Origin: a phage
Reading direction: 5' to 3' (one strand)
Length of the DNA stretch: 64,000 nt
Assembly (NCBI GenBank): GCA_011911785.1
Contig: GCA_011911785.1_4084.1
The translations under genes were made by a program, and so were the position numbers. Within the stretch, counting starts at the first letter, position 1; the number at the start of each line of letters is the position of its first letter. The notes below the pieces were generated by a model, which saw nothing but the letters and a program-made list of their open reading frames with translations, was not told the DNA's origin and made no database searches. Positions 1-64,000 of the stretch are shown piece after piece.

Positions 1-76
1 AGATGCCCAATTTTACTTTGACCTTAGTGATTATGATATCATGTTGGATCATATTAATCGTGTAGGAGAATTGTAA
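1..76 (+). CDS. 3' end of upstream gene (partial), C-terminus resembles FQxS-family members
   Basis: Frame from nt 2 reads DAQFYFDLSDYDIMLDHINRVGEL*; FYFDL tail resembles C-termini of 76..579 and 1799..2269; stop overlaps next ATG (TAATG). Confidence 0.5.
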   Translation, partial: DAQFYFDLSDYDIMLDHINRVGEL

Positions 77-579
77 TGCCTGATATTAGCAAACTTAATT
101 ACGATGAGATTGAACAGTACGCAAAAGATATCTACGAAATCTATGATGAATTCAAGAACAATACTACAGCATTTGGTTCAATGTATTCTCGAAAAAAGAG
201 TCTTAACAGGGATAGGAAAAGTTGTTTAACATATACACAGAAATCGGGCGAAATGATGGAAATCTTCTGTGAATCATTTGATGATAGTGAATATAGTGTA
301 GGCATGAATTACCTATCTTACTCAAAAAAAGGTGAAGTTGTAGTAGATTTACGTCTTGAAAATGGTCGTAATAGAAAGAGTAGTATCAATGAAGAAGATG
401 TAAAACTAATTTCTGAAGAAGATTACTTTCAGTTAAGTACTACTATGAATATGTTGGTATTGAATGTCATAACACTCTACGGTTTCCTTCGATATAAGCA
501 TGAAATTGAAACTGACTTCTATTTTGATTTGAATGATTTTGAAGTATGTAAGGGATATCTAAATGGGAAAAGTAGTTGA
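76..579 (+). CDS. hypothetical protein, FQxS-motif paralog family (A)
   Basis: 167 aa ORF; core motif EEDYFQLSTT; tandem with paralogs. Confidence 0.7.
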   Translation: MPDISKLNYDEIEQYAKDIYEIYDEFKNNTTAFGSMYSRKKSLNRDRKSCLTYTQKSGEMMEIFCESFDDSEYSVGMNYLSYSKKGEVVVDLRLENGRNRKSSINEEDVKLISEEDYFQLSTTMNMLVLNVITLYGFLRYKHEIETDFYFDLNDFEVCKGYLNGKSS

Positions 580-901
580 TATTGAGTACATGCACGATGG
601 TGATGAAATTTTCATTGTCCAAAAAGAATGCAAGGCTGGACATTGGGTTATCTTCTCTGTAGAAGAGGATGAATCCATTGTATCTTTTATTTCTACTAAA
701 CACAAAGATACGAATTTAGAACTTCTTTACAATTTAAGTGAAGAAGAACTATTTCAAATGAGCACTGCATTTGAATATGATGTATACGAATTATTAGATG
801 TACAGAATATTTTGTTGGAGTCTCTTCAGAAACTAAAACACAAAGATTTATTTCTGGTTAAATCATTTATGATGCACAAATTTACACTTGAGGTGGATTA
901 A
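563..901 (+). CDS. hypothetical protein, family A
   Basis: 112 aa; motif EEELFQMSTA. Confidence 0.65.
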   Translation: MGKVVDIEYMHDGDEIFIVQKECKAGHWVIFSVEEDESIVSFISTKHKDTNLELLYNLSEEELFQMSTAFEYDVYELLDVQNILLESLQKLKHKDLFLVKSFMMHKFTLEVD

Positions 902-1332
902 TGTATTTTGAAATTATAAAAGTTAAATCAAAGGCTTTACTTAATACAAGATTTCAAACGTATGGTTGCACTCATAGTGTAATGCTGGATGATAATAACG
1001 AATTGTATTATTCTAAAGTAACACAACCAGTACCGGAGAATAAATTCTATATCTATTCTCACAAAGATAACTCACAATATGACATTGAGAATCTCGCTGT
1101 AATGCCACCTGACGAGCTATTTCAGTACAGCTTAGTATGTCCTTACCGTGGTGATATTGACCTTCTCAAGAAGATTCAGGAGGGTTTAATGGACTTTGTG
1201 CCTAAGTCTAGCCCTGAATATTTTTCAACTAATGTAGAGTTTTTAAAGATCGAAAGAGAAATTCCTGATTATATGCTTAGTGATGATGAGTTCTACGATA
1301 AGCATTTCCCAGGAAAAAAATGGAGAGATTAA
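901..1332 (+). CDS. hypothetical protein, family A
   Basis: 143 aa; motif PDELFQYSLV; start overlaps previous stop. Confidence 0.7.
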   Translation: MYFEIIKVKSKALLNTRFQTYGCTHSVMLDDNNELYYSKVTQPVPENKFYIYSHKDNSQYDIENLAVMPPDELFQYSLVCPYRGDIDLLKKIQEGLMDFVPKSSPEYFSTNVEFLKIEREIPDYMLSDDEFYDKHFPGKKWRD

Positions 1333-1802
1333 TGACATTCCAGGAAGATATTGATTTTGCAAAAAAGATTTACAAAATTCATCTTATAATGGAAAGTACT
1401 GAGTTCCAAAATCGTTCATATGTCGATAAGATTAAAAGCTGTGATAAAAGTTCATTTGTCATAAAACTACCTACATTCAAATCCAAAAGAGAGGCCATCT
1501 ACGCTACGATTTATGATGATTCAGAATACAATCTAATGGATTTGTACATGACCTTTACCCCAGGGAATACACTTGTATGTTACTTCCAATGGGAGGAAGA
1601 GACAATTGTACTTGATAATATAGGTTCTTATAAGCCTACTGAAGAGACGCACTTTCAGTTATCTTTGATCTATACAGAAGAAACAGTTCGTGCTATAATG
1701 TTGTATTCATATCTCAATAGTGTAAATGCCAGTGCTTTCTATCTGGATTTAGTACATCTTGAACTTATTGAGGAATTACTTGCAGAGGAACTTTCTCTAT
1801 GA
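1320..1802 (+). CDS. hypothetical protein, family A
   Basis: 160 aa; motif EETHFQLSLI. Confidence 0.7.
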   Translation: MERLMTFQEDIDFAKKIYKIHLIMESTEFQNRSYVDKIKSCDKSSFVIKLPTFKSKREAIYATIYDDSEYNLMDLYMTFTPGNTLVCYFQWEEETIVLDNIGSYKPTEETHFQLSLIYTEETVRAIMLYSYLNSVNASAFYLDLVHLELIEELLAEELSL

Positions 1803-2269
1803 TAGAATCCGAAGAGTTAGTACTGGATGGTCACGTTATCCGATACGATTCATATGCGGCGTGTATTGATTTTGCAAAGATTTTGATGAAGATTTATCAT
1901 GCTGGTAATAATGGTAAATTTGACAAAGTGTTTGAAAAATCATTTACTCATAATGCATGGTATTACGCTGGTACTGAAGTTTTAAACATAGGGGAATCAG
2001 TGTGTGATAATGAATCATTCATGAGCTTTGATTACTATTATATTCAGTACCATTCATACCTTGATAAAATTTGTGTTCATGACAGTGATTTTAAAGTATT
2101 ACCTTCATATATTGAAATATGTAATGAAGAGATGTACTTTCAAAACTCATTATTATATACAAGTAATATACTTTTACTATCTGTGATTGTAACATACTTA
2201 AGAAGCGAAGGACTTAATTCCTTTTATATTGATTTGGATTTCTTTAATACATTTTTGGAACATTTATAA
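1799..2269 (+). CDS. hypothetical protein, family A
   Basis: 156 aa; motif EEMYFQNSLL; ATGA overlap with upstream gene. Confidence 0.7.
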   Translation: MIESEELVLDGHVIRYDSYAACIDFAKILMKIYHAGNNGKFDKVFEKSFTHNAWYYAGTEVLNIGESVCDNESFMSFDYYYIQYHSYLDKICVHDSDFKVLPSYIEICNEEMYFQNSLLYTSNILLLSVIVTYLRSEGLNSFYIDLDFFNTFLEHL

Positions 2270-2278
2270 AGGTGCTAT

Positions 2279-2785
2279 ATGTCGAGGAAACTATCAGAAC
2301 TAATAAAGTTCGCAAAGGATTGTCTTGATACAATAACTTATTTGTACGTTAATGAAGTTAATTTGCATAGATATTTCGCTATCCATCACAGTACTGAATC
2401 GTCTTTCAATATTCGTCACGGTGCTCATAGTATATATTTTCATACTAAAGCTGAAGATCGTCTGGCTCATTCTATGTTTGAGAAAGGTAAAACGGACTAT
2501 ATTCTATTTCGTTCAGATGGTTCTGATATAAAATATATCGCTCACCAAAGAGGAAAAGCCCAATTTATTAATCATATACTTCCGTACATTACGGATTTAA
2601 CGGATGAAAATTATTTCCAAAATTCATTAATTTACAATGACTCTGAACTTAAAGCAATGTTTATTCTATCGTACTTTAAAAAATATAGTGAGTTTCAGAG
2701 AATTAGTTTTGAATTTGCTTCAATGAAGCACTTTATTAAACAGGTAAGGATTTTAAAAAATGCTGACAAACGAAACAATAGATAA
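2279..2785 (+). CDS. hypothetical protein, family A
   Basis: 168 aa; motif DENYFQNSLI. Confidence 0.7.
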   Translation: MSRKLSELIKFAKDCLDTITYLYVNEVNLHRYFAIHHSTESSFNIRHGAHSIYFHTKAEDRLAHSMFEKGKTDYILFRSDGSDIKYIAHQRGKAQFINHILPYITDLTDENYFQNSLIYNDSELKAMFILSYFKKYSEFQRISFEFASMKHFIKQVRILKNADKRNNR

Positions 2786-3374
2786 AATCAGTCAGATAAG
2801 TTTAGAACTAATTCGTATTCATGAATTTGCATGGCGTCTAACAAATCGTGTTATTTCATTTCATACCAGTACTGAACAAAATTCTACATACAAATTTGAC
2901 CGTGGTGACAAATGGTTTGATTTAATGGATGAAAATTGTAAAGCTATCATCTGCGTAAGAACAGAATTGACCGACCACAACAGAGAAAGAGATTTAGATA
3001 TATATATGCCCGGTTCTTATATTTGTATCTCAAGAAGCGATGGTATTTTTATTAGTTCATCTGGACTTAATTATCTTAATAAAGTCTACATTGATATGGA
3101 TGAAGAAGAAGAATACTATGTCACAACACATGAACCTGAATTTCTGGATATTCCAGATGATGATGTACTCGACGAAACATTGTTTCAGTACTCATTAATT
3201 CACAACGCCTGTGTTATTGATGCTATTAAATTTTGTAAAAATCTATCCCCTAAATTACCATTAACAAAGTATATCAAATTAGAACCTGAAATATTCAAAG
3301 AACAGGACTGGGATGGGTTATTACTTAAATTAAAAAGTATTACTGAAGAAAACATATGTACAATTGGGGATTAA
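2760..3374 (+). CDS. hypothetical protein, family A
   Basis: 204 aa; motif DETLFQYSLI. Confidence 0.7.
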   Translation: MLTNETIDKISQISLELIRIHEFAWRLTNRVISFHTSTEQNSTYKFDRGDKWFDLMDENCKAIICVRTELTDHNRERDLDIYMPGSYICISRSDGIFISSSGLNYLNKVYIDMDEEEEYYVTTHEPEFLDIPDDDVLDETLFQYSLIHNACVIDAIKFCKNLSPKLPLTKYIKLEPEIFKEQDWDGLLLKLKSITEENICTIGD

Positions 3375-3378
3375 TTGA

Positions 3379-4011
3379 ATGAGTACAAAAAGAAAACCAA
3401 TTTCAAAGTACGTGTTTCATCGCCTAGAGTATAAGCACTGCATTGCGTATGCACGAGCATTAACAGACATATTACCACGTCTGAAGGATGATAAGTTCCT
3501 TGAATGTTATGACATGCGTTTTCATAACAATGTTCTTGAGTACATAGAATCAGATGATAGTGAGTTGAATGAAGTATGGCTTGATTTCAGTCCTAGTGGT
3601 TTAGATAAAAATAGAGTTGGGAACTTGGGTCTATTTTATACGCACTGCTTGAACTTCGATTTGTCAGATAAAACATTAGTACTGGATAGTAATGAGGTAC
3701 TTAGATTGAACCTCAATGTTATGGATTATTCAGAAGAAGCATTCTTTCAAAATAGTTTAATATATGAACCGAATGATTTATTATATACTATTGTTTTCCC
3801 ATATCTACATGAGCACCTTAAAGGTACTACAGTTCAAAGAGCAGACATTACCTTTAGTTTAGTAAATTTATTCAAGTACAGTGACGTATTCAAAGAAATA
3901 TGTATTGAAGGCGGTTACTTCGATGACCTTGCTGATTTGAATAACATGGCGTTTGAAAATGATAATTATTTTAACGATACCTATATAGGCGGTTCAAGGA
4001 TAATGAAATGA
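3379..4011 (+). CDS. hypothetical protein, family A
   Basis: 210 aa; motif EEAFFQNSLI. Confidence 0.7.
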   Translation: MSTKRKPISKYVFHRLEYKHCIAYARALTDILPRLKDDKFLECYDMRFHNNVLEYIESDDSELNEVWLDFSPSGLDKNRVGNLGLFYTHCLNFDLSDKTLVLDSNEVLRLNLNVMDYSEEAFFQNSLIYEPNDLLYTIVFPYLHEHLKGTTVQRADITFSLVNLFKYSDVFKEICIEGGYFDDLADLNNMAFENDNYFNDTYIGGSRIMK

Positions 4012-4559
4012 GTCTACCATTAACAATAAACCCAGTACTAAAAGATCTATCTAAAGTTATTATTAACTTTTTTCCTATTGTACTACAAGATATAAAACCT
4101 ATATCAAATCTTGGTTCATGTTATATTCGACACAGTAATAATAAAAACGGTTCTATAGGTACTTTGTACATTAGTGATAGTTCATTGTTTCTTTTGCACC
4201 CTGAGTTATCAGATGAAGAAATTGCAGATGGTTGTTCGGAGGCACAGAATCGTGTACTCACACGTTATCCATATGTGTACATAAGCAGCATTAAACATAA
4301 AAATCTTGCTAATAACTTTTGCCAATGCAATCACGGTGATAACTTAATAGATTTAAATGTTGACGATGGGGTGCTTTTCCAGTACAGTACTCTATATGAT
4401 CAGTTAACAATGGATATCATCGAGTTGGATAAGCTAGTGCGTGATTACATCCCTGATGGTTTCTATCTTACAATGGATCTTAATGTACTGAATTCTGTAA
4501 TGGAACAAGGCACTCTACCAAACATTCTGAGAGACTTACGAGCATTTAAAAGACCCTGA
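4008..4559 (+). CDS. hypothetical protein, family A
   Basis: 183 aa; motif DGVLFQYSTL; followed by terminator hairpin. Confidence 0.7.
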   Translation: MSLPLTINPVLKDLSKVIINFFPIVLQDIKPISNLGSCYIRHSNNKNGSIGTLYISDSSLFLLHPELSDEEIADGCSEAQNRVLTRYPYVYISSIKHKNLANNFCQCNHGDNLIDLNVDDGVLFQYSTLYDQLTMDIIELDKLVRDYIPDGFYLTMDLNVLNSVMEQGTLPNILRDLRAFKRP

Positions 4560-4571
4560 TGGGTCTTTTTT
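4551..4571 (+). terminator. rho-independent terminator
   Basis: Hairpin AGACCC-TGAT-GGGTCT followed by TTTTT; stop codon of upstream gene in loop. Confidence 0.6.
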
Positions 4572-4581
4572 CGTTTATAGG

Positions 4582-4610
4582 TTGACATTAGTAATGTAGA
4601 GTGTTAGAAT
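4582..4610 (+). promoter_or_regulatory. sigma70-like early promoter
   Basis: TTGACA (4582-4587), 17-nt spacer, TAGAAT (4605-4610); about 30 nt upstream of ATG at 4642. Confidence 0.6.
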
Positions 4611-4641
4611 ATTGTAACCTATTTAAAAGAGAGCGTATTTT

Positions 4642-5190
4642 ATGGATAGCATTGTAAATATTATTGAATGCATGATTTATATTTTTAAAAACAGTCCTGA
4701 TAATAAGACTGTTAATTTTGAGTTAGGTGAATTAAATATCAACCCAAAAGAATCTCCATCAGTATATTCTAATATTACATTGTTCATTAGTGGTTTAGGT
4801 TATGTCGTAAAGATCATTAATGCAACACAACGTAGACAAGAATACAAGATGGAAATTCTACGCGGAGATAGTGAAATTCGTCTATATAATGTATCACGCT
4901 ACACTAAGATACTGGTAAAACATTCTTATGAAGATGACGAGAAGTTAGCTGTAGCTAAAATTGATTCAAACACTTTCAAAGAACAAATGTTCATGGCTGC
5001 TATGTCATATGATCAATTAACTTATAATAAGCTAGAAATGGGTTATAAATTACTTAGGTTATTAGAAGATCATTATGAAATTACAATTATGGACAAATTG
5101 CTTACCAAAAGCCAAGAGGAACTAGAGAAAATGCATTTGTTATTAAAAAAATATATTGATGATAATTTAAATTATGGAGAAGTACGTTGA
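4642..5190 (+). CDS. hypothetical protein (possibly divergent family A)
   Basis: 182 aa ORF; degenerate motif [10 protein letters not shown] where others have FQxS. Confidence 0.6.
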
Positions 5191-6599
5191 AAAGTAATTT
5201 AGAAAATATACGCAAAAAAGCCGATAATTTAGTACTATGTTGTATAGGGGCTTTATTTGCTGTTACTTTAGTTTCCGGTGTTGTTCATGGTAGTTTTATT
5301 ATTGCACTAATCGGTGCAGTTTTATTATTAGTAATGCTAACTCCTTTACTATTTGTTGAAAGTAATGCGTTCACTCGAACGTTGTTAAGTATAAATGTGA
5401 TGTGCTGGAGTGCGTTACTAATACATCTTGGCTTAGGGATGGTGGAATGGCACTTTACAGTTTTTGTCTTTTTAAGTTTATTGATTGTATGGCGTGACTG
5501 GCGTTGTGTATTAGCAGGTTCAGTACTGATTGCTATACATCATTTATTATTTGGATTGTTACAGGGTGCTGGAATTCCAATATTATTCGTGTTTTCTTTT
5601 CACCATATTTCGTTATGGCACATTATAGAGCACGCAATATATGTAGTAGTACAGGCAATAGTTCTGATGTACGTAGCGTACATTATGGAGAAAGATGCAA
5701 ATGAAGCAGATGAAATTCAACGAATTGCAAGATCAGTGAATTCTGAAGACGGCAATATTACTTTAGAAATACAAAATAATCATTTCAACTCCGAATTTGC
5801 ACAGACTTTTAGTAAAACAATATCAGCTATGCGTGAGGCAATTGAACAAGTACAAATTACAGTTCAGTCAATGAAAAGCAACTCCTATCATCTCGAAAGT
5901 AAAAGTAATGATTTAGCTTTCAGAACTGAAACACAAGGACAGGCACTTACTCAAATCGCTGCTGCTATGGAAGAATTAAGTGCTACATCTGCAAATACAT
6001 CTGATAACTCCAATACTGCAAAAAGTATGGTTAAAACTACAAAAGAATCCAGTACTAATGCAATTGAAAGTATCAATAATTGCAAAGAGCAGATGGATAG
6101 AATTAAAGAAGATTCTAATGCTATAGTTGCTATACTCAAAAATATAGAAACTATTGCTTTCCAGACTAATATTCTTTCTTTAAATGCCAGTATTGAAGCT
6201 GCTAAAGCTGGTGAACATGGTCGTGGATTCTCTGTTGTTGCACAGGAAGTTCGTAACTTAGCAATGAAATGTGATGCATGTAGTAAAGAAATTAAAGAAA
6301 TCGTTGATAACTCCGTAAAAAACAACAACCAAGGAATAGAACAAATCAACGAAACTGCAAGTGATATTGATTCTATTGTAAAAAATGTTGATTCACTCTT
6401 GCAGTTCATTGATGATTTAGCTATAATGGCTGAACAACAAAGCATTGCAATCCTTCAGGTTACCGAGAGTGTTAATATGATGGACCGTTCAGTACAGCAA
6501 AATGCGGAGCATGTAAAGGACACAATGATGATGGTAGACAATCAACAGTCTGAAGTACATGCTTTACAAAAAGCCACTTCGATTTTTAACGTGAAATAA
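5187..6599 (+). CDS. membrane protein with methyl-accepting chemotaxis protein (MCP) signalling domain
   Basis: 470 aa; TTG start overlapping upstream stop; N-terminal hydrophobic His-rich helices; C-terminal region [37 protein letters not shown] matches MCP highly conserved domain. Confidence 0.85.
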
Positions 6600-6605
6600 T
6601 TTTAA

Positions 6606-6632
6606 AGCCAGGGTATTGACTCTGGCTTTTTT
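6606..6632 (+). terminator. rho-independent terminator
   Basis: Stem AGCCAG/CTGGCT followed by TTTTTT just after MCP-like gene stop. Confidence 0.55.
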
Positions 6633-6672
6633 CTTTGCTATTATTTTAATATTATTTAACCGAGGATATCAT

Positions 6673-7227
6673 ATGGACAATTACCTATTAATCTTACAAA
6701 TTTACAACGAACTGGGAAAACTTCTTGAAACGTGTAATTCACAGGGACGTAAATTAAGAATCGGTTTCGATTATGAAATTGAATACACAGGAGAGGGTAT
6801 TGCAACGCAGCAGATGTTCACAGAAGAAAATAAAACTATTCTGTGCGTTTACCCACATGAAGGTGATGAGGAAGACTGTGTTGTTGATTTTTCATATGAC
6901 AGTTCTTGGGCTTTTATTTCACGTAATCCTCGAATGAAAGAGGCAGTGGATTACAAAGAACCATCATATGATCCTATTGCGTTGTTCAGTACTGAGAATT
7001 TAGAAGAACAAAATTTCCAGAGTTCTGTAACTCACGATAAATTAATCACTGATGCACTTACGATTGAAGCTTTAGCACGTAACTATAAATTTGATTTCAA
7101 TCTCAATAATTATTATATGTCATATAGTGCAACAGCATCATTACTCACTGATGATCAATTAGTAGTATTACTCAAGGACTTGAAAAACTACGCACAAACG
7201 AGAAAAGAACATGAAAACACTAATTGA
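6673..7227 (+). CDS. hypothetical protein, family A
   Basis: Start moved to ATG 6673 (GAGGA RBS upstream, after terminator); motif EEQNFQSSVT. Confidence 0.65.
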   Translation: MDNYLLILQIYNELGKLLETCNSQGRKLRIGFDYEIEYTGEGIATQQMFTEENKTILCVYPHEGDEEDCVVDFSYDSSWAFISRNPRMKEAVDYKEPSYDPIALFSTENLEEQNFQSSVTHDKLITDALTIEALARNYKFDFNLNNYYMSYSATASLLTDDQLVVLLKDLKNYAQTRKEHENTN

Positions 7228-7783
7228 TATTTTTAAAGTACTAGAAGAACTTACTCATAAGTTAGATGAACAAAAAAGAACTGAGAATATTTTTCATTAC
7301 TTCAACAATCCAATGTACCGATTAGTTTTTGATTGCAGTACTTTGTATCGTTATGCTAATATCCAAATACAACACTGCATTCAACATAAAACCAAAAATA
7401 TATGGTCAGTTGATGCTTCTTATGTGGCATCAGGCAGAGAGAGTAAATTTTTGGGTTCAGTTTCTGATTGTAGTCTTACTGTGAATAAACTCAAAGAAAC
7501 TAACGAATTAATCGTCAGAAATTTGTACGATGATTATTATGATGATGAAGAATATCTTCATATTGCACCTGAGCTACAAAATCCAGAAGAGCGAGAAGCA
7601 TATCTTTTCCAGTTGTCGTTGCTCCCAGGTTATGATATGATAGCTAAAGCTGATTTTGTATATCAACTATCAATGCAACTTGGTAGTGGGGAGTGTTCTG
7701 CTTTCAATAATCTATACAATGAAAGTACTGAAACACAAGAAGAATTATTGGAGGAATTAAATGCCTTTCTCAAATCTTTATAA
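7211..7783 (+). CDS. hypothetical protein, family A
   Basis: 190 aa; motif EAYLFQLSLL. Confidence 0.7.
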   Translation: MKTLIDIFKVLEELTHKLDEQKRTENIFHYFNNPMYRLVFDCSTLYRYANIQIQHCIQHKTKNIWSVDASYVASGRESKFLGSVSDCSLTVNKLKETNELIVRNLYDDYYDDEEYLHIAPELQNPEEREAYLFQLSLLPGYDMIAKADFVYQLSMQLGSGECSAFNNLYNESTETQEELLEELNAFLKSL

Positions 7784-8339
7784 TTACATGTCCGAAGAGT
7801 ATCAATATTACACTAAGATGGTTTTGAAAGTGAATGCTATTCTTAATAGTGATTTATGTAAAACTAAAAAGACATTTAATCTCCCATATATGCGTTTGAC
7901 GATTACTAAAGACCAGGAAGGTATGTATGATCATGCAGTAGTTTCGATGAATGATCTACGTGTCTTTCTGATAATTAAGTACAATAAAGAAGATTTAACC
8001 AACAACGATGGGTACATTAACTACGATTATATTATTGGAGGAAATGCTGAAGTTCCAGGGACAAGTGAATTTGCAGGGATTGTTATTTCAGGTAAAAAAA
8101 TTCCAAAGATTAATCTTAACAGTAGTACTATAGAAGAAGAACTATTCCAGTTAAGTACTATGTACAGTACTAACGAATTGGATTTATTACTTTTCAGTAC
8201 AATCGTCAATCATGAACTGGATAAGAAAGACAAATACTGTCCATTACAACAAATTGTTCATCGTTTTAAACGTAGTGAATTTAAAAGAATTCATGAAGGT
8301 CTGGACAGTCTTATCAACAATACTGGGGAGTTCTCATGA
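7761..8339 (+). CDS. hypothetical protein, family A
   Basis: 192 aa; motif EEELFQLSTM. Confidence 0.7.
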   Translation: MPFSNLYNYMSEEYQYYTKMVLKVNAILNSDLCKTKKTFNLPYMRLTITKDQEGMYDHAVVSMNDLRVFLIIKYNKEDLTNNDGYINYDYIIGGNAEVPGTSEFAGIVISGKKIPKINLNSSTIEEELFQLSTMYSTNELDLLLFSTIVNHELDKKDKYCPLQQIVHRFKRSEFKRIHEGLDSLINNTGEFS

Positions 8340-8896
8340 AATATAGTCTTTACAGTAGAGGAAAGTTTCTTGAGAAGTTCATTGAAGATTGTGTAGCTGC
8401 ACTGAGTTTAATTCGTGAAGGTGAATACATTAAAGTCAATCACACTGTACTAAGAGATCTTAATTTTTTTCTGAGTGGTGATTTGAATAATGATATGCAC
8501 TTCACAATAACGTACAACCACAAAGATATCATTGAAATCAATACACAACAACGACACATAAAAGAATACACCCGATTACGCAATACCAAGACAAAGCGTG
8601 TAGTAATTAAAAAAGGTGATGTAGAGTTGATGTGTAAAGATAGTACTGCAATAGATATCAGTACTTACTTCGATAATGAAGAAGATATGGATTGTGATTG
8701 CTTCCAGAAGAGTTTAATTATTGATGATCCGTATGTACTGTACGGTGCAGTACTGGCTCCGTTCTGTCAGAAGAACTTACCAGATGGATGTACGGTTGAA
8801 TTGAACTTGACAGAACTCATGAATGATGATATATTTGAGTACATGAGTACTAACTCCAAGGCAATGATTGAACATATTAAGGCAATCCAATGTTAA
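8336..8896 (+). CDS. hypothetical protein, family A
   Basis: 186 aa; motif CDCFQKSLII. Confidence 0.65.
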   Translation: MKYSLYSRGKFLEKFIEDCVAALSLIREGEYIKVNHTVLRDLNFFLSGDLNNDMHFTITYNHKDIIEINTQQRHIKEYTRLRNTKTKRVVIKKGDVELMCKDSTAIDISTYFDNEEDMDCDCFQKSLIIDDPYVLYGAVLAPFCQKNLPDGCTVELNLTELMNDDIFEYMSTNSKAMIEHIKAIQC

Positions 8897-9375
8897 ATCC
8901 AGAAGACGTTATTAAATTTTGTAAAATTCTTGTGAAGTATTCTCATAAATTTGTGCACGAAGTACAGATAATGATTGATGGTATTCCATTTAACTTCGTG
9001 AAAAACAACGACATTATATCTGTGTTCTGTGGCTCATGGACATTTTGTGAACTCAACTGTCAAGAATCTCAAAATGTTATTGTGAAACGAAACATGATCC
9101 TATCAAGGGAAAGTTCAGTATTCATTGAACCAAGTGGTGAAATCATATACGAGAAAAAGAACGGCGACAGAACTTTAGATGATTTTATGGCTGAATTGAG
9201 CCTTGATAATGAGTTTCATAGAAATGCAGTACTGATACATAGTGCTATGGTGCATGAAACTAATTTAAATTCTATATCAATTAATTTCGGTGTTTATTCT
9301 TATTACAAATTTACATTTGATATGATATTTCAAACACTTAACAAACATCCTATATTCTGGAAATGCAATGAATAA
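8890..9375 (+). CDS. hypothetical protein (possibly divergent family A)
   Basis: 161 aa; degenerate motif DFMAELSLD. Confidence 0.55.
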   Translation: MLNPEDVIKFCKILVKYSHKFVHEVQIMIDGIPFNFVKNNDIISVFCGSWTFCELNCQESQNVIVKRNMILSRESSVFIEPSGEIIYEKKNGDRTLDDFMAELSLDNEFHRNAVLIHSAMVHETNLNSISINFGVYSYYKFTFDMIFQTLNKHPIFWKCNE

Positions 9376-9826
9376 AGACGATTACGAATTACTGAAAAAG
9401 TTAATCCAGTACTGCCTCAATGAACTGGATAATGGTAAAGCTCGAAAATCAGGTTCATGGTTTGATGTAAGCTATCCATCAGACGGCGATGATATGATGA
9501 CATTATGGTCAAATGAAAGATACATTGATTATAGTGTAATGGATAATACTACTATAGATTATGTCAATGACAATGTATGGTATTTCAATACACAGTTAAT
9601 CATTGATATTAAAAGTATAGATTTAAGTACTGAGATTGATGAAGCAACCATATTTCAATTAAGTACTTTGTATTCTGATGAAGTGATATATCCGTTATTA
9701 CTTCTCCTACAGTTGAGAGCCATTGCAGCGGAACGTGGTTTCACATCCATATCATTTGCTCATGACATTGATGTACGAAGAGCAGAAATTACAAAATTAG
9801 TTGAGGGATATGATGGAACACTTTAG
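9368..9826 (+). CDS. hypothetical protein, family A
   Basis: 152 aa; motif EATIFQLSTL. Confidence 0.7.
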   Translation: MNKDDYELLKKLIQYCLNELDNGKARKSGSWFDVSYPSDGDDMMTLWSNERYIDYSVMDNTTIDYVNDNVWYFNTQLIIDIKSIDLSTEIDEATIFQLSTLYSDEVIYPLLLLLQLRAIAAERGFTSISFAHDIDVRRAEITKLVEGYDGTL

Positions 9827-10304
9827 TACTAAAGACTTTGTGGAATTGCATAAAATTCTTGAAGAAAAATATATCAATGAACAATATGGTCGATTCGAAC
9901 TGGCTCCAGATATTATTCTTAAAATACAAAAAGATGGTATGATCCGAGTTGTATTTGAGCAGAAAAGAGGTTTAGACCATGACATTTTCATGCTCTTTGA
10001 TAGCAATAGTCCTATCTATGATGCACCAAGCTTCGATACAAGCACCATTGGTTCACAATCCGCAGTCTTTCATCCAGGAACTACTGTTGTAAAAATCGAT
10101 GGTGTAGATTGCAACATGCGACCTGTATCATTGGATGAAATTGATGAAGTTGAATTTCAGAACAGTACTGTGAATAATTATAGTGCAATGTTCACCTACA
10201 TGTGCTATCTTAACAGTACTTGTTGCAAATTTCTTATGTACACATCGTATGTAAATGAAGATGAAGTACTACACTATGTATTGAAAAAACTAAGAGAATT
10301 ATGA
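9801..10304 (+). CDS. hypothetical protein, family A
   Basis: 167 aa; motif DEVEFQNSTV. Confidence 0.7.
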   Translation: MRDMMEHFSTKDFVELHKILEEKYINEQYGRFELAPDIILKIQKDGMIRVVFEQKRGLDHDIFMLFDSNSPIYDAPSFDTSTIGSQSAVFHPGTTVVKIDGVDCNMRPVSLDEIDEVEFQNSTVNNYSAMFTYMCYLNSTCCKFLMYTSYVNEDEVLHYVLKKLREL

Positions 10305-10305
10305 T

Positions 10306-19191: not shown

Positions 19192-19734
19192 ATGCCTGTA
19201 TTTTCAAAGAACAAAACAACAGAGATCATTTATAAATCAAAAGAATTTGAAGTACTAGAAGAATTTGATAGAGATTCATTTGATGGATATAAAATAGTAA
19301 AAGAAAAAGGAACTATCAATCATATTGTTGAGTACATGGGAGGTGTAGAACTAGCAAAAATCACTTGTAGACCTACAAAAAACCCAGTAATTTTTTCTGT
19401 TCGCTATGGACATTACGGAGAAGAGCGATATAATTCTAATACAGTATCAAGGAAATTCCATGTTGTAGATGGGAAATTAGAAGGGGAATCCAGACAATAT
19501 AGTGTTCTTGGACTTCCTTTGTCAGTGAAGTACTTCCATCAAGGACATGATGTTACTATTGAAATTATGGATTTTATTGGGTTCAATGGTACAGTAGATG
19601 ACTTCAACTTCTATGTATTAGCAGAAGATGAAGCATTCAATATAATGATGAAGTACGGTTCTAGATTTAAATTTTTATATGAGTACAACCTGGACAGTAA
19701 ACTGTTCGATAATATCTTACAGAACTGTCTATAA
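19192..19734 (+). CDS. hypothetical protein
   Basis: 180 aa ORF with AAAGGAA RBS. Confidence 0.65.
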   Translation: MPVFSKNKTTEIIYKSKEFEVLEEFDRDSFDGYKIVKEKGTINHIVEYMGGVELAKITCRPTKNPVIFSVRYGHYGEERYNSNTVSRKFHVVDGKLEGESRQYSVLGLPLSVKYFHQGHDVTIEIMDFIGFNGTVDDFNFYVLAEDEAFNIMMKYGSRFKFLYEYNLDSKLFDNILQNCL

Positions 19735-19751
19735 TTAAAGGACTTAATGAT

Positions 19752-20279
19752 ATGGGGAAAAAGGATAATCCCACAAAAAACAAACATTCAGTACACTTCA
19801 GTACTGGAAAAGATAACTGGACTACTCCAAAGGAATTCTTTGAAGATTTGGATGAAGTCTGGGGATTTACACTTGATGCAGCATGTGTTAAAGAAACTGC
19901 ATTATGTGACAAGTTTTTTACACCGGAAGATGATAGTCTTTCACAGGATTGGGGAAACAATATCGTCTGGTTAAACCCCCCTTACAGTGACTTAAAACCT
20001 TGGCTATCTAAGGCAGTTGATGCTTATAATAATGGTGCAACAGTACTGATACTTGTTCCATCACGTACTGATACAATTGCATTTCAGGAATATGCATCTA
20101 AGCTTTGTGACTGTATTTGTTTTATTAAAGGACGTTTAAAATTTGGCATCCCTGAAGAACCAGATAAAAAGACTGATAGTGCTCCATTCCCTAGCTGTTT
20201 AATAGTACTGGATAAGTACTTAACACCAGCTAAAATCAACCATCTTAAATCTATCGGTCAGGTGATGAAGAATATATGA
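19752..20279 (+). CDS. DNA N6-adenine methyltransferase (phage Dam-like family)
   Basis: 175 aa; TLDAAC...WLNPPYS (NPPY catalytic motif), LVPSRTDT, ICFIKGRLKF as in phage N6A-MTase family. Confidence 0.8.
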   Translation: MGKKDNPTKNKHSVHFSTGKDNWTTPKEFFEDLDEVWGFTLDAACVKETALCDKFFTPEDDSLSQDWGNNIVWLNPPYSDLKPWLSKAVDAYNNGATVLILVPSRTDTIAFQEYASKLCDCICFIKGRLKFGIPEEPDKKTDSAPFPSCLIVLDKYLTPAKINHLKSIGQVMKNI

Positions 20280-20815
20280 AAGACACTTGTATAGTAACGT
20301 ATGGACGTATAAATCCAGTGCATTTGGGACATGGGTTAATTTTTGATAAAGCCGTATCGATGAAAGAACAATACAATGCTGATTTAAAAATATACCTTAG
20401 TACTACACAAGATTGTATCAAGAATCCATTACCACCTGAATTGAAAATGTATTACACTGAGGGTTTCTATCCAAGAATTCAACACAACATCAGTACTGAA
20501 GATAATCTTTTTGATATTATGCAGGAATTGAATGGTAAGTACAGTGATGTTCTTTTCATATGTGGTTCAGACAGGATAGAAAACTTTCAAAATGTACTTG
20601 ACAGATACAATGGAAACTTGTATAATTTTCGTAATATAAAAGCAATCCAAGCTGGTATAGACCGAACCGTTAGCAAGTACAGTTCAACTGAAATGCGTTC
20701 TTTTGCTAAGCGTGATGATTTTGAAAGCTTCAGTTCTTATCTACCAGGTGATGATAATGACTTGAAAATAAAACTTTTTAAAGATGTAATAAAATACATG
20801 AGGAAAGAACCATGA
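20276..20815 (+). CDS. nucleotidyltransferase, cytidylyltransferase-like (PPAT/NMNAT superfamily)
   Basis: 179 aa; N-terminal YGRINPVHLGH (HxGH motif) and C-terminal SSTEMR (ISSTxxR-like) motif. Confidence 0.55.
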   Translation: MKDTCIVTYGRINPVHLGHGLIFDKAVSMKEQYNADLKIYLSTTQDCIKNPLPPELKMYYTEGFYPRIQHNISTEDNLFDIMQELNGKYSDVLFICGSDRIENFQNVLDRYNGNLYNFRNIKAIQAGIDRTVSKYSSTEMRSFAKRDDFESFSSYLPGDDNDLKIKLFKDVIKYMRKEP

Positions 20816-21105
20816 CAGTACTCTTCAAAACTAACCCAGTACTATGGGAACAAAATGAAAGTTCAGGATATCGTAATATCCAAGTAGAATACAAAGGTAA
20901 CACTATTGTATCGGTTGTTGCGAACAAAACCCTAGGTGAATGGACATGTCAAGTGGTTCCAATGGGTTATTCATATCGTCTGGATGAAGTTGAATTTCTC
21001 GCTAATCTTTATTCACAAATGCAGTTCATTATGAACTTTCTTTGCACTGATACTGATCTTACACACGATGATGTAATCAACTTACTGGACAATTTACATG
21101 TCTGA
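20812..21105 (+). CDS. hypothetical protein
   Basis: 97 aa ORF, ATGA overlap with upstream. Confidence 0.55.
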   Translation: MTVLFKTNPVLWEQNESSGYRNIQVEYKGNTIVSVVANKTLGEWTCQVVPMGYSYRLDEVEFLANLYSQMQFIMNFLCTDTDLTHDDVINLLDNLHV

Positions 21106-21388
21106 AATAAATGATATCACTTCTATCATATTGGATGAGTGTATTTTAGGATCATACGAAACATTTTCAGTACTAGACGGTATAGAACTATGGCACATTA
21201 AATGCCGTGGTATCAATGGCTTCAGTACTGAATGTAAAAAACTCTTGACTTCGTGCAGTACTGAAGGTAAACTGTGTACAGTGAGGTCATCACCGAGTCT
21301 TTCATATACTGGATATATAATTTATCTTGGAAGTGATCATTTATTCTATCTCACCAAGGAGAACTATTTTGACAAATACAAACAGTAA
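21098..21388 (+). CDS. hypothetical protein
   Basis: 96 aa ORF. Confidence 0.5.
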   Translation: MSEINDITSIILDECILGSYETFSVLDGIELWHIKCRGINGFSTECKKLLTSCSTEGKLCTVRSSPSLSYTGYIIYLGSDHLFYLTKENYFDKYKQ

Positions 21389-21986
21389 TACATATTTTCG
21401 TTACCTACGCCTTGGGCTATCACTTCGTCCAATTCGAGGTAAATGTGATTCTCTTGCTGATTTAGATTATGCATATTCCATTTATGATGATGGTGTACAG
21501 TATGTTCTGGGTGACTTCGGTGAGTTTGAAGAAACCAATGACAGTACTGGTATTATGGACGGCATTGAGAATCTAGATTGCATCGTAAACAGTTCAAGAC
21601 ATGATGTAATCAAAGAAATTCATAAATTTATTGAAACTAACACAGCAAAAACTACATGGTGTTTAGTAGGTACAGATCCACAAATGGCAATTGCTTTTGG
21701 TAATGAAGATGGATATGTAGCACAACTTATCATGGATTTTGCATCTAAAGAGAAATTTGAAGAATTCAAAGCAAAGATGGTTCAATCACTTCTTCAGATG
21801 GGTATCCCTGAAGATAAGATGCCAGAGATTCAAGATATTGAAGAATTTGTCTTAATTCCTTCAGATGAAAAATATGACGTATTATTCAGTACTCTGAACA
21901 TTCCAGGTGTTATCGTTGAAAGCTTTGATGACGATGATGGTGAAATCTACATCGAACTGGATGATGATGACGACGACGATGAATAA
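21327..21986 (+). CDS. hypothetical protein with poly-Asp/Glu C-terminal tail
   Basis: 219 aa; ends DDDDGEIYIELDDDDDDDE; start uncertain (overlaps upstream ORF). Confidence 0.55.
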   Translation: MEVIIYSISPRRTILTNTNSNTYFRYLRLGLSLRPIRGKCDSLADLDYAYSIYDDGVQYVLGDFGEFEETNDSTGIMDGIENLDCIVNSSRHDVIKEIHKFIETNTAKTTWCLVGTDPQMAIAFGNEDGYVAQLIMDFASKEKFEEFKAKMVQSLLQMGIPEDKMPEIQDIEEFVLIPSDEKYDVLFSTLNIPGVIVESFDDDDGEIYIELDDDDDDDE

Positions 21987-21991
21987 TAATT

Positions 21992-22020
21992 ATGCCCGAC
22001 TTTGTTCGGGCATCTTTTTA
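21992..22020 (+). terminator. rho-independent terminator
   Basis: Perfect stem ATGCCCGA/TCGGGCAT, loop CTTTGT, then CTTTTT. Confidence 0.7.
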
Positions 22021-22031
22021 AGGAAAAGTAA

Positions 22032-22304
22032 ATGGACTATCGAGTACTGAATAGAACATATAAAGCTTTATACAAAACATATATTGAAAGTAAAGTACAT
22101 AATCCTATCATTTATAAAAATCCAGTTTATATTATATGGAATGAATATTTTACAATGATTCAAAATTACTTTTACTCTAACGAAATCTTTATAGATGGTG
22201 AAATGCGTAAGCTAACACGCGTTGATAGTATAGGTGGTGAAATTGTGTTATTCTATACTGATTCTATTATTGGACAACAATCTATAAATTTAGAGATATT
22301 ATAA
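22032..22304 (+). CDS. hypothetical small protein, family B (~90 aa paralogs)
   Basis: 90 aa; first of five tandem copies. Confidence 0.6.
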   Translation: MDYRVLNRTYKALYKTYIESKVHNPIIYKNPVYIIWNEYFTMIQNYFYSNEIFIDGEMRKLTRVDSIGGEIVLFYTDSIIGQQSINLEIL

Positions 22305-22570
22305 TGAATTATAAGGATTTACATTTCACCTATAAACTAACATTTTATATGTATCGTTACGCTGATAACAACTTAATGGATAATGCATTTTATCATCGTT
22401 TGTGGAGTGATTATATAAAATCTTTACGTGAACATTTTATAGGTACTATAATTCAATACGAAGGTAAAACAGTAAAAATATTTCAAGTTGATAGTTACAA
22501 CGGGGATCTATGCTTCAGGGGTAGAGATTCTAGTGATGGATTACATGAGATTTATATCTATGAATTATAA
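22304..22570 (+). CDS. hypothetical small protein, family B
   Basis: 88 aa; MNYKDLHFTYKL N-terminus, REHFIGTIIQYEGK motif. Confidence 0.65.
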   Translation: MNYKDLHFTYKLTFYMYRYADNNLMDNAFYHRLWSDYIKSLREHFIGTIIQYEGKTVKIFQVDSYNGDLCFRGRDSSDGLHEIYIYEL

Positions 22571-22835
22571 GGATTTACAATTCACGTACAAAATTCTTCA
22601 TGAACAATATGAACGTGGTGAAGGAATATTAACTTACGATGAACGAGATTTTTTTCTTACATTGTGGTGTGAATATTTGGCAATGATTAACGAGATTTTT
22701 GTTGATAAAGAATATATGATTGACGACATGACTGTACGTATTATCAGAATTAAAAGTTATAATGGAAGTCTTGTTGGAATTTACTATAACAATGAAAAGG
22801 CGAAAAGCGGATTTGTTGATTTGGAGTACCTATGA
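22561..22835 (+). CDS. hypothetical small protein, family B
   Basis: Start moved to ATG 22561 (MNYKDLQFTYKI, DNA-level similar to start of 22304 copy); 91 aa. Confidence 0.6.
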
Positions 22836-23095
22836 ACTATCATGATTTACAATTCACATATCAACTTTTATATGATGATATGAATAACGAATTAGGTTTC
22901 TACTATGAAGTACGTAATAAAATATGGTCAAATTATCTATCTGAGATACAACATCATTTTATAGGACTTCCAATACGTAGAAATAATAAAAACTATCGTT
23001 GTACTGATGTAGTAAGTCATAGAGGTAGGTTGCGTTTAGAATTCTACCGCAGAGACGGGGACTTCATTGGTATAAATTTACTGGATTTTAAATGA
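22832..23095 (+). CDS. hypothetical small protein, family B
   Basis: 87 aa; MNYHDLQFTYQL, QHHFIGLPI motif. Confidence 0.65.
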   Translation: MNYHDLQFTYQLLYDDMNNELGFYYEVRNKIWSNYLSEIQHHFIGLPIRRNNKNYRCTDVVSHRGRLRLEFYRRDGDFIGINLLDFK

Positions 23096-23379
23096 TGAAA
23101 AACAACTTAAAGGAAATACAAGTATTTTATAGCTTCTTATACTTGTCATATGTAACAGATGAGTACTATGAAAGTGTGTATTATTTTTTATGGCAACATT
23201 ACCGTACTATAGTAAGAGATTTATATATAGGAAAATCTATCATATCCAATGGTGAAAAATGTACCTGTACTGATGTTGTTAGTTTTAATGGTTCTTTAAC
23301 ACTGTGTTTCAGATGCGATAATAATAGTGGGTCATTTTCATTAAACGTATATCAGTTAGAAGGAATAAATTTTGAATAA
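23092..23379 (+). CDS. hypothetical small protein, family B
   Basis: 95 aa; RDLYIGKSIISNGEK motif. Confidence 0.65.
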   Translation: MMKNNLKEIQVFYSFLYLSYVTDEYYESVYYFLWQHYRTIVRDLYIGKSIISNGEKCTCTDVVSFNGSLTLCFRCDNNSGSFSLNVYQLEGINFE

Positions 23380-23572
23380 GTGTCCATATTGTAACAGTAC
23401 TCAATTAGCTCGTTTCCGCTTAGATTCAGACTGGGCCACTGGTGCTGGGGATTTCTTTCCCATCAATGATGATGCGGAATACACTGAAGAACAGCACAAA
23501 GATTTTGATAAATCATGGCGACCAGACATTGAGTGCATTTATTGCCTTAATTGTGAGCGTGTACATGACTAA
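23372..23572 (+). CDS. zinc-ribbon protein
   Basis: 66 aa; CPYC ... CIYCLNC cysteine pairs. Confidence 0.55.
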   Translation: MNKCPYCNSTQLARFRLDSDWATGAGDFFPINDDAEYTEEQHKDFDKSWRPDIECIYCLNCERVHD

Positions 23573-23828
23573 AGCTGAACTAATAGTTCATACATATAAA
23601 ATGATAGCCAGTACTGAGTTATCCTGTGGTGCAGATAATCCAGTACTGGACTATTTTATAGAATCTTTGAAAGAACATTATATTGGTAAATCACTGATTC
23701 TTAATAATATTAATTTCACTGTAAAGGATGTAGCACCTGGAAAAAACGTACTAATAGTATGTGTTACTTCATCTGATAACCCAGTATACCCAATAACAAT
23801 AATTTTTGAGGTATTAGGTGATTTATGA
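23565..23828 (+). CDS. hypothetical small protein, family B
   Basis: Start at ATG 23565 (ATGACTAA overlap with upstream stop); KEHYIGKSLILNN motif. Confidence 0.55.
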   Translation: MTKAELIVHTYKMIASTELSCGADNPVLDYFIESLKEHYIGKSLILNNINFTVKDVAPGKNVLIVCVTSSDNPVYPITIIFEVLGDL

Positions 23829-24115
23829 ATATCATTTTAATACAGAAAACATATTCTATATTGGTGAAAGATTATTCCATTACTTTCGATTCACAAGAAA
23901 GTGCTCTACATAACCTATACAAAAACGTAACACAAGAATACAGAAATATGTTTTCTGACTTAGTAGTAGGAAGGTATTTCAGTACTAGAAAATATCCAAA
24001 ACTTCAAGCAGAGGATGTTTCTTTTTATTTCAATGGTCATATTACTATTCATAGTTTAGACCAAAATTCACCAACGTACTTAAACTTTTCATTCGATGAG
24101 GTAACCTTTTTATGA
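23825..24115 (+). CDS. hypothetical small protein, family B-like
   Basis: 96 aa; similar size and architecture. Confidence 0.55.
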   Translation: MNIILIQKTYSILVKDYSITFDSQESALHNLYKNVTQEYRNMFSDLVVGRYFSTRKYPKLQAEDVSFYFNGHITIHSLDQNSPTYLNFSFDEVTFL

Positions 24116-24294
24116 GAACATTATTTTTTATCTGGAGTCTTTTTTCTCTTGCAGTACTGACAGTTGCAGGTGCTTATTCATTTTCAACAATGAATACATG
24201 GTATATCAATTTACTATTTCCAATTGTCGGTGTAGGTTTAGGATTTACTTTACATAGTGTATGTAAGGATTTCAATGACAAATCAAACAAATGA
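24112..24294 (+). CDS. small membrane protein
   Basis: 60 aa, two hydrophobic helices. Confidence 0.45.
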   Translation: MRTLFFIWSLFSLAVLTVAGAYSFSTMNTWYINLLFPIVGVGLGFTLHSVCKDFNDKSNK

Positions 24295-24559
24295 AGTACT
24301 TATTGCTGAAACAATGAAGATGATTTATAGTATTACTACAGCACAGAATATGCCCTATCCCATTAAGTCTTTATTGAGGACCGTGTATCTTGTGACTGTG
24401 CAGGAATACTATAAATCCAAGCACAAAAGCATTATTAGTGTTTATCGTGATTATGAAAGGATTCGTATTTTGTACTGGAACAAGAACCGAGTACGTTCTG
24501 AATGTGACCTTGCGGACTTCAAATTAGAGAATCTTTATTGTTATAAAGCGGGACAGTAG
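24257..24559 (+). CDS. hypothetical protein
   Basis: 100 aa ORF; start uncertain. Confidence 0.45.
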   Translation: MYVRISMTNQTNEVLIAETMKMIYSITTAQNMPYPIKSLLRTVYLVTVQEYYKSKHKSIISVYRDYERIRILYWNKNRVRSECDLADFKLENLYCYKAGQ

Positions 24560-24577
24560 TATAAGTAGTGATATAAT
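24550..24577 (+). promoter_or_regulatory. candidate promoter with extended -10
   Basis: GGGACA, 16-nt spacer, TGATATAAT (TATAAT 24572-24577); upstream of GTG start 24618 with AAGGAG RBS. Confidence 0.4.
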
Positions 24578-24617
24578 TGTTGGTATGGAATAATAACTAA
24601 CACAAGGAGCGTGTAGA

Positions 24618-25346
24618 GTGATTGACCGTATCAGATTTGCCAGCGAGTTAGCAAACCAATTAAACATTGCAAATTTCCAAATGCTAACATCCGTAATGGC
24701 AGAACATGCAACTGCATATTCAGTAAGTGGTGTCCAATGCGGACAAGAGAATTTACTAGCTGATGTATACAGTGAAGTGCAAGGTAAACAATATTCAGTC
24801 AAAACATACAAGGATAAGTTTGTTAGTCTGTATATGAACGGCGATATTGAAGAAGAACGTAAGTTTACCGATTTTATTATTGAACGCCGTGTATCAGGTG
24901 TGTCAAACCCGAATGCTGCAAGTGATGTAGTATTTGATGAAGTACTGAAAGATATATACGAAAATGAAGCGAAAAGTAAGAATCATTACAATGTACGTGA
25001 AACTAACACAGTGCTCTTGGGATATGATGAAGACGAATTTTTCTATTATTTCCGTATAACTGAAGTACCTTTTGATTATAAAAAACCACATACCACATGT
25101 GCTCGTGAATTTACTGAAAAGAGTAAAAACTACAAAAAGCACGAAGGCAATCGTTGTAGTGTAAATGGTTATGATGAGAATGGTGTACACATTTATGAAT
25201 GGGTACATCCGAACTGTCAGACTTACACACGTTGCCTTAAAAAGAGATATAATTTAGAAGAACATGAATCTTTCTACTTCAAAGTTAAGAAGCAAGATTA
25301 TAACAGACCAGACGATTCTGAATTACTTGGTATGATTTACTTCTAA
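24618..25346 (+). CDS. hypothetical protein
   Basis: 242 aa; GTG start 8 nt after AAGGAG. Confidence 0.6.
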   Translation: MIDRIRFASELANQLNIANFQMLTSVMAEHATAYSVSGVQCGQENLLADVYSEVQGKQYSVKTYKDKFVSLYMNGDIEEERKFTDFIIERRVSGVSNPNAASDVVFDEVLKDIYENEAKSKNHYNVRETNTVLLGYDEDEFFYYFRITEVPFDYKKPHTTCAREFTEKSKNYKKHEGNRCSVNGYDENGVHIYEWVHPNCQTYTRCLKKRYNLEEHESFYFKVKKQDYNRPDDSELLGMIYF

Positions 25347-25354
25347 GGTAAGTT

Positions 25355-25633
25355 ATGAATTTACAAAGAGATGTGTGGACATATGAATATCTTTTAGAAC
25401 TTTATGGTGATATGTATCTTAAAAATAAACCATACATAGACGATATAAGGGCTATGATAGATGATTTTTCTTCTGAGTTTATTCCACTTTATACTAATAA
25501 AGAAGTTACACATAAATCAATGAATAAATCAGGTATTATTGATGAAATTGATTTTGATACACATGGTGTGTATTTTTATATTATTTTCTCCAATGATACT
25601 GTTGGTATATACACGTATAAAGAATTAAAATAA
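25355..25633 (+). CDS. hypothetical protein
   Basis: 92 aa ORF followed by terminator. Confidence 0.55.
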   Translation: MNLQRDVWTYEYLLELYGDMYLKNKPYIDDIRAMIDDFSSEFIPLYTNKEVTHKSMNKSGIIDEIDFDTHGVYFYIIFSNDTVGIYTYKELK

Positions 25634-25639
25634 GTACAG

Positions 25640-25665
25640 GCCAGCATGGATTGCTGGTCTTTTTT
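25640..25665 (+). terminator. rho-independent terminator
   Basis: Stem GCCAGCA/TGCTGGT then CTTTTTT. Confidence 0.65.
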
Positions 25666-25676
25666 GTAGGTACATT

Positions 25677-25976
25677 ATGGACAAAATACAATTAGTTAGT
25701 AGTACGATAACAATGCTTGCTGATGTTGCCAGATGGAGCAGTGGTGGTTCAGTTAGTACTATGCTCGGTATACTCACGCAATACACCTATACCTGCAATG
25801 CAATGTTATATGGTAAGGAAGTTGAAATTGATGATCCCTATGGAATTCCCATATCATATGACCGAGGTGTAATAAAAAGAGTTACTCTGAGACTAACATA
25901 TCATCCATATTTTGTAGTAGAACTTCCTGATGGAAAATTAAGAGAATATGTTGCTAAAAGGTTAAAACTAAAATGA
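25677..25976 (+). CDS. hypothetical protein
   Basis: 99 aa ORF. Confidence 0.55.
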   Translation: MDKIQLVSSTITMLADVARWSSGGSVSTMLGILTQYTYTCNAMLYGKEVEIDDPYGIPISYDRGVIKRVTLRLTYHPYFVVELPDGKLREYVAKRLKLK

Positions 25977-26551
25977 ATATTGTAGAATTAAGTACTAAGC
26001 TGATTACTATGCGTAACGAGTGGTACAATTGGTATTATAACGGTACTGACATGGATTTTTCAAAATATCCATTTATGGAATCAGGATGTGATTCAAGATA
26101 CCGCTGGTTGAGTAAAGATGATTCTGGTTTACATATTCGAGTTGATGATAGTGGTCAGGGAATTATAAAAGATTTACTTCAAGTTGAAGAACTCGTCCAT
26201 GATGAGTGGTGTGATAATGATCCATACCTAGGAAATATAATTTATGTAACTGAAGATGATTGTATATTCGTCATTCAGCGTCATGGTGATTCTATGTTTT
26301 ATATAGCAGACAGCAGTACACCTGAAGGTGCAGCATCAGATGGTCTTATTCCTAAGATTAATATATTAGATTTTGGCTTACCTGAGCACTTCCAGATGAG
26401 TACTCTATTCGATATTCCACCGTTTGAGTTTTTTGAAGAATTTAAATTGTACTACAGTGAACTTCAAAAATTGAGTACCGAGAGTCGTATTGAAATAACA
26501 GTCAGGTACATGGACGGGGTAAAATTAACCGACACGGGGATAGAATTTTGA
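25973..26551 (+). CDS. hypothetical protein, family A
   Basis: 192 aa; motif PEHFQMSTLF. Confidence 0.65.
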   Translation: MNIVELSTKLITMRNEWYNWYYNGTDMDFSKYPFMESGCDSRYRWLSKDDSGLHIRVDDSGQGIIKDLLQVEELVHDEWCDNDPYLGNIIYVTEDDCIFVIQRHGDSMFYIADSSTPEGAASDGLIPKINILDFGLPEHFQMSTLFDIPPFEFFEEFKLYYSELQKLSTESRIEITVRYMDGVKLTDTGIEF

Positions 26552-27237
26552 TTAAAGACTTAGACCGAATTTTGTATGTACTAAGGGGTGTAATTACTTT
26601 ACAACCACAGATTAACCGCATGGAGAGAGCCTTTGAATTAAAATCAAGAGAAACTCCATATTCACATATATCAAATGTAGTTGGTTCATTCTGCTCTGAA
26701 GACTCTGCATATGATATATATGTGTGTGAAGTACAGCCCAGTAATGATCTTGGTTTTGCAATCTTCGATAAAAATCAAGTACTGGTCAGTATGTTTCAGT
26801 GTAATAATCCTTTCTGGAAAACATGCCTGTACCCTGATTGGGCTATGCTTGACCCTACGAATAGTAAGATTAAAGTATATGACTCTAAGAATGAAGAAGT
26901 TGTTATTGATTTAGATGAATCAATGACAGAGGAAGAACACTTCCAGCTTATGATGATGCGTGCGATGCCAGACTATGAAGCAATGATTAACACAGTACAA
27001 TACATTAAGGATACGATGAGATCATTGTGTAATCATGAGTTTTGTCATCCAGTATCGTATGAACATTTGGATTTAGATTTCAGTACTATCAAGTTTAAAG
27101 ATAGTGTTATTGAATATATCCAAGAGAACACTAAATTTGATTTTATTAGTACTATGATTAATAATCCTGATACAAATTTCAGACGACAGTACAATGAGTC
27201 TTTATCTAATGGACGTGATACCAGTTGGTGGAAATAA
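26548..27237 (+). CDS. hypothetical protein, family A
   Basis: 229 aa; motif EEEHFQLMMM. Confidence 0.6.
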   Translation: MIKDLDRILYVLRGVITLQPQINRMERAFELKSRETPYSHISNVVGSFCSEDSAYDIYVCEVQPSNDLGFAIFDKNQVLVSMFQCNNPFWKTCLYPDWAMLDPTNSKIKVYDSKNEEVVIDLDESMTEEEHFQLMMMRAMPDYEAMINTVQYIKDTMRSLCNHEFCHPVSYEHLDLDFSTIKFKDSVIEYIQENTKFDFISTMINNPDTNFRRQYNESLSNGRDTSWWK

Positions 27238-27238
27238 T

Positions 27239-27502
27239 ATGAATATCCAAGATAGATTGCAATTGTTGCACACACTTGAAGAAGCTGCTTTTGAACTTGT
27301 TAATAAAATTGCACAAGAACTCCCAAAAGGAACCAACATTCGTGTTCGTGAAATGGATTATTTAACGGGAGAAATTGAAGAAAAAGTTCTAACAGTGATC
27401 AAAGTAACATACTATGAATCAGAGTTATCAATTCAATGTAAGTCAGATAATGGTTACGTTTCCTACTATGGCACAGATGTAGATATAGAGGTAATTAGAT
27501 GA
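27239..27502 (+). CDS. hypothetical small protein
   Basis: Start moved to ATG 27239 just after upstream stop; 87 aa. Confidence 0.5.
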   Translation: MNIQDRLQLLHTLEEAAFELVNKIAQELPKGTNIRVREMDYLTGEIEEKVLTVIKVTYYESELSIQCKSDNGYVSYYGTDVDIEVIR

Positions 27503-28644
27503 GTAATTTACGAGAAATATACAATGATTTAATGGAACTATGTGAATCTAATGATGCATTTTTCTATATAGATCACACAAGCCCAGGTGGTGGTTTATAC
27601 CGTGTATTCACCTATCGTCTGGCATCTTATACTGATTTCACAAATAAAAATGCACTAGAAACTCGTGGTTCTATGTGGGAAATTGATTCCAACGGAATTA
27701 TGATTCGTTGTGCAGCACGTACAATGAAAAAGTTCTTCAATGCATATGAAAACCCTTACACAATGTTCAGTACTGATACTACCTGTGATGATATTGCGGT
27801 TGTAATGCCTAAGCTAGATGGTTCTATCATCAGCACATTCCGTGATAACGATGGTGAAATCCGTTGTAAATCACACACTTCGTTATCGTCTGACCATGCT
27901 ATTAACAGTACTCGCCTTTTGAACGAGAACCAAAATCTCTATCAATACATTGATGAAGCAGACCGTTTGGGCTATACTGTGAATCTGGAATACACAAGCC
28001 CAGAGTATCGAATTGTGTTACCATATCAGGTGGAACAGTTATTTGTTCTTAACGTTCGTCATCGTATTAGTGGTGAGTTGTTATGCGGTAAAGCACTACG
28101 TGATAAGTTTCCATGCCTTTCACAGTACAGTACTAATATGACAGGTAATGACATTCATCATACATTCCCGATTATGCCTACATTTAAAGAGTCAATCGAT
28201 AAAGTACGTTCTATGCTTGACATTGAAGGTTTTGTGTGTATAATGAAAGATGGTACAATGTGCAAAATCAAAACTGACTGGTATTGCTCTTTGCATTTAA
28301 CAAAAGATTCCATTCTTATTGATTCCCATTTATATGAAGCTGTACTGACTGGTGCAAGTGATGACTTAAAACAATTGTTCAGTACTGATACATATGCAAT
28401 GGATAAGATATTAAGAATGGAACAATTGGTATTTTCGTGCTATAATGCTTTACAAGATGAGGTAGAAAGCTTCGTCCATGCATACAAGCACTTAGAGCGA
28501 AAGGAATTCGCACAAAAGGTTCAGCAAGATTTACCTAATGTATTGAACCGACAAGGCTTGGCCTTTGCGTTGTACAATGGCAAAAGTGTCGATTATAAAG
28601 AGACTTTACTAAAGTACTACAAAGATGTACTAAAGGATTTTTAG
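27499..28644 (+). CDS. rnlA: RNA ligase 1 (T4 RnlA-like)
   Basis: 381 aa; N-terminus and KxDG motif (VVMPKLDGSIIS) align with remembered T4 Rnl1 (NLMELC, YRxFxYxxASYxDF, RCxARxMxKFFN, MKDG, KIKxDWY). Confidence 0.9.
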   Translation: MSNLREIYNDLMELCESNDAFFYIDHTSPGGGLYRVFTYRLASYTDFTNKNALETRGSMWEIDSNGIMIRCAARTMKKFFNAYENPYTMFSTDTTCDDIAVVMPKLDGSIISTFRDNDGEIRCKSHTSLSSDHAINSTRLLNENQNLYQYIDEADRLGYTVNLEYTSPEYRIVLPYQVEQLFVLNVRHRISGELLCGKALRDKFPCLSQYSTNMTGNDIHHTFPIMPTFKESIDKVRSMLDIEGFVCIMKDGTMCKIKTDWYCSLHLTKDSILIDSHLYEAVLTGASDDLKQLFSTDTYAMDKILRMEQLVFSCYNALQDEVESFVHAYKHLERKEFAQKVQQDLPNVLNRQGLAFALYNGKSVDYKETLLKYYKDVLKDF

Positions 28645-28673
28645 TACTAACTAGCCCAGCACAAGGAGAAGTG

Positions 28674-28928
28674 ATGGCTAAACCTAAGTATAAAAATGAT
28701 GGTTCCCTTTCTCCTACTGAGTTCAGGAAAATACAACAAGAAATCGATGATTTACAGCACAAACGCTCAATGAAAGGTGTGAAGATTAGTAAGAAGCGAA
28801 TCGAGAATACTTTTGGGTGTAGTAGTACTGAATATAAGAAGAAAAGGAAACCAAAGGATGTTAAGCCGAGAATACATGATGTAACTCGCTATACATCAAA
28901 ACGTGAAAATAAATTCGATCCACTATAA
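28674..28928 (+). CDS. small basic protein, hypothetical
   Basis: AAGGAG RBS; ATG 28674 preferred over GTG 28671; Lys/Arg-rich. Confidence 0.5.
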   Translation: MAKPKYKNDGSLSPTEFRKIQQEIDDLQHKRSMKGVKISKKRIENTFGCSSTEYKKKRKPKDVKPRIHDVTRYTSKRENKFDPL

Positions 28929-28937
28929 GGAGTTCAT

Positions 28938-29174
28938 ATGAAAGTTGAAGTTCAGCATAGTATTGTTCAGGATATGTCAGTGGTTAAGTTTCTTTCTCTG
29001 AAAGATTACTTCAGATGTATCAAGTTCCTTGAAGAATCTCAATTACAGTGGACCCCCTTAAAGTACAGTTCATCCAATGACACTGCTAGTATTCGTTGTG
29101 ATGAAGCTGTACTTGTAAAAATCTCCAAGCGATTTGGAGTTGGGAAATACAATGAAAAACAATCATTCAAGTGA
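28938..29174 (+). CDS. hypothetical small protein
   Basis: 78 aa ORF with GGAG RBS. Confidence 0.5.
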   Translation: MKVEVQHSIVQDMSVVKFLSLKDYFRCIKFLEESQLQWTPLKYSSSNDTASIRCDEAVLVKISKRFGVGKYNEKQSFK

Positions 29175-29406
29175 TTTGTTATATTATAAAGTACTATCAG
29201 AATGTTTGACGGATATATTGTACCGTGAGAGTAATACTCTACGTGAAAAATATATTAACAAAAGAGTACGTTATAAATCATCTTATGATGGGATGAATGT
29301 TTATGGTAAAATCACTAATGTATATGTAGATGATGATTTTACATTGAATATCATTGTCGATAATTGTATTAGTATCTCAATTGATGATATTATTGAGGTA
29401 ATCTAA
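29134..29406 (+). CDS. hypothetical small protein, family B
   Basis: 90 aa; LREKYINKRVRYKSSYDG motif; start uncertain. Confidence 0.5.
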   Translation: MELGNTMKNNHSSDLLYYKVLSECLTDILYRESNTLREKYINKRVRYKSSYDGMNVYGKITNVYVDDDFTLNIIVDNCISISIDDIIEVI

Positions 29407-29717
29407 TGAATAAAGCATTAAAAGAACTTAATAATTTAATGAATGCAGAAATTGAATTAACTAATACTATTTCTGAAATTGTTCATGATATGATTACACA
29501 ATACAAGAAATCACTCATTGGTAAGAAAGTTGAATGCTGGGATTACAACACTAAAACATGGTTCGAAACTATCATTAGTGATGTTAATGTTAAATTTCAT
29601 GTAGTTACTCATCACATTTCTGACGAGTGCTATGTAGAAGTAACTATAGGACACAACACGCGACATGAACGTTTTTCGTGGTACAATCTAAAGAATGTGA
29701 AATTTATTGAGGATTAA
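29406..29717 (+). CDS. hypothetical small protein, family B
   Basis: 103 aa; QYKKSLIGKKVECWD motif. Confidence 0.6.
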   Translation: MNKALKELNNLMNAEIELTNTISEIVHDMITQYKKSLIGKKVECWDYNTKTWFETIISDVNVKFHVVTHHISDECYVEVTIGHNTRHERFSWYNLKNVKFIED

Positions 29718-30650
29718 ATGCCAACTATTACACTAACAGTTGGATTGCCAGGATGTGGTAAAACCACGTGGGCAGTGCAAGAAATTAAAAAAGCAAAGTC
29801 CAAGACTATCAACATCAACCGTGATGATATTCGAGAGTCTATGGCTGGGTCACATGATGCTTATAAATTCACTGATGCGAACGAGAAGTACGTAACTAAT
29901 CAACAGTTCAGTGCAGCAAACGCCGCAGCAGCGAATGGATGGAACATTATTGTGTCCGATACGAACCTGAAACAAGGTTTTCGTGATGAATGGAAACGTT
30001 GGGCTAAAGATAATGGTTATGATTACAAAGAAAAGAACTTCTATGATGATTTTGTGCCTAATGAAGACCGTGGTGCAGATGTTCATGAATTCTTTAAGAT
30101 TAAAGAGTTCGTAAAACTTTGTAAGAAATATAACCTCCAGCGTGAGCGTTCAGTTCAAGATGATATCATTGACACAATGGCAGATACGTACTATTATAGA
30201 AAGGCATTACACATTGGTTACTATGGTAATGCACGTGAAGCTGCTATCATTGTTGATATCGACGGTACTCTTGCTCATAAGTGGGGACGTAACCCGTTTG
30301 ATGAAAGTACTGTCCTTCAGGATACACCAGATGAAGAAGTAATTCTGTCTGTCATTGCTGAGGCTGTTTTCCATAAGCGTAAGGTAATCGTCATGAGTGG
30401 GCGTACTGAAGGGTGTCGTGCTGATACTGAACAGTGGCTTAAGAATTGGGGCATTCCCTACGATGTATTGTTAATGCGAGCTATCGATGATAAACGTCCT
30501 GATGATGTTGTCAAATTCGAGTTGTATATGAATAACGTTGTTAATCATTACGATGTTAAGAAAGTATTTGATGACAGGGCCGCCGTTGTATTCATGTGGC
30601 GTAAGCTACTAGGCTTGAAAGTATTTCAGGTGGAACCTGGACTATTTTGA
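29718..30650 (+). CDS. pseT: polynucleotide 5'-kinase / 3'-phosphatase (T4 PseT-like)
   Basis: 310 aa; P-loop GLPGCGKTTWA, NINRDDIRES, HAD-phosphatase DIDGTLA; aligns along length with remembered T4 Pnk. Confidence 0.9.
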   Translation: MPTITLTVGLPGCGKTTWAVQEIKKAKSKTININRDDIRESMAGSHDAYKFTDANEKYVTNQQFSAANAAAANGWNIIVSDTNLKQGFRDEWKRWAKDNGYDYKEKNFYDDFVPNEDRGADVHEFFKIKEFVKLCKKYNLQRERSVQDDIIDTMADTYYYRKALHIGYYGNAREAAIIVDIDGTLAHKWGRNPFDESTVLQDTPDEEVILSVIAEAVFHKRKVIVMSGRTEGCRADTEQWLKNWGIPYDVLLMRAIDDKRPDDVVKFELYMNNVVNHYDVKKVFDDRAAVVFMWRKLLGLKVFQVEPGLF

Positions 30651-30660
30651 TTATTACAAA

Positions 30661-30688
30661 GGGATCAGTACTGATCCCTTTTCTTTTA
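30661..30688 (+). terminator. rho-independent terminator
   Basis: Perfect palindrome GGGATCAGTACTGATCCC followed by TTTTCTTTT. Confidence 0.7.
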
Positions 30689-30702
30689 ATTTAGGTGATA
30701 TA

Positions 30703-30963
30703 ATGGATAATAGTTATGATGTACATTTCAAACAATGCCAGTTGGTTTTACACTCCCTAATGGAAGAGTTGCGAATCAAGTACATAGGCAAAATTGCTAC
30801 ATGTTTATCAACTGGAAGACGTGGGCAAATTGTAGAGATTTATTATTCTCCACTTAGTGATGAAATTAAAATAAAAGCTAAAATATTCCTAACTGGATCT
30901 AACGATTTCTTGGGTGAACATATGGTAAAAATTATCTCTGAATTATCTATATCGGATGAATAA
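30703..30963 (+). CDS. hypothetical small protein, family B
   Basis: 86 aa; LRIKYIGKIATC motif. Confidence 0.6.
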   Translation: MDNSYDVHFKQCQLVLHSLMEELRIKYIGKIATCLSTGRRGQIVEIYYSPLSDEIKIKAKIFLTGSNDFLGEHMVKIISELSISDE

Positions 30964-30965
30964 AC

Positions 30966-31232
30966 ATGAATATTAATATAGATTTCCAATTTGTTAATTC
31001 ACATATTCAAGTACTGAAAAATTTAGTAAAGCAACTATCAGAAAAATATAAAGATACATATGTTAAATGTGTCTATGATACAAGTGACTGGGAACGCATT
31101 ATTAAAATTGATTCAGTATATCTTGATACTAACAATAATATAGTTGTATCTGGCGTTGATATGTATGGGCATAGATACCAATTCACAACGCGAGCAACAA
31201 TAACTACTGTGGATGGATATGAATACGAATGA
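30966..31232 (+). CDS. hypothetical small protein, family B
   Basis: 88 aa. Confidence 0.55.
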   Translation: MNINIDFQFVNSHIQVLKNLVKQLSEKYKDTYVKCVYDTSDWERIIKIDSVYLDTNNNIVVSGVDMYGHRYQFTTRATITTVDGYEYE

Positions 31233-31518
31233 ATTCCAAGCATTATTGAAAACATTATATCTTCTTAAAGAAGAATCTCTTGCAATGTATAATGAAAAAC
31301 AATACAAGTTTGAAGAACAACTCATTCATTTTCATGATGAATATCTTGACTTTTTGAATAAAAAATACTCAAATGTTCAGTGCAAATATCGAGGTAGTGA
31401 TGTTATTATTACCAAAATCGAATCCAGTACTTACGGATATCCATACCTTTGTTGCAAATATATCCCAAGTAATATAACATTTCGCTCAAGAATGTATTCG
31501 AGGTTTATTTTTTCATGA
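31213..31518 (+). CDS. hypothetical small protein, family B
   Basis: 101 aa; start 31213 or 31219. Confidence 0.5.
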   Translation: MDMNTNEFQALLKTLYLLKEESLAMYNEKQYKFEEQLIHFHDEYLDFLNKKYSNVQCKYRGSDVIITKIESSTYGYPYLCCKYIPSNITFRSRMYSRFIFS

Positions 31519-31796
31519 ATAATGATTCATTGAAGTTTTTTTATTATCATTATCGTATTTTACGTAGTTTATATTTTTCAGAATCCGATGAAAGATTACT
31601 AACATCATTATCAGTACTGATGGATAATTACGAGAACGAATTATCAAAAGTGGTTTTTGGTGTCAATGTTCTAGATGATACCGATTTAACATGGACAATT
31701 ATTGAAGTGGCGACCTGGAATGGTAATATTTTGTACAGGTGCGAACGAGCAGGTTTTTTATGGGATGCAACATATGACGAGATTAGAATTGTATGA
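31515..31796 (+). CDS. hypothetical small protein, family B
   Basis: 93 aa. Confidence 0.55.
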   Translation: MNNDSLKFFYYHYRILRSLYFSESDERLLTSLSVLMDNYENELSKVVFGVNVLDDTDLTWTIIEVATWNGNILYRCERAGFLWDATYDEIRIV

Positions 31797-32073
31797 CAGG
31801 CAAGTGAAATTGATAAGAGATACTCGTCGTTTCTTTCATACTCAATTAGTAGACCCATGTTATGATATTTCCGATTTCCTTGAAACCTATCTCCTTGATC
31901 TAACTACACCACTGCTTAAAAAATACGTAGGCACAAAAGCTATATATCTTGGAAGAGAAGTTGAAATTACCAACATATCATATTCTTATGGGGCATACAT
32001 GTATACGGCAAAATCTGATAATGGACAAAGATATTATGCAATACGATCAAGAGAACTTACGATTATTGGATAG
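31771..32073 (+). CDS. hypothetical small protein, family B
   Basis: Start uncertain (track 31702; internal ATG 31771 chosen); LLKKYVGTKAIYLG motif. Confidence 0.45.
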   Translation, partial: HMTRLELYDRQVKLIRDTRRFFHTQLVDPCYDISDFLETYLLDLTTPLLKKYVGTKAIYLGREVEITNISYSYGAYMYTAKSDNGQRYYAIRSRELTIIG

Positions 32074-32365
32074 GCATCTTGCTATTCTTATCGACCTTGT
32101 GATGAAAAGTGATGTAAAAATTTTTGAAAGTAGATTTCTTGAGGATTATAAAACACAATTACAAGAACTGTACAAAGGTAAAAAAGTATTACTTAGTACT
32201 GGTGACTATGGTAAAATTGAGTACGTGTATTATGAATGGAAAAAGGTTATATATTTTATAAAAACCAAAATAAAATACCAAAATAAAACAAGAACCTATA
32301 AAGCATATTACGATTCAAATGAGATAGAGATTATATATGACCAACACGTTAATAACAAAAAGTGA
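32038..32365 (+). CDS. hypothetical small protein, family B
   Basis: Start trimmed to ATG 32038; ELYKGKKVLLSTGDYG motif. Confidence 0.45.
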
Positions 32366-32660
32366 ATTAGATTATTTGAATTATATAAACAGATACTTTC
32401 TGATTCTATATAATATACTTCTTGAAGAACAATGCACTAAATCAAACCATCAGTTATATAACTATATTAACTGTATAATTAGTGAAATATATGAATCATT
32501 GGAAAAGAGATTTAAGTACAGAACTATTAAGTGCGAAGATGATATTGTATATATTCATGGTGTTTTTGGTACAGGATATGGAATATTCGTTGATTATAAA
32601 ATACACCCATTTGATCCGTACATAGAAAATAGTATGTACATAGAAGAGATTGAACTATGA
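32337..32660 (+). CDS. hypothetical small protein, family B
   Basis: 107 aa. Confidence 0.55.
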   Translation: MTNTLITKSELDYLNYINRYFLILYNILLEEQCTKSNHQLYNYINCIISEIYESLEKRFKYRTIKCEDDIVYIHGVFGTGYGIFVDYKIHPFDPYIENSMYIEEIEL

Positions 32661-32974
32661 CACAAGAAGAATATAATAAATTAATAATGTACGAGAATCA
32701 TTTTAATTATTGTCTGAAATGGTTATTGTACATTGATAACGTTGAGATGGATATGTACAGAAAAGAGGTGAATAAACGTGTTAAAGATTTCTATTACGAA
32801 TTGACTGATCTTTTTTATAATAATGTAGTATATGAAGCAAATACCAGTCGTGATTATGACCTTTATATCAAGCAAATATGGGGTACTGACTACGGTCTGA
32901 TGATTGATTGCAGTACTGGTCCTAATATAGACAGACCCAGTACTACATTGTATCTGGATGAGATTTTCATATGA
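32657..32974 (+). CDS. hypothetical small protein, family B
   Basis: 105 aa. Confidence 0.55.
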   Translation: MTQEEYNKLIMYENHFNYCLKWLLYIDNVEMDMYRKEVNKRVKDFYYELTDLFYNNVVYEANTSRDYDLYIKQIWGTDYGLMIDCSTGPNIDRPSTTLYLDEIFI

Positions 32975-33273
32975 ATGAACTATTACTTTGTCATAAAACA
33001 TACATTATGCTATTCAGAACGTGCCATGATATGCGAATTGAAGGTATACTAGACTACCCAACTATGATGATTAACTTCAGGGTGTTAATGGATTCATATT
33101 CACAATCTGTCATTGATGCATTTGAAGGTAGAGAAATAAAGTTCAAAAATGCCAGGACAAATAATGAGCTATGTGATACAATTAAATCAGTGGGGATTTC
33201 GGTTCCAAATGTGTACGTAATCCCATTGATGTACGGAAAAGTAGTATCCACTAACGAAATTATTAGTATATGA
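32971..33273 (+). CDS. hypothetical small protein, family B
   Basis: 100 aa. Confidence 0.55.
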   Translation: MNELLLCHKTYIMLFRTCHDMRIEGILDYPTMMINFRVLMDSYSQSVIDAFEGREIKFKNARTNNELCDTIKSVGISVPNVYVIPLMYGKVVSTNEIISI

Positions 33274-33569
33274 TTAAAACATTATATGAAGCAGAAGAAA
33301 CATATAAACTTCTGTGGGAAACTTTTATTTTTGACAAATACTATAATAGAACTGAATGGTTAGAGGTAAGTAAAATATATCTTCAAATTTTAAATGATTA
33401 TTTTTGTCCGTTAGTTGCTGAATGTAAAAATAATCCAATTGAAGAAATTAATATAATCGAAATAGTAGATGGGTTTGGTGCGTGGTTGATATACCAAGAC
33501 AACTATCACTTTTCTAATTATATCGAAGATATCGGTAAAATAACTGTAATTAAAGGAGTCATACTATGA
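33270..33569 (+). CDS. hypothetical small protein, family B
   Basis: 99 aa. Confidence 0.55.
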   Translation: MIKTLYEAEETYKLLWETFIFDKYYNRTEWLEVSKIYLQILNDYFCPLVAECKNNPIEEINIIEIVDGFGAWLIYQDNYHFSNYIEDIGKITVIKGVIL

Positions 33570-34180
33570 TTTATGCACTATACGTACTATACGTACTTGG
33601 TCTGGTTATTGGTTGGTTTTTGGCAAAATCTTACAACCGTAATGCACTGGCATACACAGTATTTGGTATTATTTTTACGCCAGTACTAGAACTAGGTTTA
33701 CTCATTATTATGGGTCGCCGTGACATGACACCAGTCATTGACGATAATCGTGATAAAGCAGTACATGATGTACCAGTTTTTGAAGGATATACGCCAACTT
33801 TAACAGTTGATGACGTTTACATTGATGGTGCTGAAGAAGTTAAATCAGTTCAGGAAGAAGTTGAAGAAGTTCCAGTAAAAGAAGAACCACAACCAAAAGC
33901 ATCAACAACTAAAACAAAAGCAAAAACTTCTAAGAAAACAAAAGGTCGCAAGACTAGCACTAAAAATACCAAAAAAACCAGTACAACTCGCAAAAGCACT
34001 AAAACTGATAAGGAAGCATCTTCCAGTACTACCAGTACTGATGATGGTACAAGCACTGTTCTACTGACAGCAGCAACAACTGCCGCAATTATCAGTACTT
34101 CATCCTATAGCGACTCATCTTCCTCTTATGACAGTGGCTCTTGTGATAGTTCAAGCTCAAGTTCAGGAAGCTGTGATTAA
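33566..34180 (+). CDS. membrane protein with Lys/Thr/Ser-rich low-complexity tail
   Basis: 204 aa; two N-terminal hydrophobic helices; KASTTKTKAKTSKKTKGRKTSTK and Ser-rich C-terminus. Confidence 0.6.
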   Translation: MIYALYVLYVLGLVIGWFLAKSYNRNALAYTVFGIIFTPVLELGLLIIMGRRDMTPVIDDNRDKAVHDVPVFEGYTPTLTVDDVYIDGAEEVKSVQEEVEEVPVKEEPQPKASTTKTKAKTSKKTKGRKTSTKNTKKTSTTRKSTKTDKEASSSTTSTDDGTSTVLLTAATTAAIISTSSYSDSSSSYDSGSCDSSSSSSGSCD

Positions 34181-34524
34181 TGGTTCCGTTATCATCTGAA
34201 CTAAGGTACTTCGAATCTCTCCTTGATCTTCAATCAGAATTCGTTAGTACCTTAAAAAATAAATTAATAGGCAAAAAAGTAAAATTCACTCAAGAGTATA
34301 TTGACCACATCAATAAGGCTAAGGAGGATGAAGTAGATTCTGACTGGATTTATTGTGATGATGAAGCTTCTCATATCAACGAAAATACAGTTATGTTTAT
34401 TACTTTGTTGCGAGTAAAGAATTCATCAATCTATGTTGATGTTGAATATGAAAATCCAAAAAGTTCTGAATGGTACGGATTCACTTACCGTTTAGATCGT
34501 TTAGAACTAATAGAAGAGGAATAA
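34180..34524 (+). CDS. hypothetical small protein, family B
   Basis: 114 aa; LKNKLIGKKVKFTQ motif. Confidence 0.6.
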   Translation: MVPLSSELRYFESLLDLQSEFVSTLKNKLIGKKVKFTQEYIDHINKAKEDEVDSDWIYCDDEASHINENTVMFITLLRVKNSSIYVDVEYENPKSSEWYGFTYRLDRLELIEEE

Positions 34525-34767
34525 ATGATTTTATTTTTTGCTTTGTATGGTGTAGGAGTACTGAGTACATTTATCAGTACTTTTCTTATCATCAATTGGG
34601 GTTCTTTTAAAGATACCCCTACCACAATGATTAATATTAGTACCTGCTCTATGTTATCAGTACTGTGGCCTGTGTCGTTGGTGTATCTTTTCATTTCAAT
34701 CTGTAAAGATTTTTACGATACACTAACAAAATTCAAGAAGAAGAAACATGACAAAGACGGAAATTGA
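34525..34767 (+). CDS. small membrane protein
   Basis: 80 aa, two hydrophobic helices. Confidence 0.5.
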   Translation: MILFFALYGVGVLSTFISTFLIINWGSFKDTPTTMINISTCSMLSVLWPVSLVYLFISICKDFYDTLTKFKKKKHDKDGN

Positions 34768-35002
34768 ACAGTTAAAGATGTTACAATCGTTATCTGATGA
34801 TTTTGTCCAACGTGCTAAGCACAAATATATTGGTCAAGAAATTCTTCTTAAACACTCCAGAGGTTGGCAAAAAATATGCATAAGAGATATGGGAACATAT
34901 TATGGTGATGTGCGATATTACGTAGATTGCTATGTTAATGACCAAATTGCCAATACTCAAGTTGTCACCTATGATAAAATTATATGGATTAAAGAACAAT
35001 GA
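34748..35002 (+). CDS. hypothetical small protein, family B
   Basis: 84 aa; RAKHKYIGQEILLK motif. Confidence 0.6.
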   Translation: MTKTEIEQLKMLQSLSDDFVQRAKHKYIGQEILLKHSRGWQKICIRDMGTYYGDVRYYVDCYVNDQIANTQVVTYDKIIWIKEQ

Positions 35003-35742
35003 AACATTTCTTAGAAGTAACAGTTCCTGATGAAAAAGATTTGTATATAGTAGGAGACATTCACGGTAATGCAAAACTATGGGAACATACCAAGAAAGAA
35101 TTTGGTATTACTCCTGAAGATTATGTATTCAGTTTAGGCGATTTAATTGACAGAGGTGAGCAAAGTGCTCACCTTTTGTTTGAGTTTTTATTCGCTGAGA
35201 ATCGATATATGATCATGGGCAATCATGAATCGATGTGTGTTGATTCTGCAACTCATCGTGACTGGTATCATTGCTGGACACAGAATGGGGGCGATAAGTT
35301 CCTGGAAGAAGTTGGTGTATCAGGAGTGGAATTCTTCCGTCAGTACTTGAACCAGCTACCTATGATTATCCAAATCAATCACAGAGGACTCAAGATTGGC
35401 CTCGTACATGCAAGTGTAGACCTTAAGCACACTGACTGGAATAAGTTCATTACTGGGACAAAATCAATGTCCAATGATACAATTGAGTCATGCCTATGGG
35501 ACAGAAAGACATTTGATTTCTGTAAAGCCAACAACGTCTTTAATGCATCACGTATTACCAACGTAGATTATGTACTTAGTGGGCATACTGCCGTGTTTGA
35601 TCCCCTCATTTATGGTAACCGTATCTGGATTGACAGTCAGTTTCTTACTGGTGATTTGACTATTGCTACCCCACAAGGTGGTAAGATGCGTTATTTGCGT
35701 AAAGAAAAAGACGAATATTCATTTAGTCGATTCAAAAGGTAA
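34999..35742 (+). CDS. serine/threonine protein phosphatase (lambda-PPase / calcineurin-like metallophosphoesterase)
   Basis: 247 aa; GDIHGN, GDLIDRG and GNHE metallophosphatase motifs in canonical order. Confidence 0.85.
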   Translation: MKHFLEVTVPDEKDLYIVGDIHGNAKLWEHTKKEFGITPEDYVFSLGDLIDRGEQSAHLLFEFLFAENRYMIMGNHESMCVDSATHRDWYHCWTQNGGDKFLEEVGVSGVEFFRQYLNQLPMIIQINHRGLKIGLVHASVDLKHTDWNKFITGTKSMSNDTIESCLWDRKTFDFCKANNVFNASRITNVDYVLSGHTAVFDPLIYGNRIWIDSQFLTGDLTIATPQGGKMRYLRKEKDEYSFSRFKR

Positions 35743-35747
35743 TTATT

Positions 35748-36026
35748 ATGCATGACATGATTGATAGTGCATTAACCGAATTTAACTTTTTTAAAAAATC
35801 ACTCGATACAATAATCAATGATACCAACCAACAAATGAAAGACCATTTAAGTGATAAATTGGTTGGTCGTTGGGTTGAGCTACCATATATAGATGGAACT
35901 ACTGTTGGTGTGATTCATAGAATTGTAACAATTCATGAAGTGAAGGTGTATGTTGAAATTCTGGTTGACAATGAAACTAACAAATGTTTTGTACAATTAA
36001 GCACTGAAGATTTAACTTTTTTATAA
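35748..36026 (+). CDS. hypothetical small protein, family B
   Basis: 92 aa; LSDKLVGRWVEL motif. Confidence 0.55.
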   Translation: MHDMIDSALTEFNFFKKSLDTIINDTNQQMKDHLSDKLVGRWVELPYIDGTTVGVIHRIVTIHEVKVYVEILVDNETNKCFVQLSTEDLTFL

Positions 36027-36035
36027 GGATATAAA

Positions 36036-36263
36036 ATGAAAGTAATTTATGTTCAGGTTGAAAAATATCAAACTGAAGATGGTCGCATTTTTGATTCAGC
36101 TAAACAAGCTGAGCATCATGAACGTATTATTTCTGGTGTTCGTCGCATTTGTCCTAAATGTAACGGAACACAACAAGTTCCCGATGAAGAATTTCGTCGC
36201 TATTATGCATGTCCAGATTGTGATGGTAAAGGATATGTAGAAAAACAAGAGGTATGGAAGTGA
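36036..36263 (+). CDS. zinc-finger protein (DnaJ-type CxxCxGxG repeats)
   Basis: 75 aa; CPKCNGTQ and CPDCDGKG. Confidence 0.6.
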   Translation: MKVIYVQVEKYQTEDGRIFDSAKQAEHHERIISGVRRICPKCNGTQQVPDEEFRRYYACPDCDGKGYVEKQEVWK

Positions 36264-36673
36264 AACTATATTGCTTAACAAACATGTACTGTCAGGGTGT
36301 TCAGGCTGGCATTCAGGCATTTCATGCTGGTATTAAACTCGTCAAAGATTATGAAGGTTCAGTATTCAGTACTCTAATCGATGAATGGTATAATGAGCAC
36401 GAAACTATTGTAATTCTCAATGCTGGCAACCAAGATAAATTAACCACTCATTACGAGAATCTATCCAAACAGGGCAAGGTTCCATTTGCTAAATTCAATG
36501 AACCAGGTTTGAACGATACCCTCACTAGTGTAGCAGTACTATGCACTGAAGAAATGATTGATGACATGGCACTGATGCGTACTAACGACCCAATGACTGA
36601 TTTACAGCTATGTCACAAATACGGTCATATGTACGAAACACTAAAAGCTATGAGTACAATGAGGACTATTTGA
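36254..36673 (+). CDS. hypothetical protein
   Basis: 139 aa ORF. Confidence 0.6.
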   Translation: MEVKLYCLTNMYCQGVQAGIQAFHAGIKLVKDYEGSVFSTLIDEWYNEHETIVILNAGNQDKLTTHYENLSKQGKVPFAKFNEPGLNDTLTSVAVLCTEEMIDDMALMRTNDPMTDLQLCHKYGHMYETLKAMSTMRTI

Positions 36674-37869
36674 TGAATTTTCCTGAAAAGATTTTCGTCG
36701 CAAGACGTTTTGTTAGTGGGGATCAGGTTGACGGATATATTATCGACGCAACTAAAATGCACACTAAAGCATTTGAAACCAAGAAAGAACGTGTTGAGTA
36801 CTGGGCAAGAACCAATAATATGCCGTCACTTATACTCGACAATGAACCGAAAAAAGGTTTTGCTATTGTTCAAAAATTGATTCACAGTGGGCGTGATACC
36901 TATTTTGTTTGTCGTCACCCAGAAGGATTTGAGTTCAATATCACCGCAAACAATATGCTGGACTTAATCACACACAATGATATCGTTAATGGTGTATTCC
37001 AAGATGCTATGTTCTTTAATAATAATCTTGAACTCATCAATGGTAATACAAAAACATTTGCTAAGATGCAAGAGAAGCAAGAAAAAGCTGAAGAACGTAA
37101 AAGCGTTGTTGGTGAGTTGAAAGTTGGTGATGGATTCCTTTATAACAAAAAAGAGTACTACTATTGTGGTCGAGTTCATGCTCTTTGTTTGAAGAAAACT
37201 AAAGAATTCTCTTTACCTAACAAAAGTTCTTTCTATCATATGGTGTATTGTATCGCTGATGGTACATATGGTGTATGTGCAAGCCTTGACCGTTACGAAT
37301 TAACACCCAGAGCACTCCATAACGTTAAAACGACAATGGAAGCTGAAATTGTTAAAGCAAATGCGTATTTCAATACGTACCGAATGCGAACTGAGAACGC
37401 ATTAGGTGAATGCAATAGACCAGTACTGATCAGTACTAAATCATTTAAAAGTACTGATATGAAAGTAAAATACACTGAAATCACTAAAGACGTTCTTGTT
37501 AATGGTCGTTTCAATGAAAACGTATTATTCATGACTGAACAGAATGGTCAAAAATATCGTGTATTCTTTGGTATTTCAGATAACAACAGCAGAAATTCCT
37601 ATGGATATTATCGCCATGATTATTCTATAGCGTACAAGGGTGATTTTGAAAAATACTGCGGATACCCAGTGGAAGTTGATGCGAATGGTGTAATGTCAAT
37701 GGATGTTGATATCGATAAACATACATCTTTCAATACATGGCGTGGTTATAATTCACCTTTCTATCCACCGACCAAACGATATAGTAATAATTCATCAGAA
37801 TCTAATAAAAAAACTATGGTTCATATTAGCACTGACTGTCCTATTTTTTATGGAACCTATTATCTATAA
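36670..37869 (+). CDS. hypothetical protein
   Basis: Start moved to ATG 36670 (ATGA overlap with upstream stop); about 400 aa. Confidence 0.6.
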   Translation: MMNFPEKIFVARRFVSGDQVDGYIIDATKMHTKAFETKKERVEYWARTNNMPSLILDNEPKKGFAIVQKLIHSGRDTYFVCRHPEGFEFNITANNMLDLITHNDIVNGVFQDAMFFNNNLELINGNTKTFAKMQEKQEKAEERKSVVGELKVGDGFLYNKKEYYYCGRVHALCLKKTKEFSLPNKSSFYHMVYCIADGTYGVCASLDRYELTPRALHNVKTTMEAEIVKANAYFNTYRMRTENALGECNRPVLISTKSFKSTDMKVKYTEITKDVLVNGRFNENVLFMTEQNGQKYRVFFGISDNNSRNSYGYYRHDYSIAYKGDFEKYCGYPVEVDANGVMSMDVDIDKHTSFNTWRGYNSPFYPPTKRYSNNSSESNKKTMVHISTDCPIFYGTYYL

Positions 37870-37878
37870 GGGAATATA

Positions 37879-39297
37879 ATGAGCATTTTAGCAATTCTGG
37901 AACAAATCAAAAAGACTTCAAGTACACTTGGTAAGAAAGCAATCCTTGAAGAAAACAAAAACAATGAAACACTCAAAAAAGTACTGAAATATACGCTAGA
38001 CCCTACTATCGTAAGTGGCTATAAGAAGCTACCAGACGCTGCTGACGTGTATCAACATATGACGTTAGATGAAGCTATTGATAAGCTAGAATGCATCTAT
38101 AAGCGTGGTGTGACGGGTAATACGGGGCGTGATTTCATTGCTTCAGTACTGGGTTCCGTATCTGAAGATGATCAGGAAGTTCTCCGTAAAATGCTCACGA
38201 AGAACCTTGATTGTGGTATTCAGGAAAAGAACTGTAATGATGTATTCGGTAAAGGCTTTATTAAAGATGAACCTTATATGCGTTGTTCATTGATTGACAA
38301 GAAAACTGCTAAGAACATCAACTTCAAAGATTATGGTTATGCCGTTGCTGAAGTTAAGATGGATGGTCAGTACTTGAACCACGTTGTTATCAATGCATCA
38401 TTAACATCCACTTCCCGTAATGGTAAGATTTATGACTTCCTCGGTTGTCGTGATGCTGAAATGGCTGGACTTGCTCATCATATTCAAAGTACAGATGAAC
38501 GTTTCAGTAGTGGTGTAGTCTTTATGGGCGAGGGTTTAGTACTGGATACTGATGGGGAAACTATTCTTCCACGTACAACTGGTAACGGCATCATTCAGAA
38601 AGCAGGTAAAGATACTATCACCCAAAACGAAGCAATGCGTACAGTATTCGTTCTCTGGGATGTAGTGCCATATGATGCTTATTGTGCTGGTATCTGGGAT
38701 GTGAAACGTAAGGAACGTCGCGAGATTCTTGAAGGTGCAATCAATGCATTAGGTAGTGAATTCGTGCGTATGGTTGGATATCGTAAGGTGAAGGATCTCA
38801 AAGAAGCCTTTGCTTACAACTCTGAACTCATGAGTTCAGGTGAAGAAGGTTCAGTACTGAAATGTGAAGATGGTATCTGGAAATCTCATACTTCTCCTAA
38901 GCAGTTGAAAATGAAATTGAAAATGCAACTGGACTTGCGTATTGTTGGTTTCAATGAAGGTGAAGGTAAGCGTAAAGGTATGCTTGGTTCTTTACAACTG
39001 GAAAGTGCTTGTGGTACACTAAAAGTAAGCGTAGGAACAGGCATTAAAGAGAAAGATGCTGAATGGACATTTAAAACCATTTGGGAAAGAATGCAAGAAC
39101 TCATTGGTAAAGTTGTTACAATTGAGTGCAATGACGTAGTATATGATAAGCGTACTGGTGAACCGTCACTATTCTTACCAGTGTTTATTGAATTTAGATT
39201 TGACAAAAACACTTGTGACGATTATACTCGTATCTTAGAAATTCGCGATAGTGCAGTTGAGGTCTTCTCAAACAGTATTATTGAATCACTTGGCTAA
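37879..39297 (+). CDS. ATP-dependent DNA ligase (T4 gp30-like)
   Basis: 472 aa; N-terminus MSILAILEQIKKTSSTLGKKAILEENKNNETLKKV parallels T4 ligase; adenylation motif AEVKMDGQY (KxDG). Confidence 0.9.
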   Translation: MSILAILEQIKKTSSTLGKKAILEENKNNETLKKVLKYTLDPTIVSGYKKLPDAADVYQHMTLDEAIDKLECIYKRGVTGNTGRDFIASVLGSVSEDDQEVLRKMLTKNLDCGIQEKNCNDVFGKGFIKDEPYMRCSLIDKKTAKNINFKDYGYAVAEVKMDGQYLNHVVINASLTSTSRNGKIYDFLGCRDAEMAGLAHHIQSTDERFSSGVVFMGEGLVLDTDGETILPRTTGNGIIQKAGKDTITQNEAMRTVFVLWDVVPYDAYCAGIWDVKRKERREILEGAINALGSEFVRMVGYRKVKDLKEAFAYNSELMSSGEEGSVLKCEDGIWKSHTSPKQLKMKLKMQLDLRIVGFNEGEGKRKGMLGSLQLESACGTLKVSVGTGIKEKDAEWTFKTIWERMQELIGKVVTIECNDVVYDKRTGEPSLFLPVFIEFRFDKNTCDDYTRILEIRDSAVEVFSNSIIESLG

Positions 39298-39316
39298 ACA
39301 TTTATTGGAGGTAATT

Positions 39317-40108
39317 ATGAAATTTGTCGTAACATCTGATGTGCACGGTGGCACTGATTACCTCCACAGTGGTGATTACAGTGATACAGTACTGATCATT
39401 GCAGGGGATTTCGATGAAGTTAAACGCAGCCGTTATCGTACTGGTATCGAATCACTGTGTAAGCAGTTCAAGAATGTAGTACTGGTTCCTGGCAACCACG
39501 AGTACTACGGTTCGAACATTTACAAAACGCATCAAGTACTGTCCGATATGCAAGATGAGTTTCCTAATTTCATCTTTTTGCAAAACAAATTTGTATGGCT
39601 GGATGGTGTTTTGCTCGTTGGTAGTACTCTGTGGACAGACTTTGACAAAGGTAATTCCATGACGAAGTTTGATGCTCGTCAGAAGATGAACGATTACAAA
39701 CACATCCGTCATGGAACAACATCCGAGCCTTGGCGTAAGAAACTGACACCAGAAGATACTGAGTTCATGCATCACAAAGATAAACAATTTATCAAAAATT
39801 CAGTTGACACAGTACGCTTAATGCAGGATAATGATTTCAAGGTCATCGTGATTACCCATCACGCACCGAGTTTTCAAAGTGTTTCACCAAAATATAAAAA
39901 CGATTCACTGAATGGTTGTTACTGTTCAGACATGGATCAGTACATTGAAGATTTGGGTGCTGATGTTTGGATTCATGGTCATGTTCATAGTAGCTTTGAT
40001 TACCACATCGGTAAGACACGTATCATTTGTAATCCAAGAGGTTACGAATCTTATAGTGGAGCTTGTGAGAATTTCGATTACAATCCTAAATTGGTATTCG
40101 AAATCTAA
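39317..40108 (+). CDS. calcineurin-like metallophosphoesterase
   Basis: Start at ATG 39317 after GGAGG RBS; TSDVHG, AGDFDE, VPGNHEY, ITHHAP, HGHVH motifs. Confidence 0.75.
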   Translation: MKFVVTSDVHGGTDYLHSGDYSDTVLIIAGDFDEVKRSRYRTGIESLCKQFKNVVLVPGNHEYYGSNIYKTHQVLSDMQDEFPNFIFLQNKFVWLDGVLLVGSTLWTDFDKGNSMTKFDARQKMNDYKHIRHGTTSEPWRKKLTPEDTEFMHHKDKQFIKNSVDTVRLMQDNDFKVIVITHHAPSFQSVSPKYKNDSLNGCYCSDMDQYIEDLGADVWIHGHVHSSFDYHIGKTRIICNPRGYESYSGACENFDYNPKLVFEI

Positions 40109-40117
40109 GGGATTACT

Positions 40118-40513
40118 ATGATATATACATTGCATACAAAAGACAAAATGATCGTAATCAATGGAAGTACTCGTATGTTCCAAAGATATGGTATGCGTCT
40201 GGTGACATATTGTGATAAAGTTCAATTCTATGATGATAAGAAAGGAATCAACTCAGTACTGAAAGATAGGTATCACTATAGTCGTGATATCCAGAGAGCA
40301 GATGATTTGGATTCTTTTAGTGGTAAAGTGTACGTTGTTGTTTGTGATGATAGTAAAGGTGATGTGTTACCTTTCAGTACTTTTGCATGTAATATGTTCT
40401 TTAGAAATGAACTCCCTGATTCATTAAGAATGATTGAGGTTGATTTTGATACCATACCATGTGGAATTCGTTTAGAATTTCTTAACGCACTGGTATCAAT
40501 TAGGGAGTACTGA
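40118..40513 (+). CDS. hypothetical protein
   Basis: 131 aa ORF. Confidence 0.55.
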   Translation: MIYTLHTKDKMIVINGSTRMFQRYGMRLVTYCDKVQFYDDKKGINSVLKDRYHYSRDIQRADDLDSFSGKVYVVVCDDSKGDVLPFSTFACNMFFRNELPDSLRMIEVDFDTIPCGIRLEFLNALVSIREY

Positions 40514-40896
40514 TGAAAATTATTACTGTGTACACAATTGTATATAATAACGAAATCAAGTACGTGTTAAATGCAAACTTACACCACACTAGAGGTGAAA
40601 CAAAGTTACAACAGAACAGTACAGAAATCTCTCACTACTGGCTGGATGATGATTCAGTTGAAGTGTATATTGATGGTCGTGCTGAATACTATGATGCAGT
40701 TTTCTTTGAAGATTTAGATAAATCGAACGAATTCTTCATTTATGTCAGTACTGACCAATATTATACGCATTCTTTGTTTGACATTACCAACACTTCTGTG
40801 TATGATACAGGTATGGTTAGGTTACTGAAGATAGACCCAACTCTGTACAACAAAGAAACAATTTACGGTTTACTAGATTTTACAAGAAAATTGTAG
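40513..40896 (+). CDS. hypothetical protein
   Basis: 127 aa ORF. Confidence 0.55.
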   Translation: MKIITVYTIVYNNEIKYVLNANLHHTRGETKLQQNSTEISHYWLDDDSVEVYIDGRAEYYDAVFFEDLDKSNEFFIYVSTDQYYTHSLFDITNTSVYDTGMVRLLKIDPTLYNKETIYGLLDFTRKL

Positions 40897-40921
40897 ACAA
40901 ATACGAACACTGTGATATAAT
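40894..40921 (+). promoter_or_regulatory. sigma70-like promoter with extended -10
   Basis: TAGACA (40894-40899), 16-nt spacer, TGATATAAT (TATAAT 40916-40921); about 35 nt upstream of ClpP-like gene. Confidence 0.55.
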
Positions 40922-40956
40922 ACTCACATCAATGAAACAATAGAGGAAAATATACA

Positions 40957-41652
40957 ATGACTCAACAATTTATGTTTGGTGGTTATGCGAATGGTGAAAC
41001 AACTAACATTTCAATTCCATATGTAGTTGAAAAAGTTAATGGCAACGAACGTACTTATGATCTAGCATCTCGTATGATGCAAGACCGTATCATTTTCCTT
41101 GATACTGATTTCAACGACCAGATGGCACATATCATCAAGCAACAATTGGTGTGGTTGGATTCTCAAGGTTCTGAACCAATTACTCTTTATATTTCCTCGC
41201 CGGGTGGTAGTGTTCATGCAGGTTTGGGTATTTCTGATATTGCTAAATCTTGTGTATCACCAATCCGCACAGTAGTGATGGGTTATGCAGCATCAATGGG
41301 TTGCTACACACAATCAGTAGTGGGTACTAAAGGTTATCGTCTTGGTGGTAAACGCTCGTACTTTATGTGTCACCAAGTAAGTTCTGGTACACAAGGTCTG
41401 ATCACTGATCAGAAAATTGCACTAAAACACTCTGATGCATTGAACACATTGCTGACGAAAGAAATCGCTGAAGCTGTAGGTGTTTCTCATGAAAAACTAC
41501 TAGAAGATGCGGACCGCGATTTGTGGTTGAGTGCAGATGAAGCACTTGAGTATGGTGAACTTGGATTTATCGATGGTATTATCCTTGGTCCACGTAATGA
41601 AAAAGGTCAATACCTAGTTAAACGTCGCGGTGGCGTGGAAGAGTGGGTATAA
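40957..41652 (+). CDS. ClpP-family serine protease
   Basis: 231 aa; RIIFL, YISSPGGSV, GYAASMGC (Ser), FMCHQV (His) in ClpP order. Confidence 0.85.
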   Translation: MTQQFMFGGYANGETTNISIPYVVEKVNGNERTYDLASRMMQDRIIFLDTDFNDQMAHIIKQQLVWLDSQGSEPITLYISSPGGSVHAGLGISDIAKSCVSPIRTVVMGYAASMGCYTQSVVGTKGYRLGGKRSYFMCHQVSSGTQGLITDQKIALKHSDALNTLLTKEIAEAVGVSHEKLLEDADRDLWLSADEALEYGELGFIDGIILGPRNEKGQYLVKRRGGVEEWV

Positions 41653-41679
41653 TTCAGTACTAAAAACTTAAAATATATT

Positions 41680-41704
41680 ATGCCTCACTATGTGGGGCAT
41701 TTTC
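41680..41704 (+). terminator. rho-independent terminator
   Basis: Stem ATGCCTCAC/GTGGGGCAT (one wobble) then TTTT. Confidence 0.5.
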
Positions 41705-41716
41705 TAAGGAGTTAAA

Positions 41717-42010
41717 ATGTCAAAGAAACTTGTACGAAACTCTAGCACTGAAGAAGTTGAAATTCTTGATGATTCGGAATTCATCAGTACTGCACTAGAG
41801 CAGATCAGTACTCAAGCGTTAGCACTAAAAGACATTAATGAATCAGAAGACCTACTGGTTGGTATGGCTGAAATTCTTGAATTGATGCAAGAAGTTCTTA
41901 TGAAGAACAATATTAAACCAATTGATGCAGTGCAATATGCTGCAAATTTGCGAGCCGAACACGGTTCATTCAACGAGAAAAAAGCTGTCAGCACAGAAGA
42001 TAAGGAATAA
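41717..42010 (+). CDS. hypothetical acidic protein
   Basis: 97 aa ORF. Confidence 0.55.
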   Translation: MSKKLVRNSSTEEVEILDDSEFISTALEQISTQALALKDINESEDLLVGMAEILELMQEVLMKNNIKPIDAVQYAANLRAEHGSFNEKKAVSTEDKE

Positions 42011-42015
42011 TACAA

Positions 42016-42461
42016 TGGCTAATGAACAACACAAAGAAGGTTATGACGCGTTTAAAAACAAAGTAGTTTTTAACAATGAACAGCTAAAATCACAGCACCC
42101 ACTATTCCGTCAAGGCTATCGTGCTGCACAAGCTGACGCAATGAAGAAAAACAATGTAACCTTCCCAACTACATTGTTTGATATTCCTAAACGTCCTGAA
42201 GTGTTTAAGGCTGATTGGACTGATATTATGGCAGCAACTAAACGACCACGTTTTGCAAAACTACATACCGACGAAGGTAAATGGCTGCTAATGGGTATCA
42301 TGAAAGCTGTTGAAAAACGTGCACATACTATTGTCCGTTATCGTGATGTTGTTACTATGGTAGATGAAGCATTTGATATTGTACTTCAGTACGGCTACGA
42401 TGAAGGTGTATTAACTGTTGAAGATTGTCAACAATATAACTATACACCGACCGAAAAGTGA
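42016..42461 (+). CDS. hypothetical protein
   Basis: Start moved to ATG 42016 (MANEQHK) with AAGGAA RBS; track start 41922 overlaps upstream gene. Confidence 0.55.
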
Positions 42462-42471
42462 TTAAATAAAT

Positions 42472-42493
42472 GGGAGTCATTGTACTCCCTTTT
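42472..42493 (+). terminator. rho-independent terminator
   Basis: Stem GGGAGT/ACTCCC, loop CATTGT, then TTTT. Confidence 0.65.
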
Positions 42494-42510
42494 CGCATAG
42501 GTAAATTTAT

Positions 42511-42864
42511 ATGAGTAAAGTTTACATTTCTGTTGATATGGATTATTCATCTGATCCTATATGGACTTCTAAAACAGGAGACTATTGGATTAATGATGAT
42601 CTTGATGGATACAAAAAACTTTTTAGTGCAGGTTTAATGCATAGCTTGTATGTTTACCAGCAAATTTGGGAGGCATCCAATTGGAGTTCATATCTGTCAC
42701 CATCGGATATGATAAATGTGGAAGCACCTGGGATGTTTATGATCCAACAAGCATCACATATATTAAGTCAAGCTTGTGCAGTACAAATAAAGAAGGAGTT
42801 TCCTGACTGGCACGTCTTTTATTGGTGCGACGCAAGTAACACTAGGAAGGAGGTAATACTTTAA
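42511..42864 (+). CDS. hypothetical protein
   Basis: 117 aa ORF. Confidence 0.55.
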   Translation: MSKVYISVDMDYSSDPIWTSKTGDYWINDDLDGYKKLFSAGLMHSLYVYQQIWEASNWSSYLSPSDMINVEAPGMFMIQQASHILSQACAVQIKKEFPDWHVFYWCDASNTRKEVIL

Positions 42865-43373
42865 TGATCTTTAAAATCACTAAAGAAAGCAGTATTGAGT
42901 TCTCAAAAAATATGTTTTTAATAAATGAGTACGCAAAAAATATCAGTACTGAAGCAATAGAAATAACCAAGAAATGGTACGATAATTATTTGAATACAAG
43001 AAAATGGTATCATAAAATTAATGATTACCAGTGGTTTCTTACTACTATAACTGAGGGAGATGGACTAGTATTAAGATATAATTGTATGAATTTTAATTAC
43101 ATTGGACTTGATTTCAATTCAACAATTGTTGGTATGGATATTAAAAAAATTAGAAAATTAACATCAATCAATACTAAGGAAATATATGAAGAATCGGGTA
43201 AAGTTTGGGAAGCTGTAACATTTATGATTAAGCACTCGTCATTTATGTATAGAAATTATGATATTAGTATGGATTTACAAGGTCGTAATATCCCATATAC
43301 TTTAGATGAAAAACAATATCATCACATGAAAATGTGTGAAGAGATGGTTGAATCTTTAAAATTAAAGGAGTGA
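42864..43373 (+). CDS. hypothetical protein
   Basis: 169 aa ORF. Confidence 0.55.
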   Translation: MIFKITKESSIEFSKNMFLINEYAKNISTEAIEITKKWYDNYLNTRKWYHKINDYQWFLTTITEGDGLVLRYNCMNFNYIGLDFNSTIVGMDIKKIRKLTSINTKEIYEESGKVWEAVTFMIKHSSFMYRNYDISMDLQGRNIPYTLDEKQYHHMKMCEEMVESLKLKE

Positions 43374-43374
43374 T

Positions 43375-43896
43375 ATGAACTATAATCAATTATCACAAGA
43401 AGATACTGATATTTGGCTAAAGAACGTAAACAATACGTTGGAACTTGTGCGACAATGTATTTCGGAAGCTGACCGTGTATCAGACGAAGCTAAAGAAAAA
43501 ACATACAAACACTTTCACCGTAATATCTTCATGAAAATTTATGCACTTACTATGTATAATATGTACAAACCATCTGATATTTTTATTGGGTTGTATAGTG
43601 GGGCGATGTTCACATTAGGTGGGATTTTTTCAGATACTGGTCGCACATTAGAACAAAACGAAAAAGATGTTATCGTGGCAGTTGATAAGATTATGAATAA
43701 GGAAGTAGATTTCATTCTGGAAATCGTTCGTTGCTGGAATGTTTATAGCTCAAAACCATTTGACATTACACAGAAAGATATAGTAGACTATATGCGTATT
43801 TTACGTACACATCAGATCTGTAAAGAACTATTAACCAATTTAGGGACATATGATGAAACATACAACGTGGTTGAAGATAGCCAGTGTCGTTGCTGA
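43375..43896 (+). CDS. hypothetical protein
   Basis: 173 aa ORF. Confidence 0.55.
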   Translation: MNYNQLSQEDTDIWLKNVNNTLELVRQCISEADRVSDEAKEKTYKHFHRNIFMKIYALTMYNMYKPSDIFIGLYSGAMFTLGGIFSDTGRTLEQNEKDVIVAVDKIMNKEVDFILEIVRCWNVYSSKPFDITQKDIVDYMRILRTHQICKELLTNLGTYDETYNVVEDSQCRC

Positions 43897-44332
43897 GGAA
43901 AGTAAGTGTCTTTCCCAGAAAGTAGGTTGTGTTATTGTAAAGAATAACCGAGTATTGAGTACTGGATATAACGGTACACCATCAAAGCAACCTAACTGTT
44001 GTGATGTTAATAAACATCTCGTAAACAATGGTCAGTTTCAGGATTGGATTGATGAAGATGCAAAACACTTACATCACGAGTGGAGCAACATTCATGAGAT
44101 CCATGCGGAAATGAATGCATTACTATATAGTTCACCACAAGAACGTCAGGGTGCAACACTTTACACCACACTCCAACCGTGCTATACTTGTTCTAAGTTA
44201 ATCGCTGGTAGTGGTATTTCTCGTGTAATTTACGAAAAATCGTATCCTCGCACTCCACCAGAAGCTATTAAAGTACTGGAAGATGCTGGGATTATTGTAA
44301 ATTGTATCTATGATAATGGACTCAATAAATGA
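43853..44332 (+). CDS. cd: dCMP deaminase (cytidine/deoxycytidylate deaminase family)
   Basis: N-terminus MKHTTWLKIASVVAEESKC parallels T4 Cd; zinc motifs HAEMNAL and PCYTCSKLI; start 43853 or 43850. Confidence 0.85.
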   Translation: MKHTTWLKIASVVAEESKCLSQKVGCVIVKNNRVLSTGYNGTPSKQPNCCDVNKHLVNNGQFQDWIDEDAKHLHHEWSNIHEIHAEMNALLYSSPQERQGATLYTTLQPCYTCSKLIAGSGISRVIYEKSYPRTPPEAIKVLEDAGIIVNCIYDNGLNK

Positions 44333-44589
44333 CAATGGTATATTTGTTTCTAGGTTGTATTGTTATATTTGTATTGTTTGCTATCTATTGTTTAGTTGAT
44401 ACTGATTATTCAATGCGTGGTAATAAGAATTATCAAGTACGTTTTTCCCCGCATAATAACAAGTACTACATTGTGAATGTTATCCACACTACTGGTCGTG
44501 AAATGAAAGTAACTGGTAGATTTGGCTTTACAATTTACTATGATAACCAAATTGATGTTGATTATGTTGTTGAAAAGTTAAATAAATGA
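44329..44589 (+). CDS. small membrane protein
   Basis: 86 aa with N-terminal hydrophobic helix. Confidence 0.5.
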   Translation: MTMVYLFLGCIVIFVLFAIYCLVDTDYSMRGNKNYQVRFSPHNNKYYIVNVIHTTGREMKVTGRFGFTIYYDNQIDVDYVVEKLNK

Positions 44590-44594
44590 GAAAA

Positions 44595-44616
44595 GGAGCC
44601 TATGGCTCCTTTTTTA
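44595..44616. terminator. terminator between convergent genes
   Basis: Stem GGAGCC/GGCTCC, loop TAT, then TTTTTTATT. Confidence 0.65.
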
Positions 44617-44991
44617 TTATGCTTTTTTACGTAGGATGTATTGTCCATTATGTAATTTAATTTTGTGAATCATGTACATAGTGCAAAACCCTTCAATACC
44701 TGCTTCTTCATCTTTCAATTTAATGAAGAAAGTATTATCTCTTAGGCTTTCTACAAGGCTTTCATCTGAATCTTCGAAATTCATGATATATGAATCTTTA
44801 TTTCTATACACCATCTGAACATATTCATAAACCTTACCGCTTTCATCGATTAGATCATAAGTATGTGCTGAACGTTGTTTTAAAATATATAGTTTACCAA
44901 GAATAGCTGCTCCATTAATTTTAGCACCAGTAATTTCGATACCATTAATAGAAAAAGGAAGTCTTCCGGTTAATGCAATTGGTTTACCCAT
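44617..44991 (-). CDS. stand-alone copy of the N-terminal module shared by the giant Ig-like proteins
   Basis: Start set at ATG 44991 (GGAG RBS upstream; MGKPIALTGRLPFSING parallels MKAISSEGKLPFGIGG and MKPIAGLDQFPFVIGG). Confidence 0.6.
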   Translation of the reverse strand: MGKPIALTGRLPFSINGIEITGAKINGAAILGKLYILKQRSAHTYDLIDESGKVYEYVQMVYRNKDSYIMNFEDSDESLVESLRDNTFFIKLKDEEAGIEGFCTMYMIHKIKLHNGQYILRKKA

Positions 44992-45048
44992 TATTATACT
45001 TCTCCAAGTAAAGTGCATGAAAATTATCATGCACTATATTATTAAAAA

Positions 45049-47475
45049 TTAAGCACTGATTGTTACAGTTGCAGTATCAGTTTTATTGCCATTCGCAGTA
45101 GTCACTGTAATGACTACAGTACCTTCTTCTAGAGCAGTTACTAATCCATCATCACTAATAGATACTTTAGTAGGTTCATCTGCACTATAAGTTACTGATT
45201 TGTTAGTTGCGTTAGCTGGAAGAACTTCTGGAACTAGTTGAACTGTTTTAGTACCTGATAGTGAAAGATCAGTGGCTTTAGGTGTTAAACCAACGCTGGA
45301 TACTGGTACTGGAATATTAACAGTTACAGCACATTTTGCAGTTTTTGCACCATCAGTAGTTTTTACAGTGATATCAGCAGTACCGTTTGCAACAGCAGTG
45401 ATTAAACCACTTGCACTAACAGTTGCGACACCAGCAGCAGAAGTACTATAAGTTACTGCTTTGTTAGTTGCATTAGCTGGTAGTACAGTTGGTGTTAGTT
45501 GTTGAGTTGCACCAACAGATGTTAAAGTTGCTGTTGTTGGAGAAACAGAAACACTAGCTACAGGAACTGGGATTGACACAGTAATGACACCTTGACCTGT
45601 TTTACCACTTCCATCAGCGGCAGTTGCGATAATGTTTGCAGTACCGTTAGTTAACGCAGTTACAACACCAGTACTAGCATCAACTTTCGCTACAGCAGGT
45701 GCACTAGAAGACCATGTTACAGCTTTATTAGTTGCGTTAGCTGGAAGAACTTCAGCAGCCATTGCTTGAGTTGCGTTAACAGCAGTCAATGTTTTAGTTG
45801 CTGGTGTAACATTAATAGTTGTTACTGGAACTGGAATTGCTACAGTTACTGCACAAACCGCAGTTTTTGCACCATCAGCGGTTGTTACGGTGATGTTAGC
45901 AGTGCCATTTGCTACAGCAGTTATCAATCCTGAAGTGCTAACAGTTGCTACACCCGCATTAGAAGTACTATAAGTTACTGCTTTATTGGTTGCATTAGTT
46001 GGTGCAACCGATGGTGTTAGTTGTTGTGTTGCACCAACAGATTTTAAAGTTGCTGTTGTTGGAGAAACAGAAACACCAGTTACTGGTACTGGAATATTAA
46101 CAGTTACAGCACAAACTTTACTAAAGCCACCATCAGCAGTAGTAGCCGTGATATTAGCAGTGCCATTCGCTACCGCAGTGATTAAACCACTTGTACTAAC
46201 GGTTGCAACACCAGCAGCAGAAGTTGCGTATGTTACTGCTTTGTTACGAGCATTAGCTGGTAGAACAGTTGCAGTTAATTGCTGTGTTGCACCAACAGAA
46301 GTTAATGAAGCGGTTGCAGGTGTTAGGTTAATACCAGTTACTGGGATCGTCACATCAATAATTGATTGTGCGGTTTTTTCACCATCAATAGTTGTTACGG
46401 TAATAGTGGCAGTACCATTATTAACAGAAGTTACTAAACCGTCATCATCAACTTCTGCTACTGTAGGTGCAGAAGATTCATAACGAACTTCCTGATTTGA
46501 TGCAGTTCTTGGTAGTACCGTTGCTGTTAATGGTTCATTTGCACCAATAGTAGTGAATGTATATGTTTCAGGTGTTAACGTAACACCAGTTACTGCTGTT
46601 TGAACTTTAATAGAAGAAGTATCAGTAAATGAACCATCTTCAGATGTTGCAGTAATAGTAACATCACCATTGGATACACCTGTTACCAACCCAGAATCTT
46701 TATCAACTGTTGCAACGGATGGAGCAGATGAAGTCCATGTAACTTTCTTGTCTGTTGCTGAGGCCGGAGTAACTTCAGCTAACAATTGTTGAGTTGCCCC
46801 AACGTTTACAGTTGCAGTTTTAGGAGAAACGGTAACACCAGTAACACCAGTACTGACAACGATAGAACACACATCTGTGAAATCACCATCGTGAGTTGTT
46901 ACGGTTACATCAGCATTGCCATTTGCAAGTGCAGTTGCTAGACCTGTTTGAGCATCAACTTCAACGATTGTAGGAGCAGATGAAGAGTAGGTTACGGTCT
47001 TGTCTTTTGCATTAGATGGAACTACTTGGGCTGATAGTTGTTTTGTTGCACCAACTTTAAGAGATGCATCTTTGGGTGTAATTACAACACCAGTTACGGG
47101 GATATCAGCATTAACATAATCGCGTTTTACGATACGACCATTATTTAATTTAATAACACGACCCATATAAAGCATAGTATATCCCATACTAATACCATCA
47201 TCAACATAGATCATGAATGAATTGTCTTGAACCATATTAATTGCGTCTGCTGGCTCAACAGAATTTGGAATGTCGATACCACGAGTATCATACCAACGCA
47301 TGGAAACTTTGTAATAGATATCACCATTATCATTGATGAGATCATACACGTTACCGGAACGTTGACGGTTAATATATAAAGTTTCGGTTAACACCTTACC
47401 ATCGATTTTAGCGACAGAAACTTTAATACCACCAATACCAAAAGGCAATTTACCTTCACTAGATATTGCTTTCAT
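45049..47475 (-). CDS. virion surface/fiber-like protein with tandem bacterial Ig-like (Big_2-type) domains
   Basis: 808 aa; conserved N-terminal ~125 aa module, then about 8 repeats of ...VTGV.V.P.TAT...GATQQL.A.V.P..AT.K.VT..SS...VATV... Confidence 0.8.
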   Translation of the reverse strand: MKAISSEGKLPFGIGGIKVSVAKIDGKVLTETLYINRQRSGNVYDLINDNGDIYYKVSMRWYDTRGIDIPNSVEPADAINMVQDNSFMIYVDDGISMGYTMLYMGRVIKLNNGRIVKRDYVNADIPVTGVVITPKDASLKVGATKQLSAQVVPSNAKDKTVTYSSSAPTIVEVDAQTGLATALANGNADVTVTTHDGDFTDVCSIVVSTGVTGVTVSPKTATVNVGATQQLLAEVTPASATDKKVTWTSSAPSVATVDKDSGLVTGVSNGDVTITATSEDGSFTDTSSIKVQTAVTGVTLTPETYTFTTIGANEPLTATVLPRTASNQEVRYESSAPTVAEVDDDGLVTSVNNGTATITVTTIDGEKTAQSIIDVTIPVTGINLTPATASLTSVGATQQLTATVLPANARNKAVTYATSAAGVATVSTSGLITAVANGTANITATTADGGFSKVCAVTVNIPVPVTGVSVSPTTATLKSVGATQQLTPSVAPTNATNKAVTYSTSNAGVATVSTSGLITAVANGTANITVTTADGAKTAVCAVTVAIPVPVTTINVTPATKTLTAVNATQAMAAEVLPANATNKAVTWSSSAPAVAKVDASTGVVTALTNGTANIIATAADGSGKTGQGVITVSIPVPVASVSVSPTTATLTSVGATQQLTPTVLPANATNKAVTYSTSAAGVATVSASGLITAVANGTADITVKTTDGAKTAKCAVTVNIPVPVSSVGLTPKATDLSLSGTKTVQLVPEVLPANATNKSVTYSADEPTKVSISDDGLVTALEEGTVVITVTTANGNKTDTATVTISA

Positions 47476-47511
47476 ATACTTTCCTTTATAAATTGTATTG
47501 TAGTGTTATAT

Positions 47512-47519
47512 TATTTATA
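47512..47519 (-). promoter_or_regulatory. T4-type late promoter (TATAAATA)
   Basis: Minus strand reads TATAAATA about 37 nt upstream of ATG at 47475. Confidence 0.4.
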
Positions 47520-47542
47520 TTATACCAAAAGTATTTTAGGAT

Positions 47543-47567
47543 TAAAAAAAGGAGTCCGAAGACTCCT
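47543..47567 (-). terminator. rho-independent terminator (minus strand)
   Basis: On minus strand: hairpin AGGAGTC-TTCG-GACTCCT followed by T7; lies downstream of gene 47580..49283. Confidence 0.6.
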
Positions 47568-47579
47568 TAAAATATAAAG

Positions 47580-49283
47580 TTATTGGAAACGAGCATACGG
47601 TGGAAATCTGGTTTGGTCAGGTTCATCTTGTTGGATTACACCGAATACAACAGGAACAGCAATAAATTTCTCATCTGGACAAATAACTTCAATTAATTGA
47701 CCACGCATTTTTACAAAATTATCAGTCATTATTGGAATTGTATAGTCGTATACACAGTCAACTGGTGTATAATTAACTGTAACATAACGTCTTTCATTAG
47801 GCGACATATCTGAAACTTTTGCAGGGTCTAACGAAATACCAGTCATTGGAGTACTAGTACAATTAATTATTAGTACATCTGAGTTAAAGTTTGCTGCTGA
47901 TGTAGGTGGACATACATACGACACAGTGACTGGAGAATATGGTTTAGTTGTACCAAAAAACTTCAATGTTAAATCTGTATTAGATGAACCATTGTGTTTT
48001 GCCACATCCGATGATGATTGCCAATGACCATCAGGAAGATATGAATATTCTGGAATTAACACATAATCAAATTTTACATTATTTTTGTTATACGATGATG
48101 TTGAAATATCCCCTTGTACTTTAATAGTATGTTTTTGGTCTGGGAATTTCAATCCAGTTGCTTTTGGTAATATACCAGATGCACGAACAGTGTTAGAAGA
48201 TACTTTTCCATCCAGAGATACCGCAGTAACCATGATTGAAGGTTGTGTTGGATTGTATGATGGTCCATCCCCAACTGGCTTAGTTTTAAAATATGCTCTT
48301 TCTGGAGTACTTTTATCTGCTAGATATACTAGATTCGGTGCATCATTGAACTTACAACCGTGGAATGTATTATCTGGAACATATGAGATATCAACATAAA
48401 ATTCATCACCAAAATTTAAAGTTCCAGGAACTGGATTTGATAGATTTATTATTTGAACTGATGGATAAGTTGTGTGGCATGTAAATGAAGCAGATGAACT
48501 ACCATCACTTGTGTGCCATGTAGAAACGACAGGAGTACTGGATTCTTCAATTACTGTAAAATGTGCACGGTATGGAGTACTGTCTGTTTCAAGACTCAAT
48601 ACATCTTTTGGGAAATCCCAATAACCACTTTCATTACCTAAGTATGGGTCATATAATATATCCACATAAAAATCAGTACCTTTTGGAGAAGACACTATTG
48701 ATGGATTAATTTTAACTTTAACATCAGGTTTGATAATATTACAGGTAACACCATCATAATCACCACCAACGTTACACACTAGTGTTTTAGGTTCACTATC
48801 TTTAGGTAAGACTAACGCTTTGAAATGAGCACGAGTGTCAGTACTGTCATTAATTTTCTCAAAATAAGTTGTATCAAATACCCAAGATGGATATCCTTTA
48901 TTCTTATCATATTCAACATCAATAAAGAAGTCATCCCCGACAATTACAGTAACATTCTTAGGTGTTAACTTAATTGGAACTGGTGCATCAGGATCAACAA
49001 CTGTAACATTACAAATTAGAGTTTGTGTTTTATCATAGGTTGGTACATATGAAACTGGAAATTTACCCGCTTTAATTGCAGTAAGGATTATCAGTGTTGG
49101 TGTTTCAGTGGTTGCAATTAAGCTTTTTTTATCATAATTCCAGTCCCCGACTTTCTGGTTATCAGGTGTATCAGAACTGAAATCTGCGAAAATTTGTTTA
49201 GTGTCACCAATTTTCATTTCCAAATGGGATGGATTTAATGTAACTGAAAACAAATTCTCTATATTTTTTACTTTCTTAGACAT
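47580..49283 (-). CDS. Ig-like repeat protein (putative virion fiber/adhesin)
   Basis: 567 aa; tandem ~90 aa repeats with G-D-x-F-x-[IV]-x-[IV]-x-Y-x-P ... R-A-H-F signature. Confidence 0.7.
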   Translation of the reverse strand: MSKKVKNIENLFSVTLNPSHLEMKIGDTKQIFADFSSDTPDNQKVGDWNYDKKSLIATTETPTLIILTAIKAGKFPVSYVPTYDKTQTLICNVTVVDPDAPVPIKLTPKNVTVIVGDDFFIDVEYDKNKGYPSWVFDTTYFEKINDSTDTRAHFKALVLPKDSEPKTLVCNVGGDYDGVTCNIIKPDVKVKINPSIVSSPKGTDFYVDILYDPYLGNESGYWDFPKDVLSLETDSTPYRAHFTVIEESSTPVVSTWHTSDGSSSASFTCHTTYPSVQIINLSNPVPGTLNFGDEFYVDISYVPDNTFHGCKFNDAPNLVYLADKSTPERAYFKTKPVGDGPSYNPTQPSIMVTAVSLDGKVSSNTVRASGILPKATGLKFPDQKHTIKVQGDISTSSYNKNNVKFDYVLIPEYSYLPDGHWQSSSDVAKHNGSSNTDLTLKFFGTTKPYSPVTVSYVCPPTSAANFNSDVLIINCTSTPMTGISLDPAKVSDMSPNERRYVTVNYTPVDCVYDYTIPIMTDNFVKMRGQLIEVICPDEKFIAVPVVFGVIQQDEPDQTRFPPYARFQ

Positions 49284-49295
49284 AATAGTTTTACC

Positions 49296-51185
49296 TCATC
49301 TATTATTGATTGTTAATATACAAGCATCTACTTTTGAATTTAACGTAATATACGTAATAGGTGTAGTAGTATCACCTGTAGATTTTAATGTTCTGAACTT
49401 TGCCTTATTAATTATACTACCATCATCTAGTCTCTCAACTAATGTATCATCGAACACCCATCTCCCTGCTGGATTTGCATCACTAGGTGTAAATGTTGCA
49501 ATAACATTAAACTCTTGATACAAATCTTTTGTTAGAGATTTTGGTGTTACAGCTACTGCTGTTGGTGACGGTTGTGCTTTAATAAGACAATATGCATCTG
49601 CACTTTTACCCTCCGAATTGTAAGTTATTTGTTGAAATTGATCTGATTCTTTTAGTGCTGTAAAATATCCAACGTCAGAGGTACTAATATCTTCTTTTTG
49701 GATGTAATTAGAATCATATGTCCAAGTTCCGCTATGGGCAGCAGTATCTGGTATATAATCTATGTTTATTGCAAATGTGGATGAAACAGTTACTGCTTGT
49801 GTTTGTGGTGAAAGTTTAATACTATCCAAGGGTTTATAGGGTGATATTCTACATATATTAGAATCATTTACGGATGCAGATGTATTTGATATAAATGTAA
49901 TAGTCATAGGGTCTGTATTATATTTCAATACTGTAAAAACACCACAATCATCAGTACTGGAATCGCTTAATTCAAATGTTTCTTTATCATATATCCATAT
50001 ACCACCATGAATGGAATAATCCGGTGTATAATTTACATTAATTTTAAAAGTATCACCTACATATACAGATTCAGTTTTCGGACTTAATGAAACACTACTT
50101 GGTGGTGTACTTGAATCGATTTTACATGTATTATACCCAATTCTATTAAGGGTTGAATATGATATTTGTAATGGTGTTGGAGTTTCATCTAAAACGAAGA
50201 ATCTTACATATTGACCAGCATTTGATTTATCTACCATACGAAGCTTTGTTGCATCATATAGCCATGTACCTAATGGATATGTACCAGGTGGATCGTATTC
50301 AACATTTATTGTGAAGTAGTCACCTTTTTTAACTTCTTCGGTTCCTGGTGAAAGTGTAATAGATTTAAGTTTTTGAATGTGGCATTTATTTTTAGCAGAT
50401 ACATTTCCAGAAACAAAGTAAGTTAAATCTATTCCTTCTGGTGGTGTTTCTTCTATTGCTTTAAAATGTGCTCTTACTGTTGAGTCAGTATCATTAATCA
50501 AAGATACTTTTGTTTGGTCATAGTTCCATATACCATTCTTTTCAGCATTACTTGGAACATATGTTATGTCAATATAAAAATCTTCATCTTCCGATACTAT
50601 TTCACTACTTGGGGATAGTATAACTTCTGACGCTTCTGTACTGGAAATATGACATTGGTTAGTGTCCTTAATATCATTGTATGAAAAAGATATTAATGTA
50701 GTTTGTTGTTCTGATGATATTACTTCAAATGTACCAACATCCATATCATCATTAATTAGTTTAAGCACTGCATGATCATATGTCCATTCACCAACATGTG
50801 GTGCATCATTTGGTGTGTAAGTCACATTTACATCAAATGTATCACCAAATGAAACAACTTCATTCTTAGGAGATAGCGTGATTTTTTCAAGTGGTGTTGT
50901 ATTAATATTCACATAGCAAACCCCTGATAGTAATGGATTTGTGTCTGGAATATAAGTTATTTTTGTTGATCCTTGTTTGAGTGCAGTGAATGAAAATGTA
51001 GTCGATGTAATATCAGGTGAATCACTACTAATAAATTCTGAATCATAAACCCACTTTCCTTTTTTATATGGATAGTTGACTGGATTGAAAACAACTTCTA
51101 ATACATCAGATTCTTGTATATCTATGTTTTCATACCTAGGTATAATTCTAACACTTATTAAAGTGTCGCTATTTTGATTAGTCAT
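49296..51185 (-). CDS. Ig-like repeat protein (putative virion fiber/adhesin)
   Basis: 629 aa; about 7 tandem repeats ...Y.P..A.H.G.W.YD...; 12 nt from downstream gene. Confidence 0.7.
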   Translation of the reverse strand: MTNQNSDTLISVRIIPRYENIDIQESDVLEVVFNPVNYPYKKGKWVYDSEFISSDSPDITSTTFSFTALKQGSTKITYIPDTNPLLSGVCYVNINTTPLEKITLSPKNEVVSFGDTFDVNVTYTPNDAPHVGEWTYDHAVLKLINDDMDVGTFEVISSEQQTTLISFSYNDIKDTNQCHISSTEASEVILSPSSEIVSEDEDFYIDITYVPSNAEKNGIWNYDQTKVSLINDTDSTVRAHFKAIEETPPEGIDLTYFVSGNVSAKNKCHIQKLKSITLSPGTEEVKKGDYFTINVEYDPPGTYPLGTWLYDATKLRMVDKSNAGQYVRFFVLDETPTPLQISYSTLNRIGYNTCKIDSSTPPSSVSLSPKTESVYVGDTFKINVNYTPDYSIHGGIWIYDKETFELSDSSTDDCGVFTVLKYNTDPMTITFISNTSASVNDSNICRISPYKPLDSIKLSPQTQAVTVSSTFAINIDYIPDTAAHSGTWTYDSNYIQKEDISTSDVGYFTALKESDQFQQITYNSEGKSADAYCLIKAQPSPTAVAVTPKSLTKDLYQEFNVIATFTPSDANPAGRWVFDDTLVERLDDGSIINKAKFRTLKSTGDTTTPITYITLNSKVDACILTINNR

Positions 51186-51206
51186 ATAATAACCTCCGGT
51201 ATAAAA

Positions 51207-51231
51207 GATGCCACCGAAATGGCATCTTTTT
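51207..51231. terminator. intra-operon hairpin / possible attenuator
   Basis: Stem GATGCCA/TGGCATC, loop CCGAAA, T-rich on both sides. Confidence 0.35.
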
Positions 51232-51243
51232 GTTTATTTGTAA

Positions 51244-53742
51244 TTAACGAATTATGAAACAGGTGGCATATGCTTCAGGTGGGGTTTGGTCAGGATTAAT
51301 TGGAGTACTGACAAATCTCATAGAGGTTGGACCTGTTGGAGCATTATCTTTAACTTTAAAGTGTGCAACATCCATAGTACTATCCTGTTGATATTCCAAT
51401 ATAGTTTCATCGACATACCATGTACCTTTATGTTGTGCACTTTCTGGTTCATATATAACTGTAACATAGAAATCACTTCCACTTGATGTTGGAATGCGGG
51501 ATGGTGTTATAGATACACTATCGGTGTTTGAAAATTCAATTGTACATGTATGCACTGCTTTATTTTTCCCATCACCATAATCATAAGTGATATCAGTATC
51601 CCCTGCCTCAACATTTTTTAAGACATAGAAACCAACTTCATCATGAGGGTAATCACTTGGCAAAAATGCAATCTTATCCATATCATAAGTCCATGTACCT
51701 TTATGTTTAGCATCGTCAGGATCGTAACTAACAACTATATTAATTGCGTCACCTGGTTTCAAGGTAGACTTCGGTGGAATTAATGAGATTGATTCAACGT
51801 CAGGATATTTCACTATACATTTATAATTCACTGGGTCAACACCATCTGGCTGGAATGAAAGAATTACACCATCTTCAGTTGTTGGTTTTAATGCTCTAAA
51901 CACAGTAACATCAGGAGTACATTTTTCTTTAACAAACTCAACGATGTCCGCTGGGTAGTTCCATTGTAGACGACCAGTATGTTGTGCAGTTAGAGGCATG
52001 TAGGTCATATTGATGGTAAATTCTTCACCAACTTCATGTGCACCATTATCGGGGGATATAGCAACACTGTCCAAATATGAATACCCAACTGTAATGTTAA
52101 ATGCAACAGCATTTTCCTCTTTCACACTTTCAGGAATAAAATAGACATTTGTTGATTTTGATGTTGATTTAGAACTCTTAACATACCCAACATCAGCAGT
52201 TGTTCCGGTCCCCATTGCTGCAACATCTTCATCTTCTATTTTCCATGTACCTGCATGTTTTGCTGTTTCTGGATTATAATTCACCTTAACAATACTGATA
52301 TCATCATACGAAATTACATCACTAGGTGGTGTATAGGAATACGATATCAAATCAGAATAATCTATTTTACAAGGATAAGAATACTTAGAATATCCAGAAT
52401 CGAAAGTTAGATTAATTGTATCATTTGGTAATCCTGCGGCAAATGTGGATTTAAGGGAAGAGAATGTATATAGATCATCTTGTGGTGCACCTGAAAGTTT
52501 CACATATTGTTCAACATCTTGTATATCCCAAATACCACTATGTCTAGCAGTGTCTGGATTATATTTCACTTTAACATTGAATACATCTAGTGCTTTGATT
52601 TCTTTTGATGGGGGATCAAATTCTATTGAAATTAAATCCGAATAGTCAGGAACTATATTGATTGCGTTTGATTGAACCCCACCAGATGATTGGAAATATA
52701 TTGGTAATGCTGAATCGAACGGTTTGATAGTACTGAAATATCCACGGGTATCAGTTGATTTAGCAGATTCAAATTTGAAATGCTCTTCATCAAAAACCCA
52801 TTTACCAGTTTTGTTTGCAGACGCTGGTTCGAATACCATATCAATGAAAAAGCCATTTGGTACTTTGACGATCTTATCATCGGATTGTGCTGTAATTGAT
52901 TTAACTGGTGAATAAGTTACAGTAACGTTACATTCAGCTTTTGCTTTATCATTACAAATATAGCTAATAGTACTGGCAGTTTGTGGTGGTGTACTTTTAA
53001 GTGCAATGAAGGTTGCACCATCTAAGCCACTTTTTGTTTCATTAAGACTGAAGACTTCCTCATCATATTTCCAAATTCCCATTTTATCCGCAGTTGTTGG
53101 ATCATATGTTAATGCTAGATAGAATGATTCACCAACTTCACAACTTACTGTTTGTGGGTCAATTGTAACTGAATTGATTGGGTTATTAGTTAAGAAGTAA
53201 TTACATTCTGCACTTACTGAACCTACTGATGCAGTTATTTTACCATTACAAGGGTCGGTTGATATAACATTAAACAATCCAGATTTTCTAGAACTAAGCA
53301 TTGGCACTAACGCAATTTGTGTGTTATCATAATCCCATACTGGTACGTCTATACCATTATCGGGTGAATATTCCACTTCAATGGTGAATTTATTAGGACT
53401 AAGCCCCGATGTCATTAAACTTGGGGTGAGTTTCATTGAACTCACTGATTGGTTTAATACTGTAATTGTACAAGTCGCTGATGATGATTTATTATCATCT
53501 GGTGTAAATGTAATGGTTGCTGTTCCTGTTTTTAGAGCAGTATAATCACATTGTAAACCACTTCTATATCCTATTTTAACAACGTCAGGATTATCACAAT
53601 CCCATTGACCTGCTTTATGTGTCCATGATTGTGGTTCATAGACTACGTTTAATTCAGATGTATCGTTAACATAGACCACTGAAGACCTACCTTCCTTAAA
53701 ATGAACGGAACGCAATGTTTCGAATTGATTTGTATTTTTCAT
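51244..53742 (-). CDS. Ig-like repeat protein (putative virion fiber/adhesin)
   Basis: 832 aa; about 9 tandem repeats of the same Y-x-P-x-x-A-x-H-x-G-x-W domain. Confidence 0.7.
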   Translation of the reverse strand: MKNTNQFETLRSVHFKEGRSSVVYVNDTSELNVVYEPQSWTHKAGQWDCDNPDVVKIGYRSGLQCDYTALKTGTATITFTPDDNKSSSATCTITVLNQSVSSMKLTPSLMTSGLSPNKFTIEVEYSPDNGIDVPVWDYDNTQIALVPMLSSRKSGLFNVISTDPCNGKITASVGSVSAECNYFLTNNPINSVTIDPQTVSCEVGESFYLALTYDPTTADKMGIWKYDEEVFSLNETKSGLDGATFIALKSTPPQTASTISYICNDKAKAECNVTVTYSPVKSITAQSDDKIVKVPNGFFIDMVFEPASANKTGKWVFDEEHFKFESAKSTDTRGYFSTIKPFDSALPIYFQSSGGVQSNAINIVPDYSDLISIEFDPPSKEIKALDVFNVKVKYNPDTARHSGIWDIQDVEQYVKLSGAPQDDLYTFSSLKSTFAAGLPNDTINLTFDSGYSKYSYPCKIDYSDLISYSYTPPSDVISYDDISIVKVNYNPETAKHAGTWKIEDEDVAAMGTGTTADVGYVKSSKSTSKSTNVYFIPESVKEENAVAFNITVGYSYLDSVAISPDNGAHEVGEEFTINMTYMPLTAQHTGRLQWNYPADIVEFVKEKCTPDVTVFRALKPTTEDGVILSFQPDGVDPVNYKCIVKYPDVESISLIPPKSTLKPGDAINIVVSYDPDDAKHKGTWTYDMDKIAFLPSDYPHDEVGFYVLKNVEAGDTDITYDYGDGKNKAVHTCTIEFSNTDSVSITPSRIPTSSGSDFYVTVIYEPESAQHKGTWYVDETILEYQQDSTMDVAHFKVKDNAPTGPTSMRFVSTPINPDQTPPEAYATCFIIR

Positions 53743-53832
53743 TATATAATCTCCTATAAATGAATTTGTATTATGGGGAACTTATAATTAAGCTCCCCGT
53801 CGAACGAGTTTATATTATACACCTCCGATATT

Positions 53833-56800
53833 TTAAAAATCTGCTGTTATGGTTATTGTCTTGGTAATCCCAGCCTCTTTAACTTCATACGTAAGCGTAA
53901 TTGGATTCTCTGGCTTCTTGATTAGATAAAAATGAACTATCGTTTTCATTGGAGGCCAGTTCACTGAAAGATACGTCTCGTCATAAGTTAATGTACCAGT
54001 ATATAACGCATCGTCAGGATGGTTTGTAAGGAATGCAACATACATTTTACCTAATGCTGTGATGTTTACATGATCAGACTTTGTGGTCTTTTCAATAAAA
54101 TCAACTGATACCAAAGGTGACGCAGTTGATACAATATGAACAGAATTAGTTGAATATGCATCATGACCTGTACCTTGGGTGTACTTAAATTTTACATCAA
54201 TCCCTTCTGGTGGAGTTTCTAATATTGTCATTAAGTTATGAGAATCACTAAAAACCTTATAATCATATGGAGGAAGTGCAACAACTGATTCATGTAATCT
54301 ACCATCACCTATTGCATCAGGTGGATTTACGGTCATAACTACATAGTTTCCATATGAGTTTGCTTTTGTTGTAAACGAATCTGGTGTTATGGTGAATGAT
54401 TCAACATATGGTCTTAGTGGAGTTATCTGTGCTGTTGCAGGAGCGTAACCAGGAATTGTATAAACTAAATCAAACGGAGCACCAAGCACTTCAGCAGTTT
54501 TATCCACTGGTATTTCATCCTCGTCAAAATAATCTATACCGTAAACTGGTTGTTGATAATAACTATCACCAACAGATGGATCGTAAGCTGTAACTTTAAA
54601 ATATGCTTCAGTCAATGTACTCTTAGCTGGGATATATTCGCAGTAGTTTAATGCCTCACCACTAAATGTACCAGCAAGTGGTATAACATTAGATGGTTTG
54701 AAAACAATATTAACTTTAAATTCCATACCTTTGTGGTAATCATTTTTACCAGGCAAACCAAGACTTATTGATTGTATAATATCATGAACAACCGTACATT
54801 TGTTTGTTGCAGTTTTACCCGAACTTGTATAAATCAATGAAATTGGATTTGGATCTGATTTCAATGCTTTAAAATGTGCACGGTCAGGGGTACTGTCTGA
54901 AAGTAATTCAAAATACCCAACTGCAACTGACCCATCAGATAAACTATAAGACCAAGAACCTTTATGATCTGCTGTATCAGGTGTATATGTGATATCAATA
55001 TAGAAATCATCACCAGCATCCAACTCTTCTGTAGCTGGAGATAATGAAATAGATTCCAATACACTATAATCAACATAACATATAGTTTTATTCGAAACAA
55101 TGTTACCACAAATAAACTGCAATTCTAACTCATCAACCGTTTTAATAGCTTTAAAGTGTGCACGGTCTGGTGTACTATCACTCTCAAGTGTTAAGTACTG
55201 GTCAAATCCAGATGTATTCCACGTACCAGTATGTTCAGCACTATCTGGTGTATATGTAATATCAATATAGAAATCATCACCAGTCTTCACTTCTATAGTA
55301 CTTGGCGAAATAGTAATTGCAGACAATGCACTATGTTGTATTGTACAAGTAGATGAACTAGATTTACCAGAACTGGTATATGTCAGTGTTATTGGTGAAC
55401 TGCTATATTTTTTAACTTGGAAGTGTGCTTTATCTGGAGTACTATCACTTTCAAGAGATAAGTATTCTTCAAAATCACTGGTATTCCATGTACCAATATG
55501 CTGTGCAGTATCAGGTGTATATGTGATATCAATATAGAAATCATCGCCAATAGCTGGAGTTACCGATTCAGGGGACAATTTAACATCAGTTAATTGTGAA
55601 TAAGGTATAACTGTTACATCAGCACTTTTCTTTGCACTAGTAAATGTTAACTTTTTAGAATCAGGTAGCTGTTTGATTACATCAAAATAAGCTTCACTTT
55701 CAGTACTTCTAGAGGTTAGATATGAGAAATAATCAGTTTCATAACTCCATTTACCAGATTTCAAAGCGGTATCCGGCACATAAGTTATAGTAACATCAAA
55801 CGTATCACCATCATTAACATTAATACTAGGTGGATTTACTGATACAGATTCTAACTTGTCATAAAGAATAGAGCATGTATTTTCTGTGGTTACACCAGCA
55901 CTAGAGAATGATATTTGTTGTGTACTTTCGGTTGATGGTGGCTTTGCAATAACTTCAAATACCCCAACATCGGCGGTGCTTTTTGATGTATCTAACTTAA
56001 GATATGTTTCATCATACGCCCAATCACCTTTATGTTCAGCAGTGCTTGGTTCGTATGTTATAGCAATATCAATAATATCACCAACTGATACGGTTTCATT
56101 ATCAGGTGATAATGTCAATTTAACCAACTTGTCATATTTCGCAGTACATGTATTTTCAGCATATTTTCCATTAGTACTGGTATATTTCAATACAGTTGGT
56201 GTATCTGAACGTTTGAGTACTTGGAATTGCTGCTGTTCATAATTAATTGGTTCAATCAATTTAATCATATCAGTATCATATTCCCATGTACCAATATGCT
56301 GAGCACTATCTGGTGTATAGGATATGTCTATTGTGAATGTATCACCATTCAAAACAGTTTCAGAATCAGGAGTTAAATCCACTGATGTTAATAAATCATA
56401 ACGTGCATCACATGTATTAGTTTTAGTGATTCCTGCACTAGTAAAAGATATTACCAATGGTGTATCAGATTTTTTCAGCACTTTAAATTGTGGTTTATCG
56501 TAATCATCTGGGTTCAATAACTCCAAATGGTCTTTATCATAATCCCATGTACCAATGTGTTGTGCTGTATCAGGTGTATATGTAATATCAATTACAAATG
56601 TTTCACCCAATGGGACAATTTCACTAGCTGGTGTTATTGAGAAATCGGTTAATTTATCATACTTAGCATCGCAAATACTATTACCCTTAACACTACCTTG
56701 TTCAAATGTTATTGTTAATGGAGTATCAGACTTTTTGATTACTGTAAAATTACCTTTCTCGTACTCAACACTTTGAGCCGCATTATATTGTAAGTACTCT

Positions 56801-64000: not shown

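Follow-up and report, generated by a model that had tools for sequence, protein, structure and literature searches.

The chemoreceptors of Escherichia coli all belong to the 36H length class, and the C-terminal pentapeptide NWETF is a feature of the high-abundance receptors only. Receptors that lack the pentapeptide work in mixed arrays via their neighbors or by methylation-independent adaptation. In Tsr, the tip of the cytoplasmic hairpin is the part that makes the trimer contacts and binds CheA and CheW. Phages are known to reprogram the metabolism of their hosts; to our knowledge, no study has so far shown that a phage directly controls host behavior by a sensory receptor that it encodes, and the literature on methyl-accepting chemotaxis proteins (MCPs) of phages contains annotation-level mentions only. 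A glycine hinge in the receptor hairpin has been proposed to mediate ON/OFF switching, and replacements of hinge residues impair or abolish chemotaxis, as summarized in PMC6606802. A receptor of a different build is HtrVIII of Halobacterium salinarum, in which six transmembrane (TM) segments are combined with an MCP domain and which has been proposed to be a heme-based aerotaxis transducer (PMC13401364). Here we analyzed a phage gene that combines a six-TM membrane region with an MCP signaling domain.

Results

The MCP gene in A4-like Asteriusvirus genomes

The window, by which we mean the whole stretch of 64,000 nucleotides that was analyzed, comes from the 355-kb genome of an Asteriusvirus jumbo phage of E. 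coli and shares about 99% identity with Escherichia phage A4. Phage A4 was termed virulent by its authors, and in broth culture it did not lyse its host (PMC9355613). The GenBank record of A4 already annotates the gene as an MCP with the same TTG start, and the A4 paper does not discuss it (PMC9355613). No further che genes are annotated in the A4 region that corresponds to most of the window. The MCP gene is situated within a hypervariable, A4-specific region of 12.6 kb, in a block of small genes that lack an assigned function, and the flanking ORFs gave no informative family and were found in A4 only.

The same protein is also encoded on contigs of 351-359 kb that are filed under E. coli isolate assemblies, and the gene is intact with the same neighbors in A4, in the window, in several independent contigs of 351-359 kb, and in metagenome contigs. 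A4-like phage genomes contained ten distinct variants, all of which were intact and 470 aa long; one variant (L005) has a threonine at the family-invariant A334 of the tip. A scan of IMG/VR gave MCP-signal relatives on 179 viral contigs, several of them at contig ends, but none was close (at most 41% identity), and none of the 80 kept matches extended upstream of aa 121. Many MCP matches in viral collections are records of prophage flanks or of fragments.

The MCP gene (5187..6599; all features described here are on the plus strand) is complete, with 470 codons and a stop codon, as judged from the TTG start, the Pfam match, and the A4 record. It is preceded by an ORF of 182 aa and unknown function (4642..5190), with which it shares 4 nt, as the TTG at 5187-5189 overlaps the TGA stop codon at 5188-5190. 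A Shine-Dalgarno motif GGAG can be read from the sequence at 5176..5179, 7 nt upstream of the TTG, and the upstream ORF is predicted to be translationally coupled to the MCP gene. As aa 8-15 of the MCP correspond to a motif that is conserved near the N-termini of bacterial homologs, no downstream start is plausible. The upstream ORF matched phrog_36809 (unknown function, E=1e-9), was found by tblastn in phage A4 only, and could be linked to no Che or signaling family.

A sigma-70-like promoter, TTGACA-17-TAGAAT with an extended -10 TG (4582..4610), likely marks the start of a two-gene unit that consists of the upstream ORF and the MCP gene; it is a consensus match only, with 11 of 12 positions matching, and was the joint best across the 16 kb scanned, while promoter-like sites overall were no commoner than in shuffled sequence. 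The preceding transcription unit appears to end at a terminator-like hairpin (4548..4569; a stem of 9 pairs, four of them G-C, ahead of a T-run) just 3' of the stop of the ORF 4008-4559. Downstream, an intrinsic terminator consisting of an 11-pair hairpin (6604-6629) and a T-run (whole feature 6604..6639) begins 5 nt past the MCP stop codon, with a folding energy of -15.5 kcal/mol and a z-score of -4.27 (about -4.3); none of 200 shuffled sequences was as stable. The TTG start that overlaps the upstream stop and the gene's own terminator, both of which had been noted in the initial annotation, could be read at 5187-5190 and 6604-6639, and these signals indicate that the MCP gene sits in a short promoter-to-terminator unit.

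A signaling hairpin of the host length class

The assignment of the C-terminal half to the MCP signaling domains was borne out by profile searches. Pfam MCPsignal (PF00015) matched aa 281-434 with E=7.1e-37 and 127.3 bits, above the cutoff of 34.6 bits, HMMER aligned the protein to Tsr structures with E=7.5e-36, and hhalign aligned aa 177-470 to E. coli Tar with a probability of 100. The NCBIfam models for Tar, Tsr, Tap, and citrate transducers gave E-values of 1e-41 to 1e-49, below their equivalog cutoffs, and the match to PHROG 8572 covers aa 140-469 only. The predicted product is a complete, intact methyl-accepting chemotaxis protein.

The signaling hairpin comprises aa 216-470 (5832..6596). 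Residues 216-469 align to Tsr 264-517 without gaps and with 33% identity, so that each position equals the Tsr position minus 48, and MAFFT alignments were likewise ungapped in the hairpin with Tar, Tap, Trg, and Aer. As there are no indels relative to these five receptors, the hairpin has the 36H length of the host. In the full-length AF2 model, two helices (aa 203-340 and aa 342-464) are joined by a turn at aa 341. The hairpin tip (aa 322-362; 6150..6272) is identical to Tsr 370-410 at 30 of 41 positions. F325, I329, L332, N333, E337, E343, F348, V350, E354, and R356 are kept (F373, I377, L380, N381, E385, E391, F396, V398, E402, and R404 in Tsr), the trimer-contact residue R388 of Tsr is replaced by K340, and 33 of 40 tip columns conserved in the family are retained. 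A string of 37 aa (aa 323-359) had been described as matching the canonical tip nearly residue for residue; it is highly conserved, but this wording is too strong, as 30 of the 37 residues are identical to the Tsr tip. We infer binding of CheA and CheW and kinase control only from the conservation of the tip and the length class.

With regard to methylation, E262-E263 (5970..5975), equivalent to E310-Q311 of site 3 in Tsr, is the sole canonical methyl-accepting Glu-Glu pair. Site 5 is Q453-Q454, and sites 1 (E248-T249), 2 (T255-Q256), and 4 (K444-D445) are non-canonical. As sites 1 and 2 are also missing in the closest bacterial clade, their loss is not phage-specific. The NWETF pentapeptide is absent, and, as in Aer, the sequence ends (...ATSIFNVK) immediately past the hairpin.

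The glycine hinge is replaced on both helices, by A292-I293 in the N-helix (6060..6065; Tsr G340-G341) and by A391 in the C-helix (6357..6359; Tsr G439). Position 292 is a glycine in 23 of 23 bacterial homologs, in four aligned E. coli receptors, and in Tsr, and the replacements are fixed in all ten phage variants. The alignments therefore place the loss of the glycine hinge in the phage copy specifically. Since hinge replacements impair chemotaxis elsewhere, the phage protein may not switch normally.

A six-TM sensor module with conserved histidines and a HAMP-like linker

The N-terminal part was correctly recognized in the initial annotation as polytopic and histidine-rich and as devoid of a classical periplasmic ligand-binding domain; we counted nine histidines in aa 1-172 and predicted six TM helices and no periplasmic domain. 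A confident model and TM prediction define a sensor module of aa 1-172 (5187..5702) with N-in/C-in orientation and helices at aa 4-33, 37-56, 61-81, 86-102, 105-127, and from 143 onward. Conserved polar residues are found at E87-W88-H89 at the periplasmic start of TM4 (5445..5453; H89 in 23/23 and E87 in 21/23 homologs), at H118-H119 in the outer half of TM5 (5538..5543; H119 in 23/23 and H118 in 22/23), and at H149 in TM6 near the periplasmic end (5631..5633; 23/23). The phage sensor thus keeps the family pattern of ExHF in TM4, HH...Q126 in TM5, and H in TM6, together with 21 of the 23 TM-domain columns that are conserved in the family. The helix positions suggest that the sensor histidines are clustered in space.

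When used alone, aa 1-175 had no match at E<=0.01 among 5.8 billion proteins, and no model of Pfam, NCBIfam, or PHROGs covered the sensor N-terminus. A profile of the sensor domain, in contrast, retrieved 5,851 clusters (50% identity) at E<=1e-3, and ten of ten sampled matches were MCPs; a sequence of the phage lineage (P0001) matched with E=2e-54, the window sequence itself being part of that profile. No PDB sequence matched the profile of the sensor family at E<=10, and Foldseek searches with the 6TM model gave nothing significant in the PDB or in BFVD.

Between TM6 and the hairpin, the models place a HAMP-like linker (aa 173-215; 5703..5831). In the AF2 model, TM6 continues as a helix from aa 143 to 184 and is followed by a coil connector and a second helix from aa 203, and HMMER and hhalign align aa 174-215 to the HAMP regions of Tsr, Tar, and Af1503. 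Pfam HAMP was unmatched at E<=1 in the phage protein, and the list of the 25 families with the most matches in 35 homologs did not include it.

Bacterial origin and selection in the phage lineage

Full-length homologs with 38-40% identity and 99% coverage are encoded by Enterobacter, Pseudocitrobacter, Pantoea, and Siccibacter. In the tree, the phage protein is the sister of this clade on a long branch, and the sensor half and the signaling half both have their nearest neighbors in this enterobacterial clade. These relationships argue for a capture of the whole gene from an enterobacterial-type 6TM-MCP family and not for a chimera built by the phage, as the gene is a colinear copy of a member of this large, unnamed bacterial family. 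One bacterial member is encoded directly after flhB-flhA-flhF-fliA, and by gene context, the bacterial 6TM-MCPs are real flagellar chemoreceptors. Their neighborhoods, in which exbBD, another MCP, an MHYT-GGDEF-EAL gene, and flhBAF-fliA were seen, contained no consistent partner that would hint at a ligand; the MHYT-GGDEF-EAL gene adjoins the Paraburkholderia homolog. The sensor-coding half of the Enterobacter gene had no DNA relative in 5,426 complete E. coli genomes.

The GC content of the phage gene is 34.4%, as in the window, and 57% in the Enterobacter gene. GC and GC3 fit the phage and not any bacterial donor (34% versus 57-69%), and FYMINK residues make up 30% of the phage protein versus 18% of the Enterobacter protein. 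The gene has resided in the phage lineage long enough to acquire the phage base and amino-acid composition. Among phage alleles, dN/dS of the MCP gene is 0.03-0.08, and the codons of aa 2-172 show no non-synonymous versus 5-7 synonymous changes among three alleles. Strong purifying selection hence keeps the gene in A4-like Asteriusviruses. The MCP gene was also more diverged at synonymous sites than the sequences on either side, but as the differences between the window and A4 occur in patches throughout this region, we attach no special meaning to this elevation.

Discussion

Our preferred reading, which we hold with moderate confidence, is that the phage has captured a receptor that is kept by selection and joins the CheA/CheW arrays of the host as a working sensor. 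After infection, the protein would form an inner-membrane dimer whose N- and C-termini both face the cytoplasm. As its hairpin equals those of Tsr, Tar, Trg, Tap, and Aer in 36H length and differs little from them at the tip, it would enter the trimers-of-dimers and the CheA/CheW lattice of the host. An outer-leaflet pocket of TM4-TM6, formed by E87, H89, H118, H119, Q126, and H149, would bind a metal or heme cofactor or would titrate with a periplasmic or membrane cue, with a transition metal, O2 or the redox state, and pH as candidate cues. TM6 and the HAMP-like linker would relay the state of the pocket to the hairpin, the resulting change in CheA activity would alter the swimming of the infected cell, and E. 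coli would gain a sensory input that it otherwise lacks. As NWETF is absent and only a single methylation pair is canonical, any adaptation would rely on neighboring host receptors, and the loss of the hinge glycines probably leaves an output that is biased or hard to switch in comparison to the bacterial homologs. The absence of lysis by A4 in broth and the presence of the gene in E. coli isolate assemblies would leave time for behavior to matter, and infected cells may therefore sense or swim differently. The earlier idea that the protein could hijack or jam host CheA signaling or sense a membrane cue is consistent with these data, given the 36H length, the conserved contact tip, and the lack of other annotated che genes in the A4 region.

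The same conserved tip could in principle bring a locked, dominant-negative unit into the arrays that freezes the CheA output, with constant smooth swimming or tumbling as the outcome, and chemotaxis would then be shut down or biased without any new ligand sense. Such jamming would be in line with the single canonical methylation pair, the lack of NWETF, and the hinge loss at A292, I293, and A391, which is confined to the phage and fixed in ten variants, as chemotaxis is impaired or lost when hinge residues are exchanged and ON/OFF switching is the role proposed for the hinge (PMC6606802). A pure jammer would need no sensor, but no part of the protein is more constrained than the 6TM domain, which has no non-synonymous changes among alleles and has kept all of the invariant His, Gln, and Glu residues; moreover, the closest bacterial clade likewise lacks sites 1 and 2, and E. 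coli Tap and the Pantoea homologs also have an alanine at the G439-equivalent position. We regard jamming as rather unlikely on these grounds.

We also weighed a role without any Che proteins, in which the protein would be a membrane sensor or scaffold and the hairpin just a structural rod or a device for localization to the poles, for instance to bring phage components to the poles, to exclude superinfecting phages, or to sense the membrane state. Chemoreceptors do localize to the cell poles, the hinge is lost and R388 is changed to lysine, and the coupled, phage-only ORF 4642-5190 could be a partner. However, this ORF showed no relation to Che and signaling families, the tightest conservation in the cytoplasmic part concerns the trimer and CheA/CheW contact residues (33 of 40 columns), and the 36H register is maintained without a single indel, which would be needless for a simple scaffold, and we consider such a role improbable. 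That the gene is a functionless passenger or an artefact, be it host DNA acquired by recent transduction, a contaminant of the assembly, or a moron in decay, could be suspected from its position in the hypervariable 12.6-kb region and from the many prophage-flank and fragment records among viral MCP matches. This explanation is most improbable and effectively refuted by the phage-like composition (GC and GC3), by the replication of the intact gene across A4, the window, and independent contigs, and by purifying selection with a dN/dS of 0.03-0.08; in addition, the identity to the nearest bacterial protein is only 38-40%, and DNA similar to the Enterobacter sensor-coding sequence does not occur in the 5,426 E. 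coli genomes.

Going beyond the favored role as a working array member, we tentatively suggest, as a possibility rather than an expectation, that the jumbo phage supplies its host with a sixth chemoreceptor, whose histidine-lined 6-TM sensor carries a cofactor or metal, in order to steer or park infected cells. If true, this would amount to "virocell navigation" during long non-lytic infection, toward O2, redox, pH, or metal conditions that favor phage production or the encounter of new hosts. The unannotated MCPs with dCache and protoglobin sensors in other jumbo phages indicate that this may be a recurrent strategy of jumbo phages. The locus is a clean test case, as it offers a single intact receptor under strong selection whose length and tip match the best-understood signaling array, and A4 is cultivable on a Crohn's-associated E. 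coli strain, for which motility is important for colonization. Furthermore, the natural hinge-less variant is a probe for the role of the glycine hinge, and a very large family of chemoreceptor sensors (more than 5,800 clusters) without a curated model or known ligand is brought to attention.

Comparison with known systems

Among the described receptors, E. coli Tsr and Tar (PDB 1QU7, 3ZX6, 6S1K) share with the phage protein the hairpin length, the site-3 pair, and a linker that aligns to HAMP. Their periplasmic four-helix ligand-binding domain is replaced by the 6-TM bundle in the phage protein, and G340, G341, G439, NWETF, and R388 of Tsr contrast with Ala, Ile, Ala, no pentapeptide, and Lys. 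The low-abundance receptors Aer, Trg, and Tap resemble the phage protein in having a 36H hairpin without a C-terminal NWETF, and Tap also has the alanine at the G439-equivalent position, but all three keep G340 and G341. The sensing part is a PAS-FAD domain in the cytoplasm in the case of Aer and a periplasmic domain in Trg and Tap, and none of them has a polytopic histidine-lined membrane sensor.

With regard to the membrane part, HtrVIII likewise has six TM segments that are directly followed by the MCP domain, and its conserved membrane histidines have been proposed to hold the cofactor (PMC13401364). A heme site like that of heme-copper oxidases, as considered in the HtrVIII literature, was rejected for the phage protein at the sequence level by comparison with CyoB. 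The membrane anchors of class III adenylyl cyclases (AC9, 6R3Q; AC5, 8SL3; Mycobacterium tuberculosis Rv1625c/Cya, 7YZI) and of the P. aeruginosa diguanylate cyclase ImcA (8WCN) have a resemblance in fold only, with 9-13% identity; they serve a cyclase instead of an MCP output, and a histidine cluster is not a reported feature there. MHYT domains (PF03707) are also polytopic, with conserved histidines near the outer face and a proposed metal site that senses O2, NO, or CO, but their Met-His-Tyr-Thr motif differs from the ExHF, HH, and H of the phage family. The initial annotation had proposed a search with models of heme- and metal-binding membrane domains; of these, Pfam MHYT was unmatched at E<=1 in the phage protein and was likewise missing from the list of the 25 families with the most matches in 35 family members.

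Complete MCPs are also encoded by the Vibrio phage vB_VmeM-Yong XC31 (QAX96201.1) and by "Microcystis phage MaAM05" (WMU93215.1; a putative phage record), and both are annotated only as hypothetical proteins. The two records exceed 270 kb, their MCPs match the tip region of our phage protein, and no other che genes are nearby. Their sensors, dCache_1 with HAMP and protoglobin, respectively, are not of the 6TM type, and the origins of these genes are unrelated.

The closest counterparts are the bacterial 6TM-MCPs, such as those of Enterobacter soli (P0006) and Pseudocitrobacter corydidari (G163CM_43090), which are colinear with the phage protein over 99% of the length with 31-40% identity, and to this colinear family the members from Siccibacter, Pantoea, Cupriavidus, and Paraburkholderia also belong. 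In comparison to them, the phage copy has been ameliorated toward AT, is set apart by a long branch, lacks an N-terminal extension of about 13 residues, and has uniquely lost the invariant hinge residue G292. It nevertheless shares with them the six TM helices, the invariant H89, H119, H149, Q126, F90, and F93, and the tip variant "LSLNAS...GEHG", and it has kept 63 of the 77 columns that are conserved in the bacterial proteins.

Results

Gene structure and genomic neighbourhood

The phage MCP, a 470-aa methyl-accepting chemotaxis protein, is encoded by an ORF listed at 5187..6599 (+) with a TTG start, around which the sequence reads ...GGAGaagtacgTTGA... As the initial annotation had stated, this TTG (5187-5189) overlaps the TGA stop (5188-5190) of a 182-aa ORF (4642..5190), and a GGAG can be read 7 nt upstream of it. 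The conserved 'IR..AD.L' motif at the N-terminus of bacterial homologues aligns with the first residues of the phage MCP, and translation must therefore begin at TTG 5187; the GenBank annotators of Escherichia phage A4 picked the identical start. The terminator that had been ascribed to the gene was also found, as an intrinsic terminator-like hairpin of 11 pairs followed by a T-run (6604-6639, +) lies 5 nt past the stop, with a folding energy of -15.5 kcal/mol that none of 200 shuffles equaled. Because a terminator-like hairpin (4548-4569, +) and a sigma-70-like promoter (4582-4610, +), the latter being a consensus match only (11/12), precede ORF 4642-5190, this ORF and the MCP gene look like a single short promoter-to-terminator unit.

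The window belongs to an Asteriusvirus jumbo phage ~99% identical to A4 (ON286972, 355.5 kb, host E. coli LF82). Of 50,697 phage records, A4 alone gave a full-length tblastn match to the phage MCP, and both ORFs flanking the gene were found only in A4. The neighbouring ORFs are small (~180-200 aa); several match phage-only PHROG families without assigned function, and two match no PHROG. The annotation of the A4 regions covering window positions 1 to ~63,300 contains no further che gene.

Positions 1-12650, which consist of tandem same-strand ORFs of ~150-210 aa, several matching different phage-only PHROGs without assigned function, look like a lineage-specific hypervariable cargo region: A4 alone matches here at the DNA level, and many other Asteriusviruses (121Q, PBECO4 and others; ~50 Asteriusvirus-like genomes) match only from ~12,650 onward. 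Mismatches to A4 are patchy, with 9-17 per 500 bp in 2501-4500 and 6001-6500 and 0-5 in most other blocks, and dS is ~0.08 in the MCP gene and ~0-0.01 in its immediate flanks, which suggests mosaic recombination among A4-like phages. Near-consensus sigma-70-like promoters (TTGACA/TTGACT, 16-17 nt spacer, TAnnAT, often with TG) occur at intervals of a few kb (4582-4610, 6616-6644, 8807-8835, 12523-12550, and 14278-14306, all +), some directly after terminator-like hairpins, suggesting many short early transcription units; promoter-like matches overall were not enriched relative to shuffled sequence. By approximate correspondence to A4 67-110 kb, the A4 annotation places in window ~21000-63300 a set of genes acting on nucleic acids or in host takeover (RNA ligase, polynucleotide kinase/phosphatase, DNA ligase, Ser/Thr phosphatase, Sir2-like protein, PhoH-like protein, Clp-type proteases, and dCMP deaminases), as well as an anaerobic ribonucleotide reductase together with its glycyl-radical partner, a pair that indicates adaptation to anaerobic gut hosts. 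tRNA genes were not detected anywhere in the window.

The phage MCP is of bacterial ancestry and under purifying selection

The signalling domain proposed in the initial annotation was confirmed by a Pfam search (MCPsignal, E=7.1e-37); this identity is already in GenBank, where the A4 counterpart gene A4_379 is annotated as 'methyl-accepting chemotaxis protein', and our literature search found no papers discussing A4_379. Full-length homologues (99% coverage, ~483 aa) fall into two groups, one with 38-40% identity (Enterobacter soli, E. wuhouensis, Pseudocitrobacter, Pantoea, Siccibacter) and one with ~31% (Cupriavidus, Paraburkholderia, Aquabacterium). In a neighbour-joining tree, the phage MCP is on a long branch as sister to the Enterobacterales clade, to which its membrane and cytoplasmic halves are also both nearest. 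Judged from these alignments, it is a whole bacterial gene rather than a phage-made fusion. It belongs to the MCP superfamily and to an uncharacterised family of bacterial 6TM-MCPs with which it is colinear; 63 of the 77 family-conserved columns are kept, and 13 of the 14 substitutions are conservative (such as A>S, V>I, R>K, and L>I), the single exception being G292A.

The composition of the gene (34.4% GC, GC3 0.25) equals that of its neighbours, as compared with 57% GC for the Enterobacter gene and 61-69% for the Burkholderiales genes, and its product has 30% FYMINK and 16% GARP residues versus ~18% and ~27% for the bacterial genes. This points to an old, fully ameliorated acquisition. Between the window, A4, and one metagenome contig, dN/dS was 0.03-0.08 (Nei-Gojobori), and the TM domain had 0 non-synonymous versus 5-7 synonymous changes. 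The 90% cluster comprised ten variants, nine of 470 aa and one of 304 aa (P0274, from a 1,041-bp contig), so that the ten aligned full-length sequences were the nine 470-aa variants plus the window; among the variants are that of A4 and those on four 351-359 kb contigs, of which three are filed under E. coli. Phage-like composition, conserved columns, selection, and replicate variants together exclude contamination, recent transduction, and pseudogene decay.

A six-helix sensor with conserved histidines

The His-rich polytopic N-terminus noted at the outset was borne out, with nine His in aa 1-172 and an AlphaFold2 (AF2) model of these residues, based on a 35-sequence alignment, that predicts a six-helix membrane bundle (aa 4-33, 37-56, 61-81, 86-102, 105-127, and 143-186; pLDDT 89.5, pTM 0.83). 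All Lys/Arg of the sensor (2, 9, 10, 11, 64, 103, 106, 169) are on the predicted cytoplasmic side and none occurs in the three predicted periplasmic loops, so that the topology is N-in/C-in, as a cytoplasmic MCP domain requires. H89, F90, F93, H119, Q126, and H149 are invariant in the family, and E87, R103, and H118 nearly so. From helix positions, not from model coordinates, we infer that E87/H89 (start of TM4), H118/H119/Q126 (outer half and end of TM5), and H149 (six residues into TM6) are in the outer-leaflet half.

The sensor domain had no Pfam, NCBIfam, or PDB sequence match. A profile search with it retrieved 5,851 clusters (50%-identity representatives) at E<=1e-3 and 512 at E<=1e-30, and 10/10 sampled matches were MCPs, some with inserted HAMP or PAS; by profile similarity, the 6-TM His-cluster sensor thus represents a still unnamed chemoreceptor sensor family of very large size. 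The genomic contexts of bacterial members vary (loci L002, L086, L087, L088), including positions after exbBD, beside an MHYT-GGDEF-EAL gene, and directly after flhBAF-fliA.

The signalling hairpin matches host receptors and lacks the glycine hinge

In the AF2 model, the TM6 helix extends to aa 184 and is followed by a connector, with the next helix beginning at aa 203. Pfam HAMP did not match the linker (aa 173-215), and HMMER and hhalign placed it on the HAMP regions of Tsr, Tar, and Af1503; it may behave like a degenerate HAMP. Residues 216-470 form a signalling hairpin of class 36H that aligns ungapped with Tsr 264-517 (query position = Tsr position - 48) and also without gaps with Tar, Tap, Trg, and Aer. 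The 37-residue tip stretch cited in the initial annotation was located at aa 323-359; with 30/37 residues identical to the canonical E. coli sequence, describing it as matching nearly residue for residue was too strong. In the tip, the counterpart of the CheW/CheA-binding region of Tsr, F325, I329, L332, N333, E337, E343, F348, V350, E354, and R356 are kept (Tsr F373, I377, L380, N381, E385, E391, F396, V398, E402, and R404), but Tsr R388 is replaced by K340.

Among the adaptation (methylation) sites, site 3 is canonical (E262-E263; Tsr E310-Q311) and site 5 possible (Q453-Q454; Tsr L501-E502), but sites 1 (E248-T249; Tsr E296-Q297), 2 (T255-Q256; Tsr E303-E304), and 4 (K444-D445; Tsr E492-E493) are not canonical. 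As the closest bacterial clade likewise lacks sites 1 and 2, the reduction is a clade trait. The C-terminus directly follows the hairpin without an NWETF motif, as in Aer.

By alignment, what stands out as phage-specific is the replacement of the glycine hinge, with Tsr G340/G341/G439 corresponding to A292/I293/A391, fixed in all ten phage variants. Glycine is present at position 292 in 23/23 bacterial homologues, four aligned E. coli receptors, and Tsr, and at the second and third hinge positions in 16/23 and 20/23 homologues. Replacing hinge glycines impairs or abolishes chemotaxis, and the hinge was proposed to permit the ON/OFF transition (PMC6606802) and argued to be necessary to avoid clashes in arrays (PMC6628036).

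Discussion

Our comparisons show, at the level of alignment, an intact MCP of enterobacterial ancestry whose length class and tip match the host receptors and whose sensor residues are conserved. As no DNA relative of the Enterobacter sensor-coding half was found in 5,426 E. coli genomes, the E. coli host, by genome content, lacks this receptor type. The phage MCP would insert in the inner membrane and join mixed trimers-of-dimers and the CheA/CheW lattice, where CheA output would follow changes in the His/Glu/Gln pocket; the cue may be a transition metal, O2/redox state reported by a bound haem or metal, or pH via His titration. Hinge loss and sparse methylation sites suggest that this output may be biased and poorly adapting. 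Such an output could also belong to a protein that locks the host array rather than supplying a new sense; sequence alone does not tell these apart, and we regard such jamming as less likely, since so strongly constrained a sensor half argues for a ligand-dependent role.

In broth, A4 fails to lyse LF82; the authors who described it suspect that its infection strategy is atypical (PMC9355613). This fits the near-identical MCP copies (P0270, P0271, P0272, P0277) on 351-359 kb contigs, three filed as Escherichia coli assemblies, a size that matches complete A4-like phage genomes carried along with isolates. Both aspects suggest a carrier-state or pseudolysogenic lifestyle and infections prolonged enough that behaviour could make a difference. 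Were a phage-supplied sensory receptor demonstrated, it would be striking, and the function that we infer can be tested directly in the chemotaxis system that is understood best.

A phage-borne MCP itself is not unique. Vibrio phage vB_VmeM-Yong XC31 (MK308674, 290 kb) encodes a 610-aa dCache_1-HAMP-MCPsignal protein (L093:1187-3019) and the record 'Microcystis phage MaAM05' (MW495066, 274 kb) a 508-aa HemAT-like Protoglobin+MCPsignal protein (L094:1796-3322), both annotated only as 'hypothetical protein', and CheR, CheY, and an MCP are listed in Nitrosospira phages (2026 preprint). Complete MCPs with different sensors may thus be recurrent jumbo-phage cargo. The nearest described architecture is that of the archaeal HtrVIII, with six TM segments and an MCP domain, which was proposed to be a haem aerotaxis sensor (PMC13401364); the likeness to oxidase subunit I claimed for HtrVIII was not seen in the phage MCP (hhalign against CyoB, probability 0.05). 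From the studied receptors, the phage MCP differs in its sensor, in the absent hinge, and in its carrier, a virulent jumbo phage.

What the first reader, a model, noticed from the sequence alone, without database searches (positions are those of the whole stretch)
27499..30650. T4-type RNA repair pair (Rnl1 and Pnk) split by inserted family-B genes
RNA ligase 1 and polynucleotide kinase/phosphatase are the classical T4 countermeasure to host anticodon nucleases such as PrrC. Here they are separated by four small genes (28674-29717), two of them family B, and Pnk is followed by a terminator whose stem is the over-represented CAGTACTG palindrome. Their presence implies the host (or its relatives) deploys tRNA-cleaving defence.
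Basis: partly seen in the sequence, partly recalled or inferred. Interest (0 to 1): 0.45.

Follow-up and report, generated by a model that had tools for sequence, protein, structure and literature searches.

The report
Jumbo-phage RNA ligase/kinase repair operon
This stretch of a jumbo E. coli phage (almost identical to phage A4) carries intact copies of the two well-known T4 enzymes that mend cut transfer RNAs, already annotated and already interpreted this way in the literature, so it is ordinary; the only small new point is that two tiny unknown genes always sit between the two enzymes in this whole group of giant phages.

Summary
Rnl1 (27499-28644) and Pnkp (29718-30650) are real T4-type enzymes with their catalytic residues intact. 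Four small genes lie between them, and a hairpin terminator carrying CAGTACTG follows Pnk.

The window is about 98% identical to Escherichia phage A4 (Asteriusvirus), where both genes are already annotated. An anti-Prr role has been published for the congener phAPEC6, and RNA repair in jumbo phages has been surveyed.

"Split by inserted family-B genes" is only half right:
- T4 itself has four unrelated genes between rnlA and pseT.
- Across RaK2-like jumbo phages the ancestral order is Rnl1-s1-X-s2-Pnk, seen in all 16 viral-contig loci and in 4 of 6 GenBank loci. G17 and K64-1 have lost X.
- s1 (28674-28928) and s2 (28938-29174) are as conserved as the enzymes.
- Only s3 and s4 (29152-29717) belong to the fast-evolving paralogue family. 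They were inserted between s2 and Pnk in Asteriusvirus and Alcyoneusvirus.

The terminator's conserved stem is GGGAT/ATCCC. CAGTACTG forms its apex in the A4 lineage only; 46 of the 50 copies in the window are inside genes.

That the host uses tRNA-cleaving defence is a reasonable inference but was not tested. Verdict: already known, low interest. The possible accessory role of s1 and s2 is a modest lead.

The parts
27499..28644 (+). RNA ligase 1 (T4 RnlA/gp63 type), 381 aa: adenylyltransferase domain plus the T4_Rnl1_C domain
   Evidence: Pfam PF09511 (E=1.6e-15) and PF20819 (E=7e-15). PHROG 562 at E=2e-106. T4 Rnl1 structures 2c5u, 5tt6 and 9do4 at E about 1e-55. Residue mapping from T4: K99->K105, R54->R56, K75->K78, F77->F80, G102->G108, E159->E164, E227/G228->E243/G244, K240/K242->K256/K258; K119->H126. 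Its start overlaps the stop of the upstream gene (ATGA).
28674..28928 (+). s1: conserved, very basic 84-aa protein (pI 10.1, net charge about +13), function unknown, PHROG 15306
   Evidence: tblastn finds it in 62 phage records, all RaK2-like jumbo phages. Identity is 52-61% in five of six other genera and 32% in K64-1. It always lies directly after Rnl1. Charge computed. It is not a family-B member. No Pfam or PADLOC match.
28938..29174 (+). s2: conserved 78-aa protein with a beta-beta-alpha-beta-beta-alpha (ACT/ferredoxin-like) fold, function unknown, PHROG 14730
29152..29406 (+). s3: family-B paralogue (84 aa from the ATG at 29152; the ORF also opens at TTG 29134), overlapping the end of s2
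   Evidence: Held-out family-B profile E=2.5e-3, second best non-member. Shuffle p=0.001. Only 32% identical to its positional counterpart in G17, although the flanking genes are 84-97% identical. No counterpart outside Asteriusvirus.
29406..29717 (+). s4: family-B paralogue, 103 aa, PHROG 31355; long N-terminal helix followed by a small beta-rich domain
   Evidence: Held-out family-B profile E=4e-4, best non-member. Shuffle p<0.0005. 38% identical to the G17 counterpart. Only two close homologues in 5.8e9 proteins. AlphaFold2 model pLDDT 67: helix 3-37 followed by strands, with residues 61-91 at low confidence.
29718..30650 (+). Polynucleotide 5'-kinase / 3'-phosphatase (T4 PseT type), 310 aa: N-terminal P-loop kinase and C-terminal DxDxT (HAD) phosphatase
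   Evidence: Pfam PF25109 HAD_PNKP (E=1e-41) and AAA_33 (E=6e-14). PHROG 505 at E=5e-94. PDB 1ltq (T4 Pnkp) at E=9e-37 and 4xrp (Pnkp1) at E=2e-29. Present: P-loop G9-T16, D36, R39, D180/D182/T184, S227/R229, D262, K266, D285/D286. T4 R126 aligns to Q141, with the clade-invariant R142 adjacent. There is a clade-specific insertion of about 18-32 aa in the kinase domain.
30658..30690 (+). Intrinsic-terminator-like hairpin (10-bp stem, GUAC loop) plus U-tract, closing the operon
   Evidence: Pattern scan. Fold dG -13.5 kcal/mol, z=-3.35. A hairpin with a GGGAT/ATCCC-type stem and a T-run lies at the same place after Pnk in G17, K64-1 and pEa_SNUABM_50. It is annotated as a terminator in G17 (ARNOLD) and in Munch.
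30666..30673 (.). CAGTACTG octamer forming the apex of the terminator hairpin; one of 50 copies in the window and the only one with an extended stem
   Evidence: The apex sequence differs in G17 (TCATATATTGG), K64-1 and the Erwinia phage.

Best explanation
This is the RNA 'healing and sealing' operon of a RaK2-like jumbo phage. The window is essentially Escherichia phage A4, genus Asteriusvirus.

Proposed mechanism, by homology with T4:
1. A ribonuclease cuts a tRNA anticodon loop or another RNA, leaving a 2',3'-cyclic phosphate and a 5'-OH.
2. The C-terminal DxDxT phosphatase domain of Pnkp (nucleophile D180) removes the 3' or cyclic phosphate.
3. The N-terminal P-loop kinase domain of Pnkp (K15, general base D36) phosphorylates the 5'-OH.
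4. Rnl1 is adenylylated on K105, transfers AMP to the 5'-phosphate and reseals the break. Its T4_Rnl1_C domain directs it to tRNA anticodon loops.

The genes are packed end to end, from at least 27194 to 30650. They are probably transcribed as one unit that stops at the hairpin at 30658-30690.

The gap between the two enzymes is ancestral, not a disruption. In the whole clade the order is Rnl1-s1-X-s2-Pnk. Asteriusvirus lost X and gained two members of a rapidly diverging small-protein family (s3, s4) between s2 and Pnk.

Shown here: homology, intact catalytic residues, synteny, the insertion history and the terminator-like structure.
Inferred: enzymatic activity, tRNA as the substrate, co-transcription and a counter-defence role.
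For: - Family assignment and motif conservation.
- Near-identity to phage A4, where both genes carry these annotations.
- Same gene order as T4 (rnlA, four small genes, pseT).
- Cassette Rnl1-s1-(X)-s2-Pnk in G17, K64-1, pEa_SNUABM_50, XaC1, Munch and GAP32, and in 16 of 16 IMG/VR loci.
- Of 27 neighbourhood genes, only six are conserved beyond the genus: Rnl1, s1, s2, Pnk, a 242-aa gene and a phosphatase.
- Family-B profile hits occur only in the Asteriusvirus and Alcyoneusvirus loci, including ORFs between s2 and Pnk in K64-1.
- Tight junctions with Shine-Dalgarno-like sequences.
- Terminator.
- Literature: the T4 Rnl1 C domain confers tRNA-repair specificity and R54 and K75 are essential (PMC6379707). 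[quoted passage not shown]
Against: - No activity, expression or phenotype data exist for this phage.
- T4 K119 is His (H126) here and in six of the seven jumbo-phage orthologues compared; it is Lys in XaC1 and T4. From my own recollection of Wang et al. 2003 (JBC 278:29454), K119 is an essential residue, but I could not read that paper here.
- T4 Pnkp R126 has no exactly aligned arginine. The clade-invariant R142 is offset by one residue, next to an insertion of 18-32 aa.
- No tRNA gene lies in the window, and no host anticodon nuclease was examined.
- Some tRNA-targeting defences, such as P2 OLD, make lesions that T4-type ligases cannot restore (PMC12445682).
Confidence: 0.8

Rival explanations
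1. The cassette has four or five parts. On this reading s1 (basic, possibly RNA-binding) and s2 (ACT-like) are dedicated accessory factors of the repair enzymes, for example substrate recruitment, regulation, or neutralising a nuclease. The pair alone would then not be the functional unit in these phages.
For: - s1 and s2 lie between Rnl1 and Pnk in every locus examined: 6 GenBank genera plus 16 IMG/VR loci.
- They are as conserved as the enzymes (s2 60-73%). Nearly all other small neighbours are not conserved beyond the genus.
- s2 abuts or overlaps the start of Pnk in 14 of 16 loci, which suggests translational coupling.
- s1 has pI 10.1.
- Both families are restricted to this clade.
Against: - The linkage may be no more than inherited synteny in one clade. 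The family was never seen in an independent genomic context, so there is no independent co-occurrence signal.
- No s2-Pnk or s2-Rnl1 fusion proteins exist.
- In T4 the genes in the same position (alc, two spanins, pseT.1) have nothing to do with RNA repair.
- Asteriusvirus and Alcyoneusvirus tolerate 0.6-0.8 kb of insertion between s2 and Pnk.
Confidence: 0.2
2. The enzymes are active, but their main in vivo job is not to counter PrrC-type anticodon nucleases. Alternatives are repair of other RNA damage (toxin or HEPN RNases, colicin-type tRNases, the phage's own nucleases), processing of phage RNAs, or, for Pnkp, 3'-phosphate removal on DNA.
For: - The pair is present in 1650 and 2306 phage records across hosts as different as Mycobacterium, Streptomyces, Vibrio and Campylobacter.
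- PrrC is described as an 'optional' E. coli tRNase (PMC1950546 abstract).
- Iyer et al. argue that the different ligases in jumbo phages specialise against different RNase effectors (PMC7824862).
- A SIR2-Nudix-cREC cluster with a predicted cyclic-phosphate-processing domain lies elsewhere in the window.
Against: - The T4_Rnl1_C domain is retained. In T4 this domain confers specificity for tRNA anticodon-loop breaks (PMC6379707).
- The T4 precedent is the only experimentally established role.
Confidence: 0.35
3. The Rnl1 homologue is kept mainly for the second, non-catalytic activity of T4 gp63, which is promoting tail-fibre attachment. On this reading its closeness to Pnk is historical.
For: - T4 rnlA is annotated as 'RNA ligase and tail fiber protein attachment catalyst', and PHROG 562 is filed under 'tail'.
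- RaK2-like phages have elaborate fibre sets; the window carries six large paralogous minus-strand genes at 44.6-59.5 kb.
Against: - Every catalytic residue of the ligase except K119 is invariant across seven genera at only 35-65% overall identity. That indicates selection on catalysis.
- The conserved co-location with a fully intact Pnkp points the same way.
Confidence: 0.08
4. The family-B genes s3 and s4 were selected at this position because they act with RNA repair, for example as inhibitors of host nucleases. On this reading they are not neutral hitch-hikers from a paralogue expansion.
For: - Both Asteriusvirus and Alcyoneusvirus carry family-B-like ORFs at the same site between s2 and Pnk.
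- Their very fast divergence (32-38% identity against 84-97% for the flanks) resembles arms-race genes.
Against: - At least 17 further family members are spread over 22-35 kb on both sides of the pair, so the pair is simply embedded in the array.
- The other four genera do without them.
- No functional annotation, and only a low-confidence structure.
Confidence: 0.07

Closest known systems
Bacteriophage T4 RnlA (gp63) and PseT (Pnkp), the tRNA-Lys repair pathway that counters the PrrC anticodon nuclease (Amitsur, Levitz and Kaufmann 1987)
   Same: - Same two protein families and the same domain architectures (adenylyltransferase plus Rnl1 C domain; P-loop kinase plus DxDxT phosphatase).
- Catalytic residues conserved.
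- Same strand and the same order, ligase first and kinase last, with a handful of small genes between them: four in T4 and four here.
   Different: - Only 35-40% identical.
- The spacer genes are not homologous. T4 has alc, two spanins and pseT.1; here they are s1, s2 and two family-B genes.
- T4 K119 is His here.
- Pnkp carries an insertion of about 18 aa in the kinase domain (18-32 aa across the clade), and the R126 equivalent is shifted by one residue.
- The genome is a 355-kb jumbo phage, not a T-even.
- No experimental evidence here.
Rnl1 and Pnk genes of other Asteriusvirus phages (A4, PBECO4, 121Q, phAPEC6, G17), as annotated in GenBank and discussed for phAPEC6 (PMC7247149)
   Same: - The same locus. 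A4 is 98.4% identical over 4.5 kb, with 'RNA ligase' and "3'-phosphatase, 5'-polynucleotide kinase" annotated.
- G17 has the same six genes and an annotated terminator.
- The anti-Prr reading is already in print.
   Different: Nothing material. s3 and s4 differ strongly between A4-like and G17-like phages (32-38% identity), and the terminator apex carries CAGTACTG only in the A4 lineage.
RNA-repair gene sets of jumbo phages surveyed by Iyer, Anantharaman, Krishnan, Burroughs and Aravind 2021 (PMC7824862): ATP-grasp RNA ligases with PNK-HAD kinase-phosphatases, RlaP, cRec and 2H enzymes
   Same: - An Rnl1-type ligase together with a fused PNK-HAD enzyme.
- A cREC-domain gene next to SIR2 and Nudix elsewhere in the window, as they describe.
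   Different: In the passages I read, that survey does not mention the small conserved genes s1, X and s2 between the ligase and the kinase. I did not read the whole paper or its supplements.
Bacterial Pnkp1-Rnl-Hen1 RNA repair system (PDB 4xrp, Pnkp1)
   Same: The kinase-phosphatase is homologous over its full length (E=1.6e-29).
   Different: There is no Hen1 methyltransferase here, and the ligase is of the Rnl1 type with the T4 C domain.

Membership tests
Rnl1 family RNA ligase (T4 RnlA type) | Motif I KxDG with the adenylylated lysine (T4 K99) | tested here: met
   K105-L-D-G-S. It is invariant in all 8 aligned sequences.
Rnl1 family RNA ligase (T4 RnlA type) | [quoted passage not shown] | tested here: met
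   R56, K78, F79 and F80 are invariant. Their role in T4 is taken from PMC6379707.
Rnl1 family RNA ligase (T4 RnlA type) | Nucleotidyltransferase motifs III, IV and V (T4 E159, E227/G228, K240/K242) | tested here: met
   E164, E243/G244 and K256/K258 are invariant.
Rnl1 family RNA ligase (T4 RnlA type) | T4 K119, listed as essential in my recollection of Wang et al. 2003 (paper not readable here) | tested here: not met
   H126 in the window and His in six of the seven jumbo-phage orthologues; Lys in XaC1 and T4. The neighbouring K124 (T4 K117) is invariant. The consequence is unknown; both residues can carry a positive charge.
Rnl1 family RNA ligase (T4 RnlA type) | C-terminal all-helical domain specific to Rnl1, which confers tRNA-repair specificity | tested here: met
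   Pfam PF20819 T4_Rnl1_C, residues 269-367, E=7e-15, above the gathering score.
Rnl1 family RNA ligase (T4 RnlA type) | ATP-dependent sealing of 3'-OH/5'-PO4 RNA ends | not testable with these tools
   Needs biochemistry.
T4-type polynucleotide kinase-phosphatase (Pnkp/PseT) | N-terminal P-loop GxxGxGK[ST] (T4 K15, S16) | tested here: met
   G9-L-P-G-C-G-K15-T16.
T4-type polynucleotide kinase-phosphatase (Pnkp/PseT) | Kinase general base and 5'-OH site (T4 D35, R38) | tested here: met
   D36 and R39 are invariant.
T4-type polynucleotide kinase-phosphatase (Pnkp/PseT) | Kinase lid arginine (T4 R126) | tested here: inconclusive
   It aligns to Q141. A clade-invariant Arg (R142, motif N-L-x-R) lies one residue away, next to a clade-specific insertion that makes the alignment uncertain.
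T4-type polynucleotide kinase-phosphatase (Pnkp/PseT) | DxDxT acylphosphatase motif with the nucleophilic Asp (T4 D165, D167) | tested here: met
   D180-I-D182-G-T184 is invariant. Asp165 is the covalent intermediate according to the abstract of PMC3592404.
T4-type polynucleotide kinase-phosphatase (Pnkp/PseT) | Further phosphatase residues (T4 S211, R213, D254, K258, D277/D278) | tested here: met
   S227, R229, D262, K266 and D285/D286 are invariant. Pfam HAD_PNKP E=1e-41.
T4-type tRNA repair system (counter to anticodon nucleases) | Ligase and kinase-phosphatase encoded together in one phage, co-oriented and close | tested here: met
   They are 1073 bp apart on the same strand, with tight junctions and a single terminator after Pnk. 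The arrangement is conserved in 22 loci.
T4-type tRNA repair system (counter to anticodon nucleases) | Restores tRNA cleaved by a host anticodon nuclease and rescues infection | not testable with these tools
   Needs infection assays on prr+ or rloC+ hosts and tRNA fragment analysis.
T4-type tRNA repair system (counter to anticodon nucleases) | The host range includes strains carrying PrrC/RloC-type nucleases | not tested
'Family B' small-protein paralogues of this window (operational definition: profile seeded on 22032-23379) | Significant match to a family profile built without the candidate | tested here: met
   s4 E=4e-4 and s3 E=2.5e-3, the top two non-members. Shuffle p<0.0005 and p=0.001. 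s1 and s2 score below their shuffled means, so they are not members. The signal is weak in absolute terms (12-14 bits).
Intrinsic (Rho-independent) terminator | G+C-containing hairpin followed directly by a U-tract downstream of a stop codon | tested here: met
   A 10-bp stem, 4-nt loop, UUUUCUUUU tail, dG -13.5 kcal/mol. Position and stem are conserved in four genera. Termination activity was not tested.

The most novel reading that the evidence does not exclude
In RaK2-like jumbo phages, RNA repair may be carried out by a conserved four-to-five-gene cassette, Rnl1-s1-X-s2-Pnkp. On this reading the highly basic s1 and the ACT-like s2 are previously unrecognised accessory subunits of the healing-and-sealing machinery, for example tRNA recruitment, allosteric control, or direct inhibition of a host nuclease. 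s2 is translationally coupled to Pnkp in most genera.
Probability: 0.2. Interest if true: 0.45.

Novelty: already known. Interest (0 to 1): 0.15.

Why it matters
The pair itself adds little. It confirms that Asteriusvirus jumbo phages carry an intact T4-type RNA healing-and-sealing module. That is already annotated in GenBank, and for phAPEC6 it has already been read as a counter to Prr.

Two points are of modest use:
1. The 'split' arrangement should not be taken as a sign of disruption or of recent insertion. T4 has the same layout, and the jumbo-phage layout is ancestral.
2. Two tiny proteins of unknown function, s1 and s2, are as conserved as the enzymes and always lie between them. That makes them cheap, well-defined candidates for knock-out tests when looking for new players in the tRNA-centred arms race between phages and bacteria.

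Tried and rejected
- Homology between the window's spacer genes and T4's alc, pseT.3, pseT.2 and pseT.1. BLASTP gives E>0.2. The s2 profile finds nothing in the T4 locus. The PHROG families differ. BFVD shows no T4 match. Rejected.
- A perfect 12/12 sigma-70 consensus at 28217-28244 inside Rnl1, as an internal promoter for s1 to Pnk. It overlies the codons for the conserved L-DIEGFV-CIM ligase motif and is lost in G17 and the other genera. Judged incidental.
- The octamer as a general terminator element. Only 1 of 50 copies has an extended stem and 46 are in coding sequence. Rejected.
- The octamer as a peptide-motif by-product. It occurs in two reading frames (Ser-Thr 26 times, x-Val-Leu 19 times), and it is 13-fold above a synonymous-codon null. 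Rejected.
- Structured RNAs or tRNAs in or near the cassette. Rfam gave no hit at gathering score or at E<=1, and ARAGORN found none.
- Defence-system homology of any cassette protein. PADLOC found none.
- Function of s2 from its fold. Only generic ACT/ferredoxin-like matches.
- Distant relatives or fusion proteins of s2. None found.
- Fold of family B. The s4 model is too uncertain in its beta-domain (pLDDT 67), so I ran no fold search on it.
- Literature on the octamer. The search returned only primer sequences.
- Role of T4 Rnl1 K119. The search found nothing, and neither Wang et al. 2003 nor Wang et al. 2007 could be read here.

Full report
**What is there.**
The window is 98.4% identical over the queried 4.5 kb to Escherichia phage A4 (ON286972). 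A4 is a 355-kb jumbo phage of the genus Asteriusvirus. The window is about 85-87% identical to PBECO4, 121Q, phAPEC6, G17 and their relatives. In the A4 record the two large ORFs of the finding are already annotated, as 'RNA ligase' and '3'-phosphatase, 5'-polynucleotide kinase', with four hypothetical genes between them.

The ORFs are at the stated coordinates:
- Rnl1, 27499-28644, 381 aa.
- s1, 28674-28928.
- s2, 28938-29174.
- s3, 29152-29406 (the ORF also opens at TTG 29134).
- s4, 29406-29717.
- Pnk, 29718-30650, 310 aa.

**Are they the T4 enzymes?**
Rnl1 matches Pfam RNA_lig_T4_1 and the Rnl1-specific C-terminal domain T4_Rnl1_C, both above the gathering score. It matches PHROG 562 at E=2e-106 and the T4 Rnl1 crystal structures at E about 1e-55.

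Pnk matches HAD_PNKP (E=1e-41) and a P-loop kinase domain. It matches PHROG 505, T4 Pnkp structure 1ltq (E=9e-37) and bacterial Pnkp1 structure 4xrp.

I mapped the T4 catalytic residues onto the window proteins. I then checked them in alignments with six other jumbo-phage genera and T4.

For the ligase:
- Conserved: K99->K105 (KLDG), R54, K75, F77, G102, E159, E227/G228 and K240/K242.
- Different: T4 K119 is His here and in most jumbo orthologues.

For the kinase-phosphatase:
- Conserved: the P-loop, D35/R38, DxDGT, S211/R213, D254, K258 and D277/D278.
- Uncertain: T4 R126 aligns one residue away from a clade-invariant Arg, beside a clade-specific insertion.

None of these is lost.

**Is the 'split' unusual?**
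No. In T4 the order on one strand is rnlA, alc, pseT.3, pseT.2, pseT.1, pseT. That is four genes over 1432 bp between ligase and kinase. Those spacers are a transcription inhibitor, two spanins and an unknown protein. They are not homologous to the spacers in this window.

**What are the four spacer genes?**
They fall into two classes.

*s1 and s2 are conserved.*
- s2 occurs in 71 phage records and s1 in 62. All of these are RaK2-like jumbo phages, nearly all 310-386 kb, infecting Escherichia, Klebsiella, Salmonella, Erwinia, Yersinia, Cronobacter, Pectobacterium, Serratia and Xanthomonas.
- s2 is 60-73% identical between genera. For comparison, Rnl1 is 49-65% and Pnk 42-63%.
- In a 27-gene neighbourhood (24.6-35.7 kb), only six genes are conserved beyond the genus: a 242-aa gene, Rnl1, s1, s2, Pnk and a calcineurin-like phosphatase.
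- Four further GenBank genera have the order Rnl1-s1-X-s2-Pnk.
- All 16 IMG/VR loci that encode s2 have the order Rnl1-s1-(X)-s2-Pnk. In 14 of them s2 abuts or overlaps the start of Pnk.

*s3 and s4 are different.*
- They are only 32% and 38% identical to their positional counterparts in G17, although the flanking genes there are 84-97% identical.
- They have no counterpart in the other genera.
- I built a profile seeded on a BLAST-linked cluster at 22032-23379 and iterated it with the spacer genes held out. It collects 17 paralogues between 22 and 35 kb and ranks s4 (E=4e-4) and s3 (E=2.5e-3) as the best non-members.
- Composition-preserving shuffles give p<0.0005 for s4 and p=0.001 for s3. 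s1 and s2 score nothing.
- The same profile hits ORFs only in the Asteriusvirus and Alcyoneusvirus loci. Two of these lie between s2 and Pnk in K64-1.

The history is therefore as follows. The ancestral cassette was Rnl1-s1-X-s2-Pnk. The lineage leading to Asteriusvirus and Alcyoneusvirus lost X and gained family-B genes between s2 and Pnk. The pair sits inside a larger family-B array, so it was not specifically targeted by the insertions.

**What are s1, s2 and family B?**
- s1 is strongly basic, with pI 10.1 and a net charge of about +13. It has a conserved TPEEhRKI...KRS.KGV...NTFG.SST.YKK core.
- A profile search of 1.8 billion representatives finds three true s2 family members and no fusion proteins.
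- s4 is modelled at low confidence (pLDDT 67) as a long N-terminal helix followed by a small beta-rich domain.
- None of the cassette proteins matches a PADLOC defence model.

**Operon and terminator.**
The gene junctions are overlapping or abutting (ATGA, TAATG, TAAATG), each with a Shine-Dalgarno-like sequence.

The hairpin AAAGGGAUCAGUACUGAUCCCUUU plus a U-tract lies 8 nt after the Pnk stop codon. Its predicted dG is -13.5 kcal/mol with z=-3.35. A hairpin with a GGGAT/ATCCC-type stem and a T-run occupies the same position in G17, K64-1 and the Erwinia phage. It is annotated as a terminator in G17 and in Munch.

The CAGTACTG apex, however, is found only in the A4 lineage.

A perfect sigma-70 consensus inside Rnl1 is a by-product of the codons for ligase motif IV and is not conserved.

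**The octamer.**
- CAGTACTG is the most frequent 8-mer in the window, with 50 copies against 0.85 expected.
- 46 copies lie inside genes, in two reading frames.
- It is 13-fold above a null model that keeps every protein sequence and each gene's codon usage: 46 against 3.5 +/- 1.8.
- It is about five times rarer in the minus-strand block of large genes at 44.6-60.3 kb.
- It also occurs at roughly 0.2-0.5 copies per kb in the G17, K64-1 and Erwinia-phage loci, far above the dinucleotide-shuffle expectation for this window, but not in 14 kb of T4.
- Its presence in the terminator loop looks like one more copy of a genome-wide signal and not a terminator feature. Its function is unexplained.

**Interpretation and literature.**
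The mechanism I propose is the T4 one. [quoted passage not shown] Rnl1 then seals them through a lysyl-AMP intermediate, with the C domain targeting tRNA anticodon loops (PMC6379707; PMC3592404 abstract).

This reading is already published:
- For jumbo phages in general (PMC7824862).

Whether this phage's hosts carry anticodon nucleases was not tested. The pair is so widespread that it is weak evidence about any one host: 1650 phage records for Rnl1 and 2306 for Pnk. Some tRNA-targeting systems also escape this kind of repair (PMC12445682).

**Verdict.**
The feature is already known and ordinary. The conserved s1/s2 cassette is a modest, testable lead.

Noticed in passing
whole window; e.g. 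27768-27775, 28380-28387, 30666-30673: CAGTACTG is the most frequent 8-mer in the window: 50 copies against 0.85 expected, and AGTACT occurs 180 times. 46 copies lie in coding sequence, in two reading frames. That is 13-fold above a synonymous-codon null (46 against 3.5 +/- 1.8). The octamer is about 5-fold rarer in the minus-strand large-gene block at 44.6-60.3 kb. It is also present in the G17, K64-1 and Erwinia-phage loci but absent from 14 kb of T4. Individual sites are not positionally conserved between genera. Function unknown; no literature found.
   Followed up: partly
window 61557-63198: A SIR2 (61557-62309), Nudt16-like Nudix (62306-62854) and cREC_REC cyclic-phosphate-processing receiver domain (62866-63198) gene cluster. 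This is the NAD/ADP-ribose/cyclic-phosphate system described for jumbo phages by Iyer et al. 2021. They suggest cRec may also resolve 2',3'-cyclic RNA ends for ATP-grasp ligases.
   Followed up: no
window 22032-35002: A large array of at least 17 very divergent paralogues of 85-115 aa ('family B': an N-terminal helix followed by a ..KY.GK.V.. beta-rich tail) surrounds the Rnl1-Pnk operon. Members are not conserved beyond Asteriusvirus and Alcyoneusvirus, and are only 32-41% identical within the genus.
   Followed up: partly
window 31774-32073: This ORF gives the top score to the family-B profile (105 bits for ORF 31702-32073). The A4 record has no CDS between its genes A4_436 and A4_437 at this place, so it is probably an unannotated gene.
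   Followed up: partly
window 5187-6599: A 470-aa phage protein with a methyl-accepting chemotaxis protein signalling domain (Pfam MCPsignal, E=7e-37). This is unusual for a phage.
   Followed up: no
window 36254-36673: A 139-aa protein with a weak peptidyl-tRNA hydrolase PTH2 match (21.3 bits, just under the 23-bit cut-off). It could be another translation-rescue function.
   Followed up: no
window 24618-25346: A 242-aa protein of unknown function (PHROG 16105, no Pfam match). It is conserved at 58-84% identity in all six jumbo-phage genera compared, and it is one of only six conserved genes in the 27-gene neighbourhood.
   Followed up: no
window 44617-59478 (minus strand): Six consecutive large minus-strand genes are linked to one another by BLASTP. 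They look like a paralogous set of fibre-like proteins, in the block where AT skew reverses and CAGTACTG is depleted.
   Followed up: no
window 29718-30650, residues about 103-135 of Pnk: The kinase domain carries a clade-specific insertion of about 18-32 aa relative to T4 Pnkp. It is longest in Xanthomonas phage XaC1 and lies next to the shifted equivalent of T4 R126.
   Followed up: partly
window 76-15467: A long run of tightly packed + strand genes of 150-210 aa, all without annotation. At least two of them (1799-2269 and 3379-4011) are BLAST-detectable paralogues. This may be a second expanded family.
   Followed up: no

What the first reader, a model, noticed from the sequence alone, without database searches (positions are those of the whole stretch)
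30703..33569. Second expanded family of about 25 paralogous ~90 aa proteins (family B) in several tandem blocks
Blocks at 22032-24115 (five near-identical-length copies with MNYKDLxFTYKL N-termini and DNA-level similarity at their 5' ends), 29134-29717, 30703-33569 (about 11 consecutive genes), 34180-34524, 34748-35002 and 35748-36026 encode 85-115 aa proteins. They share an N-terminal helix followed by a [KR]-[YHK]-[IVL]-G-[KRQ]-x-[IV] motif (KYIGKIAT, EHFIGTII, DLYIGKSI, KLIGKKVK, HKYIGQEI, KLVGRWVE) and a beta-rich C-terminal half, suggesting a small barrel fold. They are interleaved with the RNA-repair and DNA-metabolism genes.
Basis: seen in the sequence. Interest (0 to 1): 0.7.

Follow-up and report, generated by a model that had tools for sequence, protein, structure and literature searches.

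The report
Expanded small-protein family in jumbo phage
A giant E. coli phage carries more than twenty diverged copies of one small, previously undescribed protein (two helices packed on a small SH3-like beta sheet), arranged in gene arrays that change completely between closely related phages, which suggests a fast-evolving set of accessory proteins whose targets are still unknown.

Summary
The window comes from an Asteriusvirus jumbo coliphage (98.7% identical to phage A4). The family is real. Decoy-controlled iterative profile searches link 21 window genes of 84-114 aa between 22032 and 36026. Two more are probable and three are possible, and the other ~50 kb of the window holds none. AlphaFold2 gives a confident model for one member (pLDDT 90.6): a helical hairpin plus a 4-stranded SH3/Tudor-like sheet. 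No solved structure matches it full length. A second member from the focal block has the same order of elements at lower confidence. There are no Pfam or NCBIfam matches, and PHROGs splits the members into about 10 families of unknown function. The family is confined to RaK2-like jumbo phages: 19-23 linked ORFs per Asteriusvirus, about 9 in RaK2, and 1 each in GAP32 and a Yersinia phage. Two arrays (about 22000-23000 and 30700-34700) share no detectable DNA similarity with other Asteriusviruses, although their flanks are 75-93% identical. The genes are under relaxed purifying selection, are absent from a relative's virion proteome, and lack late promoters. Function is unknown. The most likely role is a diversifying set of intracellular binder proteins for host takeover or counter-defence.

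The parts
22032..22304 (+). Family member, 90 aa, block A
   Evidence: BLAST and jackhmmer links within block A. Aligned in register in A2. phrog_32291.
22304..22570 (+). Family member, 88 aa, block A; the protein modelled at high confidence
   Evidence: AF2 pLDDT 90.6: H3-18, H24-45, E49-52, E55-65, E68-75, E80-84. Its 5' 49 nt are repeated at 22555 and 22827.
22560..22835 (+). Family member, 91 aa, block A
   Evidence: 36% identity to 22304. Included in A2.
22832..23095 (+). Family member, 87 aa, block A
   Evidence: hhalign 99.1% to the 22032 cluster. phrog_21004.
23092..23379 (+). Family member, 95 aa, block A; has YIGKSI
   Evidence: hhalign 98.6% to 22832. Also recovered from the 34748 seed.
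23565..23828 (+). Family member, 87 aa, block A; has HYIGKSL
   Evidence: jackhmmer from 22832, 23092 and 34748 seeds with no decoys. phrog_33961.
23825..24115 (+). Family member, 96 aa, block A
   Evidence: jackhmmer from all block A seeds. The BFVD orthologue in slurp01 superposes on the 22304 model with TM 0.87 at 17% identity.
24275..24559 (+). Probable member, 94 aa
   Evidence: Reached only from the 23565 seed (E 4e-16, no decoys). hhalign 33% to the block A superprofile.
25355..25633 (+).
   Evidence: jackhmmer from the 30703 and 34748 seeds. Scores above all decoys.
25677..25976 (+). Possible member, 99 aa
   Evidence: Only the motif LYGKEV at the expected position. Profile scores fall within the decoy range.
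27239..27502 (+).
   Evidence: 31% identity over 84 aa to its positional orthologue RaK2 ORF463. ORF463 is a strong family hit, and its own jackhmmer returns 27239 and 29406 with no decoys.
29152..29406 (+). Family member, 84 aa
   Evidence: jackhmmer from the 29406, 30703 and 34748 seeds.
29406..29717 (+). Family member, 103 aa; immediately upstream of the polynucleotide kinase gene; has LIGKKV
   Evidence: Links to 34180, 34748, 35748 and 29152. phrog_31355.
30703..30963 (+). Family member, 86 aa; first gene of the focal array; has KYIGKI; second modelled protein
   Evidence: jackhmmer links to 34180, 34748, 25355, 30966, 29152, 29406 and 32036. AF2 pLDDT 67.5: H4-27, E31-34, E40-51, E54-63, E75-77.
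30966..31232 (+). Family member, 88 aa
   Evidence: Recovered from the 34748 and 30703 seeds. phrog_33398.
31219..31518 (+). Family member, 99 aa
   Evidence: Recovered by block A seeds (E 6e-16).
31515..31796 (+). Probable member, 93 aa
   Evidence: Included from the 34748 seed in one pool (E 2.5e-8) but not in the enlarged pool.
31774..32073 (+). Family member, 99 aa; has KYVGTKA and YLGREV; not annotated in phage A4
   Evidence: Recovered by block A seeds (E 1.7e-15). The ORF is intact in A4.
32036..32365 (+). Family member, 109 aa; has LYKGKKV
   Evidence: Recovered from the 30703 and 34748 seeds.
32337..32660 (+). Family member, 107 aa; paralog of 32657
   Evidence: Paired with 32657. Linked to the superfamily through JNE01 ORF L008_18079-18375.
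32657..32974 (+). Family member, 105 aa
   Evidence: Same evidence as for 32337. phrog_34190.
32971..33273 (+). Possible member, 100 aa
   Evidence: Motif FEGREI at position 51 and an N-terminal HKTYIML. Profile scores are in the top ~1% of decoys but not significant. hhalign 7%.
33270..33569 (+). Possible member, 99 aa
   Evidence: Similar architecture and N-terminal ETYKLLW. Recovered once in a run without decoys. Its own search pulled in decoys. hhalign 0.5%.
34180..34524 (+). Family member, 114 aa; has an acidic insert; KLIGKKV
   Evidence: hhalign 86% over 91 columns to 29406. Also linked by jackhmmer.
34748..35002 (+). Family member, 84 aa; hub sequence; overlaps the Ser/Thr phosphatase start
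   Evidence: Its jackhmmer converges on 14 window members drawn from every block, with 0 decoys.
35748..36026 (+). Family member, 92 aa; has KLVGRWV
   Evidence: Recovered from the 29406 seed (E 2e-14). Scores above all decoys with a profile that does not contain it.
21992..22013 (+). Terminator-like hairpin at the left border of block A and of the first hypervariable island
30658..30681 (+). Terminator-like hairpin between the kinase gene and the focal array; left border of the second hypervariable island
   Evidence: The same site is annotated as a terminator in phage UE-S1.

Best explanation
Shown: this is one old, strongly diverged paralog superfamily of small soluble proteins. Each member is a two-helix hairpin packed against a short SH3/Tudor-like antiparallel sheet. 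The genes lie in operon-like arrays among the RNA-repair and DNA-metabolism genes of RaK2-like jumbo phages, and the family is greatly expanded in Asteriusvirus. Some copies sit at fixed, conserved positions, directly upstream of and overlapping the RNA ligase, kinase and phosphatase genes. Two arrays are turnover hot spots that are replaced wholesale between close relatives.

Inferred: the proteins are made inside the infected cell before late gene expression and are not built into the virion. The conserved positions are hydrophobic core and turn residues (Tyr, Gly, Lys/Arg, Asp-Val) and the rest varies freely. The fold therefore most likely serves as a rigid scaffold that presents different surfaces. 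Each paralog would bind a different partner stoichiometrically. The partners are most probably host proteins, for host takeover or neutralisation of defence systems. Duplication and cassette replacement would renew the repertoire.
For: - Homology: converged jackhmmer searches with no reversed decoys, consistent register of helix 2, the G-K junction and strands, controls unlinked, and no match outside 22-36 kb.
- Fold.
- No enzyme-like conserved polar residues; the conserved columns are hydrophobic plus G, K and D.
- 16 of the 21 members tabulated are acidic, with no transmembrane segments or Cys clusters.
- Real genes: every family ORF that could be compared is intact in A4, and pN/pS is 0.27, compared with 0.10 for neighbouring genes (Fisher p = 0.002).
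- Hypervariability: 22000-23000 and 30700-34700 have no nucleotide match to 9 other Asteriusviruses, while flanks are 75-93% identical. The concatenated focal proteins hit only A4 in full. The post-kinase array has 10 genes here against 6-7 in 121Q and JNE01.
- Narrow distribution: 22 clusters among 5.8 billion proteins and 13 among 1.84 billion representatives.
- Not structural: the phAPEC6 virion proteome lists nothing between gp347 and gp549, and the kinase there is gp372c (PMC7247149).
- Not late: the T4-type late promoter TATAAATA occurs once in 64 kb (12 expected), in front of a minus-strand structural gene.
Against: - There is no direct evidence for any binding partner, for timing of expression, or for a phenotype.
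- pN/pS below 1 shows constraint, not positive selection.
- The turnover could reflect dispensability rather than an arms race.
- SH3-like barrels often bind nucleic acids, and the genes sit among RNA and DNA enzymes.
- The conserved copies coupled to enzyme genes could instead be enzyme partners.
- Only one member has a confident structure model. Five candidates remain statistically unlinked or borderline.
Confidence: 0.45

Rival explanations
1. The proteins are nucleic-acid-binding small barrels, similar in kind to Sm, KOW or Tudor domains. They would act as RNA or DNA chaperones or specificity factors working with the neighbouring RNA ligase, kinase-phosphatase and DNA ligase.
For: - The sheet is SH3/Tudor-like.
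- A conserved Lys/Arg follows the Gly at the start of strand 1.
- Genes are interleaved with RnlA, PseT and DNA ligase, and conserved copies overlap those genes' starts here and in RaK2.
- There are weak sub-threshold hits to eS7, L24 and YajC.
Against: - 16 of the 21 members tabulated are acidic, with net charge down to -11.
- No Sm, Hfq or KOW profile match even at E = 1.
- More than twenty hypervariable copies are hard to reconcile with a shared generic nucleic-acid ligand.
Confidence: 0.2
2. The conserved copies are small regulatory or adaptor subunits of the enzymes they precede (27239 with RNA ligase, 29406 with the kinase, 34748 and 35748 with the phosphatase). The array copies are redundant or decaying duplicates.
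For: - ATGA overlaps or direct adjacency with the enzyme genes.
- The same arrangement occurs in RaK2, where ORF463 overlaps rnlA.
- These copies are conserved at 65-90% nucleotide identity across Asteriusviruses, unlike the arrays.
Against: - Most members are not next to an enzyme gene.
- The array genes are intact and under purifying selection.
- Tight packing with overlaps is the rule for all genes in this region.
Confidence: 0.15
3. The proteins are packaged internal or decoration proteins, like T4 internal proteins. On this view the conserved N-terminus MNYKDLQFTYK would be a capsid-targeting signal.
For: - The N-termini of three block A copies are conserved even at DNA level.
- From general knowledge, T4 internal-protein loci are also hypervariable.
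Against: - No protein from this region is in the phAPEC6 virion proteome.
- The N-terminal residues form helix 1 of the folded domain at pLDDT 89.
- There is no late promoter in the region.
Confidence: 0.04
4. This is not one family. Similar length, composition and helix-then-strand architecture of unrelated small phage ORFs would produce spurious profile links.
For: - Most pairwise BLAST comparisons are insignificant.
- PHROGs keeps the members in about 10 separate families.
- Direct hhalign of the block A alignment against the alignment of the other members gives only 27% probability.
- The shared C-terminal [DE]-E-I-x-[IL] ending is partly imposed by the ribosome-binding site and ATGA overlap of the next gene.
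Against: - Zero reversed decoys entered the converged searches, while control proteins of the same size from the same region stay unlinked.
- Links are reciprocal and come from independent seeds.
- Alignments keep one register.
- A BFVD orthologue of 23825 superposes on the 22304 model at TM 0.87 with only 17% identity.
Confidence: 0.08

Closest known systems
Hyperplastic regions of T4-type phage genomes (small, non-essential, early ORFs between conserved core genes). This comparison rests on general knowledge, not on a test run here.
   Same: Small ORFs packed between conserved nucleic-acid-metabolism genes, including pseT and rnlA. Content differs between otherwise collinear relatives. The proteins are non-structural.
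   Different: Here the ORFs belong to one superfamily of more than 20 paralogs instead of being unrelated ORFans. Stem-loops mark only the left border of each array, not each gene, so there is no per-gene promoter plus stem-loop cassette.
Lineage-specific expansions in jumbo phages, for example the ~35 Zn-ribbon copies of Bacillus phage G (PMC7824862)
   Same: Dozens of copies of one small domain within a single jumbo-phage lineage, with unknown function.
   Different: The fold is different, with no metal site. The copies are in tandem, translationally coupled arrays. This family is not mentioned in that survey.
PHROG families 32291, 21004, 33961, 28826, 31355, 29135, 37322, 33398, 34190 and 31862
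   Same: These are the orthologue groups of individual members.
   Different: All are labelled 'unknown function' and are kept separate in PHROGs. The superfamily relationship between them is shown here.

Membership tests
SH3-like small beta-barrel fold class | About 50-60 residues forming a strongly bent antiparallel sheet of five strands that closes into a barrel | tested here: inconclusive
KOW motif (Pfam PF00467) | Match to the KOW sequence profile (Gly-rich motif across strands 1-2) | tested here: not met
   No Pfam hit at E <= 1 for the 20 members scanned. L24 appears only at E = 5.5 in the PDB profile search.
Sm/LSm/Hfq | An N-terminal helix, five strands carrying the Sm1 and Sm2 motifs, and a match to the LSM or Hfq profile | tested here: not met
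Sm/LSm/Hfq | Assembly into hexameric or heptameric rings | not testable with these tools
   Only monomer prediction was available.
T4-type internal proteins | Packaged in the capsid, with a short cleavable N-terminal targeting sequence | tested here: not met
   The region's proteins are absent from the phAPEC6 virion proteome. The N-terminus is an integral helix of the fold.
T4-type hyperplastic-region ORFs | Located between conserved core genes and variable among close relatives | tested here: met
   Two islands have no nucleotide similarity to other Asteriusviruses, while flanks are 75-93% identical. Gene number also differs.
T4-type hyperplastic-region ORFs | Each ORF flanked by an early-promoter plus stem-loop cassette | tested here: not met
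   Genes overlap by 1-38 nt with no intergenic space. Hairpins occur only at 21992, 25638 and 30658.
The 'family B' superfamily as defined here | Recovered by converged profile search from at least one other member with no decoy included, aligned in register across helix 2, the G-[KR] junction and strands 1-3 | tested here: met
   Met for 21 genes. Borderline for 24275 and 31515. Not met for 25677, 32971 and 33270.

The most novel reading that the evidence does not exclude
The arrays are a phage-encoded, continually renewed repertoire of single-domain binders built on one helical-hairpin plus SH3-like scaffold. Each paralog would neutralise a different host defence or host-takeover target. Whole arrays would be swapped or re-expanded between strains as host immunity changes. 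That would make them a new and unusually large family of anti-defence proteins shared by RaK2-like jumbo phages.
Probability: 0.25. Interest if true: 0.8.

Novelty: new variant of a known kind. Interest (0 to 1): 0.5.

Why it matters
More than 80% of jumbo-phage genes have no assigned function. Here about 22 of the roughly 45 genes in a 14 kb stretch reduce to one scaffold. That turns many separate 'hypothetical proteins' into one testable question: what does this fold bind? The hypervariable arrays point to where these therapeutic-candidate coliphages differ from each other, and so to possible determinants of host range or defence evasion. A rigid ~90 aa scaffold that tolerates near-total surface change could also interest protein engineers.

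Tried and rejected
- Plain BLAST and jackhmmer within the window alone linked only block A and the pair 32337/32657.
- hhalign of shallow orthologue clusters gave mostly weak probabilities. It underestimates true links: for example, block A against 23825 scored only 14%.
- A mixed MAFFT profile of the 10 focal proteins recovered only near-identical orthologues (8 hits).
- The Foldseek search of the 30703 model against BFVD gave no significant hit (best E 0.04), because the model is only moderately confident.
- The afdb50 library was unavailable.
- Profile searches against PDB sequences, Pfam and NCBIfam found nothing significant.
- An apparent link of 28938-29174 to the family was rejected. 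It comes from a fused ORF in the low-quality CMSTMSU record.
- The shared C-terminal [DE]-E-I-x-[IL] ending was rejected as evidence of homology, because it overlaps the ribosome-binding site and ATGA start of the next gene.
- The sigma-70-like promoter scan showed no enrichment (77 found, 85 expected), so no promoter is claimed.
- Literature searches found no description of the family.
Full report
**Source and layout.** The window matches Escherichia phage A4 (Asteriusvirus, 355 kb) at 98.7% over 27000-37000. It matches about 35 other Asteriusvirus jumbo coliphages at 80-90% over only ~40% of that stretch. All genes between 19.7 and 44 kb are on the + strand and tightly packed, mostly with ATGA-type overlaps. 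The identifiable genes are Dam methylase, a cytidylyltransferase, RNA ligase 1 (27499-28644), polynucleotide kinase/phosphatase (29718-30650), a Ser/Thr phosphatase (34999-35742), a DnaJ-type zinc finger, a Pth2-like hydrolase and DNA ligase. The candidate family fills most of the space between them.

**Checking the observation.** I curated 40 gene calls using the A4 annotation. Within the window alone, BLASTP and jackhmmer link only the 22032-24115 block and the pair 32337/32657.

I then fetched the syntenic region from 13 related phages. These were ten Asteriusviruses, Yersinia fHe-Yen9-03, Klebsiella RaK2 and Cronobacter GAP32. I pooled their small ORFs with an equal number of reversed-sequence decoys and ran jackhmmer to convergence at an inclusion E-value of 1e-3.
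- Seeds 34748, 22304, 30703 and 29406 each converged with zero decoys. Together they recover 19 window genes.
- 32337 and 32657 join through a JNE01/Turkey5 intermediate that is hit by both sides.
- 27239 joins through its positional orthologue RaK2 ORF463, with 31% identity over 84 aa. ORF463's own search returns 27239 and 29406.
- 31515 was included in one pool but not in the enlarged pool, and 24275 is reached from a single seed. I call these two probable.
- 32971, 33270 and 25677 have the right size and architecture, and two of them carry the motif at the right place. Their profile scores fall within the decoy range.

Control small proteins from the same region do not link. These are two membrane proteins, two zinc-ribbon proteins, and the genes at 20812, 21098, 28674, 28938 and 36254. 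They score in the middle of the decoy distribution and below 4% HH probability. An apparent link of 28938 is an artefact of a fused ORF in a poor-quality record. No ORF in the other ~50 kb of the window matches any of the four superfamily profiles. A direct profile-profile comparison of the block A alignment with the alignment of the other members aligns helix 2, the G-K junction and strands 1-2 in the same register (P = 7e-4), although the probability is only 27%.

The family therefore has 21 firm, 2 probable and 3 possible members.

**Conserved core.** Across 120 aligned sequences the informative columns are a Tyr (72/120), Ile/Val, Gly (97/120), Lys/Arg and Val/Ile at the end of helix 2 and the start of strand 1. 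Strand 2 carries an [IV]-x-D-[VI], followed by a Gly turn and an alternating hydrophobic strand 3. The similar C-terminal endings ([DE]-E-I-x-[IL]-stop) coincide with the ribosome-binding site and ATGA overlap of the next gene. I do not count them as evidence of homology. The DNA-level 5' similarity is real for three block A copies.

**Fold.** AlphaFold2 on 22304, using 29 sequences, gave pLDDT 90.6. The model has helices 3-18 and 24-45 and strands 49-52, 55-65, 68-75 and 80-84.
- Foldseek against predicted viral structures found full-length matches to Asteriusvirus paralogs. One is a slurp01 protein at 17% identity with TM 0.87. It also matched RaK2 proteins, for example H6X4R2 with TM 0.69.
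- A second model, 30703, used an alignment with no block A sequence. It reached only pLDDT 67.5 but shows the same order of elements: a helix, a short strand, two long strands and a last strand. Its own fold search was not significant.
- Pfam, NCBIfam and PDB-sequence profile searches found nothing.
- PHROGs places the members in about ten separate small families of unknown function.

**Distribution and dynamics.** The block A profile finds only 22 clusters among 5.8 billion proteins and 13 genuine representatives among 1.84 billion, all from ~350 kb contigs. tblastn of the concatenated members hits only the 36 Asteriusvirus records.

At profile level the linked ORFs per locus number 23 in A4, 19-20 in the other well-assembled Asteriusviruses, about 9 in RaK2, and 1 each in GAP32 and the Yersinia phage once the separate 28938 homologues are set aside. 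These counts include the borderline links. The members always lie at equivalent positions along the methylase, RNA ligase, kinase, phosphatase and ligase backbone.

A 500-nt sliding comparison shows two islands, about 22000-23000 and 30700-34700, with no detectable nucleotide similarity to any Asteriusvirus other than A4. The flanks are 75-93% identical. The ten concatenated focal proteins match only A4 in full. The post-kinase array has 10 genes here, against 6-7 in 121Q and JNE01. Terminator-like hairpins sit exactly at the left borders of both islands, at 21992-22013 and 30658-30681. The second is annotated as a terminator in UE-S1.

Against A4, the family genes show 26 synonymous and 29 non-synonymous differences (pN/pS 0.27). 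Neighbouring genes show 125 and 51 (pN/pS 0.10). The difference gives Fisher p = 0.002. All family ORFs are intact in A4. They are therefore real genes under relaxed constraint.

**Expression class (inferred).** None of the 62 virion proteins of phAPEC6 lies between gp347 and gp549, and the kinase there is gp372c (PMC7247149). The T4-type late promoter TATAAATA occurs once in the 64 kb window, against 12 expected. That single copy lies 37 nt upstream of a minus-strand structural gene. The arrays are thus very probably non-structural and not late-expressed. The sigma-70-like promoter scan was not informative.

**Interpretation.** The shown facts are a single diverged superfamily, its fold class, its confinement to one jumbo-phage clade, its conserved and hypervariable copies, and its non-virion status. 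The mechanism is inferred. Conservation is limited to core and turn residues, 16 of the 21 members tabulated are acidic, and there are no metal, catalytic or membrane features. The most economical reading is a rigid scaffold with freely varying surfaces, that is, stoichiometric binders of diverse partners made early in infection. Host takeover or counter-defence is the most plausible purpose, given the turnover pattern.

Nucleic-acid binding and enzyme-partner roles remain live alternatives, especially for the conserved copies that overlap the starts of the RNA ligase and phosphatase genes or directly abut the kinase gene. A packaged internal-protein role is largely excluded.

No paper in the searchable library describes the family. 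I rate it an undescribed protein superfamily that fits a known phenomenon: lineage-specific expansion of small accessory genes in plastic regions of large phages.

Noticed in passing
No member of family B lies among them.
   Followed up: no
window 31774-32073: This 99-aa family member is not annotated in phage A4 (gap between A4_436 and A4_437), although the ORF is intact there. It is probably a missed gene call in the public record.
   Followed up: partly
window 47512-47519 (- strand): TATAAATA, the T4-type late promoter, occurs only once in 64 kb against 12.3 +/- 3.5 expected. The single copy lies 37 nt upstream of the minus-strand structural gene that starts at 47475. Such strong avoidance suggests the motif is a functional late promoter in this phage.
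   Followed up: partly
window 23372-23572 and 36036-36263: There are two small zinc-ribbon or zinc-finger ORFs (CxxC...CxxC). The first is embedded inside block A and conserved in the Asteriusviruses that have it annotated. The second is annotated as DnaJ-like or anti-TRAP in relatives.
   Followed up: no
window 24112-24294, 33566-34180, 34525-34767: Small membrane proteins are interleaved with the arrays. 33566-34180 has an N-terminal membrane segment and a long Ser/Thr/Lys-rich tail ending in SSSSSSGSCD. It lies inside the second hypervariable island and has a 9-nt indel relative to A4.
   Followed up: no
window 28938-29174: This separate, well-conserved 78-aa protein has orthologues in RaK2, GAP32 and the Yersinia phage. 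It is not a family B member, and its apparent link came from a fused ORF in the CMSTMSU record.
   Followed up: yes
window 28217-28244 and 30169-30197 (+ strand): A perfect sigma-70 consensus (TTGACA-16-TATAAT) lies inside the RNA ligase gene, and an 11/12 match lies inside the kinase gene. Both are upstream of small-gene runs. Promoter-like sites are not enriched overall, so their significance is unknown.
   Followed up: no
L012 (RaK2) 5436-15419; L014 (GAP32) 13373-13618; L004 (Yersinia phage) 17597-17926: Profile-detectable family members occur in other genera at syntenic positions. In RaK2 these are ORFs 452, 453, 456, 463, 467, 469, 471, 473 and 479. The arrays therefore predate the split of the RaK2-like jumbo phages.
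   Followed up: partly
L009 (phage CMSTMSU): This public record shows many truncated and fused ORFs in the region, consistent with sequencing frameshifts. It should not be used for gene-content comparisons.
   Followed up: no

What the first reader, a model, noticed from the sequence alone, without database searches (positions are those of the whole stretch)
40894..41652. Stand-alone ClpP-family protease under its own strong promoter, with no obvious capsid-gene context
Phage ClpP-like proteases are usually prohead maturation proteases adjacent to portal/capsid genes. Here the ClpP homologue sits in the early/middle-type region under a near-consensus promoter (TAGACA-16-TGATATAAT) and ends at its own terminator. 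It may pair with host ClpX/ClpA to redirect host proteolysis rather than process capsids.
Basis: partly seen in the sequence, partly recalled or inferred. Interest (0 to 1): 0.5.

Follow-up and report, generated by a model that had tools for sequence, protein, structure and literature searches.

The report
Jumbo-phage ClpP, not a capsid protease
This gene of an Asteriusvirus-type jumbo coliphage encodes a true ClpP-type protease core that is not the capsid-maturation enzyme. It most likely works with the phage's own ClpA-like unfoldase, a pairing visible in public annotations but never tested.

Summary
ORF 40957-41652 encodes a 231-aa ClpP-family protein (Pfam PF00574, E 7.7e-42). It is 100% identical to A4_455 of Escherichia phage A4, a 355-kb Asteriusvirus. 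A near-consensus sigma-70 promoter with an extended -10 precedes it, and a conserved hairpin with a weak T-tract follows it.

It is not a prohead protease. It groups with cellular ClpPs (41-46% identity) and is split from ClpP-related head-maturation proteases (19-23%) with 100% bootstrap. It keeps the Ser-His-Asp triad and the N-terminal axial-loop residues. In A4, a T4 gp21-type S77 protease sits between portal and major capsid genes about 125 kb away.

The suggested pairing with host ClpX/ClpA is not the best reading. These phages encode their own 761-762-aa ClpA-like unfoldase (43% identical to E. coli ClpA). It has a ClpP-docking-type loop, and in the loci examined only its promoter shares the TAGACA -35 variant with the clpP promoter. 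It co-occurs with ClpP across RaK2-like phages but lies outside the window.

A phage-encoded ClpAP protease acting on host or phage proteins is most likely; substrates are unknown. The gene is already deposited, and comparative papers have discussed jumbo-phage ClpP. Interest is modest.

The parts
40894..40899 (+). -35 element TAGACA of the clpP promoter
   Evidence: The same -35 variant lies upstream of the phage clpA-like gene in A4 and PBECO4.
40913..40921 (+). Extended -10 element TG-a-TATAAT, part of the 11-mer TGTGATATAAT at 40911-40921
   Evidence: The exact 11-mer occurs once in the window. It is conserved in A4 and vB_Ec-M-J; PBECO4 keeps GTGATATAAT.
40943..40947 (+). Ribosome-binding site GAGGA, 9 nt before the ATG
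   Evidence: Read directly from the sequence; conserved in the Asteriusvirus alignment.
40957..41652 (+). clpP-type gene, 231 aa. Residues 1-19 are an N-terminal leader. The axial-loop hairpin is at about residues 21-35. Catalytic residues are S113, H139 and D188. A clade-specific ordered C-terminal extension spans about 207-231.
   Evidence: Pfam E 7.7e-42. PDB ClpPs at E 1e-37. Invariant residues. AF2 model pLDDT 91.7. Foldseek target-normalised TM-score 0.91-0.96 to bacterial ClpPs. dN/dS 0.03-0.09. 100% identical to A4_455.
41680..41705 (+). Hairpin ATGCCTCAC-TAT-GTGGGGCAT followed by TTTCT: a weak intrinsic terminator or RNA-stability element. The next gene's RBS follows directly.
   Evidence: The 71-nt stretch 41650-41720 containing it folds at -15.1 kcal/mol, z -2.7. 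The scan did not call it because the T-tract is weak. The position is conserved in vB_Ec-M-J, PBECO4 and RaK2, with a different stem in RaK2.
41717..42010 (+). Conserved downstream gene, 97 aa, phrog_16159. Some relatives annotate it as an NTP pyrophosphohydrolase.
   Evidence: The order clpP, this gene, then the next gene is kept in A4, vB_Ec-M-J, PBECO4, RaK2, CBB and Munch.
42015..42461 (+). Conserved downstream gene, 148 aa, phrog_16190, unknown function
37879..40108 (+). Conserved upstream context: ATP-dependent DNA ligase (37879-39297) and metallophosphoesterase (ends 40108). This is nucleic-acid metabolism, not morphogenesis.
   Evidence: Pfam hits. The same order is seen in A4, CBB and Munch.

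Best explanation
The gene encodes a catalytically competent ClpP-type serine peptidase subunit. By homology it should assemble into a barrel-shaped, self-compartmentalised protease. It plays no part in capsid maturation, which in this phage group is done by a T4 gp21-type (S77) protease in the head module.

Its most likely partner is the phage's own ClpA-like double-ring AAA+ unfoldase, encoded about 90 kb away in the nearest relative and outside this window. Together they would form a phage-encoded ClpAP protease. Both genes sit behind the same strong sigma-70-type promoter (TAGACA-16-TGTGATATAAT), so host RNA polymerase should transcribe them before the late, phage-sigma-dependent phase. The complex would then unfold and degrade selected host or phage proteins during infection.

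Shown here: family membership, catalytic and axial-loop residues, fold, purifying selection, genomic separation from the head genes, existence and integrity of the phage ClpA-like gene, and the shared promoter variant.

Inferred: tetradecamer assembly, physical pairing with the phage ClpA-like protein, expression timing and substrates.
For: 1. True ClpP. Pfam PF00574 at E 7.7e-42. NCBIfam cellular ClpP models give 156-158 bits, against 52 bits for the ClpP-related head-maturation model. Best PDB sequence hits are bacterial ClpPs at E 1e-37, aligned from the IPYVVE N-terminus to the C-terminus. The AF2 model (pLDDT 91.7) superposes on bacterial ClpPs at target-normalised TM-score 0.91-0.96, rmsd 1.0-2.0 A.

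2. Functional residues. S113, H139 and D188, plus the R187 sensor, are invariant. The axial-loop residues equivalent to E. coli P4, V6, E8, E14, R15, D18 and R22 are kept in the RaK2-like phage ClpPs and nearly all of the wider clade, and are absent from prohead proteases. dN/dS is 0.03-0.09.

3. Phylogeny. Head-maturation proteases split from all ClpPs with 100% bootstrap. The window protein sits in a 13-member jumbo-phage clade (98%) next to cellular ClpPs.

4. A separate capsid protease. In A4 the order is portal, Peptidase_S77 (E 2.5e-21), scaffold, Gp23-type capsid protein at 210-216 kb, while clpP is at 88 kb. PBECO4 is arranged the same way. Published virion proteomes of RaK2 and phAPEC6 detected the S77-type protease in virions, and the CBB paper identifies its T4 gp21 homologue (CBB_255) by sequence (PMC3622015, PMC5259590, PMC7247149).

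5. A phage partner. A4_579 and PBECO4 gp539 have Clp_N (weak Pfam hit, seen for gp539), AAA, AAA_lid_9, AAA_2 and ClpB_D2-small domains. A4_579 is 43% identical to E. coli ClpA over 733 aa. Walker A/B motifs and the KYRG and GYVG pore loops are intact. The docking loop reads SLGL (A4), SIGM (PBECO4), SLGM (CBB), SIGV (Muenster) and SIGF (PA5oct), against SIGL in E. coli.

6. Co-occurrence. Both genes appear in the same phage groups with near-equal record counts: Escherichia 34/33, Klebsiella 10/11, Erwinia 8/8, Pseudomonas 11/11.

7. Shared promoter. TAGACA-N15-17-TATAAT occurs only upstream of clpP and the clpA-like gene in 277.6 kb of window, A4 and PBECO4 sequence.
Against: - No experiment or transcript data exist for any RaK2-like ClpP, as far as the literature searches show.
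- The clpA-like gene is not in the window. Its presence in this exact genome is inferred from relatives.
- The score is below NCBIfam's ClpP equivalog cut-offs (156.6 against 308.6), so this is a divergent ClpP.
- The docking pocket is remodelled relative to E. coli ClpP (F82 to S, F112 to L, L114 to G). Munch's ClpA loop reads SMNM, which departs from the canonical motif.
- The shared promoter type is not exclusive. A MoxR-like ATPase gene in PBECO4 has a very similar extended -10 and initial transcribed region. PBECO4's own clpP promoter has TGGACA rather than TAGACA.
- The two genes are not adjacent.
- ClpP was reported in virion preparations of CBB (1 peptide, 4.5% coverage) and is flagged 'ESI-MS/MS' in the PA5oct record.
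Confidence: 0.6

Rival explanations
1. One reading: the phage ClpP docks with host ClpX and/or ClpA, or co-assembles with host ClpP heptamers, and so redirects or blocks host Clp proteolysis. This could act alone or in addition to the phage ClpA-like partner.
For: The axial-loop residues that contact the unfoldase are the same as in E. coli ClpP, and Y62 of the pocket is kept. The phage clpA-like gene is distant, and some other huge phages such as the Lak phages show ClpP among hits without an obvious ClpA-like hit in the listed rows. Iyer et al. 2021 (PMC7824862) proposed that jumbo-phage ClpP targets host proteins and that other phages use ClpS to exploit host ClpAP.
Against: A dedicated phage ClpA-like unfoldase with a docking loop co-occurs with ClpP throughout the clade and shares its promoter variant. 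The protein is only 34.5% identical to host ClpP. Pocket positions F82, F112 and L114 are changed, and a conserved, ordered 25-residue C-terminal extension is added near where partners dock. No ClpS or ClpX homologue was found in the window or in the fetched A4 and PBECO4 loci.
Confidence: 0.22
2. Database label: it is a head maturation (prohead) protease of the ClpP-related type. RefSeq annotates it this way for PBECO4, CBB and fHe-Yen9-04, and PHROG 94 carries that label.
For: phrog_94 'head maturation protease' at E 1.2e-44. RefSeq product names. One peptide of the CBB orthologue was found in a virion preparation.
Against: NF045542 scores 52 bits against a cut-off of 120. The prohead clade is separated with 100% bootstrap and shares only 19-23% identity. 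The gene lies among DNA ligase, phosphoesterase and dCMP deaminase genes, about 125 kb from the head module. A T4 gp21-type S77 protease sits between the portal and capsid genes. The word 'Clp' does not occur in the phAPEC6 paper, whose virion table lists 62 proteins including the S77 protease. It keeps the unfoldase-facing axial loop that prohead proteases lack.
Confidence: 0.03
3. It is a virion-packaged or otherwise partner-independent protein. It could be an ejected protease acting on entry, or a ClpP-shaped decoy that soaks up host unfoldases, rather than the core of an ATP-dependent protease.
For: MS detection in CBB virions (1 peptide) and the 'ESI-MS/MS' flag on PA5oct ClpP. A structured C-terminal extension of unknown role.
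Against: The triad is intact under strong purifying selection, which argues against a pure decoy. Detection in virions is marginal and inconsistent, with no mention in the phAPEC6 paper, and PA5oct ClpP belongs to a different ClpP lineage. A sigma-70 promoter rather than a late-gene context argues against a structural component.
Confidence: 0.07

Closest known systems
Bacterial ClpAP / ClpP (MEROPS S14, Pfam PF00574; e.g. E. coli ClpP with ClpA, and S. aureus, T. thermophilus and S. pneumoniae ClpP structures)
   Same: Same fold (target-normalised TM-score 0.91-0.96). Same Ser-His-Asp triad, Arg-Asp oligomerisation sensor and N-terminal axial hairpin residues. A short N-terminal leader comparable to the E. 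coli propeptide. The ClpA-type partner in the same genome has both AAA+ rings and a docking loop.
   Different: Only 34.5% identical to host ClpP and 41-46% to the nearest cellular ClpPs. Below NCBIfam equivalog cut-offs. Pocket positions F82, F112 and L114 are replaced. There is a 3-residue insert after EYG and a conserved ordered C-terminal extension of about 25 residues. The genes for protease and unfoldase are about 90 kb apart and phage-borne.
ClpP-related head maturation proteases of tailed phages (NCBIfam NF045542; Pseudomonas phage D3 orf5, Streptococcus phage Sfi21 orf221)
   Same: Same broad ClpP/crotonase superfamily and catalytic Ser and His. They are lumped with ClpP in PHROG 94 and share the RefSeq label.
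   Different: 19-23% identity and a separate clade with 100% support. No axial-loop region. Always encoded between portal and major capsid genes. The window gene meets none of these.
T4 gp21-type prohead protease (Pfam Peptidase_S77)
   Same: It is the enzyme that performs head maturation in this phage group: A4_8, PBECO4 gp520, RaK2 gp092, CBB_255, phAPEC6 gp227c.
   Different: Unrelated fold and family. It is located in the head module about 125 kb from clpP in A4.
ClpP genes of other huge phages (PA5oct, Atu_ph07, Lak phages, Bacillus phage G), discussed by Iyer et al. 2021 (PMC7824862) and Attai et al. 2018 (PMC6102473)
   Same: Phage-borne, non-morphogenetic ClpP, often alongside ClpA, ClpX or ClpS and DnaJ-type genes. 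Proposed, but not shown, to act on host proteins.
   Different: PA5oct ClpP is a different lineage: 48% identical to E. coli ClpP, 34% to this one, with a canonical IGF loop in its ClpA. The RaK2/Asteriusvirus clade has its own C-terminal extension and a remodelled pocket.

Membership tests
[quoted passage not shown] | Profile match above the family threshold | tested here: met
   PF00574 at 143.7 bits against a cut-off of 20.2, covering 178 of 182 profile positions.
[quoted passage not shown] | Equivalence to bacterial ClpP by NCBIfam equivalog or subfamily cut-offs | tested here: not met
   TIGR00493 gives 156.6 bits against 308.6; NF001368 gives 158.1 against 249. It is a divergent member, not an orthologue-level match.
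[quoted passage not shown] | Ser-His-Asp catalytic triad and Arg-Asp oligomerisation sensor | tested here: met
   S113, H139, D188 and R187 are invariant in 60 sequences.
[quoted passage not shown] | N-terminal axial loop that gates the pore and contacts the unfoldase | tested here: met
   Equivalents of E. coli P4, V6, E8, E14, R15, D18 and R22 are all present. A hairpin is predicted at residues 22-35.
[quoted passage not shown] | ClpP fold | tested here: met
   AF2 pLDDT 91.7. Foldseek to bacterial ClpPs gives target-normalised TM-score 0.91-0.96 and rmsd 1.0-2.0 A.
[quoted passage not shown] | Hydrophobic pocket for IGF/IGL docking loops. The residue list comes from my own knowledge of E. 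coli ClpXP structures. | tested here: inconclusive
   Y62 is kept and the positions remain mostly hydrophobic, but F82 becomes S, F112 becomes L, L114 becomes G and L23/L24 become M/M.
[quoted passage not shown] | AAA+ partner with a docking loop available in the same cell | tested here: met
   The phage ClpA-like protein in the nearest relative A4 has the loop SLGL, and PBECO4 has SIGM. Host ClpX and ClpA are also present in E. coli. The gene is not in the window itself.
[quoted passage not shown] | Tetradecamer assembly and unfoldase-dependent proteolysis | not testable with these tools
   This needs biochemistry or multimer modelling.
ClpP-related head maturation protease (NF045542; PHROG 94 label) | Profile match above cut-off | tested here: not met
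   NF045542 scores 52.4 bits against a cut-off of 120.
ClpP-related head maturation protease (NF045542; PHROG 94 label) | Gene located between the portal and major capsid (or scaffold) genes | tested here: not met
   Neighbours are DNA ligase, a phosphoesterase and small ORFs. No head-gene homologue is found in the window. The head module is about 125 kb away in A4.
ClpP-related head maturation protease (NF045542; PHROG 94 label) | Phylogenetic placement with known prohead proteases | tested here: not met
   100% bootstrap split between D3/Sfi21-type proteases and all ClpPs, including this one.
ClpP-related head maturation protease (NF045542; PHROG 94 label) | It is the phage's capsid-processing enzyme | tested here: not met
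   A Peptidase_S77 (T4 gp21-type) protease occupies that role and position. That protease was detected in RaK2 and phAPEC6 virions, and CBB's gp21 homologue is identified by sequence.

The most novel reading that the evidence does not exclude
The RaK2/Asteriusvirus phages carry an orthogonal, self-sufficient ClpAP machine. The ClpP has a remodelled docking pocket (F82S, F112L, L114G) and an ordered C-terminal extension. It would be matched to a phage ClpA whose docking loop has drifted to LGL, IGM or LGM, so the pair would be insulated from host ClpX, ClpA and ClpP. Both genes would be switched on together from a shared promoter variant. The machine would destroy specific host proteins, such as defence or stress-response factors, or clear early phage proteins at the switch to late development.
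Probability: 0.3. Interest if true: 0.6.

Novelty: already known. Interest (0 to 1): 0.33.

Why it matters
The gene is deposited: it is 100% identical to A4_455, which is annotated as a Clp protease. Comparative papers have also noted jumbo-phage ClpP and ClpA genes. The finding is therefore not new as an object.

Three points have practical value.
- The widespread RefSeq/PHROG label 'head maturation protease' for this gene family is almost certainly wrong.
- The phage appears to carry a complete ClpA-ClpP pair, apparently co-regulated from a shared promoter variant, rather than a lone protease that must borrow host unfoldases.
- The clade has distinctive features at the partner-docking face: pocket substitutions and an ordered C-terminal extension.

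If the pair is an orthogonal degradation machine, it would be a tractable example of a virus importing its own regulated-proteolysis system. It would also be a possible source of insulated protease and unfoldase parts. None of this has been tested experimentally.

Tried and rejected
- Prohead-protease reading. Rejected on HMM scores, tree, gene context and the presence of an S77 protease.
- ClpA-, ClpX- or ClpS-like genes in the window. None found.
- PBECO4 gp010 'ATPase' as a possible ClpX-like partner, because its promoter resembles the clpP promoter. There is no similarity to E. coli ClpX; it matches phrog_1297 'ATPase'.
- IMG/VR scan for TAGACAAA-N10-TGTGATATAAT. It returned 16 contigs, none similar to the window by blastn, so it said nothing about promoter specificity.
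- T4-type late motif TATAAATA. Too rare near structural genes to define late promoters here, with a single copy in the window on the minus strand at 47519. A different motif, CAGTAC..AAATAATA, precedes two head genes and was not pursued.
- PADLOC. No hit for ClpP. The ClpA-like protein gives only generic AAA+ hits.
- Literature. The phrase 'phage-encoded ClpP' returned nothing. Papers holding both 'ClpP' and 'jumbo phage' only list or speculate. The PA5oct supplementary tables on expression timing and virion MS are not held.
- First tree script timed out. It was redone with a faster neighbour-joining bootstrap. This is NJ on Kimura-corrected distances with a narrow prohead sample (D3-like plus Sfi21), not maximum likelihood.
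It was rerun without them.
- Recent capture from the host. Rejected: 34.5% identity to E. coli ClpP and about 39% GC, like its neighbours.
Full report
**What the window is.** The region 40500-42100 matches Escherichia phage A4 (ON286972.1, 355,528 bp, genus Asteriusvirus) at 98.7% nucleotide identity. It matches some 30 other Asteriusvirus genomes at about 80-85%, and more distantly Erwinia, Salmonella and Serratia jumbo phages. The window is colinear with A4 at 98.4-98.9% over 20491-47621 and 58996-64000. It carries about 11.4 kb that A4 lacks at 47621-58996.

**The observation.**
- ORF 40957-41652 (+) encodes 231 aa. It is a ClpP-family protein: Pfam PF00574, E 7.7e-42, 178 of 182 profile positions. 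It is 100% identical to A4_455.
- The upstream gene stops at 40896. In the 60-nt gap lie TAGACA (40894-40899), a 16-nt spacer, TG-a-TATAAT (40913-40921) and GAGGA (40943-40947).
- The generic promoter scan finds no excess of promoter-like sites in the neighbourhood (40 against 43.1 in shuffles). This particular pattern occurs once in 64 kb against 0.09 expected.
- The promoter is conserved. It is identical in A4 and vB_Ec-M-J and retained as TGGACA-16-GTGATATAAT in PBECO4, although the surrounding sequence has diverged there.
- After the stop codon there is a 9-bp hairpin at 41680-41700. The 71-nt stretch 41650-41720 containing it folds at -15.1 kcal/mol, z -2.7, and 2 of 200 shuffles fold as well. 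Its tail is only TTTCT, which is why the terminator scan did not list it.
- A hairpin sits at the same position in vB_Ec-M-J, PBECO4 and RaK2, where the stem sequence is different. This suggests the structure is what is kept.
- In RaK2, CBB and Munch the gene follows its upstream neighbour by 13-22 nt with no promoter, and in CBB and Munch there is no hairpin. The 'own promoter and own terminator' arrangement is therefore real but specific to Asteriusvirus.

**Cellular-type ClpP or prohead protease?** Four independent tests agree on cellular-type ClpP.
1. NCBIfam. Cellular ClpP models score 156-158 bits. The 'head maturation protease, ClpP-related' model scores 52 bits against a cut-off of 120. 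All ClpP equivalog cut-offs are missed, so this is a divergent ClpP.
2. Solved structures. The best sequence matches are bacterial ClpPs at E about 1e-37, aligned from the IPYVVE N-terminus onward. An AF2 model (pLDDT 91.7) superposes on them at target-normalised TM-score 0.91-0.96.
3. Phylogeny. I built a neighbour-joining tree of 31 sequences (208 columns, 200 bootstraps). It included two textbook ClpP-like prohead proteases taken from between the portal and capsid genes: D3 orf5 and Sfi21 orf221. It also included five D3-like relatives. The prohead group separates from all ClpPs with 100% support. The window protein lies in a 13-member jumbo-phage and metagenome clade (98%) beside cellular ClpPs. 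Identities are 41-46% to cellular ClpPs, 34.5% to E. coli ClpP and 19-23% to prohead proteases.
4. Residues. The triad S113/H139/D188 and the R187 sensor are invariant. The axial-loop residues equivalent to E. coli P4, V6, E8, E14, R15, D18 and R22 are kept in the RaK2-like phage ClpPs and nearly all of the wider clade, and are missing from prohead proteases.

The gene is under strong purifying selection (dN/dS 0.03-0.09). Its GC content (about 39%) matches its neighbours, so it is not a recent capture from the host.

**Where capsid maturation is encoded.** The window has no homologue of portal, scaffold, capsid, terminase or S77 protease.
- In A4 the head module lies at 210-216 kb: portal (Portal_T4, 5e-114), A4_8 (Peptidase_S77, the T4 gp21 family, 2.5e-21), scaffold and major capsid protein (Gp23, 5e-90). 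clpP is at 88 kb. PBECO4 has the same arrangement.
- Published work identifies the gp21-type protease in RaK2 (gp092), CBB (CBB_255), PA5oct (gp152) and phAPEC6 (gp227c).
- The word 'Clp' does not occur in the phAPEC6 paper, whose virion table lists 62 proteins.
- The CBB orthologue was seen with one peptide at 4.5% coverage, and the PA5oct record flags its ClpP 'ESI-MS/MS'. Virion association is at best marginal.
- The RefSeq and PHROG label 'head maturation protease' is therefore best regarded as a mislabel.

**The partner.** The Atu_ph07 paper notes that ClpA is conserved in RaK2-like phages (PMC6102473).
- PBECO4 gp539 (762 aa) and A4_579 (761 aa) carry AAA, AAA_lid_9, AAA_2 and ClpB_D2-small domains; gp539 also gives a weak Clp_N hit.
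- A4_579 is 43% identical to E. coli ClpA over 733 residues.
- Both Walker A/B pairs and the KYRG and GYVG pore loops are intact.
- At the position of the E. coli ClpA IGL docking tripeptide the phage proteins read SLGL (A4), SIGM (PBECO4), SLGM (CBB), SIGV (Muenster) and SIGF (PA5oct). Munch deviates with SMNM.
- The gene is not in the window. In A4 it lies at 178,050-180,335, on the opposite strand to its neighbours in the tail/baseplate module. That position is conserved in PBECO4, CBB, Munch and Muenster.
- tblastn shows ClpP and the ClpA-like protein in the same phage groups with near-equal record counts.

**Shared promoter.**
- Upstream of the clpA-like gene, A4 has ggTAGACAAActgaaagaaTGTGATATAAT and PBECO4 has tgTAGACAAAccgtaagaaTGTGATATAAT. 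The window's clpP promoter reads tgTAGACAAAtacgaacacTGTGATATAAT.
- In 277.6 kb of window, A4 and PBECO4 sequence, TAGACA-N15-17-TATAAT occurs only at these two genes.
- This suggests co-regulation but does not prove it. A MoxR-like ATPase gene in PBECO4 has a very similar extended -10 and initial transcribed region with a TTGACA -35. PBECO4's own clpP promoter has TGGACA.
- The related PA5oct depends on host RNA polymerase and uses TTGAC/TATAATA promoters (PMC7318152). These phages also encode a late sigma factor. I therefore infer pre-late transcription by host sigma-70 holoenzyme. No transcript data for an Asteriusvirus were found.

**Distinctive features of the clade.**
- Relative to E. coli ClpP, the positions I know to form the IGF/IGL pocket are partly changed: F82 to S, F112 to L, L114 to G, L23/L24 to M/M. 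Y62 is kept.
- There is a 3-residue insert after EYG and a C-terminal extension of about 25 residues (consensus G-x-x-N-x-x-G-x-x-x-V-x-R-R-x-G-x-x-x-W). It is conserved across the clade and predicted to be ordered, with pLDDT of 92 or higher.
- PA5oct has a cellular-like ClpP and a canonical IGF loop in its ClpA. The RaK2-type clade combines the remodelled pocket with L, M or V at the third loop position. This is compatible with co-adaptation of the phage pair, but the sample is too small to be evidence.

**Interpretation.**
- Most likely (0.6): a phage-encoded ClpAP protease, non-morphogenetic, made before late development, acting on host or phage proteins.
- Host ClpX or ClpA as partner, alone or in addition, remains possible (0.22).
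- The prohead reading is effectively excluded (0.03).
- A virion-borne or decoy role is unlikely (0.07).

**Novelty.** The gene and its ClpA-like companion are annotated in public records. Iyer et al. 2021 already suggested that jumbo-phage ClpP targets host proteins and listed ClpA and ClpX as chaperones (PMC7824862). I found no experimental study. The finding is an already known object. The added value is in correcting the annotation, linking ClpP to the phage ClpA-like gene through the docking loop, co-occurrence and shared promoter, and pointing out the altered docking face.

Noticed in passing
window 59677-60279 (+): A 201-aa protein with a signal-peptide-like N-terminus. It matches phrog_26024 'protease' (2.4e-60) but has no Pfam, NCBIfam or PDB sequence hit. 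It is distantly similar to the ClpP (24% over 135 aa, E 5e-5). A4 annotates it as a 'ClpP/crotonase-like domain protein'. It may be an exported ClpP-fold protease.
   Followed up: partly
window 60685-61284 (+): A 200-aa protein starting MTCIIAY. It matches phrog_1040 'peptidase HslV family' (3.6e-21) and weakly matches the NCBIfam HslV model. This is an Ntn-hydrolase or HslV-like protein, so the phage carries a third protease-like gene within 20 kb of clpP. No HslU-like partner was looked for.
   Followed up: partly
window 45049-58996 (-): A run of very long minus-strand ORFs (808, 567, 629 and 832 aa and more). The 808-aa ORF is visibly repetitive and rich in Ala, Thr and Val, resembling tandem Ig-like domains, though no domain search was run on it. 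About 11.4 kb of this run (47621-58996) is absent from phage A4. These may be variable virion decoration or fibre genes.
   Followed up: partly
RefSeq records NC_027364, NC_041878, NC_042116 and several GenBank records (orthologues of window 40957-41652): The ClpP orthologue is labelled 'head maturation protease', apparently through PHROG 94. The same genomes have a T4 gp21-type S77 protease in the head module, so this is probably a systematic mis-annotation.
   Followed up: yes
L005 7343 and 10111 (A4, upstream of A4_7 and the major capsid gene); L003 1134 (PBECO4); window 41654-41665: The motif TTTTTTCAGTAC(N1-3)AAATAATA(N)CATAC lies about 50 nt upstream of two head genes and is a candidate late promoter. 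A partial copy, TTCAGTACTAAA, lies just after the clpP stop codon, and RaK2 has TTTAGTACTGAATAATT at the same place.
   Followed up: partly
L002 11507-11517 (-) (PBECO4, upstream of gp010): The promoter of a MoxR-like ATPase gene (phrog_1297) reads TTGACA-16-TGTGATATAATgtTCACATCAAg. This is almost the same extended -10 and initial transcribed region as the clpP promoter (TGTGATATAATacTCACATCAAt), which hints at a small family of strong phage promoters.
   Followed up: partly
L004 18051-20336 (A4_579), with equivalents in PBECO4, CBB, Munch and Muenster: The clpA-like gene is always inserted on the opposite strand, between a structural gene and a structural gene of about 3,300 codons in the tail/baseplate module. 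It has its own promoter, and a strong hairpin terminator lies at its 3' end (L004 20341-20367).
   Followed up: partly
window about 36040-36260 (A4_448 equivalent); A4_23 (L005 21163-21462): A4 annotates a small DnaJ-like J-domain protein about 5 kb upstream of clpP and a GroES co-chaperone elsewhere. With ClpA, ClpP and the HslV-like gene this looks like a phage proteostasis toolkit. It is known from annotation only.
   Followed up: no
window 44589-44615: A strong bidirectional terminator-like hairpin (12 pairs) with T-runs on both strands, between convergent genes at the boundary of the plus-strand gene block.
   Followed up: no
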